DNA from: Octopus vulgaris
Lineage: Eukaryota
Length of the DNA stretch: 64,000 bases
Direction of reading: 5' to 3'
Assembly: GCA_951406725.2 (NCBI GenBank)
Contig: OX597819.1
Location: 122,388,001-122,452,000 of the forward strand
Part shown: in pieces, positions 1 through 64,000 of the stretch
Position numbering within the stretch: the first letter of the stretch is position 1
How the letters are laid out: each line of letters starts with the position of its first letter
Program-made: the position numbers and the translations under genes
The notes under the pieces: model-generated
Databases searched by the model: none
What the model was told of the DNA's origin: nothing
The model's input: the letters and a program-made list of their open reading frames with translations, nothing else

Positions 1-72
1 TTGGTTTTATATTATTTTCTCGTCAACATTTATAACGAATCGATTTTAAAGGAAAAGACGTACTGAGACTGC

Positions 73-74
<2 letters not shown>

Positions 75-103
<29 letters not shown>

Positions 104-409
104 CATACATACAAACATACATACATACATACATACATACATACATACATACATACAAACATACATACATACATACATACATACATACATACATACATAC
201 ATACATACATACATACATACATGTATACATACATTCATACATACATACATACATATATGTATACATACATACATACATATATGTATACATACATACATAC
301 ATACATACATATATGTATACATACATACATACATACATATATGTATACATACATACATACATACATACATACATACATACATACATACATACATACATAC
401 ATACATACA

Positions 410-442
<33 letters not shown>

Positions 443-633
443 GTATACATACATTCATACATACATACATATATGTATACATACATACATACATACATAT
501 ATGTATACATACATACATACATACATATATGTATACATACATACATACATACATACATACATACATACATACATACATACATACATACATACATACATAC
601 ATACATACATACATACATACATACATACATACA
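75..633. repeat. (ACAT)n microsatellite with interruptions
   Basis: Visible directly; explains the MYVC/TYIH ORFs. Confidence 0.97.
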
Positions 634-710
634 CGCACGCACGCAGCACTCACAGACATATATACGCGCACGCGCATATATACATACATACATACTCACA
701 TATATATTAA

Positions 711-1333
711 CAGGCTCCGGTGAATATATTGCCGTCTAAATTACGCAAAAATGAAAATAACACTGGTATCTCATTTTAAAAGATGATATTTACCAAAATT
801 ACTTTAAAATATTGAAATATACTCTTTTACTCTTTTACTTGTTTCAGTCATTTGACTGCGGCCATGCTGGAGCACCGCCTTTAGTCGAGCAAATCGACCC
901 CGGGACTTATTCTTGTGCCTGGGAGGGTAACTTTCTAGATGCAATCCCACGGTCATTCGTGACCGAAGGGGGTTTGCGAAATATATATATATACATAAAC
1001 CCATCTATCATACATACATACATACATACATACATAAACGTGAGCTTACGTGTGTGTGAGTGTGTGTCTGTGTGCGCATGCGTGTGAAATATATTAGATA
1101 GGAATATGGTATGGGAAGCACTCCGTCGGTTACGATGATGAGGGTTCCGGTTGATCCGAATCAACGGAACAGCCTGCTCGTGAAATTAACGTGTAAGTGG
1201 CTGAGCACTCCACAGACACGTGCACCCATATCGGTCTCTTTTGCCGAATCGCTAAGTGACGGAGACGTAAGCACACCAGCATCGGTTGTCAAGCAATGCT
1301 AGGGGGACAAACACAGACACACAAACACACACA

Positions 1334-1399
<66 letters not shown>

Positions 1400-2290
1400 T
1401 ACGACATGCTTCTTTCAGTTTCAGTCTACCAAATCCACTCACAAGGCATTGGTCGGCCTGGGGCTATAGCAGAAGACACTTGCCCAAGATGCCACGCAGT
1501 TGGACTGAACCCAGAACCATGTGGTTGGTTAGCAAGCTACTAACCACACAGCCACTCCTGCGCCTATAGAGTAAATTTATTCAATAAATTCCCCATTGGC
1601 TCCAACAACGGCCTTCAGACGACTTTGGAATCTCCTGCAACTCCTCTGGACGGTTTCCTTGTTTAAGTTGGTAAATGCTGCCAAATCTTTGCCTTCAGTG
1701 CATCTTTGGCGTTACAAGGAGTTTTGTTTGTCTCTCACTCAACTGTGCCCCACACATAATAATCAAGGGGGTTGCAGTCTGGGGAGTTAGGTGGCCAGAT
1801 GTTAGGGGTAATGTGGTCGCAGAAATTGGCTGACAGCCAAGACTGGGTTCTCCTGATTGTGTGGCATGGCGCAGAGTCATGTTGCCAGACATAGGGTCTT
1901 TCAGCAGCTACACTTTTGACCCAGGGCTGTACTACCTCTTCCAGGCATTTGATGTAGGCCTCCGTGTTGAGTCTGAGGCCGTGTGGGAAGATGAATGGAG
2001 GCATAAAGTCGCCAACACTAGTGATTACTCCAAACACCATGATGTTAATTGGATGTTCTATTTTTAGCACTCCCGGTACATGGTTTTGGGGACACGGCAA
2101 GCCAACGGTTGTTCTGTGTGTTCATCATCTGTTCGTACTGGAGATTCCGGATCGAATGCCAAGCAGCGCAGCATGTCGTTTCCAAATTTCTGGAAGATCG
2201 AATTGCGTCATGGTGCCTTTATCCTTCCAGAGGGTGCCCAACTGGCCCTACTATACTGTGTATCTGACAAAATCAAAAACAAACAATGCG
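711..2290 (-). mobile_element. Internally deleted Tc1/mariner element (maT/DD37D-like), interrupted by SINE-A
   Basis: ORF 1735-2100 has WQHDSAPCH and WPPNSPDCNPLDYYVWG (2nd and 3rd catalytic Asp). C-terminus ..GANGEFIE* lies near 1575. An N-terminus MTQFDLPEIWKRH at ATG 2211 is fused to the mid-catalytic region. Likely terminus caggctccgg at 711. Confidence 0.75.
820..1566 (-). mobile_element. SINE-A (tRNA-derived) with a templated insertion at 912-1226
   Basis: Head ggcgcaggagtggctgtgtggt (A box) and ggttcagtccaa (B-box-like); internal (TA)n; (gtaaaaga)n tail; same family as about 12 copies in the window. Confidence 0.9.
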
Positions 2291-2318
2291 CATGCGCCTT
2301 CACATATATACATGTGAA

Positions 2319-2650
2319 GGCGCATGGCTCAGTCGTTAGAGCGTCGATCTTACGACCGTGAGGTTGTGAGCTCGAATCCTGGACCGGGCTGCGTGTTGTG
2401 TTCTTGAGCAAGACGCTTTATTTCACGTTGCTCCAGTTCACTCAGCTGTAAAAATGAGTTGCGGCGCCACTGATGCCAAACTGTATCGGCCCTTGCCTTT
2501 CCTTTGGATAACATCGGTGGCAGAAAGAGAAGGGAGGCTGGTATACATGGGCAACTGCTGGTCTTCCATAAACAACCTTGCCCGGACTTGTGCCTGGGAG
2601 GGTAACTTTCTAGGTGCAATCCCACGGTCATTCGTGACCGAAGGGGGTTC
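2319..2650 (+). mobile_element. SINE-C, tRNA head with CORE-like central domain
   Basis: tggctcagtcgtt (A box) and gctcgaatcct (B box), followed by gtgttcttgagcaagacgcttt...cagctgtaaaaatgag, which resembles invertebrate CORE-SINE cores. Confidence 0.7.
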
Positions 2651-2799
2651 CGAAAAATATATATATACATAAACCCATCTATCCATGCGCTCATACATAC
2701 ATACATTCATACATAAACGTGAGCTTATGTGTGTGTGTGTGTGTGTGTGAGTCTGTGTGCGCATGCGTGTGAAATATATTAGATAGGAATATGGGATGG

Positions 2800-3137
2800 G
2801 AAGCACTCCGTCGGTTACGACGATGAGGGTTCCGGTTGATCCGAATCAACGGAACAGCCTGCTCGTGAAATTAACGTGTAAGTGGCTGAGCACTCCACAG
2901 ACACGTGCACGCTTAACGTAGTTCTCGGGGATATTCAGCGTGACAAGGCCGGTCCCTTGAAATACAGGTACAACAGAAACAGGAAGTAAGAGTGAGAGAA
3001 AGTTGTGGTGAAAGAGTACAGCAGGGATCACCACCATCCCCTGCCGGAGCGTCGTGGAGCTTTAGGTGTTTTCGCTCAATAAACACTCACAACGCCCGGT
3101 CTGGGAATCGAAACCACGATCCATTGCGCCTCCACAC
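2800..3137 (-). mobile_element. SINE-D (tail type 1)
   Basis: Head tgtggaggcgcaatgg..gtttcgattccc; 19-bp TSD agataggaatatRggatgg at 2781-2799 and 3138-3156. Confidence 0.85.
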
Positions 3138-3915
3138 AGATAGGAATATAGGATGGCAGTGACATTGACGCAAAATAAGATAACAGTTTTCATTCTTTGT
3201 TTAGATCTCTGATTAAGAGGAACTGTTTTCGATTTCAAGACTAATATTGCTTCTTCGATGCAATCATATTTCGCGCTGTGATTAAAAATAAAATTAATCA
3301 TAGAATTCTTCCACTCGAAATAGTGTATTTTATTCTGGTAAATTTCCAACCGAATTTTATTCAATTTATGAAATCCACAATATATGGCAACAAGAAGTCG
3401 TTCGGTAAAATTGCCGGCTGTTAAGTCCGTTTAGTTCATTGAATCAACCAGTTGATTGAACTTTAATCTATTTCTGTTCTCCTGTTGTTTGTTTTGCTCC
3501 ATGTCTGCGAAGACCGAGTAAATCTATGATTAATAACGACTGTTCTATTGTTTTAGTATATAGCCCGTACTGTCCAATGAGATATATTTAGTTATTTTGT
3601 TCTCGCTGGTTAGATGACCGTGTTTAGGCTTCTGTGTACACCTGTGAATTCAGTTGGTGTCTACAGCGATGTAGGGTAAGATATACATTAAATCAGAAGC
3701 GACTGACAGCTACTATACCTCAGTGGTTGTTGATATATATCTCAGTACAACGCTTAGTGTTAAAATTGTCTGCGAGAGCAAAATGATGTTTCTGTATAGG
3801 AACGTTAAAAAGTGGGAGGACATTGCTAGTGTTCACTTCCACTAGATACAGGAATAAGAAAAGAGTTTAGAAAGACGAGAGGGAAGGATGAGAATTACTG
3901 AAGAACAAAAACATT

Positions 3916-4268
3916 GGATCTTTTCGATTTGACCGGCAGATTTTTAAAAATAATTTCTTTATAACTAAACACTTTCAAACTTCGTATACTGGTAGAATGT
4001 GTTTATAAAACATCTTTTTCTCTTGGCTTTCTTGAGAAAATTCTGTAGTTTGTAAGCTATTTGTTGTTTAATTTCTTGGATTTCGGCAATTTCAACCAAT
4101 CAATGACGTCTATTGAGGTGAATACAATATCTCCAGATCTTTGTCAACAACAATTATTTGCGGTATCATATGATGTTTTATAAACACATTCTACCAGTAT
4201 ACGAAGTTTAAAAGTGTTTAGTTACAAAGAATTATTTAAAAAATCTGCCGGTCAAAGCGAAAAGATCC
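3916..4268. mobile_element. MITE-E, palindromic variant lacking TTAGGG
   Basis: TIR ggatcttttcg..ccggcag; long inverted arms; 8-bp TSD aaaacatt. Confidence 0.88.
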
Positions 4269-4329
4269 AAAACATTCGTTGTAAAAAACGAACAAACAAA
4301 AAAAAAAAAAAAAATGAAAACAGTTCCAA

Positions 4330-4740
4330 AGTGAAGTCAATGCTATTAATCTGAAAATTGTATACTCCTTTACATGTTTTAGTGATACAATATCGATTGG
4401 TAGGCATCTTGATACTGAGATACAAAGAAAAGATGACAAAAATAAGCATAGCAATCAGAAGACTGCGTCTACAACCAAAAAGCATTGATATTGTTTTCAT
4501 CAGAATCAAGTGCAGTGTTTAGAGAGCAGTTGTTTTCACCTTGCTTTCGTACGTTTCCTAAACCTAGATAGTATATACGAATCAGATGAAAAACCTTCGT
4601 ACCTTCATGATAAGACAACTGCATTCAGTCGCAAAAATTTCGCAGAAAAGGTATTTCTCCAAACAATGGGATACTAAAATGAACAAAACTGCCAAATATG
4701 AGAGATTTTATCAGGAAGCACGTACGTTAGACGTGGGCAA
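4330..4740 (+). pseudogene. RTE-clade LINE relic (post-RT region)
   Basis: Manual translation RAVVFTLLSYVS*T*IVYTNQMKNLRTFMIRQL resembles the RTE motif RAVVLSTLLYGSETW; stops present. Confidence 0.6.
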
Positions 4741-4797
4741 AAAAAAACGTAATCGCTTCCGTTACAAGATCACAGAAGTAAAAATAAACGAGATATA

Positions 4798-5228
4798 GGC
4801 GCCGGAGTGGCTGTGTGGTAAGTAGCTTGCTAACCAACCAACCACATGGTTCGGGGTTCAGTCCCACTGCGTGGCATCTTGAGCAAGTGTATTCTGCTAT
4901 AGCCCCGGGCCGACCAATGCCTTGTGAGTGGATTTGGTAGACGGAAACTGAAAGAAGCCTGTCGTATATATGTATATGTATATGTATATGTATATATATG
5001 TATGTGTATGTGTGTTTGTGTGTCTGTGTTTGTCCCCCTAGCATTGCTTGACAACCGATGCTGGTGTGTTTACGTCGCCGTCACTTAGCGGTTCGGCAAA
5101 AAGAGACCGATAGAATAAGTACTGGGCTTACAAAGAATAAGTCCCGGGGTCGATTTGCTCGACTAAAGGCGGTGCTCCAGCATGGCCGCAGTCAAATGAC
5201 TGAAACAAGTAAAAGAGTAAAAAGAGTA
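4798..5228 (+). mobile_element. SINE-A, full length
   Basis: Complete head, body and gtaaaagagta tail. Confidence 0.92.
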
Positions 5229-5260
5229 TATGACCTTAATATCATCGATGTGTATGCCAA

Positions 5261-5480
5261 GGCGGCGAGCTGGTAGATTCGTGAGCACTCCGGGTAAAAT
5301 GCTTAGCGGCATTTCGTCCGTCCTTATGTTCTGAGTTCAAATTCTACCGAGGTCCATTTTGCCCTTCATCCTTTCGGGGTCGTTAAAATGAGTACCAGTT
5401 GAGCACTGGGTGTCGATGTAATCGACTTACCCCATTCCCCGAACTTGTCAGCCTTGCGGCAAAATTTTGATATCAATATT
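5261..5480 (+). mobile_element. SINE-B (type-2 tail)
   Basis: ggcggcgagctgg head, gagttcaaatt B box, ttcatcctttcggggtcg central domain. Confidence 0.85.
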
Positions 5481-5727
5481 ATGATAGGCATACGTGGTTA
5501 AATAAATAAATAAATAAATGAGAGAACAGACAAGATTGCTAGCAATCAACAACAATAGCAGAACAATAAACTATCAAATATTCCAATGCATTAATATAGA
5601 CTGTAGCTTTGTAAACTTGTTAATAATACATTCTACTATAGCCCAAGGCTCTAGTAGAAGACACTTGCCCATGGTGCCACGCAGTGGAACTGAACCTAGA
5701 ACAATTTAGTTGGTAAGCAAGCTACTT

Positions 5728-6647
5728 TATTTCAAAATTTTGCCATAAAGGCATGACACAGAGTAGCTTGTGGGCTGGACAAAAAACATTGATGAGATGA
5801 ATAATGAAAAAGGATGATGTTGATGGGAGAAGACAAAAAACGCCCGCCGAATTTTTGCTTCTCTAATACATTATTCTTTTTTTTATACAGGAAAAAAAAA
5901 ACGAGGTATTAAACCTCTTACTTCAGTTACAATTAAAAGACCATTACAAATTGAGGCGCTGATCCTCTTACATACAATAAACATTCAGGCACTAAAGCCT
6001 CTTTATCCTTCCTCCCTGACCAGGCTGTATGCCTTCCGTAGGCAATACTCCAGCTCCAGGTTGTGGCCCCAGAAGTCGAACCTAAACTGGTCGTTCGGGA
6101 AGGAGTCAATCACCCTGAACATATCAACTTCCGATCTGACCTCCGTAGTCATCTGCGGAGGCAAATCCGGGTCTTCAGTCCAGGGCATGAGCTCCTACCT
6201 CCGGCACCTCTAGCTTCCTTAAGAAGCTCTGTATTGCTCTTCCCTTATGAAAGAAGATAACAAAATCATCTCTCGTTGCTCTGGGAGGGGCCACAGTTTC
6301 CTCTGTCGGTGGCACACTTCTCACCGACAAAGTTTCAGGTCATGCCGGTAATGTCCCGTTCTTTTTCTTTTTTCTTTTTCTCCCCTTTGCTATGGGAGGG
6401 TGTGGTACCTCCGCTTTATTCGGAGGATCTTCCTCCCCTCCTGCTGCTTTAGGGTCGTTCGGTGGGCAACCATTGTTGACCACCTTCTTTTTTTCTTTCC
6501 TTTTTTCGAAGAGATCTCCACCTCCTCGACTGCCTCCATCTCTCCCTCCAATGGGGGAGCGGGGGCGCTACTTTTATTAACTGCTCCAGGACCTTACCTT
6601 GGTCATGGGAACAGTTTTTCTTAATGTGGCCCGGTTCCAGGCACAAA
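5728..6647 (-). mobile_element. Element F: RT-less non-LTR retroelement (gag-like ORF end plus 3' UTR) inserted in a SINE-A head
   Basis: Partial zinc knuckle LCLEPGHIKKNC; ORF end ..AYSLVREEG* at 6003; 14-bp TSD taagcaMgctactt (5714-5727, 6648-6661); 3' UTR homologous to 18900-19121. Confidence 0.75.
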
Positions 6648-7217
6648 TAAGCACGCTACTTACCACACAGCCACTCCTGCGCCTATGTCTAAATATTTTT
6701 CTTCAGACTAAGTATATCTAGAACTACATTTTCCAATGTGTCCTTCCTGTTTAAGAACGTTAAAATATGGCTTGGATGAGATTTGATTGCTATTTCTAGC
6801 AGATTGTGTGACAACGTAAAAGCCTCTCTCATTGGCTTGCGCCAGAAGGTGAACGTAGTTTTTGTGAAAACTGTGTATTCTATTTGTAATGATATAATCA
6901 CAAGTTGAATAATGTGTTATCTCAGCAACCACCAACGACTATGTTGCTAATGGATGATTAATGGACATATCATTCACAATCGCTAAAAGTGGAGTGACTG
7001 CAAACGATGCATCCATTAGTCATTCGAATTCTGGTGTTATAATTGTCATCGTTTATCAGCCCTTTAATCTATCATACAGCAGAGGAAAAGCTGTTGCCTC
7101 CAGCTCTTTTGGACGGTAAATATATGTAAATTTCCTCTCATTAATATATTAAACCCGTTTCATTAAAGCGTGGGTGAGCGACCCTTTACATACGGGAGAA
7201 ATTTAAGTCCCTATTAA

Positions 7218-7776
7218 AGGCGCAGGAGTTGCTGTGCTGCAAGACGTTTGCTCCCTAACGACTGCTTCTGGGTTCAATCCCGCTACGTGACATCTTGGGC
7301 AAGTGTCTTTTATTATAGCCTCGGACCGGCCAAAACCTTTTGTAAGTGGATTTGATTGATGGAAACTGAAAGAAGCCCCACGTATATGTGTATATATGTA
7401 TTTGTTTGTGTGCGTGTGTGTGTATGTGTGTATGTATGCGTGTGTGTGTGTTTATGTGCTGGTGTATGTGTGTATGTGCGATCGTGCGTGCGTGCGTGTG
7501 TGTGTTTGTGTGTATATCTTTGTGTCCGTGTTTGTCCGCTACCACCGCTTGACAATCGGTGTTGATGTGGTTACAGCCCTGTAACTTAACGGTTCAACAA
7601 AAGAGACCAATAGACTAAGTACCAGGCTTAAAAGACAATAACAACAACAGCAACAACCACAACAACAACAAAATTACTGGGGTCGATTCGTTCGACTAAA
7701 ATTTCTTCAAGCTGGTACCACAGCATGGCCACAGTCTAATGACTGATACAAGTAAAAGAATAAGAGAATAAAAGAA
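7218..7776 (+). mobile_element. SINE-A, diverged
   Basis: Homology to other SINE-A copies. Confidence 0.85.
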
Positions 7777-8129
7777 TGAAGAAAGATTCAAACTTGAAAC
7801 TACGCATTGGCAAAGTTCCTAAAAACCGATGGGAAACGATAATCTAAGTAGGAAACCTTTGAACGTCTAAATTCAAAGAGATAAAATTTTACTTGGAACA
7901 AACGTGCTGACACACTTTTCTATGCATTTAAAATTCACTCTGTGTTGAAAAGACCACCGCCTCTGCATTTAAATATCATATTGTCTATTGGTAGCAACGA
8001 ATACATCCTCAAATGAGTATTTTTTAAAATTACAAACACTGGTCGACTTTGAGTGGGATAATTCTGTCATGTTTTTAAGATCAGGAATGGAACTGTGTTG
8101 TTAAAGCGAGACGTTGTATGACCGAATTG

Positions 8130-8900
8130 AAGAATTGAAATAAAAATAGAAAATGGAATAATCCAAATAGAAAGGCAAAATGGAAGAGTCAAAATACATA
8201 CAGAAAGTGGAAGAATTTAAACATCATAGAGGAAATGGTAGAATCCAGATACAAAGAGAAAATGGAAGAATTTACGGAAAAAAGAGAAAATAGAGGAATG
8301 CAAATATAAAAAGAAAATTAAAGGATGAATGTGCAAAGACAAAATGGAAAAATACAATGGAAAAATGGGTTAACTCAAAGAAAAAAAAAAACATGGAAGG
8401 TTCTAAAAGAAAAGAGAAAATGGAAGAATCCAAACAAAAAGAGAAAATGGAAGAATCCAAATAAAAAATCTGGTAGAACTCCAAAACGAAGAAAGTTATT
8501 TGTAGAATTCATATACAAAGAGAAAATGGAATAATCTAAATATAATGAGAAAAATTAAGAATCCACTTGCAATTTGGAAATGGAATAATCTAAATATAAG
8601 ATAAAATTGAAGAATCGAAAAATAGGAGAAAATATAGAAGAATCCTTTAGATATATAGAAAGGAGAAGGCAGAAAATCTGAAAAGAAAACGGAAGATTCC
8701 AAATACAAAAATTAAATTTTAGAATCCAATTGCAAAAAAGAAAGAAATCAAAATGAAAGAATCGAGATACAAAGAAAAGTGGAAGAATCCAACTATAAAC
8801 AGAAAAGGGAAGAATCGTTATAGATATAGACAAATGGGAGAATCCAAATGTAGAGAATAGAAGAAAACCAAGTGAACGAAAGAATTGGAAGAATCCCGAT
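8130..8900. repeat. Degenerate purine-rich minisatellite, about 28-30 bp (aaaatggaagaatccaaa...)
   Basis: Recurrent ggaagaatcca motif at roughly regular spacing. Confidence 0.75.
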
Positions 8901-9303
8901 ACAATTAATTCGTATTTATTTCAATGCCTTGATCACAGTGGTGCGTTTAGATTTTGAATAGACGTGTGGATTTGACTAATTCTAAAGATTTGAATGAATT
9001 TGTGTTAAAATTGACAGACATTCAATTTCTATCAAACGAATCCTACTTTGCATGTTGTTGGAGACGAGTATCTTCAAAATATGTTTTATATTGTGGTATT
9101 TATTCTGGCTGCGTAGATTCTGAGTTCAAATTTTGTCCGGGTCATCTTTGCTTTCCCTCCTTACAGAGTCCGTAAAATACTGTACATGTCTAATTCTGGG
9201 TTCAGTTTTAATTGACTAACCTCACCCAAACCCACCGCAAGATTGCTGGTTGTGTGCCCAAATTAGAAACCATTATTTCTATTTTAATTAATGTAGAATT
9301 TTA

Positions 9304-9890
9304 GGGCGGTGAGCTGGCAGAAACGTTAGCACGCCGGGCGAAATGCTTAGTGGTAGTTTGTCTGTCTTTATATTCTGAGTTCAAATTCCGCCGAGGTCGA
9401 CTTTGCCTTTCATCCTTTCGGGGTCGATAAGTTAAGTACCAGTTACGCACTGGCGTCGATGTAATCGACTTGATCCGTTTGTCTGTCCTTGTTTCTCTTC
9501 TCTGTGTTTAGCCCCTTGTGGGTAGTAAAGAAATAGGCATTTCGTCTGCCGTTACGTTCTGAGTTCAAATTCCACCGCGGTCGGCTTTACATTTCATGCA
9601 TTCGGGGTCGATAAATTCAGTACCAGTTACGCACTGGGGTCGATATAATCGACTTAATCCCTTTGTCTGTCCTTGTTTGTCTTCTCTGTGTTTAGCCCCT
9701 TGTGAGTAGTAAAGAAATAGGTATTTCGTCTGCCGCTACGTTCTGAGTTCAAATTCCGCCGAGATCGACTTTGCCTTTTTATCCTTTCGGGGTCGATAAA
9801 TTAAGTACCAGTTGCGTACTGGGGTCGAACTAATCGACTGGCCTCCTCCCCCCAAATTTCGGGCCTTGTCCCTAGAGTAGAAAAGGATAT
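9304..9890 (+). mobile_element. SINE-B head-to-tail array (3 units; last has type-2 tail)
   Basis: Internal junctions gtaaagaaata|ggYatttcgtctgcc. Confidence 0.9.
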
Positions 9891-10129
9891 GCATTGCACG
9901 CGCATATAGGGCGTGTTGTTAAAGAATTCCTTTTCCATAAAGTTCCACTCTCAAAACACTGTCCAGCCGAGATTATGTTAGAGGACGCTTGCTACAAGTA
10001 CCAGGCAATGGGATCGAACACAGAACCATTTGATTTGATTTTTTGCAGAAATGTCTTGTTCAAGAATCAGTATATGAGATACGATAATGCTTTTCTTTTT
10101 TAAGCTAAGGTGGAAGAGATAAGTTTTGT

Positions 10130-10420
10130 TGTTTGTTTGTTTGGTCCTTCTCGAGCTATGTCTGGCTCATAAGGGCCGGTTTCCCGGTTTCCTGGACGAG
10201 ACGCCGTACCGTCCCAGGTGAATTGCAAGATGCAGGAGGAAAGAGTGAGAGAAAGTTGTGGCAAAACAGTCAGCAGAAGTTCGCAATTACCTTCAGCCGG
10301 AGCCGCGTGGAGCTTAGGTGTTTCGCGCATAAACACACACATCGCCCGGTCTAAGATTCGAACCCGCGATCCCTCGACCGCGAATCCGCTGCTCTAACCA
10401 CCAGGCCATGTGCCTCCACA
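10130..10420 (-). mobile_element. SINE-D (tail type 2)
   Basis: Homologous to 11604-11906. Confidence 0.85.
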
Positions 10421-10954
10421 AGTTCATATTTAAACTAGGAAAATTTTAATTTGCAATCAAGTATTTTTGAAAATAATTTTGATGTTTGTGTGTCTTCTAA
10501 CAACCTTACCAATTTTTTGCACAGAGCCAGGATTTTTTATCGAGCCCCGAATGAATGGAGGCTAATGCAGTTTCGCACCTCTTCTTGAAAAATGCATTAA
10601 AACATTTTTTTCGCATTCCTACGTTTTAGATGTCGGAGATTACGAATATGCAAAAAAAAAAAAACCCACAAAAATTTAATTTCGACCCCGCCAATTAAAA
10701 TTCTTTTGTTTACTTTAAAGAGATCGTAGCGAATTGACGACCATATGCAAATCGAAATTAAATACAGACAAAAAACATTAAAGTGAAAAGAATTTGCGTT
10801 TTACTTGTGTTTGCCTTAAATAATCGTAAATAATAATTTAATGTAAATCAAATATACACCATTTTATGAGAAACAATGTTTAATAATTAATGTTATAAAA
10901 GTTTAATAAGGGACTCAAATTTCACCCCCTTCCCCAATTTTAAATTTTGAACTT

Positions 10955-11380
10955 TGATCTTTTCGGTTTGAACGGCAGTTTTTAACATAATTTCTAGGTA
11001 ATTAAAAAAATTTTAAACTTCGTATACTGGGAGTATGTGTTTATAAAACATCTTTTTCTCTTGGCTTTATTGAGAAAATTCTATAGTTTGTAAGATATTT
11101 GTTGTTTTTTTCTTCAATTCTGCAATTTCAACCAATCAGTGACGTCTATTGAGTTAAAAAGCATTCTGTGCAGTATGAATATGTCCCTCGTTTAAGAAAC
11201 AGATTGGGTTTATTTACATTTGTGAAGAAAAAAGCGATACCCTTCCCCCACCCCTAACCCTAATTAACCCTAACCCTAAAAGAGATTGAAATGCAATAGA
11301 TCGATACTAGGGTCATAATTATGGGTGACAATTTCATATGACACCGCTAGAAAAAACTGCGGTTCAAACCGAAAAGATCA
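10955..11380. mobile_element. MITE-E with internal (CCCTAA)n
   Basis: TIR tgatcttttcggtttgaacggcag; TSD ttgaactt at 10947-10954 and 11381-11388. Confidence 0.92.
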
Positions 11381-11603
11381 TTGAACTTTTTCATTCAATC
11401 ATCTATTTATCCCTTCCGTTTGTTCATAAAATATATTTGTCAACTAAATGTGACGGTCCTATAGAAGACGTTGTTACTGTTGTTTTTAGCCCCAGGAAGA
11501 CATTCATATCTATCTCTTTGTATACATATCTATATGATTATTGAATTTAAAATTTTGAAAACCTGCTTTCTAGAATATTCGGAATCTCCGTCATCTAAAA
11601 CAT

Positions 11604-11906
11604 TGTTTGTTCCTTCTCGAGCGACGCCTGGCTCATAAGGGCCGGTTTCCCGGTTTCCTTGGCGTATAGGTTCCCCACCTGGATGGGACGCCGGTCCGTC
11701 GCAGGTGAGCTGCAAGATGCAGGAGGAAAGGGTGAGAGAAAGTTGTGGCGAAAGAGTCAGCAGAAGTTCGCCATTACCTTCTGCCGGAGCCGCGTGGAGC
11801 TTAGGTGTTTCGCTCATAAACACACACATCGCCCGGTCTGAGATTCGAATCCGCGATCCCTCGACCGCGAGTCCGCTGCTCTCGCCACTAGACTATGTGC
11901 CTCCAC
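11604..11906 (-). mobile_element. SINE-D (tail type 2)
   Basis: 12-bp TSD catctaaaacat. Confidence 0.9.
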
Positions 11907-12066
11907 CATCTAAAACATAGGGGGGAAAAAAATTCGAAAAAGTTCCAACTTTTTTTTCTTTTTGCATATTCGTAATATTTCCGACATCTAAAACGTAGGA
12001 ATCCGAAACATTTTTTTCAAAAAAATGCATTTCTCAAGGAGAGGTGCGAAACTGTATTAGCTCCAG

Positions 12067-12865
12067 TGAACGAAAGACAAGGTTGACCACGGCAGGATTT
12101 GAACTCAGAACATAAAGCTGTAAGAAACACTGTTATGCATTTTGTCCGACTCGCTTATCATTCTAGTAATTCGCTGCCTTTTCGCATTTTCTTATATCGT
12201 TTCTCATAAAGGTAATAAAGCCTAAACTTTAGGGGTTAAGTGTTAATCGATTACATCGACGCAAGTAGTTGACTGGTACCTATTTTATCGACCCCAAAGG
12301 GATGACAAAGTCGACCGCGGTGGTATTTGAACTCAGAATGCAAAGAGGGAATAAATACCTACGCATTTCGCCCAGCGTGCTAACGTTTCTGCCAGCTCGC
12401 TGACTTATGCAAAGACAGAATGCTTATTTCTTTACTACCCACAAGGGGCTAAACACCGAAGGGACAAACAAGGACAGGCAAACGGATTAAGTCGATCATA
12501 TCGACCCCAGTGCGTAAGTGGTACTTATTTAATCGACCCCGAAAGGATGAAAGGCAAAGTCGACCTCGGCGGAATTTGAACTCAGAACGCAGCAGCGGAC
12601 GAAATACCACAAAGCATTTCGTCCGGCGTGCTAACATTTCTGCCAGCTCGCCGCCTTAAGACGGAATAAATACCATTAAGCTTTTTGTCCGGTGTGGTAA
12701 CATGTCTTCTAATATCAGTTTCAGATTTTGGCACATGGCCTGCAATTTCGTGGGAGTGAGCGAATCGATTACATCGACCCCCCCAGTTCTCTTGTGGTAC
12801 TTAATTTATCGACCCCGAAAGGGGGAAAGGCAAAGTCGACCTCGGCGGAATTTGAACTCAGAACC
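12067..12865 (-). mobile_element. Cluster of SINE-B copies and fragments
   Basis: Repeated gtcgacctcggcggaatttgaactcagaac motif. Confidence 0.8.
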
Positions 12866-13117
12866 CTTCTAATATCAAACACATAAAATATATCGTTGAT
12901 CAGTAATGAATTAGAGAAATGTCAACAACTTTCTAATAGATGGTTTGTGATTGTTGTTGATGGGTAGCTTCTATGAAAGTAATGCGTCAGGATACTCTGA
13001 TTAATTCAAAGGAACTGCAATTAAATATTTATAGAGGACAGAATACATAACAAGGCAATGATTAATTGAGAAAAGTGATGAATTACTAATGTAAATTGGA
13101 CGTATGTTTAAAATATA

Positions 13118-13843
13118 TTATTTCCTACTCTAGGTATAAAGCCCGAAATTTTAGGAAAGGGGCCAGTCAATTATATCGATCCCAGTACGCAACTGGTACT
13201 TAATTTATCGACCCCGAAAAGATGAAAGGCGGAATTTGAACTCAGAACGTAGCAGCAGACGAAATACCAGACGAAATACCTATTTCTTTACTACTCACAA
13301 GGGGCTAAACACAGAGGGGACTAACAAGGACAGACAAACGGATTAAGTCAATTATATCGACCCCAGTGTGTAACTGGTACTTAATCTATCGACCCCGAAA
13401 AGATGAAAGGCAAAGTCGACCTCGGCGGAATTTGAACTCAGAACGTAACGGTAGACGAAATACCTATTTCTTTATTATCCACAAGGGACTAAACAGAGAG
13501 TGGACTAACGAGAGACACAGGTTTTAAGTCGATTACATCGACCCCAGTGCGTAACTGGTACTTAATTTATCGAACCAGAAAGGATGAAAGGCAAAGTCGA
13601 CCTCGGCGGAATTTGAACTCACAAAGTAACGGCAAACGAAATACCTATTTCTTTACTACCCACGAGGGGCTAAACACAGAGAGGACAAACAAGGACAGAC
13701 AAAGGGATTAAGTCGATTATATCGTCCACAGTGCGTAACTGGTACATATTTAATCGACCCCGAAAGGATGAAAAGTAAAGTCGACCTCGGCGGAATTTGA
13801 ACTCAGAACGTAAAGTCAGATGAAATACCGATAAGCATTTCGC
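13118..13843 (-). mobile_element. SINE-B array (4 units; terminal unit has type-2 tail)
   Basis: Junctions gacgaaatacc|tatttctttacta. Confidence 0.9.
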
Positions 13844-13846
13844 AAA

Positions 13847-16219
13847 TTTTTTATTTCCCACAAGGGGAGAACAAAGAGAGGACAGTACAATCTGATATGG
13901 GGTCAGATTTATCGTATGAGTTAACAAAAAGATGAATTTAAAAATTTTACATAAATATGAATAGTTCGAATGATAACATATACAAGACAACAATACAGAA
14001 TCGAGTGGAGAGGCGGGATATGCTCGGACACCACGAGACCCCGTCTCAACACTGATGCTTTGGGTTCATCCTGCGTTGTATTCATTCGGTTCCATCCATA
14101 CGCAACATTCGTGCGACATTCTTCCATCGATCTTGGAACATTTTCGCAGACAGGCATTTTTTATCTAACCCTATTTTCCTTCTTAGGTGGAAGGTGAAGA
14201 AATTCACCAAGCCAGGGCCAGAGATGCGTCTTCCAAATCACCTCTTTCGCAATTGCTACAATGACGGGAAAGCAATTCTTACCTTCTTTCGGTAGGAAAT
14301 CCGGTGGGTCAGTTTTTACTATTGACTCAGTCGATAGCTGTACTCTTCCTGTACTTGACAACAGTTGTTTGGCATAAGTCCTTAGCTAATGCTAATCCCT
14401 CCATAGTGTCTCTAGCCTATGTCTGTGAGGAAATATGATTTTAATATTACAAGGCTTATGTCGTCTATTTGTATTATCATAATTCCTTCTGGAAGTTTAG
14501 CGGGATCTATTCGGTTTGAACGGCAGTTTTTTCTATCGGTGTCATATGAAATTGTCACCCATAATTATGACCCTAGTATCGATCTATTGCATTTCAATCT
14601 GTTTTAGGGTTAGGGTTAGAGTTAGGGTTAGTTAGGGTTAGGGTTAGGGGTGGGGGGAAGGGTATATTTTTTTCTTCAGAAATGTAAATAAGCCCAATCT
14701 GTTTCTTAAACGAGGGACATATCCATACGGCACAGAATGTTTTCACCTCAATAGACGTCATTGATTGGTTGAAATTGCAGAAATTGAAGAAAAAACCAAC
14801 AAATATCTTACAAACTATAGAATTTTCTCAATAAAGCCAAGAGAAAAATATGTTTTATAAACACATTCTACCAGTATACGAAGTTTAAAAGTGTTTAGTT
14901 ACGTGGAAATTATAAAAAAAAAACTGCCGGTCAAACCGAAAAGATCCGTTTAGTGTAATGTCCTTTGAAGATTTCTGCTGTAGGAATATTTTAAATTCTA
15001 GTTGTCAATTGTTCGTTCGTGGCATTTATTGCCACTAATAGTAACTTGTTTTGCCATATATTTTTTCCAGGACTGGAGGGATGATTTTTCTGGGCCGGAC
15101 GGAGGGGATATACGGGGGAGAGATCGGGGACTGGAGGATGGGGATTGGAGGGGTGAAATTTCAGGGCTGAGTGGGAGGGAGGGGAGGGGAGGTTATCAGG
15201 GTTGGAAGGAGGAGATATCGGTGTTTCTTTTGGTGAATAGTGGTGGGTTGGGGTAGTTTGAGTTTCGTGTGTGTGTCTGTTGAGGGAGCTTTTTTCTTGT
15301 TCGAGCTGGATGTTGAAGGGATGGGATTGGGGTTCTTCCTTTTGGTTAATTTCTTCCTTTTTATCGTAGACCATCCTTCTTCACTCCCAGCTAGTTGAGT
15401 GTTTTCATTGCTGGGAGCCTACTGGTCGGTCTTCTGCGTTCTTTTTTTGAGCCGTCTCCACCTTACGGGTAGGACAGTTTGCCCGAATGTGGCCTTTCTC
15501 TCTACATTTGAAGCACCGGGGTCTTCTCCCCTCCACCATTACCCGTAAGGTGGTTTCTTCTCCGAGGTGTATGTTCTCTGTGATCATTTTCAGGGTCTGA
15601 GGCGCTGCTTGGATAATGACCTCGAGGCCTTGCCCCTTCCAGTTCTGCTGGGGTATTTTTGAGGTCTCTTATATCGTTATTTCTATTATTCTCATTAGTA
15701 TGGCTGGGAATAGCCATGATACGTTCATTTCTGGCGGGATATCTTCTACCGTGATCATTGACGTGCGCCTGCCAAAGTATGTTGGCAGCAATACAAAATC
15801 CGTGGTTTTCAAAGGTTGTACCGAATGTATTTTCGCTTTCTCTTCACTTTTGAAATACACTACTAGCGTGGCAAAGCATTTGCCTCTGGTCAGGTATTCT
15901 ATGTTCTGCCAGATCGGCTGTAGGCATTTTTCTATAGCTTCTTTTGGTGCTTTGTCTAGATTATTTTCTTTTACAACAAGAGTTTTAAATACGGCTATTT
16001 TTTTTTTTGCCGCTTCTTCTATAATTTCACTCGGGAGGGTGGCTTTTACGTCGTACCCCTCCTTTGAAAACATGGTTTGGTGCTGCATTAGTACATTTTT
16101 GTCAACAGATAATTTTTCTTTTTTTCAGTCCAGCCGCAGCTGCAAAATTAATCTTTTTTGCCGTCCCTACAAATTTTTCTGCCGTCGGCATACTTAATAT
16201 TTCACAGTTTATTTTACAT
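13847..16219 (-). mobile_element. L1/Tx1-like non-autonomous element: decayed ORF1 joined to ORF2 C-terminus and 3' UTR, no EN or RT
   Basis: ATG 16191 MPTAEKF..NFAAAAG frameshifts into ORF 15669-16088; CCHC knuckle CFKCREKGHIRANC; Pro-rich segment; then IVAIAKEVIWKT and FHLRRKI..FQDRWKNVARM, typical of L1/Tx1 ORF2 ends; A-rich tail. Confidence 0.75.
14503..14947. mobile_element. MITE-E with internal (TTAGGG)n
   Basis: TIRs; TSD gtttagcg/gtttagtg. Confidence 0.9.
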
Positions 16220-16758
16220 TTAAGTCGATTATATCGACCCCAGTGCGTAACTGGTGCTTATTTAATCGACCCCGAAAGGATAAAAAGGCAAAGTCGATCT
16301 CGGCGGAATTTGAACTCAGAACGTAAAGACAGACGAAATACCTATTTTTTTACTACCCAGAAGGGGCTAAACACAGAGAGAACAAACAAGGACAGACAAA
16401 CGGATTAAGTCGATTATATCGACCCCAGTGCGTAACTGGTACTTAATTTATCGACCCCGAAAGGACGAAAGGCAAAGTCGACCTCGGCGGAATTTGAACT
16501 CAGAACGTAGCGGCAGACGAAATACCTATTTCATTACTACCCAAAAGGAGCTAAACACAGAGGGGATAATCAAGGACAGACAAACGGATTAAGTCGATTA
16601 CATCGACCCCAGTGCGTAACTGGTACTTAATTTATCGACCCCGAAAGGATGAAAGGCAAAGTCGACCTCGGCGGAATTTGAACTCAGAACATAACGGCAG
16701 ACGAAATACGGCTACGCATTTCGCCCGGCGTGCTAACGTTTCTGCCAGGTCGGCGACT
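16220..16758 (-). mobile_element. SINE-B array (head plus 3 bodies) running directly into the ORF1 element
   Basis: Same unit junctions; last body ends at atcgacttaa. Confidence 0.88.
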
Positions 16759-16979
16759 TTATTTAAAATATATTGAAAGACATCTGCGTCAAGTTATCAC
16801 ATCAAATTTCCTGTTTTTCGTCAATTATCTCATCTTTCTTGGAAAATCTTGGATGTGAGCGAAAAGGCAACGCGAAAATATGCCTGTCAGTGTTTTTAAC
16901 TTTAGGTTGTTATCCATAAAATTTATCAATAGTATCTTTACTGTCGCTGATGGATCTAATGTAACTCCTGAAAATAATA

Positions 16980-17530
16980 AAGCTTATTTCTTTATTGAGA
17001 AAATACTTTTGTCTTGATTGAGGTTAACGTTATAGAATTTTACCATCTCGAGAAATTGCTTTAACTTATTATCATAATATAATTGACTTACAGCAACAAT
17101 TGTTATATTGCCCAGATAAGTGAAAACTCCTTTAACATCTTTCTTTCATATAATCTCATCTATTACAAGTTCAAAGAATGCAGCTCCACTGATTTCTCCA
17201 AATGGTATATGATTAAACCAGCAAAGTGAATTATATGCTTCAAATACAGTGGTAGGTCATTCTGACACTATAAGTGCTACTTGATGATAAGCACAACCCG
17301 CTACTAATGTGTTTTATACTTCATTCAGAGCAATATTCAATACCATCTCATTAATTTTTCGTAATGGATAAGCGTCCAATTCATTATAAAATTTTTATTG
17401 TTTGATTATAATCAATCATGATTCTCTTGTGTTCTTCCTTGTTTTATTACCGGCACTTGTTCTCGCCATGGAAACTGACATTCTTCAATTATATCTACAT
17501 TAAGAAGTTGCTGAATCTCAGATTAATAAA
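16980..17530 (-). pseudogene. Decayed Ty3/Gypsy reverse transcriptase
   Basis: Manual translation across stops and frameshifts: EIQQLLNVDIIEECQFPWREQV, ELDAYPLRKINEMV, AYHQV, IPFG, FTYLGNITI (decayed YLDD/N box), in Gypsy RT order. Confidence 0.8.
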
Positions 17531-18042
17531 TTATATCTGGGACCTCGAGCTATTAGGTTAATTTTACGACGATTGGTTTAAAAATTGTTCGATAAATTTC
17601 CAAATAGCAAAATGAATTAAAAATTTCACTGAAGAAAATACAAACACAAATAAATTTTCATGCGATTTGCTAGAAAAAAGCAACGAATTATTCCTCAAAT
17701 AACATGTTACTGCCTGAAATAAAGTAATCTCGCATCGAATAAAGCAGTTGTATCTAAAACTAAAAAGGAAAGATGGTCATTGTTAAACGACCTTTGATTG
17801 AATATCCACTCGGTTGGGACTTGTTTAAAGCTGAACGACGACGTCAACAATCTACGCTGTTTTTAACAAATCATAGCAAGGCTGATGTCAGGGATTTTAG
17901 AAGGGAAACTTTGAAATTGGAATGAAGATAGAATAAGCACGAGGAAATTAACGAAACATTTACCGAGTGTGCTCGATGATAGTGAATACGCGTAACAGAA
18001 ACATATTCACTAGTAATAATAACTGTCATTCAAGTAAAATAC

Positions 18043-18460
18043 GGACCTTTTCGGTTTGAACGGCAGTCTTTTCTAGCGGTGTCATATGAAATTGTCACCC
18101 ATAATTATGACCCTAGTATCGATCTATTGCATTTCAATCTGTTTTAGGGTTAGGGTTAGGGGTGGGGGTAAGGGTATCTTTTTTTCTTCACAAATGTAAA
18201 TAAACCCAATCTGTTTCTTAAACGAGGGACATATTCATACGGCACAGAATGTTTTTTTACTTCAATGGATGTCACTGATTGGCTGAAATTGCAGAAATTG
18301 AAGAAAAAAAACAACAAATATCTTACAAACTATAGAATTTTCTCAATAAAGTCAAGAGAAAAAGATGTTTTATAAACACATTCTACCAGTATACGAAGTT
18401 TAAAATTTTTTAATTACCTAGAAATTATGTTAAAAACTGCCGTTCAAACCGAAAAGAGCT
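18043..18460. mobile_element. MITE-E with internal (TTAGGG)n
   Basis: TIRs; TSD taaaatac/caaaatac. Confidence 0.88.
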
Positions 18461-18670
18461 CAAAATACTCGTGGAGTCTGTAGAGTAGGGGTTCTTAACT
18501 GGTTTATTATCGTGGCTGACTTAGATTTACACAATGTTTTGATGGGGCACTCGGGCATAAAGACATATTGTGACCTAACAGAAAAGAAGATAAGTAATTG
18601 AATAAACATATAGGGACAAAAAGTAAGACCTGATACTACTCTAATATGTGGTAAATTAATTATCAATATA

Positions 18671-19269
18671 AGCGCAGGAGTGGCTGTGTGGTAAGAAGCT
18701 TTTCGCTTTTTGCCGAAAAGTCCCGACCTAGCACCATCGAGGTGCTTGAGTGTGGCATTGAGTCTGGTCGGGTGACGGCGGGGCGGAAAAATTAAGAGGC
18801 TTCGTGCCTCGTATTGTGTATTAACATTAATGTAGGAGGTTTAATGCCTCAGTCTGTTGTTTTGTTTTGAGTTTATTGTTTGTAAGAAGCTCAGAGCCTC
18901 AATTGAGAACGAACTACGGATCTAAAGTAAGAGGTTTAATACCTCGTATTGTTTTTACTATGTAAAAAAAAAAGAATAATGTTTTAGAGAAGCAAAAATT
19001 CGGCGGGCGTTTTATGTCTTCTCCCATCAATATCATCCCTTTTCATCATTCATCTCATCAATGTTTCTGTCCAGCCCGCAAGCTACTCTGTGTTATGCCC
19101 TTAAGGCAAAATTTTGAAATAAAGTAGCTTGCTTACCAACCACCCAACCGCGTGGTTCCGGGTTCAGTCCCACTGCGTGGAACCTTGAGCAAGTGTCTTC
19201 TACTATAGTCTCAGATCAACCAAAACTTTGTGAGTGGATTTGGTAGGCGGAAACTGAAAGAAGCCCGTC

Positions 19270-19319
<50 letters not shown>

Positions 19320-19560
19320 ATGTATGTGTGTGTGTGTGTGTGTATGTGTGTGTGTGTGTGTCCCCCCCCTCAACATCGCTTGACAACCGATGCTGATGTG
19401 TTTACGTCCCCGTAACTTAGCGGTTCGGCAAAAGGGACGGATAGAATAAGTACTAGGCTTACAAAGAATAAGTAAGAATAAGTCCTGGGGTCGATTTGTT
19501 CGCCTAAATGTGTTCCTCCAGCATGGCCGCAGCTAAATGACCGAAACAAATAAATAAATA
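18671..19560 (+). mobile_element. SINE-A interrupted by element F
   Basis: Head stops at gtaagaagctt and resumes at aagtagcttgcttacc (19122). Confidence 0.88.
18702..19121 (+). mobile_element. Element F, 5'-truncated copy
   Basis: Homologous to the reverse complement of 5728-6000; TSD aagWagctt. Confidence 0.8.
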
Positions 19561-19653
19561 GATAAATGAATATCTGATGGCTATGACTCATTTAATTTTG
19601 TGTCGTGTATTCGTTAAATCAGGGAAACAGATCATTTCCAACAATCAAAAGGT

Positions 19654-20086
19654 TTGAACGGTTTGAACGGCAGTTTTTAACATAATTTTTAGATAACTAA
19701 AAAATTTAAAACTTCGTATACTGGTAGAATGTGTTTATAAAACATCTTTTTCTCTTGGCTTTATTGAGAAAATTCTATAGTTTGTAAGATATTTGTTGTT
19801 TTTTTTCTTCAATTTCTGCAATTTCAACCAATCACTGACGTCCATTGAGGTAAACAACATTCTGTGCCGTATGAACATGTCCCTCGTTTAAGAAACAGAT
19901 TGGGTTTATTTACATTTGTGACGATAAAAGGTACCCTTCCCCTCACCCCTAACCCTAACTAACCCAAACTAACCCTAACCCTAAAATAGATTGAAATGCA
20001 ATAGATCGATACTAGGGTCATAATTATGGGTGACAATTTCATATGACACCGCTAGAAAAAAACTGCCGTTCAAACCGAAAAGATCT
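19654..20086. mobile_element. MITE-E with (CCCTAA)n; left TIR damaged
   Basis: TSD caaaaggt (19646-19653, 20087-20094); left end replaced by a duplicated ttgaacgg. Confidence 0.85.
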
Positions 20087-20714
20087 CAAAAGGTTTCTAT
20101 TTTTTGATTCAACTTTGAGAATTGCAAAAAAAAAAAAAACAAACAACAACAAAAATCACATGTTTACCAAAATACGCCGATGCAGAGTAGAAAGATTCTG
20201 AGTGCTTGATCTACGGCACCAGGAAATAACTATGTGACATGAGGGCCAAAAAAAAAAAGTTTATTCTTTAATTTTAACATCTCTTGAATAAGTGCTGGAA
20301 TTTTGTCGAATTTTGTTATGAACGCTTTGATAAACATCACCCCAAAATATTCTCTTTGACGGCGTCCGGAATAAATACCAGAACATTTCCTTCAAATTTT
20401 CTAAGGTTATTTGATTTTTTTCTGGATTATTATTTTTTTGTTCGCTCAATAATGTAATTTAGATTAGGAAATTGGATGTAGATTCCCCACCGTACTGCTT
20501 TTGTCCAAAAAATCCATATTCTTGAGGAAACGTTTGATTTTTTCCTCCGTGCGTTATAAGACATCAGGTTTTCCTTTCTTAACAAAGGTTCCACTAACTC
20601 AGTTCTTCAAAAGTCTCAGTAAAACATAATGCCGCCTTCCAAAGGAAACGCCAATGAGTGTTGTCGGAGTTTCTATTATTCATGTGTGCGTAAGGACAGT
20701 TTTAACATCTCTTA

Positions 20715-21105
20715 ACTCTTTACTCTTTTACTCGTTTCAGTCTTTTGACTGTGGCCACGCTGGAGCACCGCCTTTAGTCGAGCAAATCGACCTCAGGACT
20801 TATTCTTTGTAAGCCTAGTACTTATGCTATCGGTCTTTTTTCCCGAACCGCTAAGTTACGGGAATGTAAACACACCAGCATCGGTTGTCAAACGATTTTG
20901 GGGGACAAACACAGACACACAAACATATACACACATACATTTATACATATACATATATACGATGGGCTTCTTTCAGTTTCCGTCTACCAAATCCACTCAC
21001 AAGGCTTTGGTCGGTCCGAGGCTATAGTAGAAGACACTTGCCCAAGGTGCCACGCAACAATGCTGTTCGTGCGCAAGCTACTTACCATACAGCCACTCCT
21101 ACGCC
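20715..21105 (-). mobile_element. SINE-A with internal deletion
   Basis: Family homology. Confidence 0.88.
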
Positions 21106-21409
21106 TAACAGAACATTTCTTACATTCAGTTTAGAAGTGTCTAGCTTCTTGTCCCGAGCCCATACCTCGGCAGAGACTTTTGAAAAGTCTTGTATTTAGG
21201 GTTGGGTATTTGGCATAATTAACTATCTTAATGACTCTTTTAAACTGAACATCAATATCGCTTTCTAATCGTTAAGCAGCCAATGCTTTATTGAAGCATT
21301 GCAGATACGTTGTTCTTGGAGAGCATATTTTCACCAACATTTGAAACTCTGATTTGAACCTAGCATGGAACGTACAGCATCAGTGCTGACATTCGCAAGA
21401 TTCTTCACA

Positions 21410-21598
21410 AATGGAGACCACCTCCCCCCGTGGGATGAAATTAAAATAATAGACAGAGAACACCACTGGAAAATACGAAAACAAAAAGAAGCAGCACATA
21501 TGCTAGGACACAACAACCTCCTAGGAAGACCGAGCGTCGATATGAAGACCATATGGGAACCGGTATTAAGGAAGGATAGGAAAATATTAGATTTATAA
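21410..21598 (+). pseudogene. Penelope-like GIY-YIG endonuclease C-terminal fragment
   Basis: HLPPWDEIKIIDREHHWKIRKQKEAAHM..NLLGR..IW matches the PLE endonuclease tail pattern. Confidence 0.7.
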
Positions 21599-21629
21599 GC
21601 CCTAAAAAAAAAAAAAAACCTGCTATTTT

Positions 21630-22045
21630 TATTTCGGTTTCCGAGCCTATTCTCACCTATGATCATGAACGTTGGGTATGACCGAAAGACTACGTACACG
21701 AACACAAGCGGCCAAAATGGGATTCCTTTGAAGGAATTCTGTAGTAACGTTACTCTACAGAGTGTGTACATCTCCGCATTGTGAGGTCACAGCTCCGGTG
21801 CTACGGATATGTGATTTGAATGTTGCAGGAAAGAAACAAAAGATTGATTCTTCAGGCCCAATCCAGCTAACAGGAGACCAAGAACTAGATGGTTCGATAA
21901 GATCCATAGTGTTACTCGGTCACGCTTAAGAATCCAGGTGGAAAGTGTAATGAGGGTTGCTTTTGATAGTCTCCAATAGAGGAGATGCTTGAGGACTCCT
22001 TACATGATCCTCCTCTAGGCAGAGAAGATGGTTGGATGGATGGAA
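21630..22045 (+). pseudogene. Rex3/Expander-like RTE LINE 3' relic
   Basis: PILTYDHERWV, TERLRTRTQAAKMGFL and RRPRTRWFD in order; (gatg)-like tail. Confidence 0.7.
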
Positions 22046-22454
22046 TCTTTAAAACATAAAACACACAGTGACAAACCTACACCATAGTCTTTTGCCAAAT
22101 AAATCTAAATTTAACACATTCACCGGAGTATATTTTTGATAAGTCATAATGTCAAGAACCGCTTACAGACGTTAGTTTTCTTATACCAAATTTAATTTTT
22201 AATGAAGTTGTTGTGACAACGATTTAAATTGATTTCAAATTTGTTATATAAACGAAGGATTACATAATTAATTAATGCAGTTATTAATATTCAATAAAAT
22301 AAAAGATGTAAATACCAGAAATTACGTCGACCGTAATAACAGTCTTCTACATAAAAGGCAATCTACTTGCCGAGACAGGAAGTTATCACGTGATCATAAA
22401 GAACACGTGACATGCTTCTGCCGCTTCCCACGAACCAATAATACTAAGACTACA

Positions 22455-23111
22455 CTTTCACTGTTTTACTTGTTTCAGTCATTTGACCGTGGCCATGCTG
22501 GAGAACCACCTTTAGTCGAGTAAATCGACCCCAGGACTTATTCTTTGTAAGCCTAGTACTTATTCTATCGGCCTCTGTACTTATTCTATCGTAACTGCTA
22601 AGTTACGGGGACGTAAACAACCCAGCATCAGTTGTCAAACGATGTTGGGGGACAAACACAGACACATAAACATATACACACACATACATGTATATATCCA
22701 TATATACGACGGGTTTCTTTCAGTTTTCGTCTACCAAATCCACAAGGCTTTGGTCAGCCCGAGGCTATAGTAGAAGACACCGATAGAATAAGTACTAGGC
22801 TTACAAAGAATAAGTCCTGAGGTCGATTTGCTCGACTAAAGGCGGTGCTCCAGCGTGGCCACAGTCAAAAGACTGAAACAAGTAAAAGAGTAAAAGAGTA
22901 AAGAGTTAAGAGATGTTAAAACTGTTCTTACGCACACATGAATAATAGAAACTCCGACAACACTCATTGGCGTAGGAGTGGCTGTGTGGTAAATAGTTTG
23001 CTTACCAACCACATGGTTCCGGGTTCAGCCCCACTGCGCGCCACATTGGGACTGAACCCGGAACCATGTGGTTGGTAAGCAAACTATTTACCACACAGCC
23101 ACTCCTACGCT
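22455..23111 (-). mobile_element. SINE-A rearranged by inverted templated segments
   Basis: Body 22455-22779, inverted insert to about 23047, head 23048-23111. Confidence 0.85.
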
Positions 23112-24162
23112 TATAAATGATAACATCGGTGCAATTGAAGGAAAACTTCGTGATACAACTGTAGAAAAAGTTCTGTTAAAGCAAAGGAACAAAAAAAAAT
23201 CGGAAAGATTTTTGTTAGATACAGCGTAGTTTCTTTCTTAAACGCGCGATATCTCATGTGACATACGCAAGACGTCGAAACCAGCACCACGAACCCTGGA
23301 AAATACACCGATTACACAGTAAGTTTGTACATTGAATAATTACCTATACATGCAACTGTCCACACATCCATGTGCACATGCTGATATTTACAAGCAACGT
23401 AAATAATGCCTACACGACAAACACGTACGCGTAGAGAAAATAAAAGAAAAATACGTGTCACGAGCGACGCCGAATCAAATAAAAGAAAGCAACTTCCCAC
23501 AAACAAATATAAAAAGGAACAAATTGGTCACTCAGTTTAAAACATCAGCAAACAGTTATACCCGGAAACATAGCTAACAAAAAAGAAAAAAAGGCGATTT
23601 CCGATCTATCAGCCTACGATATGAGAAATATATCAATTCGAAGAACAAGGAAGAGGTGTCATGTCAAAAGGTCAACTCTGAACAAACAGACCCGCCTCCT
23701 ATTGTCACCATCAATGCTTTAATGACAAACCAAAGCTCATGCCGGATCGGTCATCACCTGGGATAACGACCACGTTACCCAGTGGGGAACTAAAATGAGG
23801 TCGAAAAGTTTGTTTCCGGAACAAACTCTCTCTAAAAAAAAAAACCCCAACAAAAAGAACGAACTACTAGGTAACTAGAACCAGGATAACCCTAATCCTA
23901 GGCCTATAAGGACACCAGCAAAACCACAACCTAAACCAAAATGCATAAAATGGACTAGAAAGGATTATAGAGATGTGTTGAAAGCTTTCTATACAGTCCA
24001 ACGGAACCCAAACAATCACCTCATTGTACAATCATACACTTCATGGAGAAACTTAGTAGGCAATGAAGTACGCAAATATTTAAGCGCAAATAAGCTAAAT
24101 AATGTATGTTGAGACATCATTAAGAATAAAAGGTTAACTGAGGCTGAAATTAAACAAATTAG

Positions 24163-24568
24163 GACTCTTTTTTTTTTACTCTTTTTACTTGTTTCAGTCA
24201 TTTTGACTGCAGCCATGCTGGAGCACCGCCTTTAATCGAGAAACTCGACCCCGGGACTTATTCTTTTGTAAGCCCAGTACTTATTATATCGGTCTCTTTT
24301 GTCGAACCGCTATGTGACGGGGACGTAAACACACCAGCATCGGTTGTCAAGCAATGCTAGGGGGACACACAAACAATCACGCACACACATATATATATAT
24401 ACATATATACGACTGGATTCTTTCAGTTTCCGTCTACCAAATCCACTCACAAGGCTTTGGTCGGCCCGAGGCATTAGTAGAAGACACTTGCCCAAGGTGC
24501 CACGCAATGGGACTGAACCCGGAACCATGTGGTTGGTAAACAAGCTACTTACCACACAGCCACTCATA
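24163..24568 (-). mobile_element. SINE-A nested in the LINE
   Basis: Family homology. Confidence 0.9.
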
Positions 24569-27500
24569 GCAGACCAATTGAAAAGAGCAACAATGTAAAT
24601 AAAATAGATAAGAGAAGCACAGAACTCAGTGTACGAGCTGTACATCCCAACGAGGGAGCTGAACGGAGAATAGTGAAGAACAGAGGTATGGAAAAAGAGG
24701 AAAATGTAGACCTACCTCAATAGAATAGATATGACATAGAATTTGAGGTGAATAATAAAGAGAAGATCATAGAAGCAAAAGAAGATATCATGAGAGAACT
24801 CAGCAAGACTGAATTTACTGACATGATCAATAGAGAACCGCTACCAGATCTCTCAAACAGCATAAAATATAACAACACAATCATACTATATAATGTTGTT
24901 CTTAGTTCTTAATAAATTAGGGAACTAACCTAACGAGCTTAAATAAACCTCATCTGTTCCACTACTGAAGTTGTAACTGCTCAACGAGGTACCAGGACGA
25001 CAGAGAAAAGGGACCAACCATGTCAATAGACCGCCTAAGTTGAAATTAGGAATGCAAAAAGAGATCGAATTTTTGCGGGCAACAATGTAGTGGCTGTGTG
25101 GTAAGTAGTTTGCTTACCAGCCACATGGTTCCGGGTTCAGTCCCACGGCGTGCCACATTGGGACTGAACCCGGAACCATGTGGCTGGTAAGCAAACTACT
25201 TACCACACAGCCACTCCTACGCTTATAAATGATAACATCGGTGCAATTGAAGGAAAACTTCGTGGGATATTAATCAAGGAATTCCCTGGATCCAGCTTCG
25301 AAGGAGTTGGTTTTTAATAGATTTTATATAACAGTTCTACTAGAAAAAACATTTCAAATAATAGATCAGTTCTCGATGAACTTGGTAGAGGAGTAAATGT
25401 TAAGAAGAAACAAGCTAGAAAAATCAAGCAAAAATATAAAATTCAAAGATTTTATAAACCTCCCTGTAACCAAGGAAATTGTGAAATAACGAATACAAAT
25501 GAAAGCCCAACGGCTCAGAAGATACGACAAAAGAATCAAATTTTATCGACAAAACAAGGTATTCAAAACTTATGTAAAGAAATGTTATAGCGAAATTGTA
25601 AGACAGAAGTAAGATAGAAGTAAAGAAGCCACCTAAGGCTGAGGAAATGGAAGAGTTGTGGAAGAAGATATGGGGCAACAAAAAGAGTATAGTGTTGAAG
25701 CTGACTGGATAAAACGTGAGAAAGTGAGACTGGATGAAGTTGAAGAGGAGAAATGAGAGGCAATAGGAGTAGAAGAGCTAATATGTGTTCTTAGAAAGTG
25801 TCACAAATGGGGAACCCCCACGACTGGACCAGATCCCTAACCTCTGGTTGAATTGTTTGATAGAAGTACAGCAAAATTTTGCTGCATCCTTAACTGATGT
25901 CATCTAGAACCCAGAGCAAATACCTGCTTGGTGGACCAAAGCAACAACATACCTTCTACCAAAAATTTAAGACAGGAAAAATCCAAAGAACTACCGACCA
26001 ACAACATGTCTCAACACTACGTACAAGATCCTCACTTCGATTCAAACTGAAGGAATATACGCTTTCCTGAAACAGAACTCTATCCTTCCACAAGCTCAAA
26101 AAGGTTGTAAAAAGAATACTTATGGATGCAACGATCAATTACTCATAAATAAAATGATTGTAGAGAATTGCCGGAGGAAAAAGAACCTGAGTATGGCATG
26201 GACAGACGACAGGAAAGTGTTTGATTGTGTTGTCTCCAAATTCTTACAAGGTTGCATGGCCAAGTGGAATACACGTCTCCTTCTACAGCATAATAATGAG
26301 ATGAGCCAATCTAACAACATCAACATCGAACGAGGCATCTTTGAAGGTAACTCCCCCCTTACTCTTTTGCATGGCACTGATCCCACTCTCAAAAGATCTG
26401 AGTAACACCAGGTATGGGTTAAAAACCATCTGTTTTATATGGACGATCTGAAGCTGTTTGCTAGTAGGGCTGTTAACAACTGTTAAAGAGTTAAGCAATG
26501 ACATTTGGATGGATTTTGGTTTTGATAAGTGTGCTAAAGGAACTTTTGTAAGAGGCAAGCTCAAACAAGTAGCTTCCATTAAATTAGATACCGACATAAC
26601 CATCAAAGAGCTTGACCCACAAGAAAATTACAAATACCGGGGGATAAACGAAGGAGATGGAATACAACATGCTACTATGAAGGAAAAAATAAGCAAGGAG
26701 TATTACATACTCATACTAAAAACTGAACTCAACTCCCAAAATCGCATCGAGGCCATTAAAACCCTGGCACTTCCAGCTGCCCAATACAGTTTTAACATCA
26801 TTAACTAGAATCTCACAGAATTCTAATGTCTTGACAGGAAGAAGAAAGCTACTCACAACTAAGATCATGCACCATCCAAGAGCAGATGTTGATCGCCTGT
26901 ATCAACCTAGAAGTAATGGGGGAAAAGGAATGAAGGCGGTTGAACTGTGCTATAAGTCTCCCACGTTAGCAATAAACAAGTATTTATATAGTACAGAGGA
27001 CTGGATGCTGCGGCTTGTGTGCAAATACGGAAGCCGCAAAAGATCACATTATATTGTCAAGGAAGCTTGCAAATTCGCAAGGGAACTCGGTATTAACCCC
27101 GAATTAGAGGAAGAACCTAAAACCAAGCCATCAAAATGGACGAAACAGACTACAAGAAAGAACGGGCAGAAACAAATTGAGGAGCGGTGGAGACAGAAAC
27201 CTCTACATGGACAGTATATACTTCGAAGCCACAATGCTAATGTAAACCAAGCCACAACCCATCAGTGGCTGAGAAGCTCAAAACTGAAAGCAAAAACTCA
27301 AGGTTTTATATTAGCGGCGCAAGATCAAAGCTTGCTCACAAACAACTGCCAGGCTAACGTTCTTCAAAACGGTTCTGACCCTAAATGCAGATTTATGCGG
27401 TTCATTTGATGAAACAGTAGATCATCTTGTCTCGGGATGTCCTGTGCTGACACCAAACAAATACAAAAATCGCCACAACAGGGTAGAACAGTATTTACAT

Positions 27501-27601
27501 TGGAAAATATGTAAATACTAAAAGATCAACACTCCTGCTTACTGGTACGAACATCATCCTGAGCCGGTCGTCACTATCCCTTGGGATTTTCCCGTCAACA
27601 C

Positions 27602-27802
27602 TTTCAAGACGCGCTCCGCCATCTTGTCGTGTAATATTTGATTCAATTAAATTAAACGTCCACCAAAATTATTTGGCTAAACAAACATAGAAAACCAGTA
27701 ACAGGTTCCTGGTGTTTCTATTCACAACTTGGAATAAAATAAATATTGCAAAACAACACCAATCCAGGTGTAAAGAAATATTTTCACGAAATTTACTTGG
27801 AG
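27602..27802. mobile_element. Unclassified 200-bp insertion in the LINE
   Basis: Interrupts WDFPVNT|DRMIQANRPD; flanked by direct repeat caacac. Confidence 0.6.
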
Positions 27803-28273
27803 CAACACCGACAGAATGATCCAGGCTAATCGACCAGACATAGTCATTAGAGATAGGGAAGAAAATACTTGTAGAATAATAGATGTAAAGGAATTTGACA
27901 AATTAAGTAAATATAAGGGCCTGGAAATTGAAATACAAAAGATGTGGCATCTTAAAGCGAGAACTGTTCCTTTTATTGTGGGTACCTTGGGTATGATAAG
28001 GAAGGGATGTCAGAAACATGTGGATAATATCCCAGGAGAACTATGTCTCAGAGAAATCCGAAAGATTGTGCTGACAAGTACTGCCCACATCCTTAGAAAA
28101 CCCTATCAATTTAAATGTATGTGTCGTATTACATGAAGATATTTCGCTACTGCTCTTGCCACTTCCCCTCCCCAAGCTTTCAGTCATTCTGTAACATCTC
28201 TTATCCTTCACTCTCCCTAGGTCGCTGAGTGTGTCTCGGCAAGTGATTGTAACAAACGTGCAGATTAAAAGTA

Positions 28274-28321
<48 letters not shown>

Positions 28322-28325
<4 letters not shown>

Positions 28326-29152
28326 CCCTGATCCAGTACCAGGCAGTGGCTCTCATGGCTTCTGATCTTAACTGATTGGAAGTGTTATTATGTACATTGT
28401 TTTGTATTGGTATAAAAGATGGGCTACAGCAAATATTCTGCTCAATACCACAGATTTGCTTGTCAGTTGTTTGACCTTAACCAGTTGAACATGTCCCTTA
28501 GTGGCTGAGAGTATGTGCATCTCTGATCACGAGCAGAAGTAGTGGAGGAGCATCATAGCCGTGTGTTGAAAGGAATTCTTAGAGGTTTGGATAATTCACC
28601 TTTGGGAACATGAGTGTTTCGTTCAACATATTTAAACAATCCTTATTCAGGGACCTTTTGAGCGGGATGGGCTACTTGACCAGAAGAAAATTCTAACTGG
28701 GCCCCACCTGCAAAGTCATGCGCTGTTTATCTTGATATGAGATCAGCATGTCGCGCACATATGGTTGTGATGCATGTGCCTGGTGTACCCTTATCAGACG
28801 GGTAGTCATGATGGGTATACTGGACTTCGTATGTTTTACCCCTGTGTCACTTTGATGGCATGCACTGCTCTCTCGCTCAATAATAATATTAATAATGCCC
28901 TGATCCAGTACCAGGCAGTGGCTCTCATGGCTTCTGATCTTAACTGATTGGAAGTGTTATCATGTACATTGTTTTGTCTTGGTATAAAAGATGGGCTACA
29001 GCAAATATTCTGCTCAATACCACAGACTTGCTTGTCAGTCATTTGACCTTAACCAGTTGAGCATGTCCCTTAGTGCCTGACGACATGTGCATCTCTGATC
29101 ACAAGCAGAAGTAGTGCGGGAGGATCATAGCCGTGTGTTGAGAGGAATTCTT
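28322..29152. repeat. Two tandem copies (one about 560 bp, one truncated) of a non-coding element bounded by TAA repeats
   Basis: taatgccctgatccagtaccaggcagtggctc starts at both about 28322 and about 28893. Confidence 0.75.
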
Positions 29153-29159
29153 TTCGTGT

Positions 29160-30517
29160 CTATCCAAAAACATCGGGAATAAAGACGAAAGTGATACTCA
29201 TGTTAAGGGACACCGACTTGGGGATAATGGATAAATTGATGGAGAAAGAAATGAGAGAAAAATGTAAGGTAGAGTAGTTGAGCAAACTGAGACTGATCCT
29301 TAAGTCGAAATTAAACGGAAGGAATAAGATTGAAGCTATCAACACCTGGGCGGTTTCACTCCTTAGATATGGAGCAGGGGTAATCGCATCGACAGTAGAC
29401 GAACTAAACAGCTTTGACAGAAAGACAAGGAAGTTGCTGACTAAATATGGGATACTTCATACTATATGTACCATGAAAAAGAGGGGGAAGTGGATTGACT
29501 GGATGCGAACACAGCATTAGAGCAGAAGACAGCAACATAGCATGGTATGTAATAATGTCACAGAACCGCTATTATTGGAAGTAAGAAGATCAGGCTTGTG
29601 CTGGATGGAAGATTGCAAAGATAAAGCACTGCACAAGCAGTTGAGAATGAATGAAACTGAAAATAGGTGGGTAAAGAAAAGAATGCATGGACAATTTCAT
29701 AGGGATGTTGAAGATAAGGAAGACAGAGGAAAAAGATAGCTATGGATGACTAAATGTCATTTAAATCCGAAAACGGAGGCTCTAATCTGTGCTGAGCAAG
29801 CATTAAGAACGAATTACATCAAATACAGAATAGACAACACATCAGAAAGTGATAATTGTAGAATTTGTGGACAAAACGGTAAAACCGTTTGGCATATTAC
29901 CAGTCAATGTACGTCACTAGCCAGGAAAGAATATAAAAGACTCATGACAACATAGCAACGATTATCCATTGGACACTTTGCAACAAGTATGAACTTGACA
30001 GAGCAAAAACGTGGTACGAACACAAACCCGAAGGCATCATCGAAAATGATAATGCAACGATCCTATAGGATTTCATGATTCAGTGCGACCATGAGATAGA
30101 GAATAGGAAAGCAGACATAGTGTTAATTGAGAAAGAAAACAAACGATGCTGGATCATAGATATAGCATGCCCAGCTGACAACAAGGTATGTGATAAAGAA
30201 GAAAGAAAAGTCGATAGATATAACAGGTTAGCTTGGGAGATTAAGCAGTTGTGGTCAATGAAAAAAGTGGTAGTGGTATCAATAATTGTCGGATCCCTAG
30301 GAACAGTGAGCAAAAATCTTGAGATGTCATGGAACAAATAGGGGCTGCAATAAGGGTGGAGCACTTGTAGAAAACAGCACTGCTTGAAACCGCTCGAATA
30401 CTCCGGTTGGTGCTCGAAAAATAAGGTGTTACCTTCGTTTACTGGTAGAGAACAGCTGACACTGTAGAACTTCACCAGCGTTTGAAGCAGTGCAAAGACA
30501 ATAAATAATAATAATAA
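29160..30517 (+). pseudogene. Second R4/Dong-clade LINE, 3' fragment
   Basis: KSKLNGRNKIEAINTWAV, MHGQF, CRICG..ETV-like zinc motif, RKADIV..IIDIACPAD; TAA tail. Confidence 0.87.
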
Positions 30518-30727
30518 TTTCAAATTTTGCCACAAAGACAGCTTAGGGGAGGAGACTTAATCGATTTCATCGAATCAAGTGTGTAGCTGGCACTTATTTT
30601 ATCGATCTCGGAAGGATGAAAAGTAAAGTCGACCTCGGTGGAATTTTAACTCAGAACGTAGCGACGGGCGAAAAACAGCTAAGCATTTCGTCCGGTGCGC
30701 TTAACGGTTCTGCCAGCTCGCCGCCTT
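30518..30727 (-). mobile_element. SINE-B (type-2 tail)
   Basis: Family homology. Confidence 0.85.
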
Positions 30728-30755
30728 AATAATAACGATGATGATGATGATGATG

Positions 30756-30814
<59 letters not shown>

Positions 30815-30832
30815 TGCAATGATAACCATAGC

Positions 30833-30870
<38 letters not shown>

Positions 30871-30871
30871 C
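30728..30871. repeat. Compound (GAT)n(AAT)n(AAC)n microsatellite
   Basis: Visible directly. Confidence 0.95.
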
Positions 30872-31763
30872 TATTTTTCAAAATAATTTATTTGAATTTG
30901 TTCGGAGTGTGGGGTTTTGCACATATCGTTTGCTGGCCCTTCGAGACTAGAGCTATTTGCGGTAAAATCTAACACTACAAGGCGAAAATTCCCGTAATGC
31001 AATAATCTGGCAAGAAGGAAAGGGTGTTGTTGACTAGCGAAAATTCTGGATTGAATAATGGTGGCGGTGGTGGTCATTTTTTTGCATAGTACTTGTTTTT
31101 TAGATTTATGTCAGATTTATATCGTGATATATTTTACCGAACGCATAATTCAATCGCCTCTCTTGTTGGACATATGCTTCTGTGCACGAATTATGTATTA
31201 AGTAAAAAGATTAATTTTGTGAGAAATCCGTCGCTGGAGCTTATTCCGATGTGGAAGATGTAATTTGAACAGATTTTACCGATTGAAATATTTACATTAC
31301 AAACCAAGAATAATAGATCATTGTTTCCTAATGAGAGCAGTTGTTCTATTTGTGGAATACGAGTTTGATCATGCGCTGTTTGTAGGCCAAGTGTTACTGT
31401 TCTCCAATAATTTCTGGCGAATATGAGGTTACTGTAAGACATTAATCAATAAAAGAATAAAGGATGTACATAAGAGTTCCGATGATCTTCTTCAAAATGT
31501 ATGTCCTTTGGTAATTGTTTTAGAGACGTGGGATATTAATCAAGGAATTCCCTGGATCCAGCTTCGAAGGAGTTGGTTTTTAATAGATTTTATATAACAA
31601 TTCCACCAGAAAAAACATTTCAAAAATTTCAAGCAGACGATAAAGAAGACGAGCGAGATTTTACCCTCTTCAGGTTTCTATCAATGACTTACTTTCTTTC
31701 TCCCCCACTCCCCCTCTCTCTCTTACTCACACACACACATACACACATACACACAAATGTATA

Positions 31764-32398
31764 TATTTCTCTACTACCCACAAGGGGCTAAACACAGAGA
31801 GGACAAACAAGGAGAGACAAACGGATTAAGTCGATTACATCGACCCCAGTGCGTAACTGGTACTTAATTTATCGACCCCGAAAGGATGAAAGGCAAAGTC
31901 AACCTCAGCGGAATTTGAATTCAGAGCGTAAAGGCAGACGACATACCGCTAAGCATTTCGCTCGGCGTACTAACGTTTCTTACTTCTTTACTACCCACAA
32001 GGGGCTAAACATAGAGAGGACAAACAAGGACAAACAGATTAAGCCGATTATATCGACCCCAGTGCGTAACTGGTAATTAATTTATCAACCCCGAAAGGAT
32101 GAAAGGCAAAGTTGACCTCGGCGGAATTTGAATTCAGAACGTAGCGGCAGACGATATACCTAATTCTATTTCTTTACTACCCACAAGGGGCTAAACACAG
32201 AGAGGACAAACAAGGACAGACAAACGGACTAAGTCAATTATATCGACCCCGGTGCGTAACTGGTACTTAATTTATCGACCCCGAAATGAAGAAAGGCAAA
32301 GTCGACCTCGGCGGAATTTGAACTCAGAACGTAACGGCAGACGAAATACGGCTACGGATTTCGCCCGGCGTGCTAACGTTTCTGCCATCTCGCCGCCT
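31764..32398 (-). mobile_element. SINE-B array (3 units)
   Basis: Family homology; one junction lies at agaaacgttag. Confidence 0.88.
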
Positions 32399-32829
32399 TA
32401 TCAACAAATTTAAATTGTTAGGTTCAAGAAACTGGAAGCAGGTCAGGCGATTTTTAAAAGCTCCGTATTTGTATTACATCTTCATCATTTGGTACATTAG
32501 AACCATTCGATACTTTGGAAGCAGTGTGAAACATTTTAGGTTATAATGATGTGTCGTGTAACTCAATTTATCCAATATTGAGCGTGGAAAATACCTGACG
32601 AAGTTGAATAAATAGTTACAGAGAATGCCTTCAATAAGTTGCATTCAACTTGATAATACAGCCTTAGGTGGGAACCGATGAACAAAAGATTGCCTTCTTA
32701 TTGGTCAATCAAGGAAGATAGAATGGAAAGGAAGAGGAAATCAGAGGAAGGAGAAGAAAAGGAAGAAAAGGAAGAAACAGGATTAAACTTAACTTTGAAT
32801 ATCTAATTAATTATACAGCGTTCTCTTAT

Positions 32830-32934
32830 CTGCTTTCTTTCCTCCTTTCTTTCTTTCTTTCTTTCATTCTTTCTTTCTTTCTTTCATTGTTTCCTTTCAT
32901 CTTTCTTTCTTCTTCTTCTCTTTCTCTCTTTCTC

Positions 32935-32982
<48 letters not shown>

Positions 32983-33133
32983 TCATTGTTTCCTTTCATC
33001 TTTCTTTCTTTTTTCTTTCTTTCTTTCTTTCTCTCTTTCTCCCTCTCTTTCTTTTTGGCTTTCTTTCCTCCTTTCTTTCTTTCTTTCTTTCCTTCTTTCC
33101 TTCCTTCTTTCTTCCTTTCTCTATTTCTCTCAC

Positions 33134-33164
<31 letters not shown>

Positions 33165-33360
33165 CTCTTTCCCTCTTTCTCTCACTCTTTCTCTCTTTCT
33201 TTCCTTTCATCTTTCTTTCTTTCTTTCTCTCTTTCTCTTTCTTTCTTTCCTTCTTTCTTTCTTTCTTTCTCTCTTTCTTTCTTTCTTTCTTTCTTTCTCG
33301 CTTTCTCTCACTCTTTCTTTCTTTCCTTTCATCTTTCTTTCTTTCTTTCTTTCTTTCTTC
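32830..33360. repeat. (CTTT)n-rich polypyrimidine tract
   Basis: Visible directly. Confidence 0.95.
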
Positions 33361-33985
33361 GGATTCCTTCACTCCACTTCGTTTCCCTTTCTCCATTGTC
33401 TTAATCCTTCATCGTTAAAAAAAAAAAAAATTACTCTTTCTAAAGAAAAACAAAAAGATAATTTTTGTCATTTCATTATTTTCTCTTAATTTTCTTTTGT
33501 TCCAACTCTCTTCTCATTTTTTCTTTCATTCCCTTTCACTCCATTATACCATTCCTTTGTCACATTTGCCTCAAGAAACGAATAAATTTTAAACAAAAGT
33601 GGACCAAACACCTGGCGTCGAACTAAGCTTCCTAAGGATTTACCAAACATCGTTTCTTTCGGAGATCATTAGGATGATGATTTTTTTTTTCAGTAAGATT
33701 TGTATTATTTCTGTATTTGTTCTTGTGTCTCCTGTTTCTCCTGTTATTCAATCAATTTCATCTCTGCTTCATTGTTGTGTTTTGGAGCGAAGAATTTTTC
33801 GACAGGTTTCCATTGAGCTCGAAATATGACCTCCGACTGGTTCTATGTTAATTGAAGCCACCGTTGAGAAATATTGTTGTCGCTGGTTGTGTGATATCAT
33901 AATTCTTTTGGCGATGTATGTCAGATATTCTGATGCAACTATACTCCCATATAACGCTTATCAGATTTTTACGCTTGTGGCAGAT

Positions 33986-34023
<38 letters not shown>

Positions 34024-34062
34024 CAGCAACAACAACAACAATAATTATAATAATAATAATAA

Positions 34063-34573
34063 TACCAGAAAAGGTCACAGAAAACAAGAAAGCAACCATA
34101 CTCTGGGATATACCAATATACACAGATAGAGAAATTAAGGCCAATAGGCCAGATATACTTGTCAGAGATCATGAAGAAAAAAAATGCTTTCTAATTGATG
34201 TATCAATACCAGCTGATGACAACGTTTCTCTAAAAGAAATGGAGAAACTTTCAAAATACAAAGACCTGGAAATAGAGGTAACTCGAATGTGGAATCTAAA
34301 AACAGAAACAATTCCTATCATAGTAGGCGCATTAAGTATAATAAAAAATTTTTTACACAAATACATGACAAAAACACCAGGACTTAAATATATATACAAC
34401 ATACAGAAAATTGCACTACTAAGCACTGCACACATCCTACGCAGAACACTTTCAATACAATAACCATCAGAGCATCACAACAAATCACAGCACATACCCA
34501 AGGCACACAGAGCTGCACTCGGTAGTGCAGTGATAGCATGCTATAAAAATAAAACTACTGAATAATAATAATA
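34063..34573 (+). pseudogene. Third R4/Dong-clade LINE, 5'-truncated to the endonuclease, inside a TAA tract
   Basis: PEKVTENKKATILWD..NRPDILV..LIDVSIPAD..EKLSKY; TAA repeats on both sides. Confidence 0.9.
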
Positions 34574-34574
34574 C

Positions 34575-34915
34575 TCTTTACATTTCAGGTCACAAGGGAC
34601 GAACACAAAACAAAAGAGGTCAATGCAACACAAGCGATAGAAAGGACTGCACAAAGATTCGCATATAAAATAGATCCGTCCTACGCACGTCAAAAGCTTT
34701 CGGACAAAGCTTCACAAGGCAGCAATATTCGGGCACTAGACGAGTGCAAGCAGAAGGGTTTTGATGCCCTGCTCATCACACAAACGGGTCTGTCTGATAG
34801 CACTTCCGTGTTGTGGAGCTTATCATGAACCAGCAGGGCTATGCACGCATTCGTCACTTCTGCTCGATCCTACAGGGGCGAGACTATCCGCCCTGTTCGT
34901 CAACTCACCCCGGTT
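34575..34915 (-). pseudogene. L1/Tx1-like 3' end (zinc-binding remnant plus tail)
   Basis: ALLVHDKLH and TLLLALV*CPNIAAL resemble the L1/Tx1 motifs ALPVRDKL and ETILHALVQCP; tail gtcccttgtgacctgaaatgtaaaga. Confidence 0.55.
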
Positions 34916-34974
34916 TTGTCCATCAGGAAGTTCGGACTAAATAAGAACACGAGCAATTTAATCGGTCCTTCTGT

Positions 34975-35105
34975 CTAGTTTTATGAAAAACTTTGTTGTT
35001 CAGGGACGAAGCTACGTTTTATGTAAATGGTGAGGTAAACAGACAGAATCTTCTATACTGGCCTCGAGGTACTCCACATTGGATGGATCCATCCAAACAG
35101 CAGCA
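34975..35105 (+). pseudogene. Tc1/mariner transposase fragment (first Asp)
   Basis: [25 protein letters not shown] resembles rosa/DD41D-type FSDEAHF..G.VN.QN.RYW. Confidence 0.7.
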
Positions 35106-35194
35106 TAAAAAGGCACTAGGCAGTGTCTCATATTTTTGTTTGCCCACTCAGTTGCATCTATCAATTTATCTTTGTGTATATGTGTATATATCTA

Positions 35195-35292
<98 letters not shown>

Positions 35293-35317
35293 CATATATA
35301 TAATATATGTATATACA

Positions 35318-35372
<55 letters not shown>

Positions 35373-35384
35373 CGGTAAGCTTTA

Positions 35385-35580
35385 TGAAAATAGACAAAAG
35401 ACGAAGGCAGGTTTACGGAAATAAACAAAAGACGAAGGCAGGTGGAATACAAACAAACAATTGTATTAGTATGGCGCTCAGGAAATATAAATGAAACAAG
35501 TCTTTAACGTTTCGAGCCTACGCTCTTCAACAGAAAGATACACAGAGAAAAAAACACAGAAAGAAGGAGAGAAAAAAATG
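35385..35580 (-). mobile_element. Penelope-like terminal fragment with hammerhead-like motif
   Basis: Minus strand ctgttgaa-gagc-gtag-gctc-gaaacg; homologous copy at 49095-49260. Confidence 0.5.
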
Positions 35581-36879
35581 TGCGTGCAAAATATATATAT
35601 ATAAAACCCTAATGGGAGCCTTAACTCCCAAATTTTAGTCATTTCTTATTTGATCCAAAACTAGGTCAAAAGTACTGAATGGATCTTTATGAAATTTAGA
35701 AATTATATTCTATGCATAAGGGCCATAACCCCCATGACAATTCATATATTTTTGCTGTTGATGAAATTTTAACCATAGATATTAGACACAAATGAAGTAA
35801 TATTTATAAAATTTCATCTTCTTACAAAGTTAGAAAGACCCCTCCATGGGGACTTAACACCCACAATTTTGTCATTTTATCTAAGTAAAAACGAATACAG
35901 TTGTGCTCTTGGAAGCTGTAGAGTTACCCGAGCATAAAAGTTGGGCATTATTTGTAATTTAATGGTACAATAGTGTAACAGTTTACGTTAACATACACTT
36001 ACATTGTGATTTCTGCAATGTGGTGCATAAATTGTTAAGTAAATGAGAGGCATCTTTGCCTCCACTGATTCAGTTGCAAAGTGTTGAGTAAAGTTATTTG
36101 ATTGCAGGCCATCTTTCAGTCTTTTTATTATCACTCGGTCACACATAGTCCCCAGATGGTAACATTGATTTCAAGGCCTTCCCAGATGAGTGACTGGTTA
36201 TTCAAAGACTTTTATAGATTGTAAATTTATTCTGTCCAGTTACATATCAGTATAGTGGTCATATGCAAACTCCAACTTTCATTTCTCCTTAGCCCTCACG
36301 TCACACAGTTGTTAATGTTTATTTCAGTTGAGTCACGCCCTTCCAATTGCTATAGATTCGTAATGCATTTTACGACTGTGCCTGTTACATGAATGGTGAG
36401 GAATCCTACATTGGGAGTGGTAACGACTAGGGTAGGGTAACTGACTGCTTATTGTGATCATTCGTCTTTTGGTTTCCTGTAGCTTTGCTCTCTTTTACAA
36501 ACCCAGTGAACATATATTTCCTATTTCAAAGAAATTCAAACAATAGATATAAGACCCAAGTTAAAAAGATTTTCAACAATTCAACTTCTCTAGTTGACAT
36601 TAAGATACCCACCCCCAACAGGGGCCTCAACTCTCACATTTTAGAGCTCCATGACCTTCATTTTTCTGGAGCAAAATCTTTTTAACAGGTTCAATAAGAC
36701 TGGAATTTTGGAATATGCGCATAAAAATCAGGAGTGTGGGATACATGTGGCACGATTACAAGTTTTTAGGGTGTGTAAAGAGGGAAATAACCCTCATTTG
36801 CAATTTTGATGAAATTCGAAACACATATTCCAGTTCATTACAGAAAATATAACAGAAAAGTCTAATTCTTCAATTGAAT

Positions 36880-36910
36880 GTAACCGGGCAACGCCGGGTA
36901 TCTCTGCTAG
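36880..36910 (+). mobile_element. Helitron-type 3' end (5' boundary unknown)
   Basis: ccgggcaacgccggg hairpin-like motif then CTAG|T, as in the other Helitrons here. Confidence 0.6.
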
Positions 36911-36920
36911 TGTATGTATG

Positions 36921-36954
<34 letters not shown>

Positions 36955-37409
36955 TGTACGTATGTATGTATGTATGTACGTATGTATGTATGTATGTATG
37001 TATGTATGTATGTATGTATGTATGTATGTATGTATGTATACTTATATGTGTTGTATTGTGCTTCTATATGTACTTAGGTCTATATGTTTATGTTGGGTGT
37101 TTAACACAACACTTGTCTACCAAAGAATACATATAACGTCTAAACGCATATTTAGCCAATCAATAAAATAGATATCGATATCAATAACTACGAGTCTTCA
37201 TTCAGTAATGGCGTTGTTATGATTGACTTAAACTAACCGTAAAGGTGGTGCCCAAACATGGCTGCACAAACACAGAACCCGATCTCTTTTCATTTCTTTT
37301 GTTTGTTTGTTTGTTTGCTGGAAGGGTCACACGTAGTGATAATAATATCGTTGAAATAGAGGATATGCGATGCAGTCGCATGACGACATAACCGATATGC
37401 TATAAGACG

Positions 37410-37650
37410 GTGAAGGGACAGAATAGTTAGCACACCGAACAAAATGCGTAGCGACATTTCATCCGTCTTTACGTTCTGAATTCAAATTTCGGCGAGGTCG
37501 ACTTTGCCTTTCATTGTTTCGGGGTCGATAAATTAAGTACCAGTTACGCACTGGGGTCGATATAATCGTCTTAATCTGTTTGTCTGTCCTCGTTTGTCCT
37601 CTCTGTGTTTAGCCCCTTGTGGGTAGTAAAGAAATAGGTATTTCGTCTGC
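37410..37650 (+). mobile_element. SINE-B (type-1 tail)
   Basis: Family homology. Confidence 0.85.
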
Positions 37651-38034
37651 CACAACTGTTAGAGATTGGCTTAATGACACTTTTCCTCACTGGATTGGAA
37701 GAAGGGCTCATATGGAAAGGTCCCCTCGATCACCAGACATTTCTCCCCTTGATTTCTTTTTCTGGGGTATGTTGAAAGAGAAAGATTACAATAAAGATTA
37801 CAGATTTAAAACAAATGAGAGAACGCATTACCAGTCAGTGTGCTGAAATTGATGGCAATGTAGACTTATTTAATCAAGTCTACCTGAATTTTCCAAGGCG
37901 CATAAAGATATGCATTGAAAATGATGGAAATCACTTTGAAAATATTATTTATAATTAAATATAATTAAATAAAATTGTTTTGTTTTAAAAGTATGTGTTA
38001 ATCCCCATGTACGCAGACTTTGTGGACACCCTCT
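37651..38034 (+). pseudogene. Tc1/mariner transposase C-terminus and right TIR
   Basis: WIGRR..SPRSPDISPLDFFFWGMLKEK; ENDGNHFENII; ends tttgtggacaccctc-ta. Possibly the same element as 34975-35105. Confidence 0.78.
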
Positions 38035-38815
38035 ATTATTTTCTAAAACAATATTGAATTAGTTTAAACGTACATAATTGCATAAAAATACTTTTTAATT
38101 CAATACTATTAAATTTCATTCAAATCTAAAACAAGATAAAATTGGACAGAACTGATTGGATGACTTGGTATATATAATCTATGATGTACGTTTCAAGTTT
38201 ATAACACCTTCATATCTCATGTTATCTCATTTTATATGTCTAAGACGTATATTTTCTATTCTGGCTTTTATATATATATCTATACATTATATTTGTATCT
38301 ATAATTTATTTTAAGCCGAAACATAATACGATCCTTGTACGAATGAAAGAACAAGAAGTTCCTCTAGAGCTTTTATTTTCCACCGGTGTTCGTAATCGAT
38401 GGTGACATGTACGATGATTTTGCGATTATCTTCTATATTACAGAGAAATTGGAAGCCCCGAATGTAAGCCACCACTTTATGCAAAATTCAATATTTATAG
38501 TTCCTTATTTCTACTCAAATTCTGTCCTCAATAATTATAGTTCTCTATTTCTAAATGTAATTCTTTTTCTTCTCTTTCAGCTTATACTTGTAAGACGCAT
38601 TATTTTCTGTCTCTTGGCAAAGATTTTTTTTCTCCAGCGTTCACCACTTCAACTCGTTAGGTTTAAAAAGCCCTTACCGAATGTTTTCAATGTCCTGTTT
38701 TTGTTAGCAGCTTTGACGTTCCACGTATCTCAAATATTACTTAATTTGCTTTGGGGGAGTAATTGCCAAAAATTGAGGAAGGGTTGTTTTATTTATGCTG
38801 CCTTCGCGCTATAGT

Positions 38816-39105
38816 TCTCTATATATATAATTGAAATTCTTCCTTCCTTCCTTCCTTTCTTTCGAGCCGAGCCGAGCCGAGCCGAGCCGAGCCGAGCCGA
38901 GCCGAGCCGAGCCGAGCCGAGCCGAGCCGAGCGCTTTGCCCCTGACACTCCATGGACCCTAAGTAAGGCATGAGTAAAATTTGAATGAAATTGGTTGCGC
39001 AGTTCTCATGTTTTAGGGATTCAGACAGACAGATACACATTCTTAGTTTCATATATATCGATATACTATCATTATGACCCTGTCGTTGCCGGGTCATATT
39101 GCTAG
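38816..39105 (+). mobile_element. Short Helitron-like element containing (GCCGA)n
   Basis: tctctatatatataa start; tgaccc..gggtca hairpin and CTAG|T end; pentamer repeat 38863-38932. Confidence 0.5.
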
Positions 39106-39170
39106 TGCATGTATATATATATATGTGTACATATTACATGTACATCTATCTATCTATCTATCTCTATCTA

Positions 39171-39217
<47 letters not shown>

Positions 39218-39289
39218 TTACACATAAAATACAAAATACAATGTTATATCTTGATATCGCTAGTGATAACAATACTCAAAATATATAAC

Positions 39290-39800
39290 AGACTGGAATT
39301 GTTAGCCCGTCTCTTGTAATTTCGATCAATTGTATCTTGTCCTCCCTCTTGTATAGAAGTGTGGCTACAATCCAGCCTACCTCTACTTCTTCGGGGATAT
39401 TTTAAATTTTTATCCGGGACGTCCTTCGTCCCAGATATAAAGGTAAAAATAAAATATTTCCACTTTGCAAGGTTCGAGTCGAGGACTCCTTTGCACGCTC
39501 CGTTGACTCGAAACTTGCTTCTATTGTGGCGAATTTACCGCCCCTGGTTAGATATCTTTCATAGTCGCACCAAGACACTTTTCGATGGTGCTTGCCCCCA
39601 GGTGTTCAAATCTTTTTTTTCTCTACATTGTATGCTTTATAGACAATAATCTTTTCTTTAAATTAATTTTTTATTTCGTTTGGTGGTGTTATCCTAGATT
39701 CACTGTCTTTGTCGTTGATTAATCCGAAATAGGTTTGTATTTCTTCCTTTTTAATTTTAATGAGTTCGCGCCCGCCGACGGCTGCAGCGGAATTCATTTT
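39290..39800 (-). pseudogene. Second, divergent copy of the L1/Tx1-like ORF1 (N-terminal half)
   Basis: Manual translation IEKCL..LTRGGKFATIEASF..YLGRRTSRIKI*NIPEEVEVGW aligns with ORF 15669-16088 (IEKCL..LTRGKCFAT..YFGRRTSMITVEDIPPEMNVSW). Confidence 0.75.
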
Positions 39801-39961
39801 TGGACTTTCTTCGCTCGAAGGCCTTCTAACAAAAATGCTTCTGTATAAAAGGTGAAAATATTGTCAATTTCCCGAAACAGGGACACAATTCTATTTTTAA
39901 ACAATAACCAAAGCTCCTTCTCCCAAAGGGTGAGGGTTACAGTTTACAATTATTTAACATT

Positions 39962-39962
<1 letters not shown>

Positions 39963-40041
<79 letters not shown>

Positions 40042-40245
40042 TGTATGTATGTATGTATGTATGTATGTATGTATGTATGTATGTGTGTATGTATGTATAT
40101 GTATGTATATGTATGTATATGTATGTATATGTATGTATATGTATGTATATGTATGTATGTATGTATATGTATGTATGTATATGTATGTATGTATATGTAT
40201 GTATGTATATGTATGTATATATATGTATGTATATGTATGTATATG

Positions 40246-40281
<36 letters not shown>

Positions 40282-40282
40282 T
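39963..40282. repeat. (TA)n/(TATG)n/(TATATGTATG)n microsatellite
   Basis: Visible directly. Confidence 0.95.
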
Positions 40283-40732
40283 GTCCTTGTTTGTCCTTTC
40301 TGTGTTTAGCCCCTTGTGGGTAGTAAAGAAATAGGTAGTAAAGAAATAGGTATTTCGTCTGCCGCTACGTTCTGAGTTCAAATTCCGCCGAGGTCGACTT
40401 TTCCTTTCATCCTTTCGGAGTCGATTAAATAAGTACCAGTTACGCACTGGGGTTGATATAATCGACTTAATCCGTTTGTCTGCCCTTGTTTGTCCCCTCT
40501 GTGTAAGGCCCCTTGTGGGTAGCAAAGAAATAAGAATCGTAAGCACGTCAGGTGAAATGCTTAGTGGAAGTTCGTCTGTGTTTACGCTCTTTGTTTAAAT
40601 TCCTCCGAGGTCGACTTTGTCTTTTAACCTTTCGGTGTCGATAAAATAAATACCAGTTGAGCACTGGGGTCGATGCAATTGTCTTACCCACCCTTGAAAT
40701 TGATGGCCTTGTGCCAAAATTTGAAATCAATT
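40283..40732 (+). mobile_element. SINE-B array (tail fragment plus 2 units)
   Basis: Family homology. Confidence 0.85.
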
Positions 40733-40869
40733 TTGAGGAGTCTTCGAAATTGAGAAACGTTAGTAACATACAATTTTAGAATACCCATATTATCGGGGTT
40801 GATAAAATAAGTACCATTCGAATGCTGTGGGCTTGTAGCTGTGTACAGTCGCCCCAATGTGCTTACTCG

Positions 40870-40918
<49 letters not shown>

Positions 40919-41199
40919 GTATGTATATGTATGTATATGTATGTATGTGTATGTATGTGTGTGTGTGTGTGTATATATGTGTATGTATATGTGTATGTAT
41001 ATATGTGTATGTATATGTGTATGTATATATGTGTATGTATATGTATATATGTGTATGTATATGTATATATGTGTATGTATATGTATATATGTATATATAT
41101 GTATATGTGTATGTATATATATGTGTATGTATGTATATGTGTATGTATATATATATGTATGTATGTATATGTGTATATATGTATATGTGTATATATATA

Positions 41200-41262
<63 letters not shown>

Positions 41263-41331
41263 GTGTATATATATATATATGTATATGTGTGTATATATAT
41301 ATATATATGCATATGTGTATATGTATGTATG

Positions 41332-41393
<62 letters not shown>
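40870..41393. repeat. TA/TG compound microsatellite
   Basis: Visible directly. Confidence 0.95.
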
Positions 41394-41396
<3 letters not shown>

Positions 41397-41411
41397 GAGA
41401 GGTGGCTGTGA

Positions 41412-41780
41412 AGGCGCAGGAATGGCTGTGTGGTAAGAAGCTCTCTTCCCAACCACATGGTTCCGGGTTCAGTCTCACTGCGGGGCACCTTGGGCAAATG
41501 TCTTTTACTATAGCCTCGGGCCGATCAAAGCCTTGAGAGCGGATTAGGTAGACCGAAACCGAAAGAAGCTCGTCGTGTATGTATATGTATGTGTGTTTGT
41601 TATTTGTGTCTGTGTTTGTCCCTCCCCCACATCGCTTGACAACCGATGTTGGTGCGTTTAAGTCCCCGTAACTTGGTGGTTCGGCGAAAGAGACCGATAG
41701 AATAAGTACTAGGCTTACGAGGTTGACTTGTTCCAGCATGGCCGCAATCTAATGACTGAAACAAGTAAAAGAATAAAAGA
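41412..41780 (+). mobile_element. SINE-A
   Basis: Family homology. Confidence 0.87.
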
Positions 41781-41819
<39 letters not shown>

Positions 41820-41935
41820 TATACACACACACATACACACACACATACACACACACATACACACACACACATACACACACACATAAACAACAGAGACATA
41901 TACACATACACACATATACACACACACATATATAT

Positions 41936-41978
<43 letters not shown>

Positions 41979-42004
41979 CATATATATTATTTATTTATGC
42001 GCCC

Positions 42005-42288
42005 CTTTTTAAGCCTAGCCAGGCTCATGGGCCCGGTTTCTATGGTGTAAGTGATCCCCCGACAGGACCACAGTCCATCGCAGCGTTACTGAAGAAACAG
42101 GAAGAAAGAGTGAGAGAAAGTTGGGGCGTAAGAGTACTACAGGGGTCGCTACCACCCTCTGCCGGAGCCCCGTGGAGCTTTAGGTATTTTCGCTCAATAA
42201 ACAAACACAATGCCCGGTCTGGGAATCGGAACCGCGGTCCTCCGACAGCGAGTCCGCTGCCCTAACCACTGGGCCATTGCGCCTCCGC
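42005..42288 (-). mobile_element. SINE-D
   Basis: Head ggaggcgcaatggcccagtggttagggc. Confidence 0.85.
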
Positions 42289-42557
42289 ACACACACACAC
42301 ACATACATACATACATACATACATACATACATACACACACATATACATACATACACACACATATACATACATACATACACACACATATACATACATACAC
42401 TCACACATATATACATACATACATACACACACACATATACATACATACATACATACATACATACATACATACATACATACACACACATATATACATACAT
42501 ACATACATACACACATACATATACATACATACATACACATATATATATATCTATATA

Positions 42558-42593
<36 letters not shown>

Positions 42594-43252
42594 TATACAT
42601 TAATCAACAAAGCAATCATTAATACTAAGCAATGTTGCGTAACAGCATGAAATTTTCTGTGCTAATCCTTCATGTTGCTCTGTCGCAGAAGTTCTCAACT
42701 GGGAACTGTGGACAGTCAAAAGGGCGACGCTACAACTTTTGTTCAGTCTTAGTAAAAGGAAAATCCGTGGAAAAAGGAAGAAAATTGAATGCCATAATTC
42801 ACAAAAAGGCTTTATATGTTTATAATGGAATACAAAGAACAAAATGTAGCCCTCTTGAACTAACGTTCTATGAAATTTTATTGACATTTCGGCACAGTAA
42901 AAGTAATTGCCATTTTGATGGAGTGTTCGTTGTTTACGTTTCAGATTGAAGTTCAGTCAAAGATGGCGAAGTTTTTATTAAAGAAAATGTGTTTTGAAAA
43001 TAACTATTGACTGGAGAATTGCAGCAATAAACATCTCGTTTACATCCGTAAATGTTGTTGGTGACTTAATGAATGGGGGCTGACGACGCAGGATTGATGA
43101 GGACTAACATTCCAAATGCTCGATAAATGCAGATTAAGTAATGGAAGTATGAATAGGCAGTATTTCGAATTTAACCTACGGCGACGTTTCACAAGTTGTT
43201 TCATTCGTGCGAAGAAATTGAACCACCAATTAATGGTATCAAGGAAATTAAA

Positions 43253-44457
43253 AGGCGGCGAGCTGGCAGAAACGCTAGCACGCCGGGCGAAATGCGTAAC
43301 AGTATTTCGTCTGTCGCTACCTTCTGAGTTCAAATTCCGCCGAGGTCGACTTTGCCTTTCATCCTTTCGGGGTTGATTAAATAATTACCAGTTACGCACT
43401 GGGGTCGATATAATCGACTTAAATCCATTTGTCTGTCCTTGCTTGTACTCTCTGTGTTTAGCCCCTTGTGGGTAGTAAAGAAATAAGTATCAAGGAAATT
43501 ACAACAGTGCCAGTTTACAGAAAATTTGGTGAGAGAACACCTTGGTTATTTCAAGGCGGTGAGCTGGCAGAAACGTTAGCACGCCGGGCGAAATGCGTAA
43601 CAGTATTTCGTCTGTCGCTACCTTCTGAGTTCAAATTCCGCCGAGGTCGACTTTGTCTTTTATCCTTACGGGGTCGATTAAATAAGTACCAGTTACGCAG
43701 TGGAGTCGATATAATCGACTTAATCCGTTTGTCTGTCCTTGTTTGTCCCCTCTGTGTTTATCCCCTTGTGGGTAGTAAAGAAATAGGTATTTTGTCTGCC
43801 GCTACGTTCTGAGTTCAAATTCCGCCGAGGTCGACTTTGCCTTTCATCCTTTCGGGGTTGATTAAATAATTACCAGTTTCGCACTGGGGTCGATATAATC
43901 GACTTAAATCCATTTGTCTGTCCTTGTTTGTCCCCTCTATGTTTAGCCCCTTGTGGGTAGTAAAGAAATAGGTATTTTGTCTGTCGCTACGTTCTGAGTT
44001 CAAATTCCGCCGAGGTCGACTTTGCCTTTCATCCTTTCGGGGTTGATTAAATAATTACCAGTTTCCCACTGGGGTCGATATAATCGACTTAAATCCATTT
44101 GTCTGTCCTTGTTTGTCCTCTCTGTGTTTAGCCCCTTGTGGGTAGTAAAGAAATAAGTATCAAGGAAATTACAACAGTGCCAGTTTACAGAAAATTTGGT
44201 GAGAGAACACCTTGGTTATTTCAAGGCGGTGAGCTGGCAGAAACGTTAGCACGCCGGGCGAAATGCGTAACAGTATTTCGTCTGTCGCTACCTTCTGAGT
44301 TCAAATTCCGCCGAGGTCGACTTTGCCTTTTATCCTTACGGGGTTGATTAAATAATTACCAGTTTCGCACTGGGGTCGATATAATCGACTTAAATCCATT
44401 TGTCTGTCCTTGTTTGTCCTCTCTGTGTTTAACCCCTTGTGGGTAGTAAAGAAATAA
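43253..44457 (+). mobile_element. Amplified SINE-B block with duplicated 3' flank
   Basis: TSD-like gtatcaaggaaatt; near-identical segments 670 bp apart (43468 and 44138). Confidence 0.88.
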
Positions 44458-45329
44458 GTATCAAGGAAATTTCAACAATGCCAGTTTACAGAAAATACCA
44501 TCATTTGGTGAGAGAACACACTGGCTATTTCAAGCGGTTCCACGCAAATATTAAAGAGTAACACTCTGCTTTTATTGAAAAAAAAAATTAAATGTTCCTA
44601 ACGAATTCCTGTAAATAGAGGTTTTTTGTTGCTTTTTTTTTTTTTACTTCAGAACAAATTTTCGGGGTCGATAAATTAAGTACCTGTTGCACATTGGGGT
44701 CGATATAATCGACTTAATCCATTCGTCTGTCCTTGTTTGCCCCCCTCTATGTTTAGCCCCTTGTGGGTAATAAAGAAATAAGAAACGTTGTACACCGGAT
44801 AAAGTGTTTAGCAGCATTTCGTCCGTCTATACGTCCGTGTGTGTGTCTTCGTGTCCCTTCCCCCACCATCACCAACACCAACACTACTTGACAACAGGTG
44901 CTGGTGTGTTTACGTCCCGAAACCCAGCGGTTCGGCAAAAGAAACGGATAGAATAAGTACCAGGTTTTAAAATAAGTACCAGTTGAATACTAGGGTCGAT
45001 GTTAATCGAATACTCCCTTTCCCTCAAAAAATGAAAACTGCCGGCCTTGTGACAAAATTTGAAACCGTTATTATTATTGTTGTTGCTGTTCTTATTGATT
45101 GTTGTCTGCGTGAATAGGCTTCCAGCTTCAAGAAAAAAATATTCAGGTTTAGCAATCCCATCTAAATTGACCATGGGTTCATTTAGGTGAAATTTAGAGC
45201 AGGCTACACACAAGTCCTGATCTCAGTAAGGTAGCAGAGATGATAACAACTGTTATGGTTACTTGGTTATTGAAATGAGCAGCTGGGTTTTTTTTTTTTT
45301 TTTTTTTCCATAATTTCCACTCTCTTAAT

Positions 45330-47200
45330 AAAATCAGGAGCTGGTTGTGCGGGTTTTCACCGTATAATCGCGATAAGGAGCTGGTTGAATTGAGATCCAG
45401 AGCTGGTTTTCATTATGTTTATTGCTCTATTGAGATAAAGGATTGGTTGTTATATCTAAGAGTATACTAATGAAATCAAAGGATTGTTTTATTTTCACTA
45501 CAACATTACTGGAATACGAAGCAAGTTGTTATTCTTGAGATTAGGAGGTGATCATACTTACTACTGTACTACTGGGATTAGGAATTGGTTAATATAGATG
45601 CAACTACATACATTATTATAATCAAAGACTATTTGTTATGCCCTGTACTGAAGTCAGAAGCTGGTTATCACTCTCTATATTGCGTCATTGGAACCAGGGA
45701 CAGTTTTGTATTATCTCTGCTGCACTCTTGAGATTAGTAGCTCCTTAAGATTGTTTCTACAGCATCATTGTAATTAGATGTTGGTTATTATACTCAATGC
45801 CCTATTACAGGCATCAGAAGCTGGTTGTAATTATATGTTCTTAATTACAACACTAGAAGTTGTTTGATATTGTTTTGACTGCATTATTATAAATAAGATT
45901 AAAGCGGCGAACTGGCTGAAACGTTAGCACGCTGGGCGAAATGCTTAGCGGTATTTCGTCTGCCGTTACGTTCTGAGTTCAAATTCCGCCGAGGTCGACT
46001 TTGCCTTTCATCTTTTCGGGGTCGGTTAAATAAGTACCAGTTACGCACTGTGGTCGATATGATCGACTTAATCCGTTTGTCTGTCCCTGTTTGTCCTCTC
46101 TGTGTTTAGCTCCTTGTGGGTAGTAAAGAAATAGGTATTTCGTCTGCCGTTACGTTCTGAGTTCAAATTCCGCCGATGTCGACTTTACCTTTCATCCTTT
46201 TGGGGTCGATAAAATAAGTACCAGTCGAACACTAGTGTCGATGTAATCGACTCATCCCCACCTTGTGGCAAAAAAATATTTCAAATAATTATTATAAACA
46301 AGATCAAGGCAACGGCTTGCCGAATCGTTACACGTTGAATGAAATGCGTAGCCGTATTTCGCCCGTCGCTACGTTCTGAGTTCAAATTCCACCGAGGTCG
46401 ACTTTGCTTTTCATCCTTTCAGGGTCGATAAATTAAACACCAGTGAAACATTGGAGTCGATTTAATCTACTAGTCCCCTTCCACCAAATTTGAGGCCTTG
46501 TGCCTCCAATAGAAAGGATTATTATAAACAAGATTAAGGCTGTGAGCTAGCAGAGCAAAATGCTTAGCGGCATTTCGTCGTCTTTACGTTCTGAGTAAAA
46601 ATTCCGCTGAAGTCGAGTTTGCCTTTCACCCTTCGAGGTTGATAAAATAAATACCATAAACTGGGGTCAATGTAATCAACTAACCCCGCCCAGACTTCGC
46701 CTTTCATTCTTTCAGGATTACTAGTTAATTGGGCACTGGGGTCGATGTGATCGAATTACCCACCTTCGACTTTGCTTTTCATTCTCCTGGGGCTGTCGAA
46801 ATCAGAACTAGTTAGCTGAGCACTATAGTCATTGTAACCAATTTAACCCGCTTCCCCAACTTGTTGCCCTTGTGTCAAAATTTGAAGCCAGAAATTTGAA
46901 CCAAGATCTGGTTGTTGTTACCTACAGAGCTCTATTAGAATCAAAAGCTGGTTGTGATAGCTTACAACGTATTATTGAGACCAGGAGCTGTTCGATACAG
47001 CTTCTACTGTACTCTTAAAATCAGGAGCTGGTTAGTATTGTCGTTTGTGTATTATTAAGAGAAGAGCTGGCCATCATAGTTTAGTCGACATTATTATAAT
47101 CAGGAGCTGGTTAGTATAGTTTTAAATTTCATTATTTTAAACAGAACCTGTTTGTTATAATTTATGCAGTATTACTGAAATCAGAAACTGCCTGTTAAAT
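45330..47200. repeat. Old minisatellite, about 40-45 bp (atcaggagctggtt core), split by a SINE-B cluster at 45903-46890
   Basis: Recurrent agctggtt motif on both sides of the SINE cluster. Confidence 0.65.
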
Positions 47201-47323
47201 AGTTAACCAATTGACAAATAATTAAGAAGTGAAATAGAACCAGTGCATGTGCTTATTATGGCATAATGGCCTTCTTGATATACAACATTGTATATATAAG
47301 TGTATATGTATATATATATGTGT

Positions 47324-48486
47324 TGACATCGTTTTATTGGACTTTGTCAAAGCTTTTGACTCAGTAAACCACCGCCTACTACTTGTCAAGCTTCAATCAT
47401 ATAGTTTCCATCCGGATATTGTACGATGGGTTGGTGCCTTCCTCTCAGATCGCTCCTTCCAAGTTCAAGTTAATGGTTCGCGGTCCGACGTCTCCAGTGC
47501 GAGCAGTGGCGTGCCTCAAGGTTCAGTGCTTGGGCCCTTGTTGTTCTTAGTCTTCATAAATGACTTGCCCGACGACCTCACGCAACACACCCTTCTATTT
47601 GCCGACGATATCAAACTGGTCGCTCCTCGCGGTAGTATAGAGGATCTTCGTCGATGCCTCCACCAAATTTGGAAGTGGTCTAACGATTGGGACCTGTGTC
47701 TGAACGTGTCAAAGTGCTGTCATCTGCCTGTCGGCTCTACTCCTGCAACTCAACTTGATTTCGAGCCGGGTCGTCTGCTGCTGGAGAGGACCGATCAGGT
47801 AAAGGACCTGGGTATCTTGGTGGATTCCTCCTTTTCGCCTTCGGCCCAGTGCGTCCATGCTGCCAACAAAGCGCGCGGAATTCTGTTTTTGATTCGACGG
47901 TCATTCGGAATGCTCACAGCAGCCATATTCCTGCCACTCTATGTCACGCTGGTGAGACCCATATTGGAGTATGGGATTCAAGCCTCTTCTCCTTATCTCC
48001 TCAAAGACATACAGCACCTCGAAAGAGTCCAGAGGCTGGCTACCCGCATTGTTCATGGTCTCAAAAATTTGTCCTACGAAGAAAGGCTGAGGACGCTCGA
48101 CCTTTATTCTCTTGAAAAACGCCGCCGCCGTGGTGATCTCATTCTCGTCCACAACATCATAAGCGGGAAGTGTAACCTCTCGAAAGAGCTGTTCTTCACT
48201 CCTGCTCCGGAGCGTCGGCTGCGGGGTCATTCCGAAAAGCTCTACCTGCGACGATTTCATCTCAATCGAAGGAGAGGAGCTTTCTCCGTCCGGGTTGCGG
48301 ATCCGTGGAACAAGCTGCCAGACGAGATGGTGAAGATGCCGACGACCGCTTTGTTCAAAGCCTCCCTGGACCTCAAGTGGCCTGAACTCTTTACATGAAC
48401 ACCACCCTGTACTTAACTCCATGTCCCCCTACATGGCCTTGCTATTTGCTTTTGAGCCAAATTAACTAACTAACTAACTAACTAAC
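47324..48486 (+). mobile_element. 5'-truncated CR1-clade LINE with open RT frame
   Basis: DFVKAFDSV, GVPQGSVLGPLLF, LFADDIKL, LERVQRLATR, RRRRGDLI, RGH, WNKLP; (AACT)n tail; 14-bp TSD atatatatatgtgt (47310-47323, 48487-48500). Confidence 0.93.
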
Positions 48487-48513
48487 ATATATATATGTGT
48501 GTATATATATATG

Positions 48514-48594
<81 letters not shown>

Positions 48595-49787
48595 ATTTTC
48601 TGAGAAAAAAAGTCGTCAGAATTTTGGAAAAAAATCTTTTTATTTCTTCAGTGTTATTAGAGCTTTCGTTCCTTTCTCGAAGTTGTGAAATAAAATTTTG
48701 TGAATGTACAAACAACTTGTTCATTTATATAAAGCAGATGTTTTTGAGGGGTTTTGTTTAGAAGAGAACATTGTTTTTGTTTTTTGGGTAAGGTTCCTTG
48801 ACAAGTTACAATACTTTTTTCTCAATATTCAATTTCTGTACATCACACCTGGTATTCTATAATACATACATACATCCATACATGTATGTATGTGTGTGTG
48901 TGTGTATGTATGTATATGTGTATGTGTATATGTGTATATGTGTATATGTATGTGTATATGTGTATATGTGTATGTGTTTATGTGTATGTGTATATGTATA
49001 GCGTCCAATAATACTATATTTGTTCCCCGTCCTCGCGTTGTTGTGTTTTTTTTGTGCCTTCATGTTTGGATTAACTATATATATATATATACATAGCTGA
49101 AATTTATAGAAAAGTAAAACACGAAGACCGGTGTATAAGCAATAAAAAAGTTGTATTAGTTTGACGCTCAGGAAGGTGAAAAAGTCATTTCTGTTTCGAG
49201 CCTACGCACTTCAATAAAAAGGAATCAGAGAATATAAACGGAGATAGAATAATAAACAAATTGTAGATTTAGCGGTCAAGCAGGTAGAAAAAAAAAAGAA
49301 AGAGAGAGAGAGGAACTCAGTCTGTTTGGACTTGAAGAGCAGTTGCAAGCTGCATTTCGAAAGTACGTATGTTAGTTACAACCAGAGTTAGATGTCATTA
49401 ATAAACATATGAGTTTGTTAATAACATTCACATTGAATGTCAAGTAGTTACTCTGCTATGCGTAGCTGATAGACGTTAGTCTACATTTTATTGTTAAGAG
49501 TTGAATAATAACTGTAGTCTCCATGTTATATCGGAAATGACTGTTGTATGTTATAAATCTATATTCATCGTAACAATTGCGTCATTGTTGCTATTAACAT
49601 ATTTCCGCTGTTATAAATGTAATCTTCATTTCATGAGATTGTTAATAACTGGGTGATGATGTTCTAAATATCATCTCAATGTATATTGTTAAACAAGAAC
49701 TTGTTAGTTTAAGTTCAAACCATTGTATTGTCAACACATATAAGGATATTCTGTGTCATCTTTAGCATGAGCTAGATGCTACCAAAA

Positions 49788-50522
49788 TTTCATGTTGTCT
49801 ACGCATCTAATACCTCTGTTCAGTGACGGACATTTGACCCTTATAATTAATACTAATGAGCTGTTTCTAAGTGTTCCCATGGTAGTTTAATAATTAAAAC
49901 AGTTTCATATTGTCTGCGCATCTTATACCTCTGTTCAGTGACGAACACTTGATCCTTATCTTTATATATAAAAGAGAGGTTGTGTGCTGTCTGTCTCCCA
50001 CGATTTAGATTCCTAACTACTCCCACATTTTGCGGTGCAGTTTAACCAAAACCGGGTATCTTATAGTCGTGATTCATATCGAGCCCTTCTGGGTATTAGC
50101 GCACGTCTACGATGAGTCTACGATTTAAAAAAAAATTTACCATCAATTTTTCCCATTTTTAATGCATTTTTGGCATATATAAGGGAAATAACTCTCTAAA
50201 AATTTATTATTAAATCTCAGAACGTAAAAAGCTACAGTAACCCCCTTTGTGGTTAGCCATATTGAGATGGCTATTATACTTTACATCTCTAAAAATGCTT
50301 ATATAGTTATTTCCCTTACAAACATGAGCAACGCCGGGCGATACTGCTAGTAATTAATACTAATGAGCTGTTTCTAAGTGTTCCCATGGTAGTTTAATCA
50401 TTAAAAGAGTTTTATGTTGTCTGCGCATCTAATACCTCTGTTCGGTGACAGACACTTGATCCTTATAATTAATACTACTGAGCTGTTTCTAAGTGTTCCC
50501 ATAATAGTTTAATCATTAAAAG
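49788..50522. repeat. Three-unit tandem repeat, about 115 bp; middle unit split by a Helitron
   Basis: gcatctaatacctctgttc...gagctgtttctaagtgttccca occurs three times. Confidence 0.85.
49959..50350 (+). mobile_element. Non-autonomous Helitron
   Basis: A|TC...CTAG|T with no TSD (neighbouring repeat units show the empty site cctta|taattaatac); second copy at 60153-60548. Confidence 0.88.
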
Positions 50523-50662
50523 CTACCCCACAGCTCAGTGGCCACCTGCTATACTACGTTCATTGGGGTTGTGGATTTAAAACTAGTTAAAGGATCTTTT
50601 CTCACATTTGAAAATAAGTATGTGACACAGCATATTAAAATTTGTTCAAAAAATTTACATAT

Positions 50663-50795
50663 AGGCGCAGGAGTGGCTGTGTGGTAAGTAGCTTGTTTAC
50701 TAACCACATGGTTCCGGGTTCAGTCCCCCTGCGTGGCATATTGGGCAAGTGTCTTCTGCTATAGCTCCGGGCCGACCAATGAAAGAAGCCTATCG

Positions 50796-50839
<44 letters not shown>

Positions 50840-51052
50840 TGTGTGTTTGTGTGTCTGTGTTTGTCCCCCTAGCATTGCTTGACAACCGATGCTGGTGTGC
50901 TTATGTCCCCATTACTTAGCGGTTCGGCAAAACAAACCGATAGAATAAGTACTGGGCTTACAAAAAGAATAAGTCCCGGGGTCGAGTTGCTCGATTAAAG
51001 GCGGTGCTCCAGCATGGCCGCAGTCAAATTACTGAAACAAGTAAAAGAGTAT
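50663..51052 (+). mobile_element. SINE-A
   Basis: Family homology. Confidence 0.9.
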
Positions 51053-51151
51053 AGTTGTACAGTCGCAGACTAATAATACAAGTAAGTTTTGCCTTCGATT
51101 TTGTTCCATAGTTAAGGATGTTTACTGCTGGATTTAAAGTGCAGAAAAATA

Positions 51152-51725
51152 TTAGGTTGGTGCATAATTATTGCAGCTTTTTTTCGACAAATTTTGTTCA
51201 ACAAAAACAATAGGAGTGGCTGTGTGGTAAGTAGCTTGCTTACGAACCGCATGGTTCCGGGTTCAGTCCCACTGCGTGTCACCTTGGATAAGTGTCTTCT
51301 ACTATAGCCTCGGGCCGACCAAAGCTTTGTGAGTGGAAACTGAAAGAAGCCCGTCGTATATATGTATATATATGTATGTATGTGTATATATATGTTTGTG
51401 TGTCTGTGTTTGTCCCTCATCCCCAACATCGCTTGACAACCGATGCTGGTGTGTTTACGTCTCCGTAACTTAGCGGTTCGGCAAAAGTGACCGATAGAAT
51501 AAGTACTAGGCTTACAAAGAATAAGTCCTGGGGTTGATTTGCTCGACTAAAGGCGGTGCTCCAGCATGGCCACAGTCAAATGACTGAAACAAGTAAAAGA
51601 GTAAAAGAGCAACATTTGACAAAAATATCTTTAAATCTACTTCGATTTCTGCTTGGCGTTTTGTTTAAAGTTTTTGTTGAATAAAATTTATTGAAAAAAC
51701 CCGCAATAATTATGCACCAACCTAA
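51152..51725. mobile_element. Mariner-type MITE containing a SINE-A (51212-51609)
   Basis: TIR ttaggttggtgcataattattgc (Hsmar1/MADE1-like), flanked by TA. Confidence 0.88.
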
Positions 51726-51924
51726 TAAATAACGACTCTCATATCATATAAGGTGACACTCGTATAACAAGGACTGTACCTTTTAGAGCTGTTGTCTCTT
51801 AAAACTGCACATTCAAAACTACTTATGCAAACTTTTGTTCTATCTAAAGCTCTGGTCTATATGACCCTTGGGGGTCCAAATAAGATTTTGCTGCTACAAT
51901 TTTATGTGCAACAAATTGGTCAAA

Positions 51925-52137
51925 TTCTTTTATTCTTTTACTTGTTTCAGTCATTTGACTGCGGCCATGCTGGAACATCGTCTTTAGTCGAACAAATCGA
52001 TCCCGGGACGTTATTCTTTATATGCCTAGTACTTATTCTATCGGTCTCTCTTTTGCCGAACCGCTGAGTTACGGGGATGTAAACACACCAGCATCGGTTG
52101 TAAAGCGCTGCTGGGGGTGAAACACAGACACAGAAGT

Positions 52138-52175
<38 letters not shown>

Positions 52176-52336
52176 GACGGGCTTCTTTCGGTTTCTTTCT
52201 ACGAAATCCACTCAGAAGTTTTTGGTCGGCCCGAGGTTGTAGTAGAAAACACCTACCCAAGGTGTCACGCAGTGGGACTGAACCTGGAACCATGTGGTTG
52301 GGAAGCAAGCTTCTTACCACACAACCACGCCTGCAC
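51925..52336 (-). mobile_element. SINE-A
   Basis: Family homology. Confidence 0.87.
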
Positions 52337-52648
52337 AATATAATTTAGCAAATTTTTTAATACAATTCCTAATAATATCTTATTGTAAAACACAAGATAG
52401 GAGTTTTAAAACACCGAATGGCTAGGAGGGTCCACCTCATTAAAATAGGAATCGAAAGGGGTCCATAGTGAAAAATAGTTGAAAAAACTCCCACTGATCT
52501 AAGCTATGGAATATTTCAAACAAAGTACAGTTTCAAAACAAAGTATATATCTGGTAAAGATGTAATACATTTTTTCCTTAATTCCATGTTGAACGAAAAC
52601 AGAATTTGGTGCTATACAGGGTGTGTCAAAAACCTCCTAGATTCCTTA

Positions 52649-53031
52649 TCTATATATATATAGATAGTGTGGCAGGTTTGGTAGGCTTCAACTAACACTA
52701 TCTCCTCCGGGACCCTGTGGTGCAAGTTGACCAAAATTGAGAGTATGATAGAAGAAGGCTTGCTCCTCATTTCGTAGAAGAAAAAATTCAAATCGGACAT
52801 GTTAAGACCAAAATCATTTACATGAAAAAGGTGCTTTTTTTCTATGAAAATCCCTATATTTTACAAATTTTTGACTGCTGTATCGCCATTTTTCGGTGTA
52901 TTTCAACCAGAAAAATGTTCACTTAAAGAGAATAACAAGCTACATAATGCACAATTTTTACTTTCCAAAAATTTCAATTCTAAAGGGTCGAAAAGAAAAC
53001 AAACCCGAGCAACGCCGGGCAATACAGCTAG
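52649..53031 (+). mobile_element. Non-autonomous Helitron, second family
   Basis: A|TCTATATATA start; cccgagcaacgccggg and CTAG|T end. Confidence 0.72.
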
Positions 53032-53259
53032 TTCTTGATAAATGTTTCAACTGCAAACGCACAAAGCTCACCGGTCTCAGCCATAACTATTGGGTTGGTG
53101 CATAATTATTGCGGCTTTTTTTCAACAAAAACAACCTGTAACAAAAAATTCTTTAAACGATTTTCCGGAGCATATTCAACATCTACTTCAATTACTGCTT
53201 CATATTATCTTGGCAGACGGTCACAGCGTCATTTAAAGATGATTTTGTTAAATATTGTT

Positions 53260-53440
53260 TTAGCGGTTCGCCAAAGGAGATCGATAAAATGGCTTAGCGG
53301 TTCGACAAACAATTTCGATAAGATGACTTAGCGGTTCGTCAAACGAGATCGATAAAATGACTTAGTGGTTCGCCAAACGAGATCGATAAAATGATTTAGA
53401 AGTTCGCCAAACGTGATCGATAAAATGACGTAGCGGTTCT
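53260..53440. repeat. Satellite 1 (34-bp monomer), left arm
   Basis: aaacgagatcgataaaatgacKtagcggttcgNc units. Confidence 0.9.
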
Positions 53441-56400
53441 AACTGCTGAGAAATTTCGTCGAAAACGTCCTGGGAAGTTCCGAGGATTTTCTAACTACCG
53501 GGAAATTTCGCCAAAAACTTCGTGGGAAGTTCCGAGGGTTTTCTATGTTCCGGGAAATTTCGTCGAAATCTTCGAGGACAGTTCCGAGGATTTTCTAACT
53601 TTTAGGAAATTTCGTCCAAAACTGCATGGGAAGATTCGAGGATTTTCTAACTTCCAGGAAATTTTGTCGAAAACTTCCAGGAAAGTCCCGAGGATATTCT
53701 AACTTCCCTGAAATGTCGTCAAAAACTGCATGGGAAGTTCCAAGGAATTTTCTAAATAAAGGGATATTTCGTCGAAAACTTCCAGGAAAGTCCCGATAAT
53801 TTTCGCCCTGCTGGGAAATTTCGTCGAAAACTGCATGGGAAGTTCCGAGGATTTTCTAACTTCCGGGAAATTTGACCGAAAACTGCATGGGAAGTTCCGA
53901 GAGTTTTCTAACTTCCGGGAAATTTGGTCGAAAAATGCATGGGAAGTTCCAAAGATTTTCTAACTCCCGGGAAATTTGATCGAAAACTGCATGGGAAGAC
54001 CCAAGGTTTTCCTAAATTGCGGGAAATTTTATCAAAAATTTGCTGGGAAATTCCGAGGATGTTCTACCCTCCGGATAATTTCGTCGAAAACATCCCTCCA
54101 GATAATTTGGTCGAAAACTTGCTGGGAAAGTTCCGATGATGTTCCGGGAAATTTCGTCGAAATCTGCATGTGATGTTACGAGGATTTTTTTTAACTCCGA
54201 GGAAATTTGGTCGAAAACTAGCTGGGAAGTTCCGAGGTTTTTCCGACAAATTTGGTCGAAAATTTCTTGAAAGTTCCGAGGATGATCTAACCTCCGAAAA
54301 ATTTCGTCGAAAACATCCCTCCGGATAATTTCGTCGAAAACTTCCCTTCGGATAATTTGGTCGAAAACTTCCCTTCCGTTAATTTGGTCGAAAACTTCCT
54401 GGGAAAGTTCCGATGATGTTCCGGAACATCATCGGAACTTTCCCAGGAAGTTTTCGACCAAATTATCCGGAGGGATGTTTTCGACGAAATTATCGGAGGT
54501 TAGAACATACTCGGAACTTTCAGGAAATTTTCGACCAAATTTTTCGGAAGTTTATTTTTAAATTTCCCAGAAAAACCTCGGAACTTCCCAGCTAGTTGTC
54601 GACCAAATTTCCTCGGAGTTAAAAAATCCTCGTAACATCCCATGCAGGTTTCGACGAAATTTCCCTGAAGATCATCGGAACTTTCCCAGGAAGTTTTCGA
54701 CCAAATTATCGGAAGGGAAGTTTTCGACCAAATTATCCGAAGTGAAGTTTTCGACGAAATTATCCGGAGGGAAGTTTTCGACGAAATTTTTCGGAAGTTA
54801 GAACATCCTCGGAACTTTCAGGAAATTTTCGACCAAATTTGTCGGAAGTTTATGTTTAAATTTCACGGAAAAACCTCGGAACTTCCCAGCTAGTTTCCGA
54901 CCAAATTTCCTCAGAACATCCCATGCAGGTTTCGACGAAATTTCCCGGGATATCATCGGAACTTTCCCAGGAAGTTTTCGACCAAATTATCCGAAGGGAA
55001 GTTTTCGACCAAATTACCCGAAGGGAAGTTTTCGACGAAATTATTCGGAGTGAAGTTTTCGACGAAATTTTTCGGGGGTTAGAACATCCTCGGAATTTTC
55101 AAGTAATTTTCGACCAAATTTGTCGGAAGTTTATGTCTAAATTTCCCGGAAAAACCTCGGAACTTCCCAGCTAGTTTTCGACCAAATTTCCTCGGAGTTT
55201 AAAAATCCGCGTAACATCCCATGCAGGTTTCGACGAAATTTCCCGGAACATCATCGGAACTTCCCCAGGAAGTTTTCGACCAAATTATCCGAAGGGAAGT
55301 TTTCGACGAAATTATCCAGAGGGAAGTTTTCGACGAAATTTTTCGGAGGTTAGAACATCCTCGGAACTTTCAAGAAACCTGCATGGTGTGTTACGAGGAT
55401 TTTTTTAACTCCGAGGAAATTTGGTCGAAAAGTAGCTGGGAAGTTCCGAAGTTCCGGGAAATTTAAACATAAACATCCGAAAAATTTGGTCGGAAATTTC
55501 ATGAAAGTTCCGAGGATGTTCTAACCTCCGGATAATTTCGTCGAAAACATCCCTCCGGATAATTTGGTCGAAAACTTCCTGGGAAAGTTCCGACGATGTT
55601 CCGGGAAATTTCGTCGAAACCTGCATGGGATGTTACGAGGATTTTTTAACTCCGAGGAAATTTGGTCGGAAAGTAGCTGGGAAGTTCCGAGGTTTTTCCG
55701 GGAAATTTAGACAAACTTCCGAAAAATTTGGTCGAAAATTTTCTGAAAGTCCCGAGGATGTTCTAACCCCCGGATAATTTCGTCGAAAGCATCCCTTCGG
55801 ATAATTTGGTCGAAAACTTCCTGGGAAAGTTCCGCTGATGTTCCGGGAAATTACGTCGAAATCTGCATGGGATGTTACGAGAATTTTTTTTAACTCCCGA
55901 CAAATTTGGCCGAAAATTTCTTGAAAGTTCCGAGGATGTTCTAACCTCCGAAAAATTTCGTCGAAAACTTCCCTCCGGATAATTTCGTCGAAAACTTCCC
56001 TTCGGATAATTTGGTCGAAAACTTCCCTTCGGATAATTTGGTCGAAAACTTCATGGGAAAGTTCCGATGATGTTCCGGGAAATTTCGTCGAAACCTGCAT
56101 GGGATGTTACGATGATTTTTTAACTCGGAGGAAATTTGGTCGAAAACCAGCTGGGAAGTTCCGAGGTTTTTCCGGAAATTTAGACAAACTTCCGAAAAAT
56201 TTGGTCGAAAATGTCCTGAAAGTTCCGAGGATGTTCTAACCTCCGGACAATTTCGTCGAAAACATCCCTCCGGATAATTTGGTCGAAAACTTCATGGGAA
56301 ATTCCGATGATGTTCCGGGAAATTTCGTCGAAATCTGCATGGGATGTTACGAGGATTTTTTAACTCCGAGGAAATTTGGTCGAAAACTAGCTGGGAAGTT

Positions 56401-57520
56401 CCGATGTTTTTCAGGGAAATTTAGACATAAACTTCCGAAAAATTTGGTCGAAAATTTCCTGAAAGTTCCGAGGATGTTCTAACCTCCGGATAATTTCGTC
56501 GAAAACATCCCTCCGGATAATTTGGTCGAAAACTTCCTGGGAAAGTTCCGATGATGTTCCGGGAAATTTCGTCGAAATCTGCATGGGATGTTACGAGGAT
56601 TTTCCGGGAAATTTAGACAGTTCCGACAAATTTGGTCGAAAATTTCTTGAAAGTTCCGAGGATGTTCTAACCTCCGAAAAATTTCGTCGAAAACTCCCCT
56701 CCGGATAATTTCGTCGAAAACTGCCCTTAGGATAATTTGGTCGAAAACTTCCTGGGAAAGTTCCGATGATGTTCCGGGAAATTTCGTCGAAATCTGCATG
56801 GGATGTTACGAGGATTTTTTTTAAGTCCGAGGAAATTTGGTCGAAAACTAGCTGGGGAGTTCCGAGGTTTTTCCGGGAAATTTAGACAAACTTCCGACAA
56901 ATTTGGTCGAAAATTTCTTGAAAGTTCCGAGGATGTTCTAACCCCCAAAAAATTTCGTCGAAAACTTCCCTCCGGATAATTTCGTCGAAAACTTCCCTAA
57001 GGATAATTTGGTCGAAAACTTCCCATCGGATAATTTGGTCGGAAACATCCTGGGAAAGTTCCGACGATGTTCCGGGAAATTTCGTCGAAACCTGCATGGG
57101 ATGTTACGAGGATTTTTTAACACAGAGGAAATTTGGTCGAAAACTAGCTGGGAAGTTCCGAGGTTTTTCCGGGACATTTAGACAAACTTCCGCCAAATTT
57201 GGTCGAAAATTTCTTGAAAGTTCCGAGGATGTTCTAACCTCCGAAAAATTTCGTCGGAAACTTCCCTCCGGATAATTTCGTCGACAACTTCCCTTCGGAT
57301 AATTTGGTCGAAAACTTCCTGGGAAAGTTCCGATGATGTTCCGGGAAATTTAGTCGAAACCTGCATGGGATATTACGAGGATTTTTTAACTCCGAGGAAA
57401 TTTGGTCGAAAACTAGCTGGGAAGTTCCGAGGTTTTTCCGGGAAATTTAGACATGAACTTCCGAAAAATTTGGTCGAAAATTTCCTGAAAGTTTCGAGGA
57501 TGTTCTAGCTTCTGGGAAGT
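53441..57520. repeat. Satellite 2: 52-bp monomer grading into 244/270-bp higher-order units; inverted at 54423-55374
   Basis: ccgggaaatttcgtcgaaaactgcatgggaagttccgaggattttctaactt plus 27-bp subrepeat ccggataatttcgtcgaaaacttccct. Confidence 0.92.
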
Positions 57521-59867
57521 TAAACGAGATCGATAAAATGACTTAGCGGTTCGCCAAATGATATCGATAAAATGACGTAACGGGTTTTAAAACAGGATAA
57601 AATGGCGTAGCGGTTCGTCAAACGAGGTCGATGAAATGAAGTAGCCAAACGAGATCGATAAAAAGACATAGCTGTACGCCAAACGAGATCGATAAAATGT
57701 CGTACTGGTTCGACAAACGAGATCGATAAAATGACGTAGCGATCTCAAACGAGATCAATAAAATGACGTAGCGGTTTGACAAACGGGATCGATAAAATGA
57801 ATTTGCGGTTCGACAAACGAGATCGATAAAATGAGGTAGCGGTTCGACAAACGAGATCGAGAAAAATTGATTTGCGGTTCGTCATACGAGATCGATGAAA
57901 TGACGTAGCAGGTCGTCAACGAAATCGATAAAATGACGTAGCGGTTCGCCAAACGCGTTCGATAAAATGATGTAGCAGTTCGCCAACGAGATCGATAAAA
58001 TGACCTTGCGGTTCGACAAAGGAGATCGATAAAACGACGTAGTGGTTCGCCAAACAAAATCGATAAAATGACGTAGCGGTTCGACAAACGAGTTCGATAA
58101 AATGACGTAGCGGTTCGCCAAACGAGAACGATAAAATGACATAGCGATTCGTCAAACGAGTTCGATAAAATGACGTAGCAGTTCGCCAACGAGATCGATA
58201 AAATGACGTAGCGGTTCGACAAACAAAATTGATAAAATGACGTAGCGGTTCGACAAAGAATAGATAAAATTACGTAGCGGTTCGACAAAGAAGATCGATA
58301 AAATGACATAGCGATCTCAAACGAGATCGATAAAATGAACTTGCGGTTCGACAAACGAGATCGATAAAATGACGTAGCGGTTCGACAATCGAGATCGATA
58401 AAATGACGTAGCGGTTCGAACAAACGAGATCGATAAAAATTAATTAGCGGTTCGTCAAACGAGATCGATAAAATGACGTAGCGGTCCGACAAACGAGATC
58501 GATAAAATGACGTAGCGGTTCGACAAACAAAATCGATAACTTTACTTAGCGGTTCGCCAAACAAGATCGATAAAATGACGTATAGTTTCGACAAACGAGA
58601 TCGATGAAATGACGTAGCAGTTCGTAAACGAGACCGATAAAATGACGTAGCGGTTCGCCAAACGCGTTCGATAAAATGATGTAGCATTTCGCCAACGAAA
58701 TCGATAAAATGATGTAGCGGTTCGCCAAACGAGATCGATAAAACGACGTAGCGGTTCGCCAAACAAGATCGACAAAATTAATTTGCGGTTCGACAACGAG
58801 ATCGATAAAATGACGTAGCTGTTCGCCAACGAGATCGATAAAATGACGTAGCGGTTCGACAAACGTGATCGATAAAATGATGTAGCGGTTCGACAAACTA
58901 TATCGATTAAATGACATAGCGAATCGTCAAACGAGTTCGATAAAATAACGTAGCTTTTCGCCAAACGAGGTCGATAAAACGACGTAGCGGTTCGCCAAAC
59001 GAGATCGATAAAATGACGTAGCGGTTCACCAAACAAGATCGATAAAATGACGTAGCGATTCGCCAAACAAGATCGATAAAATGACTTTGCGTTTCGCCAA
59101 AGAGGTCGATAAAATGCATTAGCGATATACGAGATCGATAAAATTAATTAGCGGTTCATCGCACGAGATCGATAAAATGACGTAGCGGTTCGACAAACAA
59201 GATCGATAAAATGTCGTTGCGGTTCATCAAACAAGATCGATAAAATGACATAGCGGTTCGCCAAACAAGATCGATAAAATGACGTTGCGGTTCGCCAAAC
59301 GAGGTCGATAAAATGACGTAGCGGTTCGATAAACGAGATCGATAAAATTAATTAGCGGTTCGTCGTACGAGATCGATAAAATGACGTAGCGGTTCGACAA
59401 ACGAGATCGATAAAATGACGTAGCGGTTCGACAAATAAGATCGATAAAATGTCGTTGCGGTTCGCCAACGAGATCGATAAAATGACGTAGCCGTTCGACA
59501 AGCACAATCGATAAAATTACATAGAGGTTCGCCAAACATGATCGATGAAATGACGTAGCGGTTCGCCAAAGGAGATCGATAAAATGACATTGCGGTTCTT
59601 CAAACCAGATCGATAAAATTAATTAGCGGTTCGCCAAACGGGATCGATAAAATGACGTAGCGGTTCGTGAAACTAGATCGATGAAATGACGTAGCGGTTC
59701 GCCAAAGGAGATCGACAAAATGTCTAGCAGTTCGACACACGAGATCGATAAAATGACGTAGCGGTTAACGAAACGAGATCGATAAAATGACGTGTCGGTT
59801 CGCCAAACGAGATGGATTAAATGACGTAGCGGTTTTGCCAAACGAGATCGATAAAATGACGTAGCAG
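57521..59867. repeat. Satellite 1 (34-bp monomer), main array
   Basis: Continuous tandem units with no unique spacers. Confidence 0.95.
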
Positions 59868-60152
59868 TTGTTGAAAGAGAAAACCCGCAATAATTATGCG
59901 CCAACCCTTATATAACTAAAAACAAAAGCGTAAAACAATAGCTATATTCTGACACCATTATTATCTGCCTCAGTTTATTAGCCCTAGTTAATGGCCCCAT
60001 AAAATACGATTGGTTTTCCTGTCGCATTCGCCCCTCGTATATTTCAATGTGAATTAAGTGTTATGAACTTACATCTCGCATTTAATATCATTCGCACATT
60101 ACCAACGAACGTTATATTTCACAACAGCGTATCCTTATCTCTCTATATAAAA

Positions 60153-60548
60153 TCTTTATATATAAAAGTGAAGTTGTGTGTCTGTCTCCTACGATTTAGA
60201 TTCCTAACTACTCCCACATTTTGCGGTGCAGTTTAACCAAAACCGGGTATCTTATAGTCGTGATTCATATCGAGCCCTTCTGGGTATTAGCGCGCGTCTA
60301 CAATGAGTCTACGATTTAAAAAAAAAATTACCATCAATTTTTAATGCATTTTTAATGCATTTTTGGCATATATAAGGGAAGTAACTCTCTAAAAATGTAT
60401 TATTAAATCTCAGAACATAAAAAGCTACAGTAACATCCCCCCCTTTGTTGTTAGCCATATTGAGATGGCTATTATACTTTACATCTCTAGAAATGCTTAT
60501 ATAGTTATTTCCCTTACAAACCCGAGCAACGCCGCGCGATAGTGCTAG
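60153..60548 (+). mobile_element. Non-autonomous Helitron (same family as 49959)
   Basis: High identity to 49959-50350; TC...CTAG ends. Confidence 0.88.
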
Positions 60549-61069
60549 TATTGAATAGGAGCAAGGTGTTATAAATTCATACCTTATCATATTTAACAGC
60601 AGTTAGATGCTATCAATATACACCATAATATTTTAATATTAGCTTTTCCTTTTAAATTATGCATCGTTCTTTCATTTGTTATCCTTTCATCTCATTGTTA
60701 TATTGCACTAAAAGCTGATATCTCTTATATCAACATCGATATCGTATCGTCAACGATATTTCCATCAGCTGTTTTATCATATATTTACAGTATTTTTTTC
60801 TATCATCATTGTTGAGTCTTTTCTCTTCATTCTTTCAAACATATTTTCATTACCGTTGGCCTTTCAGTCTAAATTATATTCACCCAGAAGTTGTATCACC
60901 TTAAGTCTCATTTCAGTTACTTCATCCATTTTAATTCCTACCTTTTTTTATGAGCTTTTGTTCAGCATCATTACTACTATTGTATGCCGCCGGCGGCTAC
61001 GGCTCGTGCTGTCGCGCAGACGATAATCAGGAGAATACGATTAAAAACTGATGTATGTCTGACATGTTT

Positions 61070-61134
<65 letters not shown>

Positions 61135-61448
61135 CATGTATGTATATATATATATATATATATATGTATATGTATGCATGTATGTATGTGCGTGTGTGAG
61201 GGCATATATATATATGTATGCATGATGTATGTATGTGCGTGTGTGAGGGCATACATATATATATGTATATATAATAATAAATATTAGGGAATGAATCCAA
61301 AATTACAGGGAAAAATCAGATTTAGGGTTAAATCCAATTTTATAGTAAAATATTATATAATATAATTCGAGACAAAACCACTATTTTAAAACCAAACAAG
61401 GAAAGACTTAATCAATACATAAAATTTTAATATAAATTAAATAAACCG

Positions 61449-61492
61449 CCACTACAATTGTTTCCTGTCTTCTACTGACATTCTTCAGGTGG
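61449..61492 (-). ncRNA. Minimal type I hammerhead ribozyme (Penelope-type)
   Basis: CCAC-CUGAAGA-aUGUC aguagaa GACAg-GAAA-C AAUU G-UA-GUGG: intact core, stem I CCAC/GUGG, palindromic stem III; one mismatch at the base of stem II. Confidence 0.72.
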
Positions 61493-61524
61493 ATTTTCGA
61501 TCTTCTAATCAGTATCAAATTATG

Positions 61525-64000
61525 ATTTCGTCGAAATCTTCGAGGACAGTTCCGAGGATTTTCTAACTTTTAGGAAATTTCGTCCAAAACTGCATGGGAA
61601 GATTCGAGGATTTTCTAACTTCCAGGAAATTTTGTCGAAAACTTCCAGCAATTTTGTTGAAAACTTCCCGAGCATATTCTAACTTCCCTGAAATGTCGTC
61701 AAAAACTGCATGGAAAGTTCCAAGGAATTTTCTAAATAAAGGGATATTTCGTCGAAAACTTCCAGGAAAGTCCCGATAATTATCGCCCTGCTGGGAAATT
61801 TCGTCGAAAACTGCATGGGAAGATCCGAGGATTTTCTAACTTCCGGGAAATTTGACCGAAAACTGCATGCGATGTTCCGAGGGTTTTCTAACTTCCGGGA
61901 AATTTGGTCGAAAACTGCATGGGAAGTTCCAAAGATTTTCTAACTCCAAGGAAATTTGATCGAAAACTGCATGGGAAGATCCAAGGATTTCCTAAATTGC
62001 GGGAAATTAAAAAAAAATTTCCTGGGAAATTCCGAGGATGTTCTAACCTCCGGATAATTTCGTCGAAAACTTCCCTCCAGATAATTTGGTTGAAAACTTC
62101 ATCGGAACTTTCCCAGGAAGTTTTCGACCAAATTATCCGAAGGAAGTTTTCGACGAAATTATCGGAGGAAGTTTTCGACGAAAATTTTCGGATTGGTTAG
62201 AACATCCTCGGAACTTTCAAGAAATTTTCGACCAAATTTGTCGGAAGTTTGTCTAAATTTCCCGGAAAACCTCGGAACTTCCCAGCTAGTTTTCGACCAA
62301 ATTTCGATAAAATTTCCGGCAATTTAGGAAATCCTTGGATCTTCCCATGCAGTTTTCGACCAAATTTCCCGGGAGTTAGAAAACCCTCGGAACTTCCCAT
62401 GCAGTTTTCGGTCAAATTTCCCGGACGACATTTCAGGGAAGTTAGAATATGCTCGGGACTTTCCTGGAAGTTTTCGACAAAATTTCCTGGAAGTTAGAAA
62501 ATCCTTGAATCTTCCCATGCAGTTTTGGATGAAAGTTAAAGAATCCTCTGAACTGTCTTGAAAGTTCCGAAGATGTTCTAACCTCCGGATAATTTCGTCG
62601 AAAACTTCCTGGGAAAGTTCCGATGATGTTCCGGGAAATTTCGTCGAAACCTGCATGGGATGTTACCAGGATTTTTTTAACTCCGAGGAAATTTGGTCGA
62701 AAACTAGCTGGGAAGTTCCGAGGTTTTTCCGGGAAATTTAGAATAAACTTCCGAAAAACTTGGTCGAAAATTTCCTGAAAGTTCCGAGGATGTTCTAACC
62801 GCCGGATAATTTCGTCGAAAACATCCCTCCGGATAATTTCGTCGAAAACTTCCTGGGAAAGTTCCGATGATGTTCCGGGAAATTTCGTCGAAATCTGCAT
62901 GGGATGTTACGAGGATTTCGTTTTAACTTCGAGGAAATTTGGTCGAAAAGTAGCTGGGAAGTTCAGAGGTTTTCCGGGAAATTTAGACAAACTTCCAACA
63001 AATTTGGTCGAAAATTTCTTGAAAGTTCCGAGGATGTTCTAACCTCCGAAAAATTTCGTCGAAAACTTCCCTCCGGATAATTTCGTCGAAAACTTCCCTT
63101 CGGATAATTTGGTCGAAAACTTCCTTCGGATAATTTGGTCGAAAACTTCATGGGAAAGTTCCGATGATGTTCCGGGAAATTTCGTCGAAACCTGCATGGG
63201 ATGTTACGATGATTTTTTAACTCGGAGGAAATTTGGTCGAAAACCAGCTGGGAAGTTCCGAGGTTTTTCCGGGAAATTTAGACATAAACTTCCGAAAAAT
63301 TTGGTCGAAAATTTCCTGAAAGTTCCGAGGATGTTCTAACCTCCGGACAATTTCGTCGAAAACATCCCTTCGGATAATTTGGTCGAAAACTTCCTGGGAA
63401 AGTTCCGATGATGTTCCGGGAAATTTCGTCGAAATCTGCATGAGATGTTACGAGGATTTTTTTAACTCCGAGGAAATTTGGTCGAAAACTAGCTGGGAAG
63501 TTCCGAGGTTTTTCCGGGAAATATAGACAAACTTCCGACAAATTTGGTCGAAAATTTCTTGAAAGTTCCGAGGATGTTCTAACCTCCGAAAAATTTCGTC
63601 GAAAACTTCCCTCCGGATAATTTCGTCGAAAACTTCCCTTCGGATAATTTGGTCGAAAACTTCCTGGGAAAGTTCCGATGATGTACCGGGAAATTTTGTC
63701 GAAACCTGCATGGGATGTTACGAGGATTTTTTAACTCCGAGGAAATTTGATCGAAAACTAGCTGGGAAGTTCCGAGGTTTTTCCGGGAAATTTAGACATA
63801 AATTTCCGAAAAATTTGGTCGAAAATTTCCTGAAAGTTCCGAGGATGTTCTAGCTTCTGGGAAGTTAAACGAGATCGATAAAATGACTTAGCGGTTCGCC
63901 AAATGATATCGATAAAATGACGTAACGGGTTTTAAAACAAGACCGATAAAATGACTTAACCGTTCGCCAAACGTAATCGAAAAAATGACATAGCAGTTCG
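61525..64000. repeat. Second satellite 2 / satellite 1 cassette (inversion about 62100-62558; satellite 1 from about 63866, runs off the window)
   Basis: Shares diagnostic start (53558) and junction (57499-57594) sequences with the first cassette. Confidence 0.92.

Follow-up and report, generated by a model that had tools for sequence, protein, structure and literature searches.

The window analysed here, 64,000 nucleotides of the Octopus vulgaris genome, contains two copies of a repeat termed element F, each lying within a copy of SINE-A (Table 1). The 3' junction is identical in both copies, with GGCAAAATTTTGAAATA joined directly to AAGTAGCTTGCTTACC of the SINE-A head. Copy 1 begins within a CX2CX4HX4C knuckle (6611-6643) and its frames are broken up to the stop codon at 6003-6005; the region it shares with copy 2 is the 3' ~420 bp alone. 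The target-site duplications (TSDs) are 14 bp for copy 1 (AAGTAGCGTGCTTA and AAGTAGCTTGCTTA) and 9 bp for copy 2 (AAGAAGCTT and, at 19122-19130 on the + strand, AAGTAGCTT), with one mismatch in each pair. An exact 17-mer of the F 3' end occurs at two sites in the window, which are the two F copies. Both copies are old and dead.

Table 1. Features of the two SINE-A loci interrupted by element F (window coordinates)
Feature	Position	Strand	Basis
SINE-A head ...GGAGTGGCTGTGTGGT / GGCGCAGGAGTGGCTGTGTGGT, 5' of F copy 1	6662..6683	-	sequence read
Upstream TSD of F copy 1, AAGTAGCGTGCTTA	6648..6661	-	sequence read
Element F copy 1, 920 bp, 5'-truncated; knuckle-to-stop ORF1 with frameshifts, and 3' UTR	5728..6647	-	
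CCHC zinc-knuckle codons (C-LEPGH-IKKNC) at the truncated 5' end of F copy 1	6611..6643	-	
Final open stretch of the F ORF, copy 1; stop codon 6003-6005	6003..6194	-	
3' UTR of F copy 1; contains GCAAGCTACT (5756-5771 region), terminal hairpin and tail (5728-5754)	5728..6002	-	
Downstream TSD of F copy 1, AAGTAGCTTGCTTA; begins the remaining SINE-A body	5714..5727	-	
SINE-A remainder 3' of F copy 1; ~95 bp recognisable, lower bound by eye	5632..5727	-	
SINE-A head 5' of F copy 2	18672..18692	+	
Upstream TSD of F copy 2, AAGAAGCTT	18693..18701	+	
Element F copy 2, 420 bp; ORF end and 3' UTR	18702..19121	+	
Terminal hairpin (TGCC...GGCA) and tail AAAATTTTGAAATA of F copy 2	19095..19121	+	
SINE-A body 3' of F copy 2; first 9 bases are the downstream TSD; then TA/TG microsatellite	19122..19274	+	

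The motif directly 5' of the insertion point looks A-box-like when judged by eye against the consensus, and SINE-A has both A-box-like and B-box-like motifs by eye only. ARAGORN reported no tRNA in the window, and Rfam gave no tRNA match at E<=1 on the intact SINE-A at 50640-50900. Of the A box that a sequence-only reading of the window had placed before the junction, the visual resemblance thus stands, but neither program recognises a tRNA in the window SINE-A.

The same reading had held that both F copies entered SINE-A at one nucleotide. The 17-mer has 66 exact matches in the genome, against one for the reversed 17-mer; all 66 were fetched and sorted into 52 F/G-type tails and 14 others. 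SINE-A continues from the same nucleotide after 31 of the 52, so the coincidence in the window, where the junctions were read directly, is not due to chance. The other 21 tails abut sites outside the SINE that begin A-W-G-T-A-K; a separate sample ranked by BLAST had 11 of its 28 tails at the SINE-A site. The proposed sequence specificity is therefore a strong site preference (31/52) that is not absolute (21/52 elsewhere). In off-target flanks (n=28), position +1 is A in all 28, +2 is A or T in 26, +3 is G in 24, +4 is T in 26, +5 is A in 23 and +6 is G or T in 25; beyond this, composition is near background. The genome is rich in SINEs, and exact 31-mers of the two SINE-A head variants number 27,166 and 28,705.

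A SINE head was sought within 2.8 kb upstream and found for 12 of the 31 SINE-linked copies. Head-to-tail distances in these 12 range from 98 to 2309 bp and all differ, and the TSDs measure 4, 5, 9, 11, 11, 12, 14, 14, 15, 16, 16 and 16 bp. A recognisable TSD starting at +1 (7-15 bp) is present in 8 of the 21 off-site copies. These TSDs start directly after GAAATA, which makes the A-W-G-T-A-K motif part of the target and not of the element. A fixed 3' end, varying 5' truncation and TSDs around copies are all present; with every TSD starting at one base, this is the signature of target-primed reverse transcription. Independent insertion, as originally claimed for the two window copies, is borne out by the differing truncation points of all 12 SINE-linked copies with a head, whose TSDs span 4-16 bp, and by further examples outside this set.

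It could be argued that a single chimeric SINE-F master, or segmental duplication of one locus, was ancestral to all SINE-linked copies. Such an origin would account for the uniform 3' junction and for a GCTAACC variant of the pad found on both sides of nearly all young LINE-A and F2 copies (both described below). It is scarcely credible given that the 5' junction position and TSD length differ in 12/12 F copies with a head found, that flanks beyond the SINE are locus-specific and that off-site copies have TSDs of their own; moreover, a 5'-truncated copy of a composite would be without a SINE head, yet the head is there. The all-different truncation points and the AWGTAK off-sites point instead to repeated, independent, sequence-preferring insertion.

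The position next to an A-box-like motif also recalls elements such as Ty3 and the Dictyostelium TRE elements, which target the vicinity of tRNA genes through the RNA polymerase III machinery. Tethering of F to that machinery on the SINE A and B boxes is nevertheless extremely unlikely: the position is exact to the nucleotide, SINE-A goes unrecognised as a tRNA by ARAGORN or Rfam, and what unites the off-target sites is a sequence motif rather than a pol III gene (ARAGORN found zero tRNAs in all 25 loci scanned). The idea that tRNA genes themselves are targets found no backing from ARAGORN at the 21 non-SINE loci, where a split tRNA would escape detection.

Full-length F was recovered at three loci (L031, L052 and L063), where the distance between SINE head and tail is 2.0-2.06 kb and a single broken ORF is present. 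Its only gene is of ORF1 type and includes a CCHC knuckle; reverse transcriptase (RT) is missing. A younger relative, F2, is represented by seven copies of 2220-2329 bp with open frames of 420-473 residues, among them an intact frame of 420 residues in a 2.2-kb element. The SINE-A site is also used by F2 and by two more passenger families. Pfam zf-CCHC scored 16.7-20.2 bits on the knuckle of the longer copies, under the 20.8 cut-off. A tblastn search with LINE ORF2 found no ORF2 coding sequence inside full-length F or F2, and none adjoins the tail at the 66 17-mer loci. The ORF1-only, HAL1-like layout first seen in the window is thus confirmed by full-length copies of 2.0-2.3 kb that lack RT. 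Full-length relatives have their own 5' UTR of 460-690 bp with many T runs, and insertion cuts the SINE in two just after its A-box-like motif; neither fact supports the suggestion that F parasitises a SINE promoter. SINE-A appears to be an abundant landing pad for F, and not its promoter.

Two classifications of F were rejected. F is not a SINE; it is 2 kb long, codes for protein and has no tRNA-like head by ARAGORN at the four F-bearing loci scanned (L066, L071, L072 and L112). Nor is it HAL1 proper, a mammalian L1 derivative, as its 3' end is ...TTTTGAAATA without an A tail and the likeness is in layout only.

The search for an autonomous partner, proposed along with the original observation, yielded a young LINE lineage that uses the same site, as well as the full-length F copies. 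LINE-A is ~5.4 kb long and has ORF1 (Pfam zf-CCHC, 4.3e-5) and an ORF2 of 1140-1150 residues with Exo_endo_phos (4.9e-12), RVT_1 (1.9e-27) and zf-RVT (1.4e-8) domains. The best solved relative of ORF2 is human L1 ORF2p (1.2e-66), and the relatives that a public protein search returned were all unnamed. All 14 fetched copies with intact ORF2 terminate before AAGTAGCT...; 13 then continue with AAGTAGCTTGCTAACC and the SINE body, and the remaining copy has the same pad followed by a stacked F2. Older, 5'-truncated LINE copies that retain the ORF2 C-terminus (L173 and L174) are at the same site. By its domains and target preference LINE-A is probably of L1/Tx1 type; 'L1-Tx1' is the label given to octopus families in Table 1 of PMC13282606. 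Since 40% of F copies are off-site, against none of 14, the specificity of F is looser than that of young LINE-A.

LINE-A copies have a median pairwise identity of 99.0%. Their occupancy of the landing sequence in 14/14 cases bears on the argument that insertion has weak specificity for any AWGTAK, with harmless SINE insertions kept and others purged by selection. The 21/52 off-target AWGTAK copies and the extreme number of SINE-A heads are in line with survival of this kind. It is very unlikely, because copies 99% identical are already at the landing sequence and because AWGTAK sites, by a rough, uncomputed estimate, exceed SINE-A heads by at least an order of magnitude in a mostly non-coding genome, so that purging could hardly produce 60-100% occupancy of one site.

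LINE-A and F are related through ORF1 and the tail. The F2 ORF matches LINE-A ORF1 with 28% identity over 196 residues (BLASTP E=7e-23) and the ORF1 of another LINE (L157) at E=3e-19. At 28% ORF1 identity, F did not arise recently by deletion from LINE-A. The last ~30 bases, including a 4-bp hairpin, are common to LINE-A, the ORF1-only elements, the short element G and a SINE-B-like subfamily. In the hairpin 88.5% of cells are paired and three of four pairs have changes on both sides; none of 500 shuffles reached its covariation score, for a hairpin of 4 bp in mutually related sequences. The LINE-A and F tails differ at several positions, their 3' UTRs are unrelated upstream of about -35, and no autonomous element with the exact tail of F was found. 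A parallel between F and the SINE-B system had also been drawn. The SINE-B-like subfamily does end in the same 17 nt as F, yet its insertions are in ATA/ATT-rich sequence and not at the SINE-A site. A shared tail by itself hence does not predict where an element lands, and there must be, or have been, another source of enzyme that has this tail.

F is best read as a "half-LINE", given that it is ORF1-only and that an autonomous LINE shares its site and tail, and it was likely moved in trans. Judging from sequence comparison, an ORF1-only non-LTR retrotransposon with a preferred SINE-A nucleotide, likely mobilised by an L1/Tx1-type LINE, is the most reasonable account of F, with a probability of about 0.78. 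Weighing against it are the differences between the LINE-A and F tails, the failure to find an autonomous element with the tail of F, the low ORF1 identity, the landing sites of the SINE-B-like subfamily, the looser specificity of F and the shortness of the hairpin. The predicted bottom-strand nick of the LINE endonuclease falls between GGT and AAGTAG, and the top strand would be cut ~16 bp downstream of it. The conserved hairpin and tail on F RNA may be what the LINE RT recognises, and resection at the 5' junction could give a shorter upstream TSD copy.

Target choice could instead depend on RNA-DNA pairing and not be led by the endonuclease. The GCAAGCTACT motif in the F 3' UTR is the reverse complement of the target AGTAGCTTGC and would pair with the displaced top strand near the nick. 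F copies and some related tails have it ~42 nt before their 3' end, the autonomous LINE and its older relatives have it as AAGCTACTT at ~80 nt, and it is missing from the tails of LINE-B, which does not target SINE-A, and of SINE-B-like elements. Pairing is unlikely to direct insertion, as family G is without the motif yet has 5/5 sampled copies at the site, F2 and H carry only degenerate versions, the motif position is unlike between LINE and half-LINEs, and off-target sites have in common AWGTAK only and not a longer complement.

Precedents exist both for site-specific LINEs (Tx1 type) and for ORF1-only elements (HAL1), and F is a variation on these known kinds. In Kojima 2015 (PMC4494074), target-specific Tx1-clade LINEs include Tx1 in the Tx1D transposon, Keno in U2 snRNA genes, Kibi/Koshi in microsatellites, and Tx1-Mar with its passenger SINEU in Mariner-N4_AMi; a target preference common to LINE and passengers is taken there as a sign of trans-mobilisation. 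Like the systems described in that text, the octopus system has an APE-type LINE that prefers one place in another repeat, non-autonomous passengers with the same preference, an ORF2 with endonuclease, RT and zf-RVT, and an ORF1 with a CCHC knuckle. It is unlike them in that the target is a single nucleotide of a SINE head, the LINE is placed by domains and target preference, and snRNA-headed SINEs are replaced as passengers by the 2-kb ORF1-coding F, F2 and H and a 333-bp element. HAL1 (half-L1) of mammals is described in PMC5753468 as a non-autonomous L1 derivative encoding ORF1p only, with several origins. Relative to that description, F likewise has a 5' UTR, ORF1 and 3' UTR without ORF2, would need a related autonomous LINE, and belongs to several independent or long-lived ORF1-only lineages (F, F2 and H). 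Unlike HAL1, F is not a mammalian L1, ends in a specific hairpin and GAAATA without poly(A), and prefers a target defined to the nucleotide; with only 28% ORF1 identity to the extant autonomous LINE, it represents a lineage that separated long ago, as opposed to a new product of deletion.

In LINE/SINE pairs of the stringent type, such as eel UnaL2/UnaSINE1, a common 3' stem-loop is recognised by the LINE RT. The octopus tail is similar in its ~30 bases with a short hairpin whose pairing is kept by compensatory changes. It differs in that the passengers code for protein, and recognition of the hairpin is suggested by its conservation only. RT recognition of a shared LINE/SINE 3' end is given as a general principle in the introduction of PMC4494074. 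Literature searches turned up no report of SINE-targeting LINEs. Target preference goes unmentioned in the octopus repeat papers searched: the main text of PMC13282606 has no occurrence of 'target', 'nested' or 'insertion site', and that of PMC9115989 none of 'Tx1' or 'target site'.

A broader reading is offered tentatively, at somewhat under even odds. One SINE-head nucleotide may act as a self-renewing landing pad for the LINE, at least three ORF1-only lineages (F, F2 and H) and the 333-bp element, all recognised through a single small tail hairpin, with full-length RNAs that start with some of the 16-bp pad. Insertion of such RNAs would rebuild the site and make head-to-tail stacks possible, and the F, F2 and H lineages would differ in age. 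If this is true, a site-specific LINE has been parasitised over long periods by evolving ORF1-only elements, which are then not transient by-products of deletion.

For annotation, one mechanism lies behind many interrupted SINE-A copies in this genome, and half-LINE is a class in which several 2-kb "unknown" repeats can be placed. The octopus elements offer a natural system for how an APE-type LINE endonuclease gains near single-site specificity, for what a passenger RNA needs in order to be copied, here apparently a very short hairpin tail, and for whether its own ORF1 protein helps a non-autonomous element last tens of millions of years. The usual dependence is reversed, with LINEs relying on a SINE for harmless landing pads, which number in the tens of thousands.

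Two copies of element F, an ORF1-only non-LTR retroelement (half-LINE) of ~2.0 kb at full length, are inserted at one and the same nucleotide of SINE-A, an abundant short repeat whose head lies upstream and whose body lies downstream of that nucleotide. This double insertion, proposed by the sequence-only reading, is real; it is upheld by reading of the window and by alignment of the copies, and most of the interpretation that came with it holds, the promoter idea excepted. Copy 1 is preceded by the 14 bases AAGTAGCGTGCTTA and followed by AAGTAGCTTGCTTA and the remaining SINE, and copy 2 lies between AAGAAGCTT and AAGTAGCTT, the latter again continuing into the remaining SINE. Both copies terminate at the 3' end in GGCAAAATTTTGAAATA, a 17-mer that occurs in exact form nowhere else in the window, and the two heads that bear F are the only interrupted ones among the 14 SINE-A heads in the window. 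The copies can be aligned over their last ~420 bp only, of which the last ~190 bp are ~91% alike. Copy 1 starts within a CX2CX4HX4C knuckle, and the coding sequence after it is frameshifted and reaches a stop at 6003-6005. Both are old, broken members of their family.

Copies of element F in the window, located by sequence reading and alignment
Feature	Position	Strand	SINE-A head upstream
F copy 1	5728-6647	-	6662-6683
F copy 2	18702-19121	+	18672-18692

The preference for this nucleotide extends across the genome (2.8 Gb searched). Exact matches to the 17-mer tail number 66, compared to one for the reversed control. All 66 loci were taken with 2.8 kb of upstream sequence and partly sorted by eye; F-type sequence, or that of the short F-tail element G, precedes the tail in 52, and the remaining 14 belong to a SINE-B-like family (SINE-B being another SINE present in the window) or are unclassified. 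SINE-A, from AAGTAGC onward, directly follows the tail in 31 of the 52 F/G-type loci, a count that includes one SINE fragment (L103) and two loci added by eye because indels hid them from the Hamming test. A separate sample, drawn by rank of BLAST score, has 11 of its 28 tails at the SINE-A site.

The insertions could instead descend from a single chimeric master or from segmental duplication. The SINE head was located upstream in 12 of the 31 SINE-linked copies, with head-to-tail distances of 98 to 2309 bp, every one different, and with a duplicated segment of 4 to 16 bp that always starts at the same A; a search allowing up to 3 errors found no head within 2.8 kb upstream in the other 19. 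Further examples of such junctions were seen besides these 12, and the sequence outside the SINE also varies between loci. Twelve different 5' junctions and unlike outer flanks therefore exclude both a chimeric master and segmental duplication, and the independence of the insertion events, previously argued from the window's two copies, is borne out by the distances, duplication lengths and outer flanks. An odd short junction was observed at L111 (G000:C23:11804354-11807353), where the last 17-20 bases of the tail directly follow an antisense SINE-A head and 258 bp matching the F 3' UTR at 89% identity lie ~460 bp upstream of the tail.

Copies outside SINE-A reveal what the target contributes. 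Among 28 off-site flanks (21 from F copies and 7 from the BLAST sample), position +1 is A in all 28, +2 is A or T in 26, +3 is G in 24, +4 is T in 26, +5 is A in 23, and +6 is G or T in 25; positions beyond +6 are near background. (ATGT)n microsatellites account for several of these targets. Of the 21 off-site F copies, 8 have a recognisable 7-15 bp duplication, which starts right after GAAATA; therefore, the AWGTAK hexamer is part of the target rather than of the element. The target preference of F is Y|AWGTAK, with the SINE-A head (GGT|AAGTAG) as the favoured instance. By a rough estimate AWGTAK hexamers are far commoner than SINE heads, and 60% of copies are nevertheless at the SINE, implying recognition beyond the hexamer. 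That an RNA-guide motif (AAGCTACT) directs the choice of site is a minor rival to recognition of the target by the LINE enzyme. All copies have the identical first-strand position, with duplications of at most 16 bp, 5' truncation and a target-derived motif. In the proposed mechanism, the endonuclease of a LINE would cut GGT|AAGTAG on the bottom strand, with the top-strand nick 16 bp downstream, and reverse transcription would be primed on the tail. Occasional resection of the upstream overhang before 5' joining would yield duplications shorter than 16 bp.

The longest F copies (L031, L052 and L063) measure 2.0-2.06 kb between SINE head and tail, and L033 reaches 2.3 kb due to an internal insert. 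They consist of a ~460 bp 5' UTR, an ORF and a 3' UTR of ~270-300 bp. The ORF starts with MAK(N/K)TALDWEIVPP and encodes two conserved blocks, a CCHC knuckle and then ~200 more residues; every old copy contains frameshifts, and tails have a median pairwise identity of 85.5% (43 copies, 497 pairs). The ATG of the ORF1-type region lies ~460-690 bp from the 5' end in F-type elements. The possibility that the zinc knuckle belongs to the C-terminus of an ORF2 is rejected, since an ORF1-type N-terminal region precedes it and RT homology is absent. The HAL1-like layout without ORF2 recognised in the window is thus confirmed by full-length copies, which hold an ORF1-type gene and no RT homology. Pfam searches of eight ORF1 sequences at E<=10 found zinc knuckles and nothing else, with no sign of an RRM-like fold, and an Atlas search with ORF1 returned CCHC and ZCCHC3-RNA-binding-domain clusters (scores of 0.89-0.93) that serve as leads only.

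F belongs to a larger set of ORF1-only elements. A genome search with the F ORF gave 8781 first-look candidates, many with open frames of 420-473 residues. Eight of 10 candidates examined represent a younger relative, F2, with a tail ending in CTTTATGGCAAATGTTTTGAAATA; all eight are at the SINE-A site, and the seven copies with both ends resolved are 2220-2329 bp long. A survey of tails at the site produced 248 matches to a non-head upstream context joined to AAGTAGCTTGCTTACC, of which 100 were listed; another ORF1-only family, H (~2.07 kb, tail ending in TGACAAATTTATGAAATA), was found among those listed. Of these 100 junctions, at least 8 have pure (AT)n directly before AAGTAGCTTGCTTACC; they are SINE-A copies whose start, preceded by a TA repeat, coincides with the landing site, and possibly reflect insertion of one SINE-A into this site of another, or 5' truncation. 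Element G, a ~333 bp repeat (L095:2468-2800) with 320 candidates in the genome, has only the last ~35 bases in common with F, and occupies the SINE-A site in five of five sampled copies. The alignment of many relatives stops 12 bases earlier, pointing to tail subfamilies.

The search for full-length and autonomous partners, proposed with the original observation, found both at the site: the full-length F-type copies and an autonomous LINE lineage. Two 5'-truncated elements there (L173 and L174) contain a LINE ORF2 C-terminus just upstream of the tail. A genome search with this peptide returned 14,068 candidates, many with open frames of 1140-1150 residues, and all 14 examined are copies of one LINE, LINE-A, with a median mutual identity of 99.0%. 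LINE-A is 5433-5445 bp when untruncated (nine copies with both ends resolved) and encodes an ORF1 of ~487 residues with a CCHC knuckle and an ORF2 with Exo_endo_phos, RVT_1 and zf-RVT domains. Thirteen copies end in GCCTAAATGGCAAATTATATGAAATA, after which come AAGTAGCTTGCTAACC and the body of the SINE. In the fourteenth, L178 (G000:C2:95671500-95679499), the same pad, the 16-bp landing sequence of the SINE-A site, stands within a head-to-tail stack of half-LINE tail, pad, full-length LINE, pad and F2. The nearest solved structure to LINE-A ORF2 is human L1 ORF2p (1.2e-66), and a public protein search with ORF2 returned 34 relatives, none giving a clade name. "Tx1-type" is a label, taken from layout, target behaviour and a published octopus repeat table (PMC13282606, Table 1), in which 13 L1-Tx1 families of Octopus vulgaris count as recently active.

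Other LINEs were encountered away from the site. The 30 best zf-RVT LINE loci were rejected as partners of F; they belong to other families, with tails ending in AATAAAGAAATA or similar, and are off the SINE site. The window contains, at 13844-14385 (-), a fragment from the 3' end of another zf-RVT LINE, comprising an ORF2 C-terminus and a tail ending in CCCCTTGTGGGAAATAAAAAATTT; adjoining SINE-B copies have a tail ending in CCCCTCGTGGGTAGTAAAGAAATA, and fragment and SINE are probably the pair behind the SINE-B system described earlier. One of the 30 rejected loci, L157 (G000:C2:73047000-73056999), holds a LINE with an ORF1 and an ORF2 of 1140 residues; together with its neighbours it makes up a direct tandem array, in which at least five units are spaced ~5.4-5.7 kb apart and each tail is joined straight to the 5' end of the next unit.

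The proposal that F parasitises the promoter of the SINE is not supported. Insertion splits the A-box-like motif from the remaining SINE. F-type elements have their own long 5' UTRs with T runs, no evidence was found that F uses the SINE promoter, and neither ARAGORN nor Rfam recognises SINE-A as a tRNA. Contigs from four sequencing runs of uncertain kind lie over F2, an observation neutral as to transcription or its start. The pad on the 3' side is the GCTAACC variant in 19 of 20 young LINE-A and F2 copies (L117-L123, L126, L180-L191), but in only about one in two intact SINE-A heads; counted as exact 31-mers, intact heads of this variant number 28,705 and those of GCTTACC 27,166. Two independent LINE loci (L183 and L188) have the same unusual 5' pad, AAGTAGCTTGTCTAACC (TTGTCTAACC), and the 5' pad of L122 is a hybrid that mixes target letters (AAGTAGG) with element-type letters (TAACC). 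These sequence patterns suggest that full-length RNAs begin inside the pad, which would be partly rebuilt from the element; the 5' pad may thus be partly inherited with the element RNA.

ORF1-only HAL1 elements have been described in mammals (PMC5753468), and target-specific LINEs of the Tx1 clade are known to use other transposons as insertion sites, a target they have in common with their passengers (PMC4494074). In the papers searched, among them PMC13282606 and PMC9115989, no LINE or half-LINE that targets a SINE head was found, and no target preference of octopus LINEs.

The F2 ORF is homologous to LINE-A ORF1 (28% identity, E=7e-23) and matches ORF1 of another zf-RVT LINE (E=3e-19). The 3' UTRs of the F families and the LINE are unrelated but for the last 30-35 bases, where every family forms a TGCC...GGCA stem of 4 bp closing a 5-base loop, and then AAAWTTWTGAAATA. 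In the 24 tails compared, 88.5% of the cells are paired, three of the four stem pairs have changes on both sides (e.g., TGTC/GACA and GGCT/AGCC), and none of 500 shuffles reached the covariation score. Given a short helix and mutually related sequences, this is modest evidence for a link between F and the LINE. The shared tail fits the known principle by which passengers carry the very 3' end that their partner's reverse transcriptase recognises. A SINE-B-like subfamily (L055, L059, L076, L077, L083, L099, L108-L110) has a tail identical to the 17 bases of F, and ATA/ATT-rich sequence, not the SINE-A site, follows it. No autonomous copy with the exact tail of F was seen, and the same tail on SINE-B-like copies lands elsewhere; therefore, the past movement of F was probably the work of an enzyme from an older relative of the present-day LINE.

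What the first reader, a model, noticed from the sequence alone, without database searches (positions are those of the whole stretch)
13118..16758. RT-less Tx1/L1-like ORF1 element fused to a SINE head and sharing that SINE's tail
Seen (minus strand): the SINE-B body ends at atcgacttaa (16220), exactly where short SINE-B units begin their type-1 tail. Here it continues instead into 2.4 kb of gag-like ORF1 (CCHC knuckle) plus only the extreme C-terminus of ORF2. That element ends ttgtactgtcctctctttgttctccccttgtgggaaataaaaaa, close to the SINE-B type-1 tail ttgtttgtcctctctgtgtttagccccttgtgggtagtaaagaaata, and is followed by another SINE-B resuming inside its head. Established: Tx1-clade LINEs often target multicopy sequences (Keno/U2, Mutsu/5S, Dewa/tRNA spacers, Tx1L/other transposons), and SINEs borrow LINE tails. 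Inference: a SINE-targeting Tx1-like lineage captured its target as a 5' leader, giving a long ORF1-coding form and a short form that both reinsert into SINE heads. Caveat: the related ORF1 at 39290-39800 has no SINE head.
Basis: partly seen in the sequence, partly recalled or inferred. Interest (0 to 1): 0.78.

Follow-up and report, generated by a model that had tools for sequence, protein, structure and literature searches.

The report
LINEs and SINE homing into SINE
The element is a single broken copy of an ordinary full-length jumping gene, but its family and a second, separate family land at two fixed spots inside one very common short repeat, and that short repeat, which carries a related tail, likely inserts into its own copies at a third spot.

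Summary
The sequence is as described, but the headline reading fails. The window element is a one-off decayed copy of an autonomous 5.2-kb L1/Tx1-type LINE (APE, RT and zinc finger in relatives). It lost its own 220-bp 5' UTR, has two ORF2 deletions and holds a 448-bp MITE. Its SINE-body/ORF1 junction and its ORF2 deletion junction each occur once in the genome. There is no SINE leader and no RT-less family. The targeting idea holds strongly: 23 of 25 independent 3' ends of this family resume at SINE position ~29 (chance about 6e-4 each). A phylogenetically separate family (p-AU 3e-77) resumes at position ~11 in 17 of 17 loci, with target-copied duplications (8 of 8 concordant). The SINE's tail shares a covarying 3' stem-loop with the whole LINE clade but is closer to sister families. 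About half of such SINEs (14 of 27 random) sit at position 43 of another SINE copy. Closest precedent: Tx1-Mar/SINEU-3 in Mariner-N4 (PMC4494074). This scan noted SINE-targeting Tx1-like LINEs before in other genomes (unchecked notes).

The parts
16762..16774 (-). 13-bp direct repeat, upstream copy: likely target-site duplication of the original SINE into which everything else inserted
   Evidence: sequence shows an identical 13-mer at 13107-13119; AT-rich, so weak alone
16711..16758 (-). SINE head, positions 1-42 (left half of the target); 16711-16724 is the left copy of the 14-bp duplication
16343..16710 (-). two 184-bp SINE body + type-1 tail units (16527-16710, 16343-16526), inferred later insertions at the head/LINE junction
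   Evidence: filled/empty pair L018/L009
16220..16342 (-). third unit, body only; its tail and the LINE 5' UTR (reference 1-221) are missing; single-copy junction
14949..16219 (-). ORF1 remnant of family-A LINE (reference L061 222-1479, 82%), with stops and frameshifts; CCHC knuckle 15471-15518
14501..14948 (.). unrelated MITE with terminal inverted repeats, flanked by a 5-bp direct repeat
14415..14500 (-). LINE reference 1476-1547, ending at deletion 1 (reference 1547 to 2540, removes the endonuclease)
14375..14417 (-). 43-bp ORF2 island (reference 2540-2582), ending at deletion 2 (2582 to 4670, removes the RT); single-copy junction
13844..14377 (-). ORF2 C-terminus and 3' UTR (reference 4670-5227, 87%) with terminal stem-loop and A-rich end
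13830..13843 (-). right copy of the 14-bp target-site duplication (SINE positions 29-42)
13281..13829 (-). three SINE body + type-1 tail units (to 13646, 13465, 13281), 86-91% identical to their neighbours
13120..13280 (-). last SINE body with a different (type-2) tail: inferred remainder of the original target SINE
   Evidence: 13 of 35 arrays end this way
13107..13119 (-). 13-bp direct repeat, downstream copy

Best explanation
The window holds one decayed, doubly deleted copy of an autonomous L1/Tx1-type LINE family that sits at one fixed site in the head of a very abundant SINE, a second LINE family sits at another fixed site of the same head, and SINE copies with a tail related to this LINE clade likely insert into their own kind at a third site. 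Mechanism (inferred from junctions and established target-primed reverse transcription): the family-A endonuclease nicks the SINE at position 28|29, the second cut falls at 42|43, giving a 14-bp duplication; family B does the same at about 11|12 and 27|28. The SINE likely took its 3' tail, with a 4-bp/5-nt stem-loop, from a member of this clade and is likely copied in trans by clade proteins. Its commonest subtype lands before a GGTA motif, and the most abundant such site is its own position 43; the new copy's 5' end would anneal to the identical head of the target, leaving head + (184-bp unit)n. Inferred history of the window locus: a type-2-tailed SINE with a 13-bp duplication; nested type-1 units; family-A insertion; more units at the head/LINE junction; then local deletions with 2-3 nt microhomology, a MITE, stops and frameshifts. 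The order of the last events is unknown.
For: Full-length 5.2-kb copies L061-L063 with Exo_endo_phos E 2.5e-6, RVT_1 E 5e-18, zf-RVT E 0.002. Family-A 3' ends: 32 of 35 loci followed by the SINE by script, 2 unscorable, 1 non-SINE; after collapsing duplicated segments and reading two offset cases and L073 by eye, 23 of 25 events at position ~29; background 5.8e-4 per site from 400 kb of arbitrary stretches. The SINE part that follows carries different tails in different loci, so it is target, not element. Family B: 15 of 17 by script, 17 of 17 by eye at position ~9-12; an A/T variant inside the duplicated stretch agrees on both sides in 8 of 8 scorable copies (5 T, 3 A; 2 further copies unscorable; permutation p 1/56), including 5'-truncated copies. 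A and B are each clades (100/99) and their union is rejected (p-AU 3.1e-77, 29 rows). Tail stem-loop: 92.7% of 82 cells paired, 3 of 4 pairs with two-sided changes, covariation 0.527 against 0.196 shuffled and at most 0.146 slid (21 tails). Random sample: of 27 type-1 tails 14 are followed by SINE position 43 (11 by script, 3 by eye), 2 by position 13-16, 11 by other DNA; none of 34 other-tailed bodies showed position 43 next (read by eye). 13 of 35 arrays end in a body without the type-1 tail, and 38 of 42 neighbouring units are under 97% identical. Duplicated segments L009/L018 share flank, LINE and deletion, and differ by exactly one unit at the head/LINE junction. Pairwise identities are alike: A 87%, B 83%, SINE 87%.
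Against: No LINE whose 3' end joins SINE position 43, and none with the SINE's exact tail, was found, so the partner of the commonest SINE subtype is unidentified. The SINE tail scores 46-58 against sister families F, G and L135 but 32-42 against family A. For family A the two copies of the 14-bp stretch share no private variants in six copies with both ends, so that it is a true duplication is argued by analogy with B and from the one non-SINE insertion L048. Neighbouring units are more alike (median 91.5%) than random bodies (85.6%), and 4 of 42 pairs are 97% or more, so tandem duplication or conversion contributes (the background mixes subfamilies). The family-B query included 63 nt of SINE, which may favour SINE-flanked hits. 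Searches score only 40 candidates each. Placement in Tx1 rather than L1 was not tested against named references.
Confidence: 0.8

Rival explanations
1. One reading: the lineage captured the SINE as a 5' leader and exists as a long RT-less ORF1 form and a short form, both mobile.
For: The window junction falls within 3 nt of the body/tail boundary; many family-A copies carry internal ORF2 deletions with both ends kept.
Against: Both window junctions are single-copy; deletion breakpoints differ between loci (1552-4642, 1174-4472, 696-4449, 1521-5105, 2445-4870) and the only shared one is a segmental duplicate; ORF1 is broken; 19 of 21 copies start with the family's own 5' UTR.
Confidence: 0.04
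2. The LINEs are target-specific, but the SINE arrays arise mainly by DNA-level slippage or unequal exchange between the internal GGTA at position 43 and the GGTA that often follows a type-1 tail, not by targeted reinsertion.
For: 15 of 35 arrays end in a type-1 tail; 4 of 42 neighbours are 97% or more identical; neighbours exceed background identity. The L009/L018 difference could be a precise loss.
Against: 13 of 35 arrays end in a body with another tail or none, which copying of a type-1 unit cannot make; in L018 the extra unit is of another tail subtype than the SINE behind the LINE in L009; most neighbours are 79-96% identical.
Confidence: 0.12
3. The SINE self-targets not by endonuclease preference but because its RNA ends in bases that pair with nicked DNA at its own position 43 (pairing-guided priming), using any clade protein.
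For: 5 of 7 non-SINE flanks of the commonest subtypes begin with the same four bases as position 43, against 0 of 4 for the other subtype; no LINE with a 3' junction at 43 was found.
Against: At L167 the four bases are part of a 14-bp duplication present on both sides, so they belong to the target; this fits either cause. Not separable from sequence alone. This is a variant of the best explanation, not an alternative to self-insertion.
Confidence: 0.3
4. The 14-bp stretch behind family A, or more of the SINE, is carried on the LINE RNA, and the association is hitch-hiking rather than targeting.
For: No shared private variants between the two 14-bp copies in family A.
Against: The downstream SINE differs in tail and subfamily between loci; the upstream head is present too, also for 5'-truncated copies (L050, L203, L208); family B duplications copy target variants (8 of 8).
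Confidence: 0.04

Closest known systems
Tx1-Mar LINEs with SINEU-3 in Mariner-N4_AMi (crocodilians; Kojima 2015, PMC4494074; passages and part 3 of 5 of the text read)
   Same: Tx1-type LINEs prefer another transposon; different families use different positions in it; a SINE shares the target preference and forms tandem copies by sequential insertion.
   Different: There the target is a DNA transposon and tandem SINEs sandwich a duplication; some Tx1-Mar families carry an snRNA head. Here the target is the SINE itself, two unrelated families use sites 17 nt apart, arrays have no repeated head or duplication between units, and the LINEs carry no SINE head.
Tx1L in Tx1D (Xenopus), Keno in U2, Kibi/Koshi in microsatellites (as cited in PMC4494074); Mutsu and Dewa (recalled, no call)
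   Same: APE-type LINE with fixed insertion site in a multicopy sequence and a short target duplication.
   Different: Target here is a dispersed SINE of several hundred thousand copies (extrapolated from 83 hits in 400 kb), which itself appears to depend on the clade.
HAL1 and R2 SIDE non-autonomous deleted LINEs (recalled, no call)
   Same: ORF1 kept, ORF2 internally deleted, both ends or the 3' end kept.
   Different: Those are amplified families with one shared deletion; the window copy's junctions are single-copy and its ORF1 is broken.
Tail-swapping SINE superfamilies and tandem SINE arrays in molluscs (PMC4824008, PMC11481361, PMC4758252; passages read)
   Same: One SINE head and body with alternative LINE-derived tails; arrays with a first full SINE followed by partial units are described in a bivalve.
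   Different: The passages read name L2/CR1 partners and explain arrays by unequal recombination; 'Tx1' does not occur in PMC11481361 or PMC4824008.

Membership tests
Tx1 clade (L1 group) non-LTR retrotransposon | ORF2 with APE endonuclease, RT and C-terminal zinc finger | tested here: met
   In relatives L061, L078, L062: PF03372 E 2.5e-6, PF00078 E 5e-18, PF13966 E 0.002 (below cut-off); deleted in the window copy
Tx1 clade (L1 group) non-LTR retrotransposon | ORF1 with gag-like CCHC knuckle | tested here: met
   PF00098 E 3.7e-5 at window 15518-15471
Tx1 clade (L1 group) non-LTR retrotransposon | RT groups with named Tx1 elements rather than L1 or other clades | tested here: inconclusive
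   No named Tx1 protein among the listed hits. A 43%-identical full-length homologue, P0122, matches human L1 ORF2p best (E 1e-72; R2 6e-29): L1 group supported, Tx1 not separated from L1
Tx1 clade (L1 group) non-LTR retrotransposon | Sequence-specific insertion into a multicopy target with short duplication | tested here: met
   23 of 25 (A) and 17 of 17 (B) at fixed SINE sites; variant concordance 8 of 8 in B
Non-autonomous ORF1-only LINE family (HAL1/SIDE-like) | Several independent insertions share one deletion junction | tested here: not met
   One match genome-wide with up to 2 mismatches; other deletions differ
Non-autonomous ORF1-only LINE family (HAL1/SIDE-like) | ORF1 kept intact | tested here: not met
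   Stops and frameshifts; longest open piece 151 aa
Small-RNA- or SINE-headed LINE (like U1-headed Tx1-2_Crp) | Shared SINE-derived 5' leader as part of the element | tested here: not met
   Own 5' UTR in 19 of 21 copies; body/ORF1 junction single-copy
SINE with LINE-derived tail | 3' tail homologous to a LINE 3' end, with shared structure | tested here: met
   0 of 5000 shuffles; best window in the whole LINE is its 3' end; covarying stem-loop
SINE with LINE-derived tail | tRNA-derived head with Pol III boxes | tested here: inconclusive
   ARAGORN found no tRNA in the window, Rfam no tRNA match in three SINE-bearing loci; A- and B-box-like motifs only by eye
LINE-SINE partner pair (Tx1-Mar/SINEU type) | SINE and a specific LINE family share the same insertion site and age | tested here: inconclusive
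   Ages alike. One tail subtype shares family B's site in 4 of 20 cases (biased loci); the commonest subtype's site (43) matches no LINE 3' junction found
LINE-SINE partner pair (Tx1-Mar/SINEU type) | Trans-mobilisation shown experimentally | not testable with these tools
   Needs a cell or in vitro assay

The most novel reading that the evidence does not exclude
A closed loop: a SINE took the 3' recognition stem-loop of a target-specific LINE clade and became both cargo and landing pad, so that it breeds into itself (about half of such copies, on the order of 100,000 nested insertions by extrapolation), while two independent LINE families converged on the same 45-bp head and split it into separate cut registers (about 11, 29 and 43).
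Probability: 0.55. Interest if true: 0.62.

Novelty: new variant of a known kind. Interest (0 to 1): 0.47.

Why it matters
Target-specific LINEs are known for RNA genes, microsatellites and DNA or LTR transposons. A SINE as the target, used by two unrelated families at different sites, and a SINE that nests into itself with a tail from that clade, were not found in my eight literature searches (open-access library only, Repbase and supplements unseen). It would explain the common 184-bp SINE arrays of this genome, show that an abundant SINE is a safe niche that selects for endonuclease specificity repeatedly, and supply closely related endonucleases (ORF2 about 77% identical in DNA) with different targets, a natural series for studying how APE specificity shifts. 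The window element itself is an ordinary decayed copy.

Tried and rejected
Search for a LINE carrying the SINE's exact tail: 7 genome matches, all SINE rearrangements; none among 1.59 Mb of fetched loci, and no shared LINE start behind SINE position 45-60 among 246 heads. Search for copies of the window's junctions: only the window. Named Tx1 references for an RT tree: none, so no clade tree was built; the family tree uses DNA of the last part of ORF2 from own-genome loci only (3 and 2 short rows dropped, no outgroup). Ribozyme or tRNA in the 5' UTR or head: no Rfam match above gathering score, no tRNA. Expression: no RNA holder listed; contigs of two guessed-RNA runs cover SINE and MITE but hardly the LINE; no evidence either way. 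Contigs of two other runs match 287 and 243 bases of the window ORF1 without a difference at about single-copy depth, which speaks against an assembly artefact, but they may be the source sample and no listed piece bridges a junction. A genome-wide count of family-A 3' ends was not obtained, so all counts rest on the 40 best candidates per search. The earlier-findings look-ups by place and by sequence were empty.
Full report
Setting. The window is G000:C6:122388001-122452000 of a 2.8-Gb genome. The best named hit of the family's RT is a protein of the octopod Argonauta hians at 53% identity, so the host is likely an octopod cephalopod (inference). SINE positions below are counted from window 12650 on the minus strand; they vary by about 3 with A-tract length. 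LINE positions refer to the full-length copy L061.

Observation. A 448-bp MITE (14948-14501) with a 5-bp direct repeat sits inside the element and has at least four other copies in the window. ORF1 is about 1.27 kb and broken. Against L061 the window copy covers 222-1479, 1476-1547, 2540-2582 and 4670-5227: it lacks the 5' UTR, the endonuclease and the RT, with 2-3 nt microhomology at the joins.

The family is autonomous in type. A search with the ORF1 start gave 47 matches (40 of 142 candidates scored), one with the 3' part 41 matches (40 of 1063 scored). L061, L062 and L063 span about 5.2 kb from 5' UTR to tail. Open pieces carry Exo_endo_phos, RVT_1 and zf-RVT. A homologue's best solved relative is human L1 ORF2p. 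No named Tx1 reference was retrieved, so 'Tx1-type' rests on the gag-like ORF1, the ORF2 layout and the behaviour. All copies read are decayed; pairwise identity is 87% (12 copies) with a star-like tree.

No SINE leader, no RT-less family. Of 21 family-A loci with a 5' part, 13 start with the family's own UTR right behind SINE position 42, 5 right behind a type-1 tail, 1 behind a tail with a small deletion, 1 is rearranged, and 1, the window, joins body to ORF1 (24 of the 30 loci were examined, 3 of them from more distant families). The body/ORF1 junction and the second ORF2 junction each match once in the genome. Internal deletions are frequent but their breakpoints differ; the one shared pair, L009 and L018, also shares its flank and is a segmental duplicate.

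Family A targets the SINE. Of 35 loci, 32 have SINE sequence right behind the 3' end, 2 could not be scored by script and 1 (L048) has other DNA. Ten loci are copies of one duplicated segment (shared flanks; two tested are 97.9% identical over 9 kb) and count once, as do L009/L043. With three cases read by eye, 23 of 25 events resume at position about 29; one has lost its end and one is elsewhere. In 40 arbitrary 10-kb stretches the chance per site is 5.8e-4. Both queries ended inside the LINE tail, so they did not select for the flank. The following SINE has different tails at different loci. Head 1-42 before and 29 onward behind give a 14-bp duplication; its two copies share no private variants in six two-ended copies, a weakness.

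A second family targets a second site. Sister family B (ORF1 about 66% identical, ORF2 about 77%) starts behind head position 27 and resumes at about 11. All 17 loci at 84% or more show this by eye, 15 by script; the query held 63 nt of SINE, a possible bias. An A/T variant in the duplicated stretch agrees on both sides in 8 of 8 scorable copies (L084, L093, L193, L202, L208 with T; L089, L195, L203 with A; L085 and L197 unscorable), so the stretch is copied from the target. A and B are each supported clades, B groups with families that have other flanks, and A+B as one clade is rejected (p-AU 3.1e-77; unrooted, so two gains or a gain with losses). Other sisters end repeatedly before other repeats or before LINE 5' UTRs.

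The SINE tail. Its similarity to the family-A end is significant (0 of 5000 shuffles) and confined to the LINE's last 70 nt, but it scores higher against sisters F, G and L135. Across 18 LINE and 3 SINE tails a 4-bp stem with a 5-nt loop just before the A-rich end is kept, with two-sided changes in 3 of 4 pairs (the tails are related, and the structure was chosen after seeing them). This fits the established rule that a SINE borrows the LINE's 3' recognition signal (PMC4824008, passages); the donor is the clade, not shown to be family A.

The SINE nests into itself. In the 400-kb sample there are 83 SINE hits covering 2.9% of bases. Of 27 type-1 tails, 14 are followed by position 43 of another SINE, 2 by position 13-16 and 11 by other DNA; none of 34 bodies with other tails showed position 43 next (partly by eye). 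Of 35 arrays, 13 end in a body without the type-1 tail, 15 in a type-1 tail and 7 otherwise; neighbours have a median identity of 91.5%, with 4 of 42 at 97% or more. So most arrays need insertion into an older SINE, and some units were duplicated or converted. L018 has exactly one unit more than its duplicate L009, between head and LINE. The short 'form' is therefore not a separate element but the visible part of a whole SINE whose head would merge with the target's head (inference). The LINE that cuts at 43 was not found; preference may come from an unfound endonuclease or from RNA-DNA pairing.

Known context. PMC4494074 (passages and part 3 of 5 read) describes Tx1 families in Tx1D, U2, microsatellites, Mariner, Harbinger and LTR elements, and SINEU-3 sharing the Mariner target with tandem sequential insertions. 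PMC13282606 (parts 1-2 of 3 read) lists L1-Tx1 families in an octopus without discussing targets; its library and supplement were not seen. PMC11481361, PMC4824008 and PMC4758252 were seen as passages. Eight searches returned no paper whose listing or read passages describe a SINE-targeting Tx1 family or a self-targeting SINE; Repbase and subscription papers are outside the library. This scan's earlier notes report SINE-targeting Tx1-like LINEs in other genomes; they are unchecked, were read after my reading was formed, and are not counted as support.

Verdict. The headline, an RT-less SINE-headed element, is a single decayed copy and ordinary. The system around it is real and well supported: two independent site-specific LINE families in one SINE head, and a SINE with a clade tail that likely inserts into itself. 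New variant of a known kind; interest 0.47.

Noticed in passing
window 39295-39960 (-); L101-L112: The related ORF1 piece is the 5' UTR and first part of a Tx1-like ORF1, cut at the same point in all 12 loci examined and embedded in another repeat; 2557 candidates, the 40 best 92-100% identical. A high-copy element that carries a LINE fragment. Sister family F ends inside this repeat's upstream part in 3 loci (L210, L217, L220).
   Followed up: partly
L113, L114, L120, L123, L125 (3' flanks): A more distant sister family ends at one spot of a shared repeat that looks like the start of a Mariner transposase (recalled, untested), which would parallel crocodilian Tx1-Mar.
   Followed up: no
L081, L094, L095, L096, L124, L128, L134, L135: Several sister families end directly before what reads like a LINE 5' UTR of the same clade, suggesting self-nesting; three loci (L209, L214, L221) share yet another fixed flank.
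   Followed up: partly
L252:6140-6215; L061:1965-2050: The 5' UTRs of families A and B keep two hairpins just before ORF1 with different sequences (z -4.8 in B, -2.0 for part of A); no Rfam match. Possible translation or packaging signal.
   Followed up: partly
L051-L060, L079, L080 (contig C31 and C7:1.62 Mb): At least 20 near-identical copies of a segment over 9 kb that holds one 5'-truncated family-A insertion: a large dispersed or tandem duplication on C31.
   Followed up: partly
L062:4450-5950: A 1.5-kb GC-rich insertion inside a full-length LINE copy that looks like a piece of rDNA with part of the small-subunit gene (by eye, untested).
   Followed up: no
window 14501-14948, 10956-11379, 18043-18457, 19659-20085, 3916-4126: Abundant 450-bp MITE with an internal telomere-like hexamer tract; also inserted into SINEs behind family-A copies L035 and L041.
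   Followed up: partly
window 53100-64000: Large block of 27-, 34- and 52-bp satellite arrays with higher-order spacing of about 243 bp.
   Followed up: no
window 47238-48398 (+), 25971-28136 (+), 33903-34463 (+): Fragments of other LINE-type reverse transcriptase genes, candidates for the partner of the SINE's other tails; not examined.
   Followed up: no
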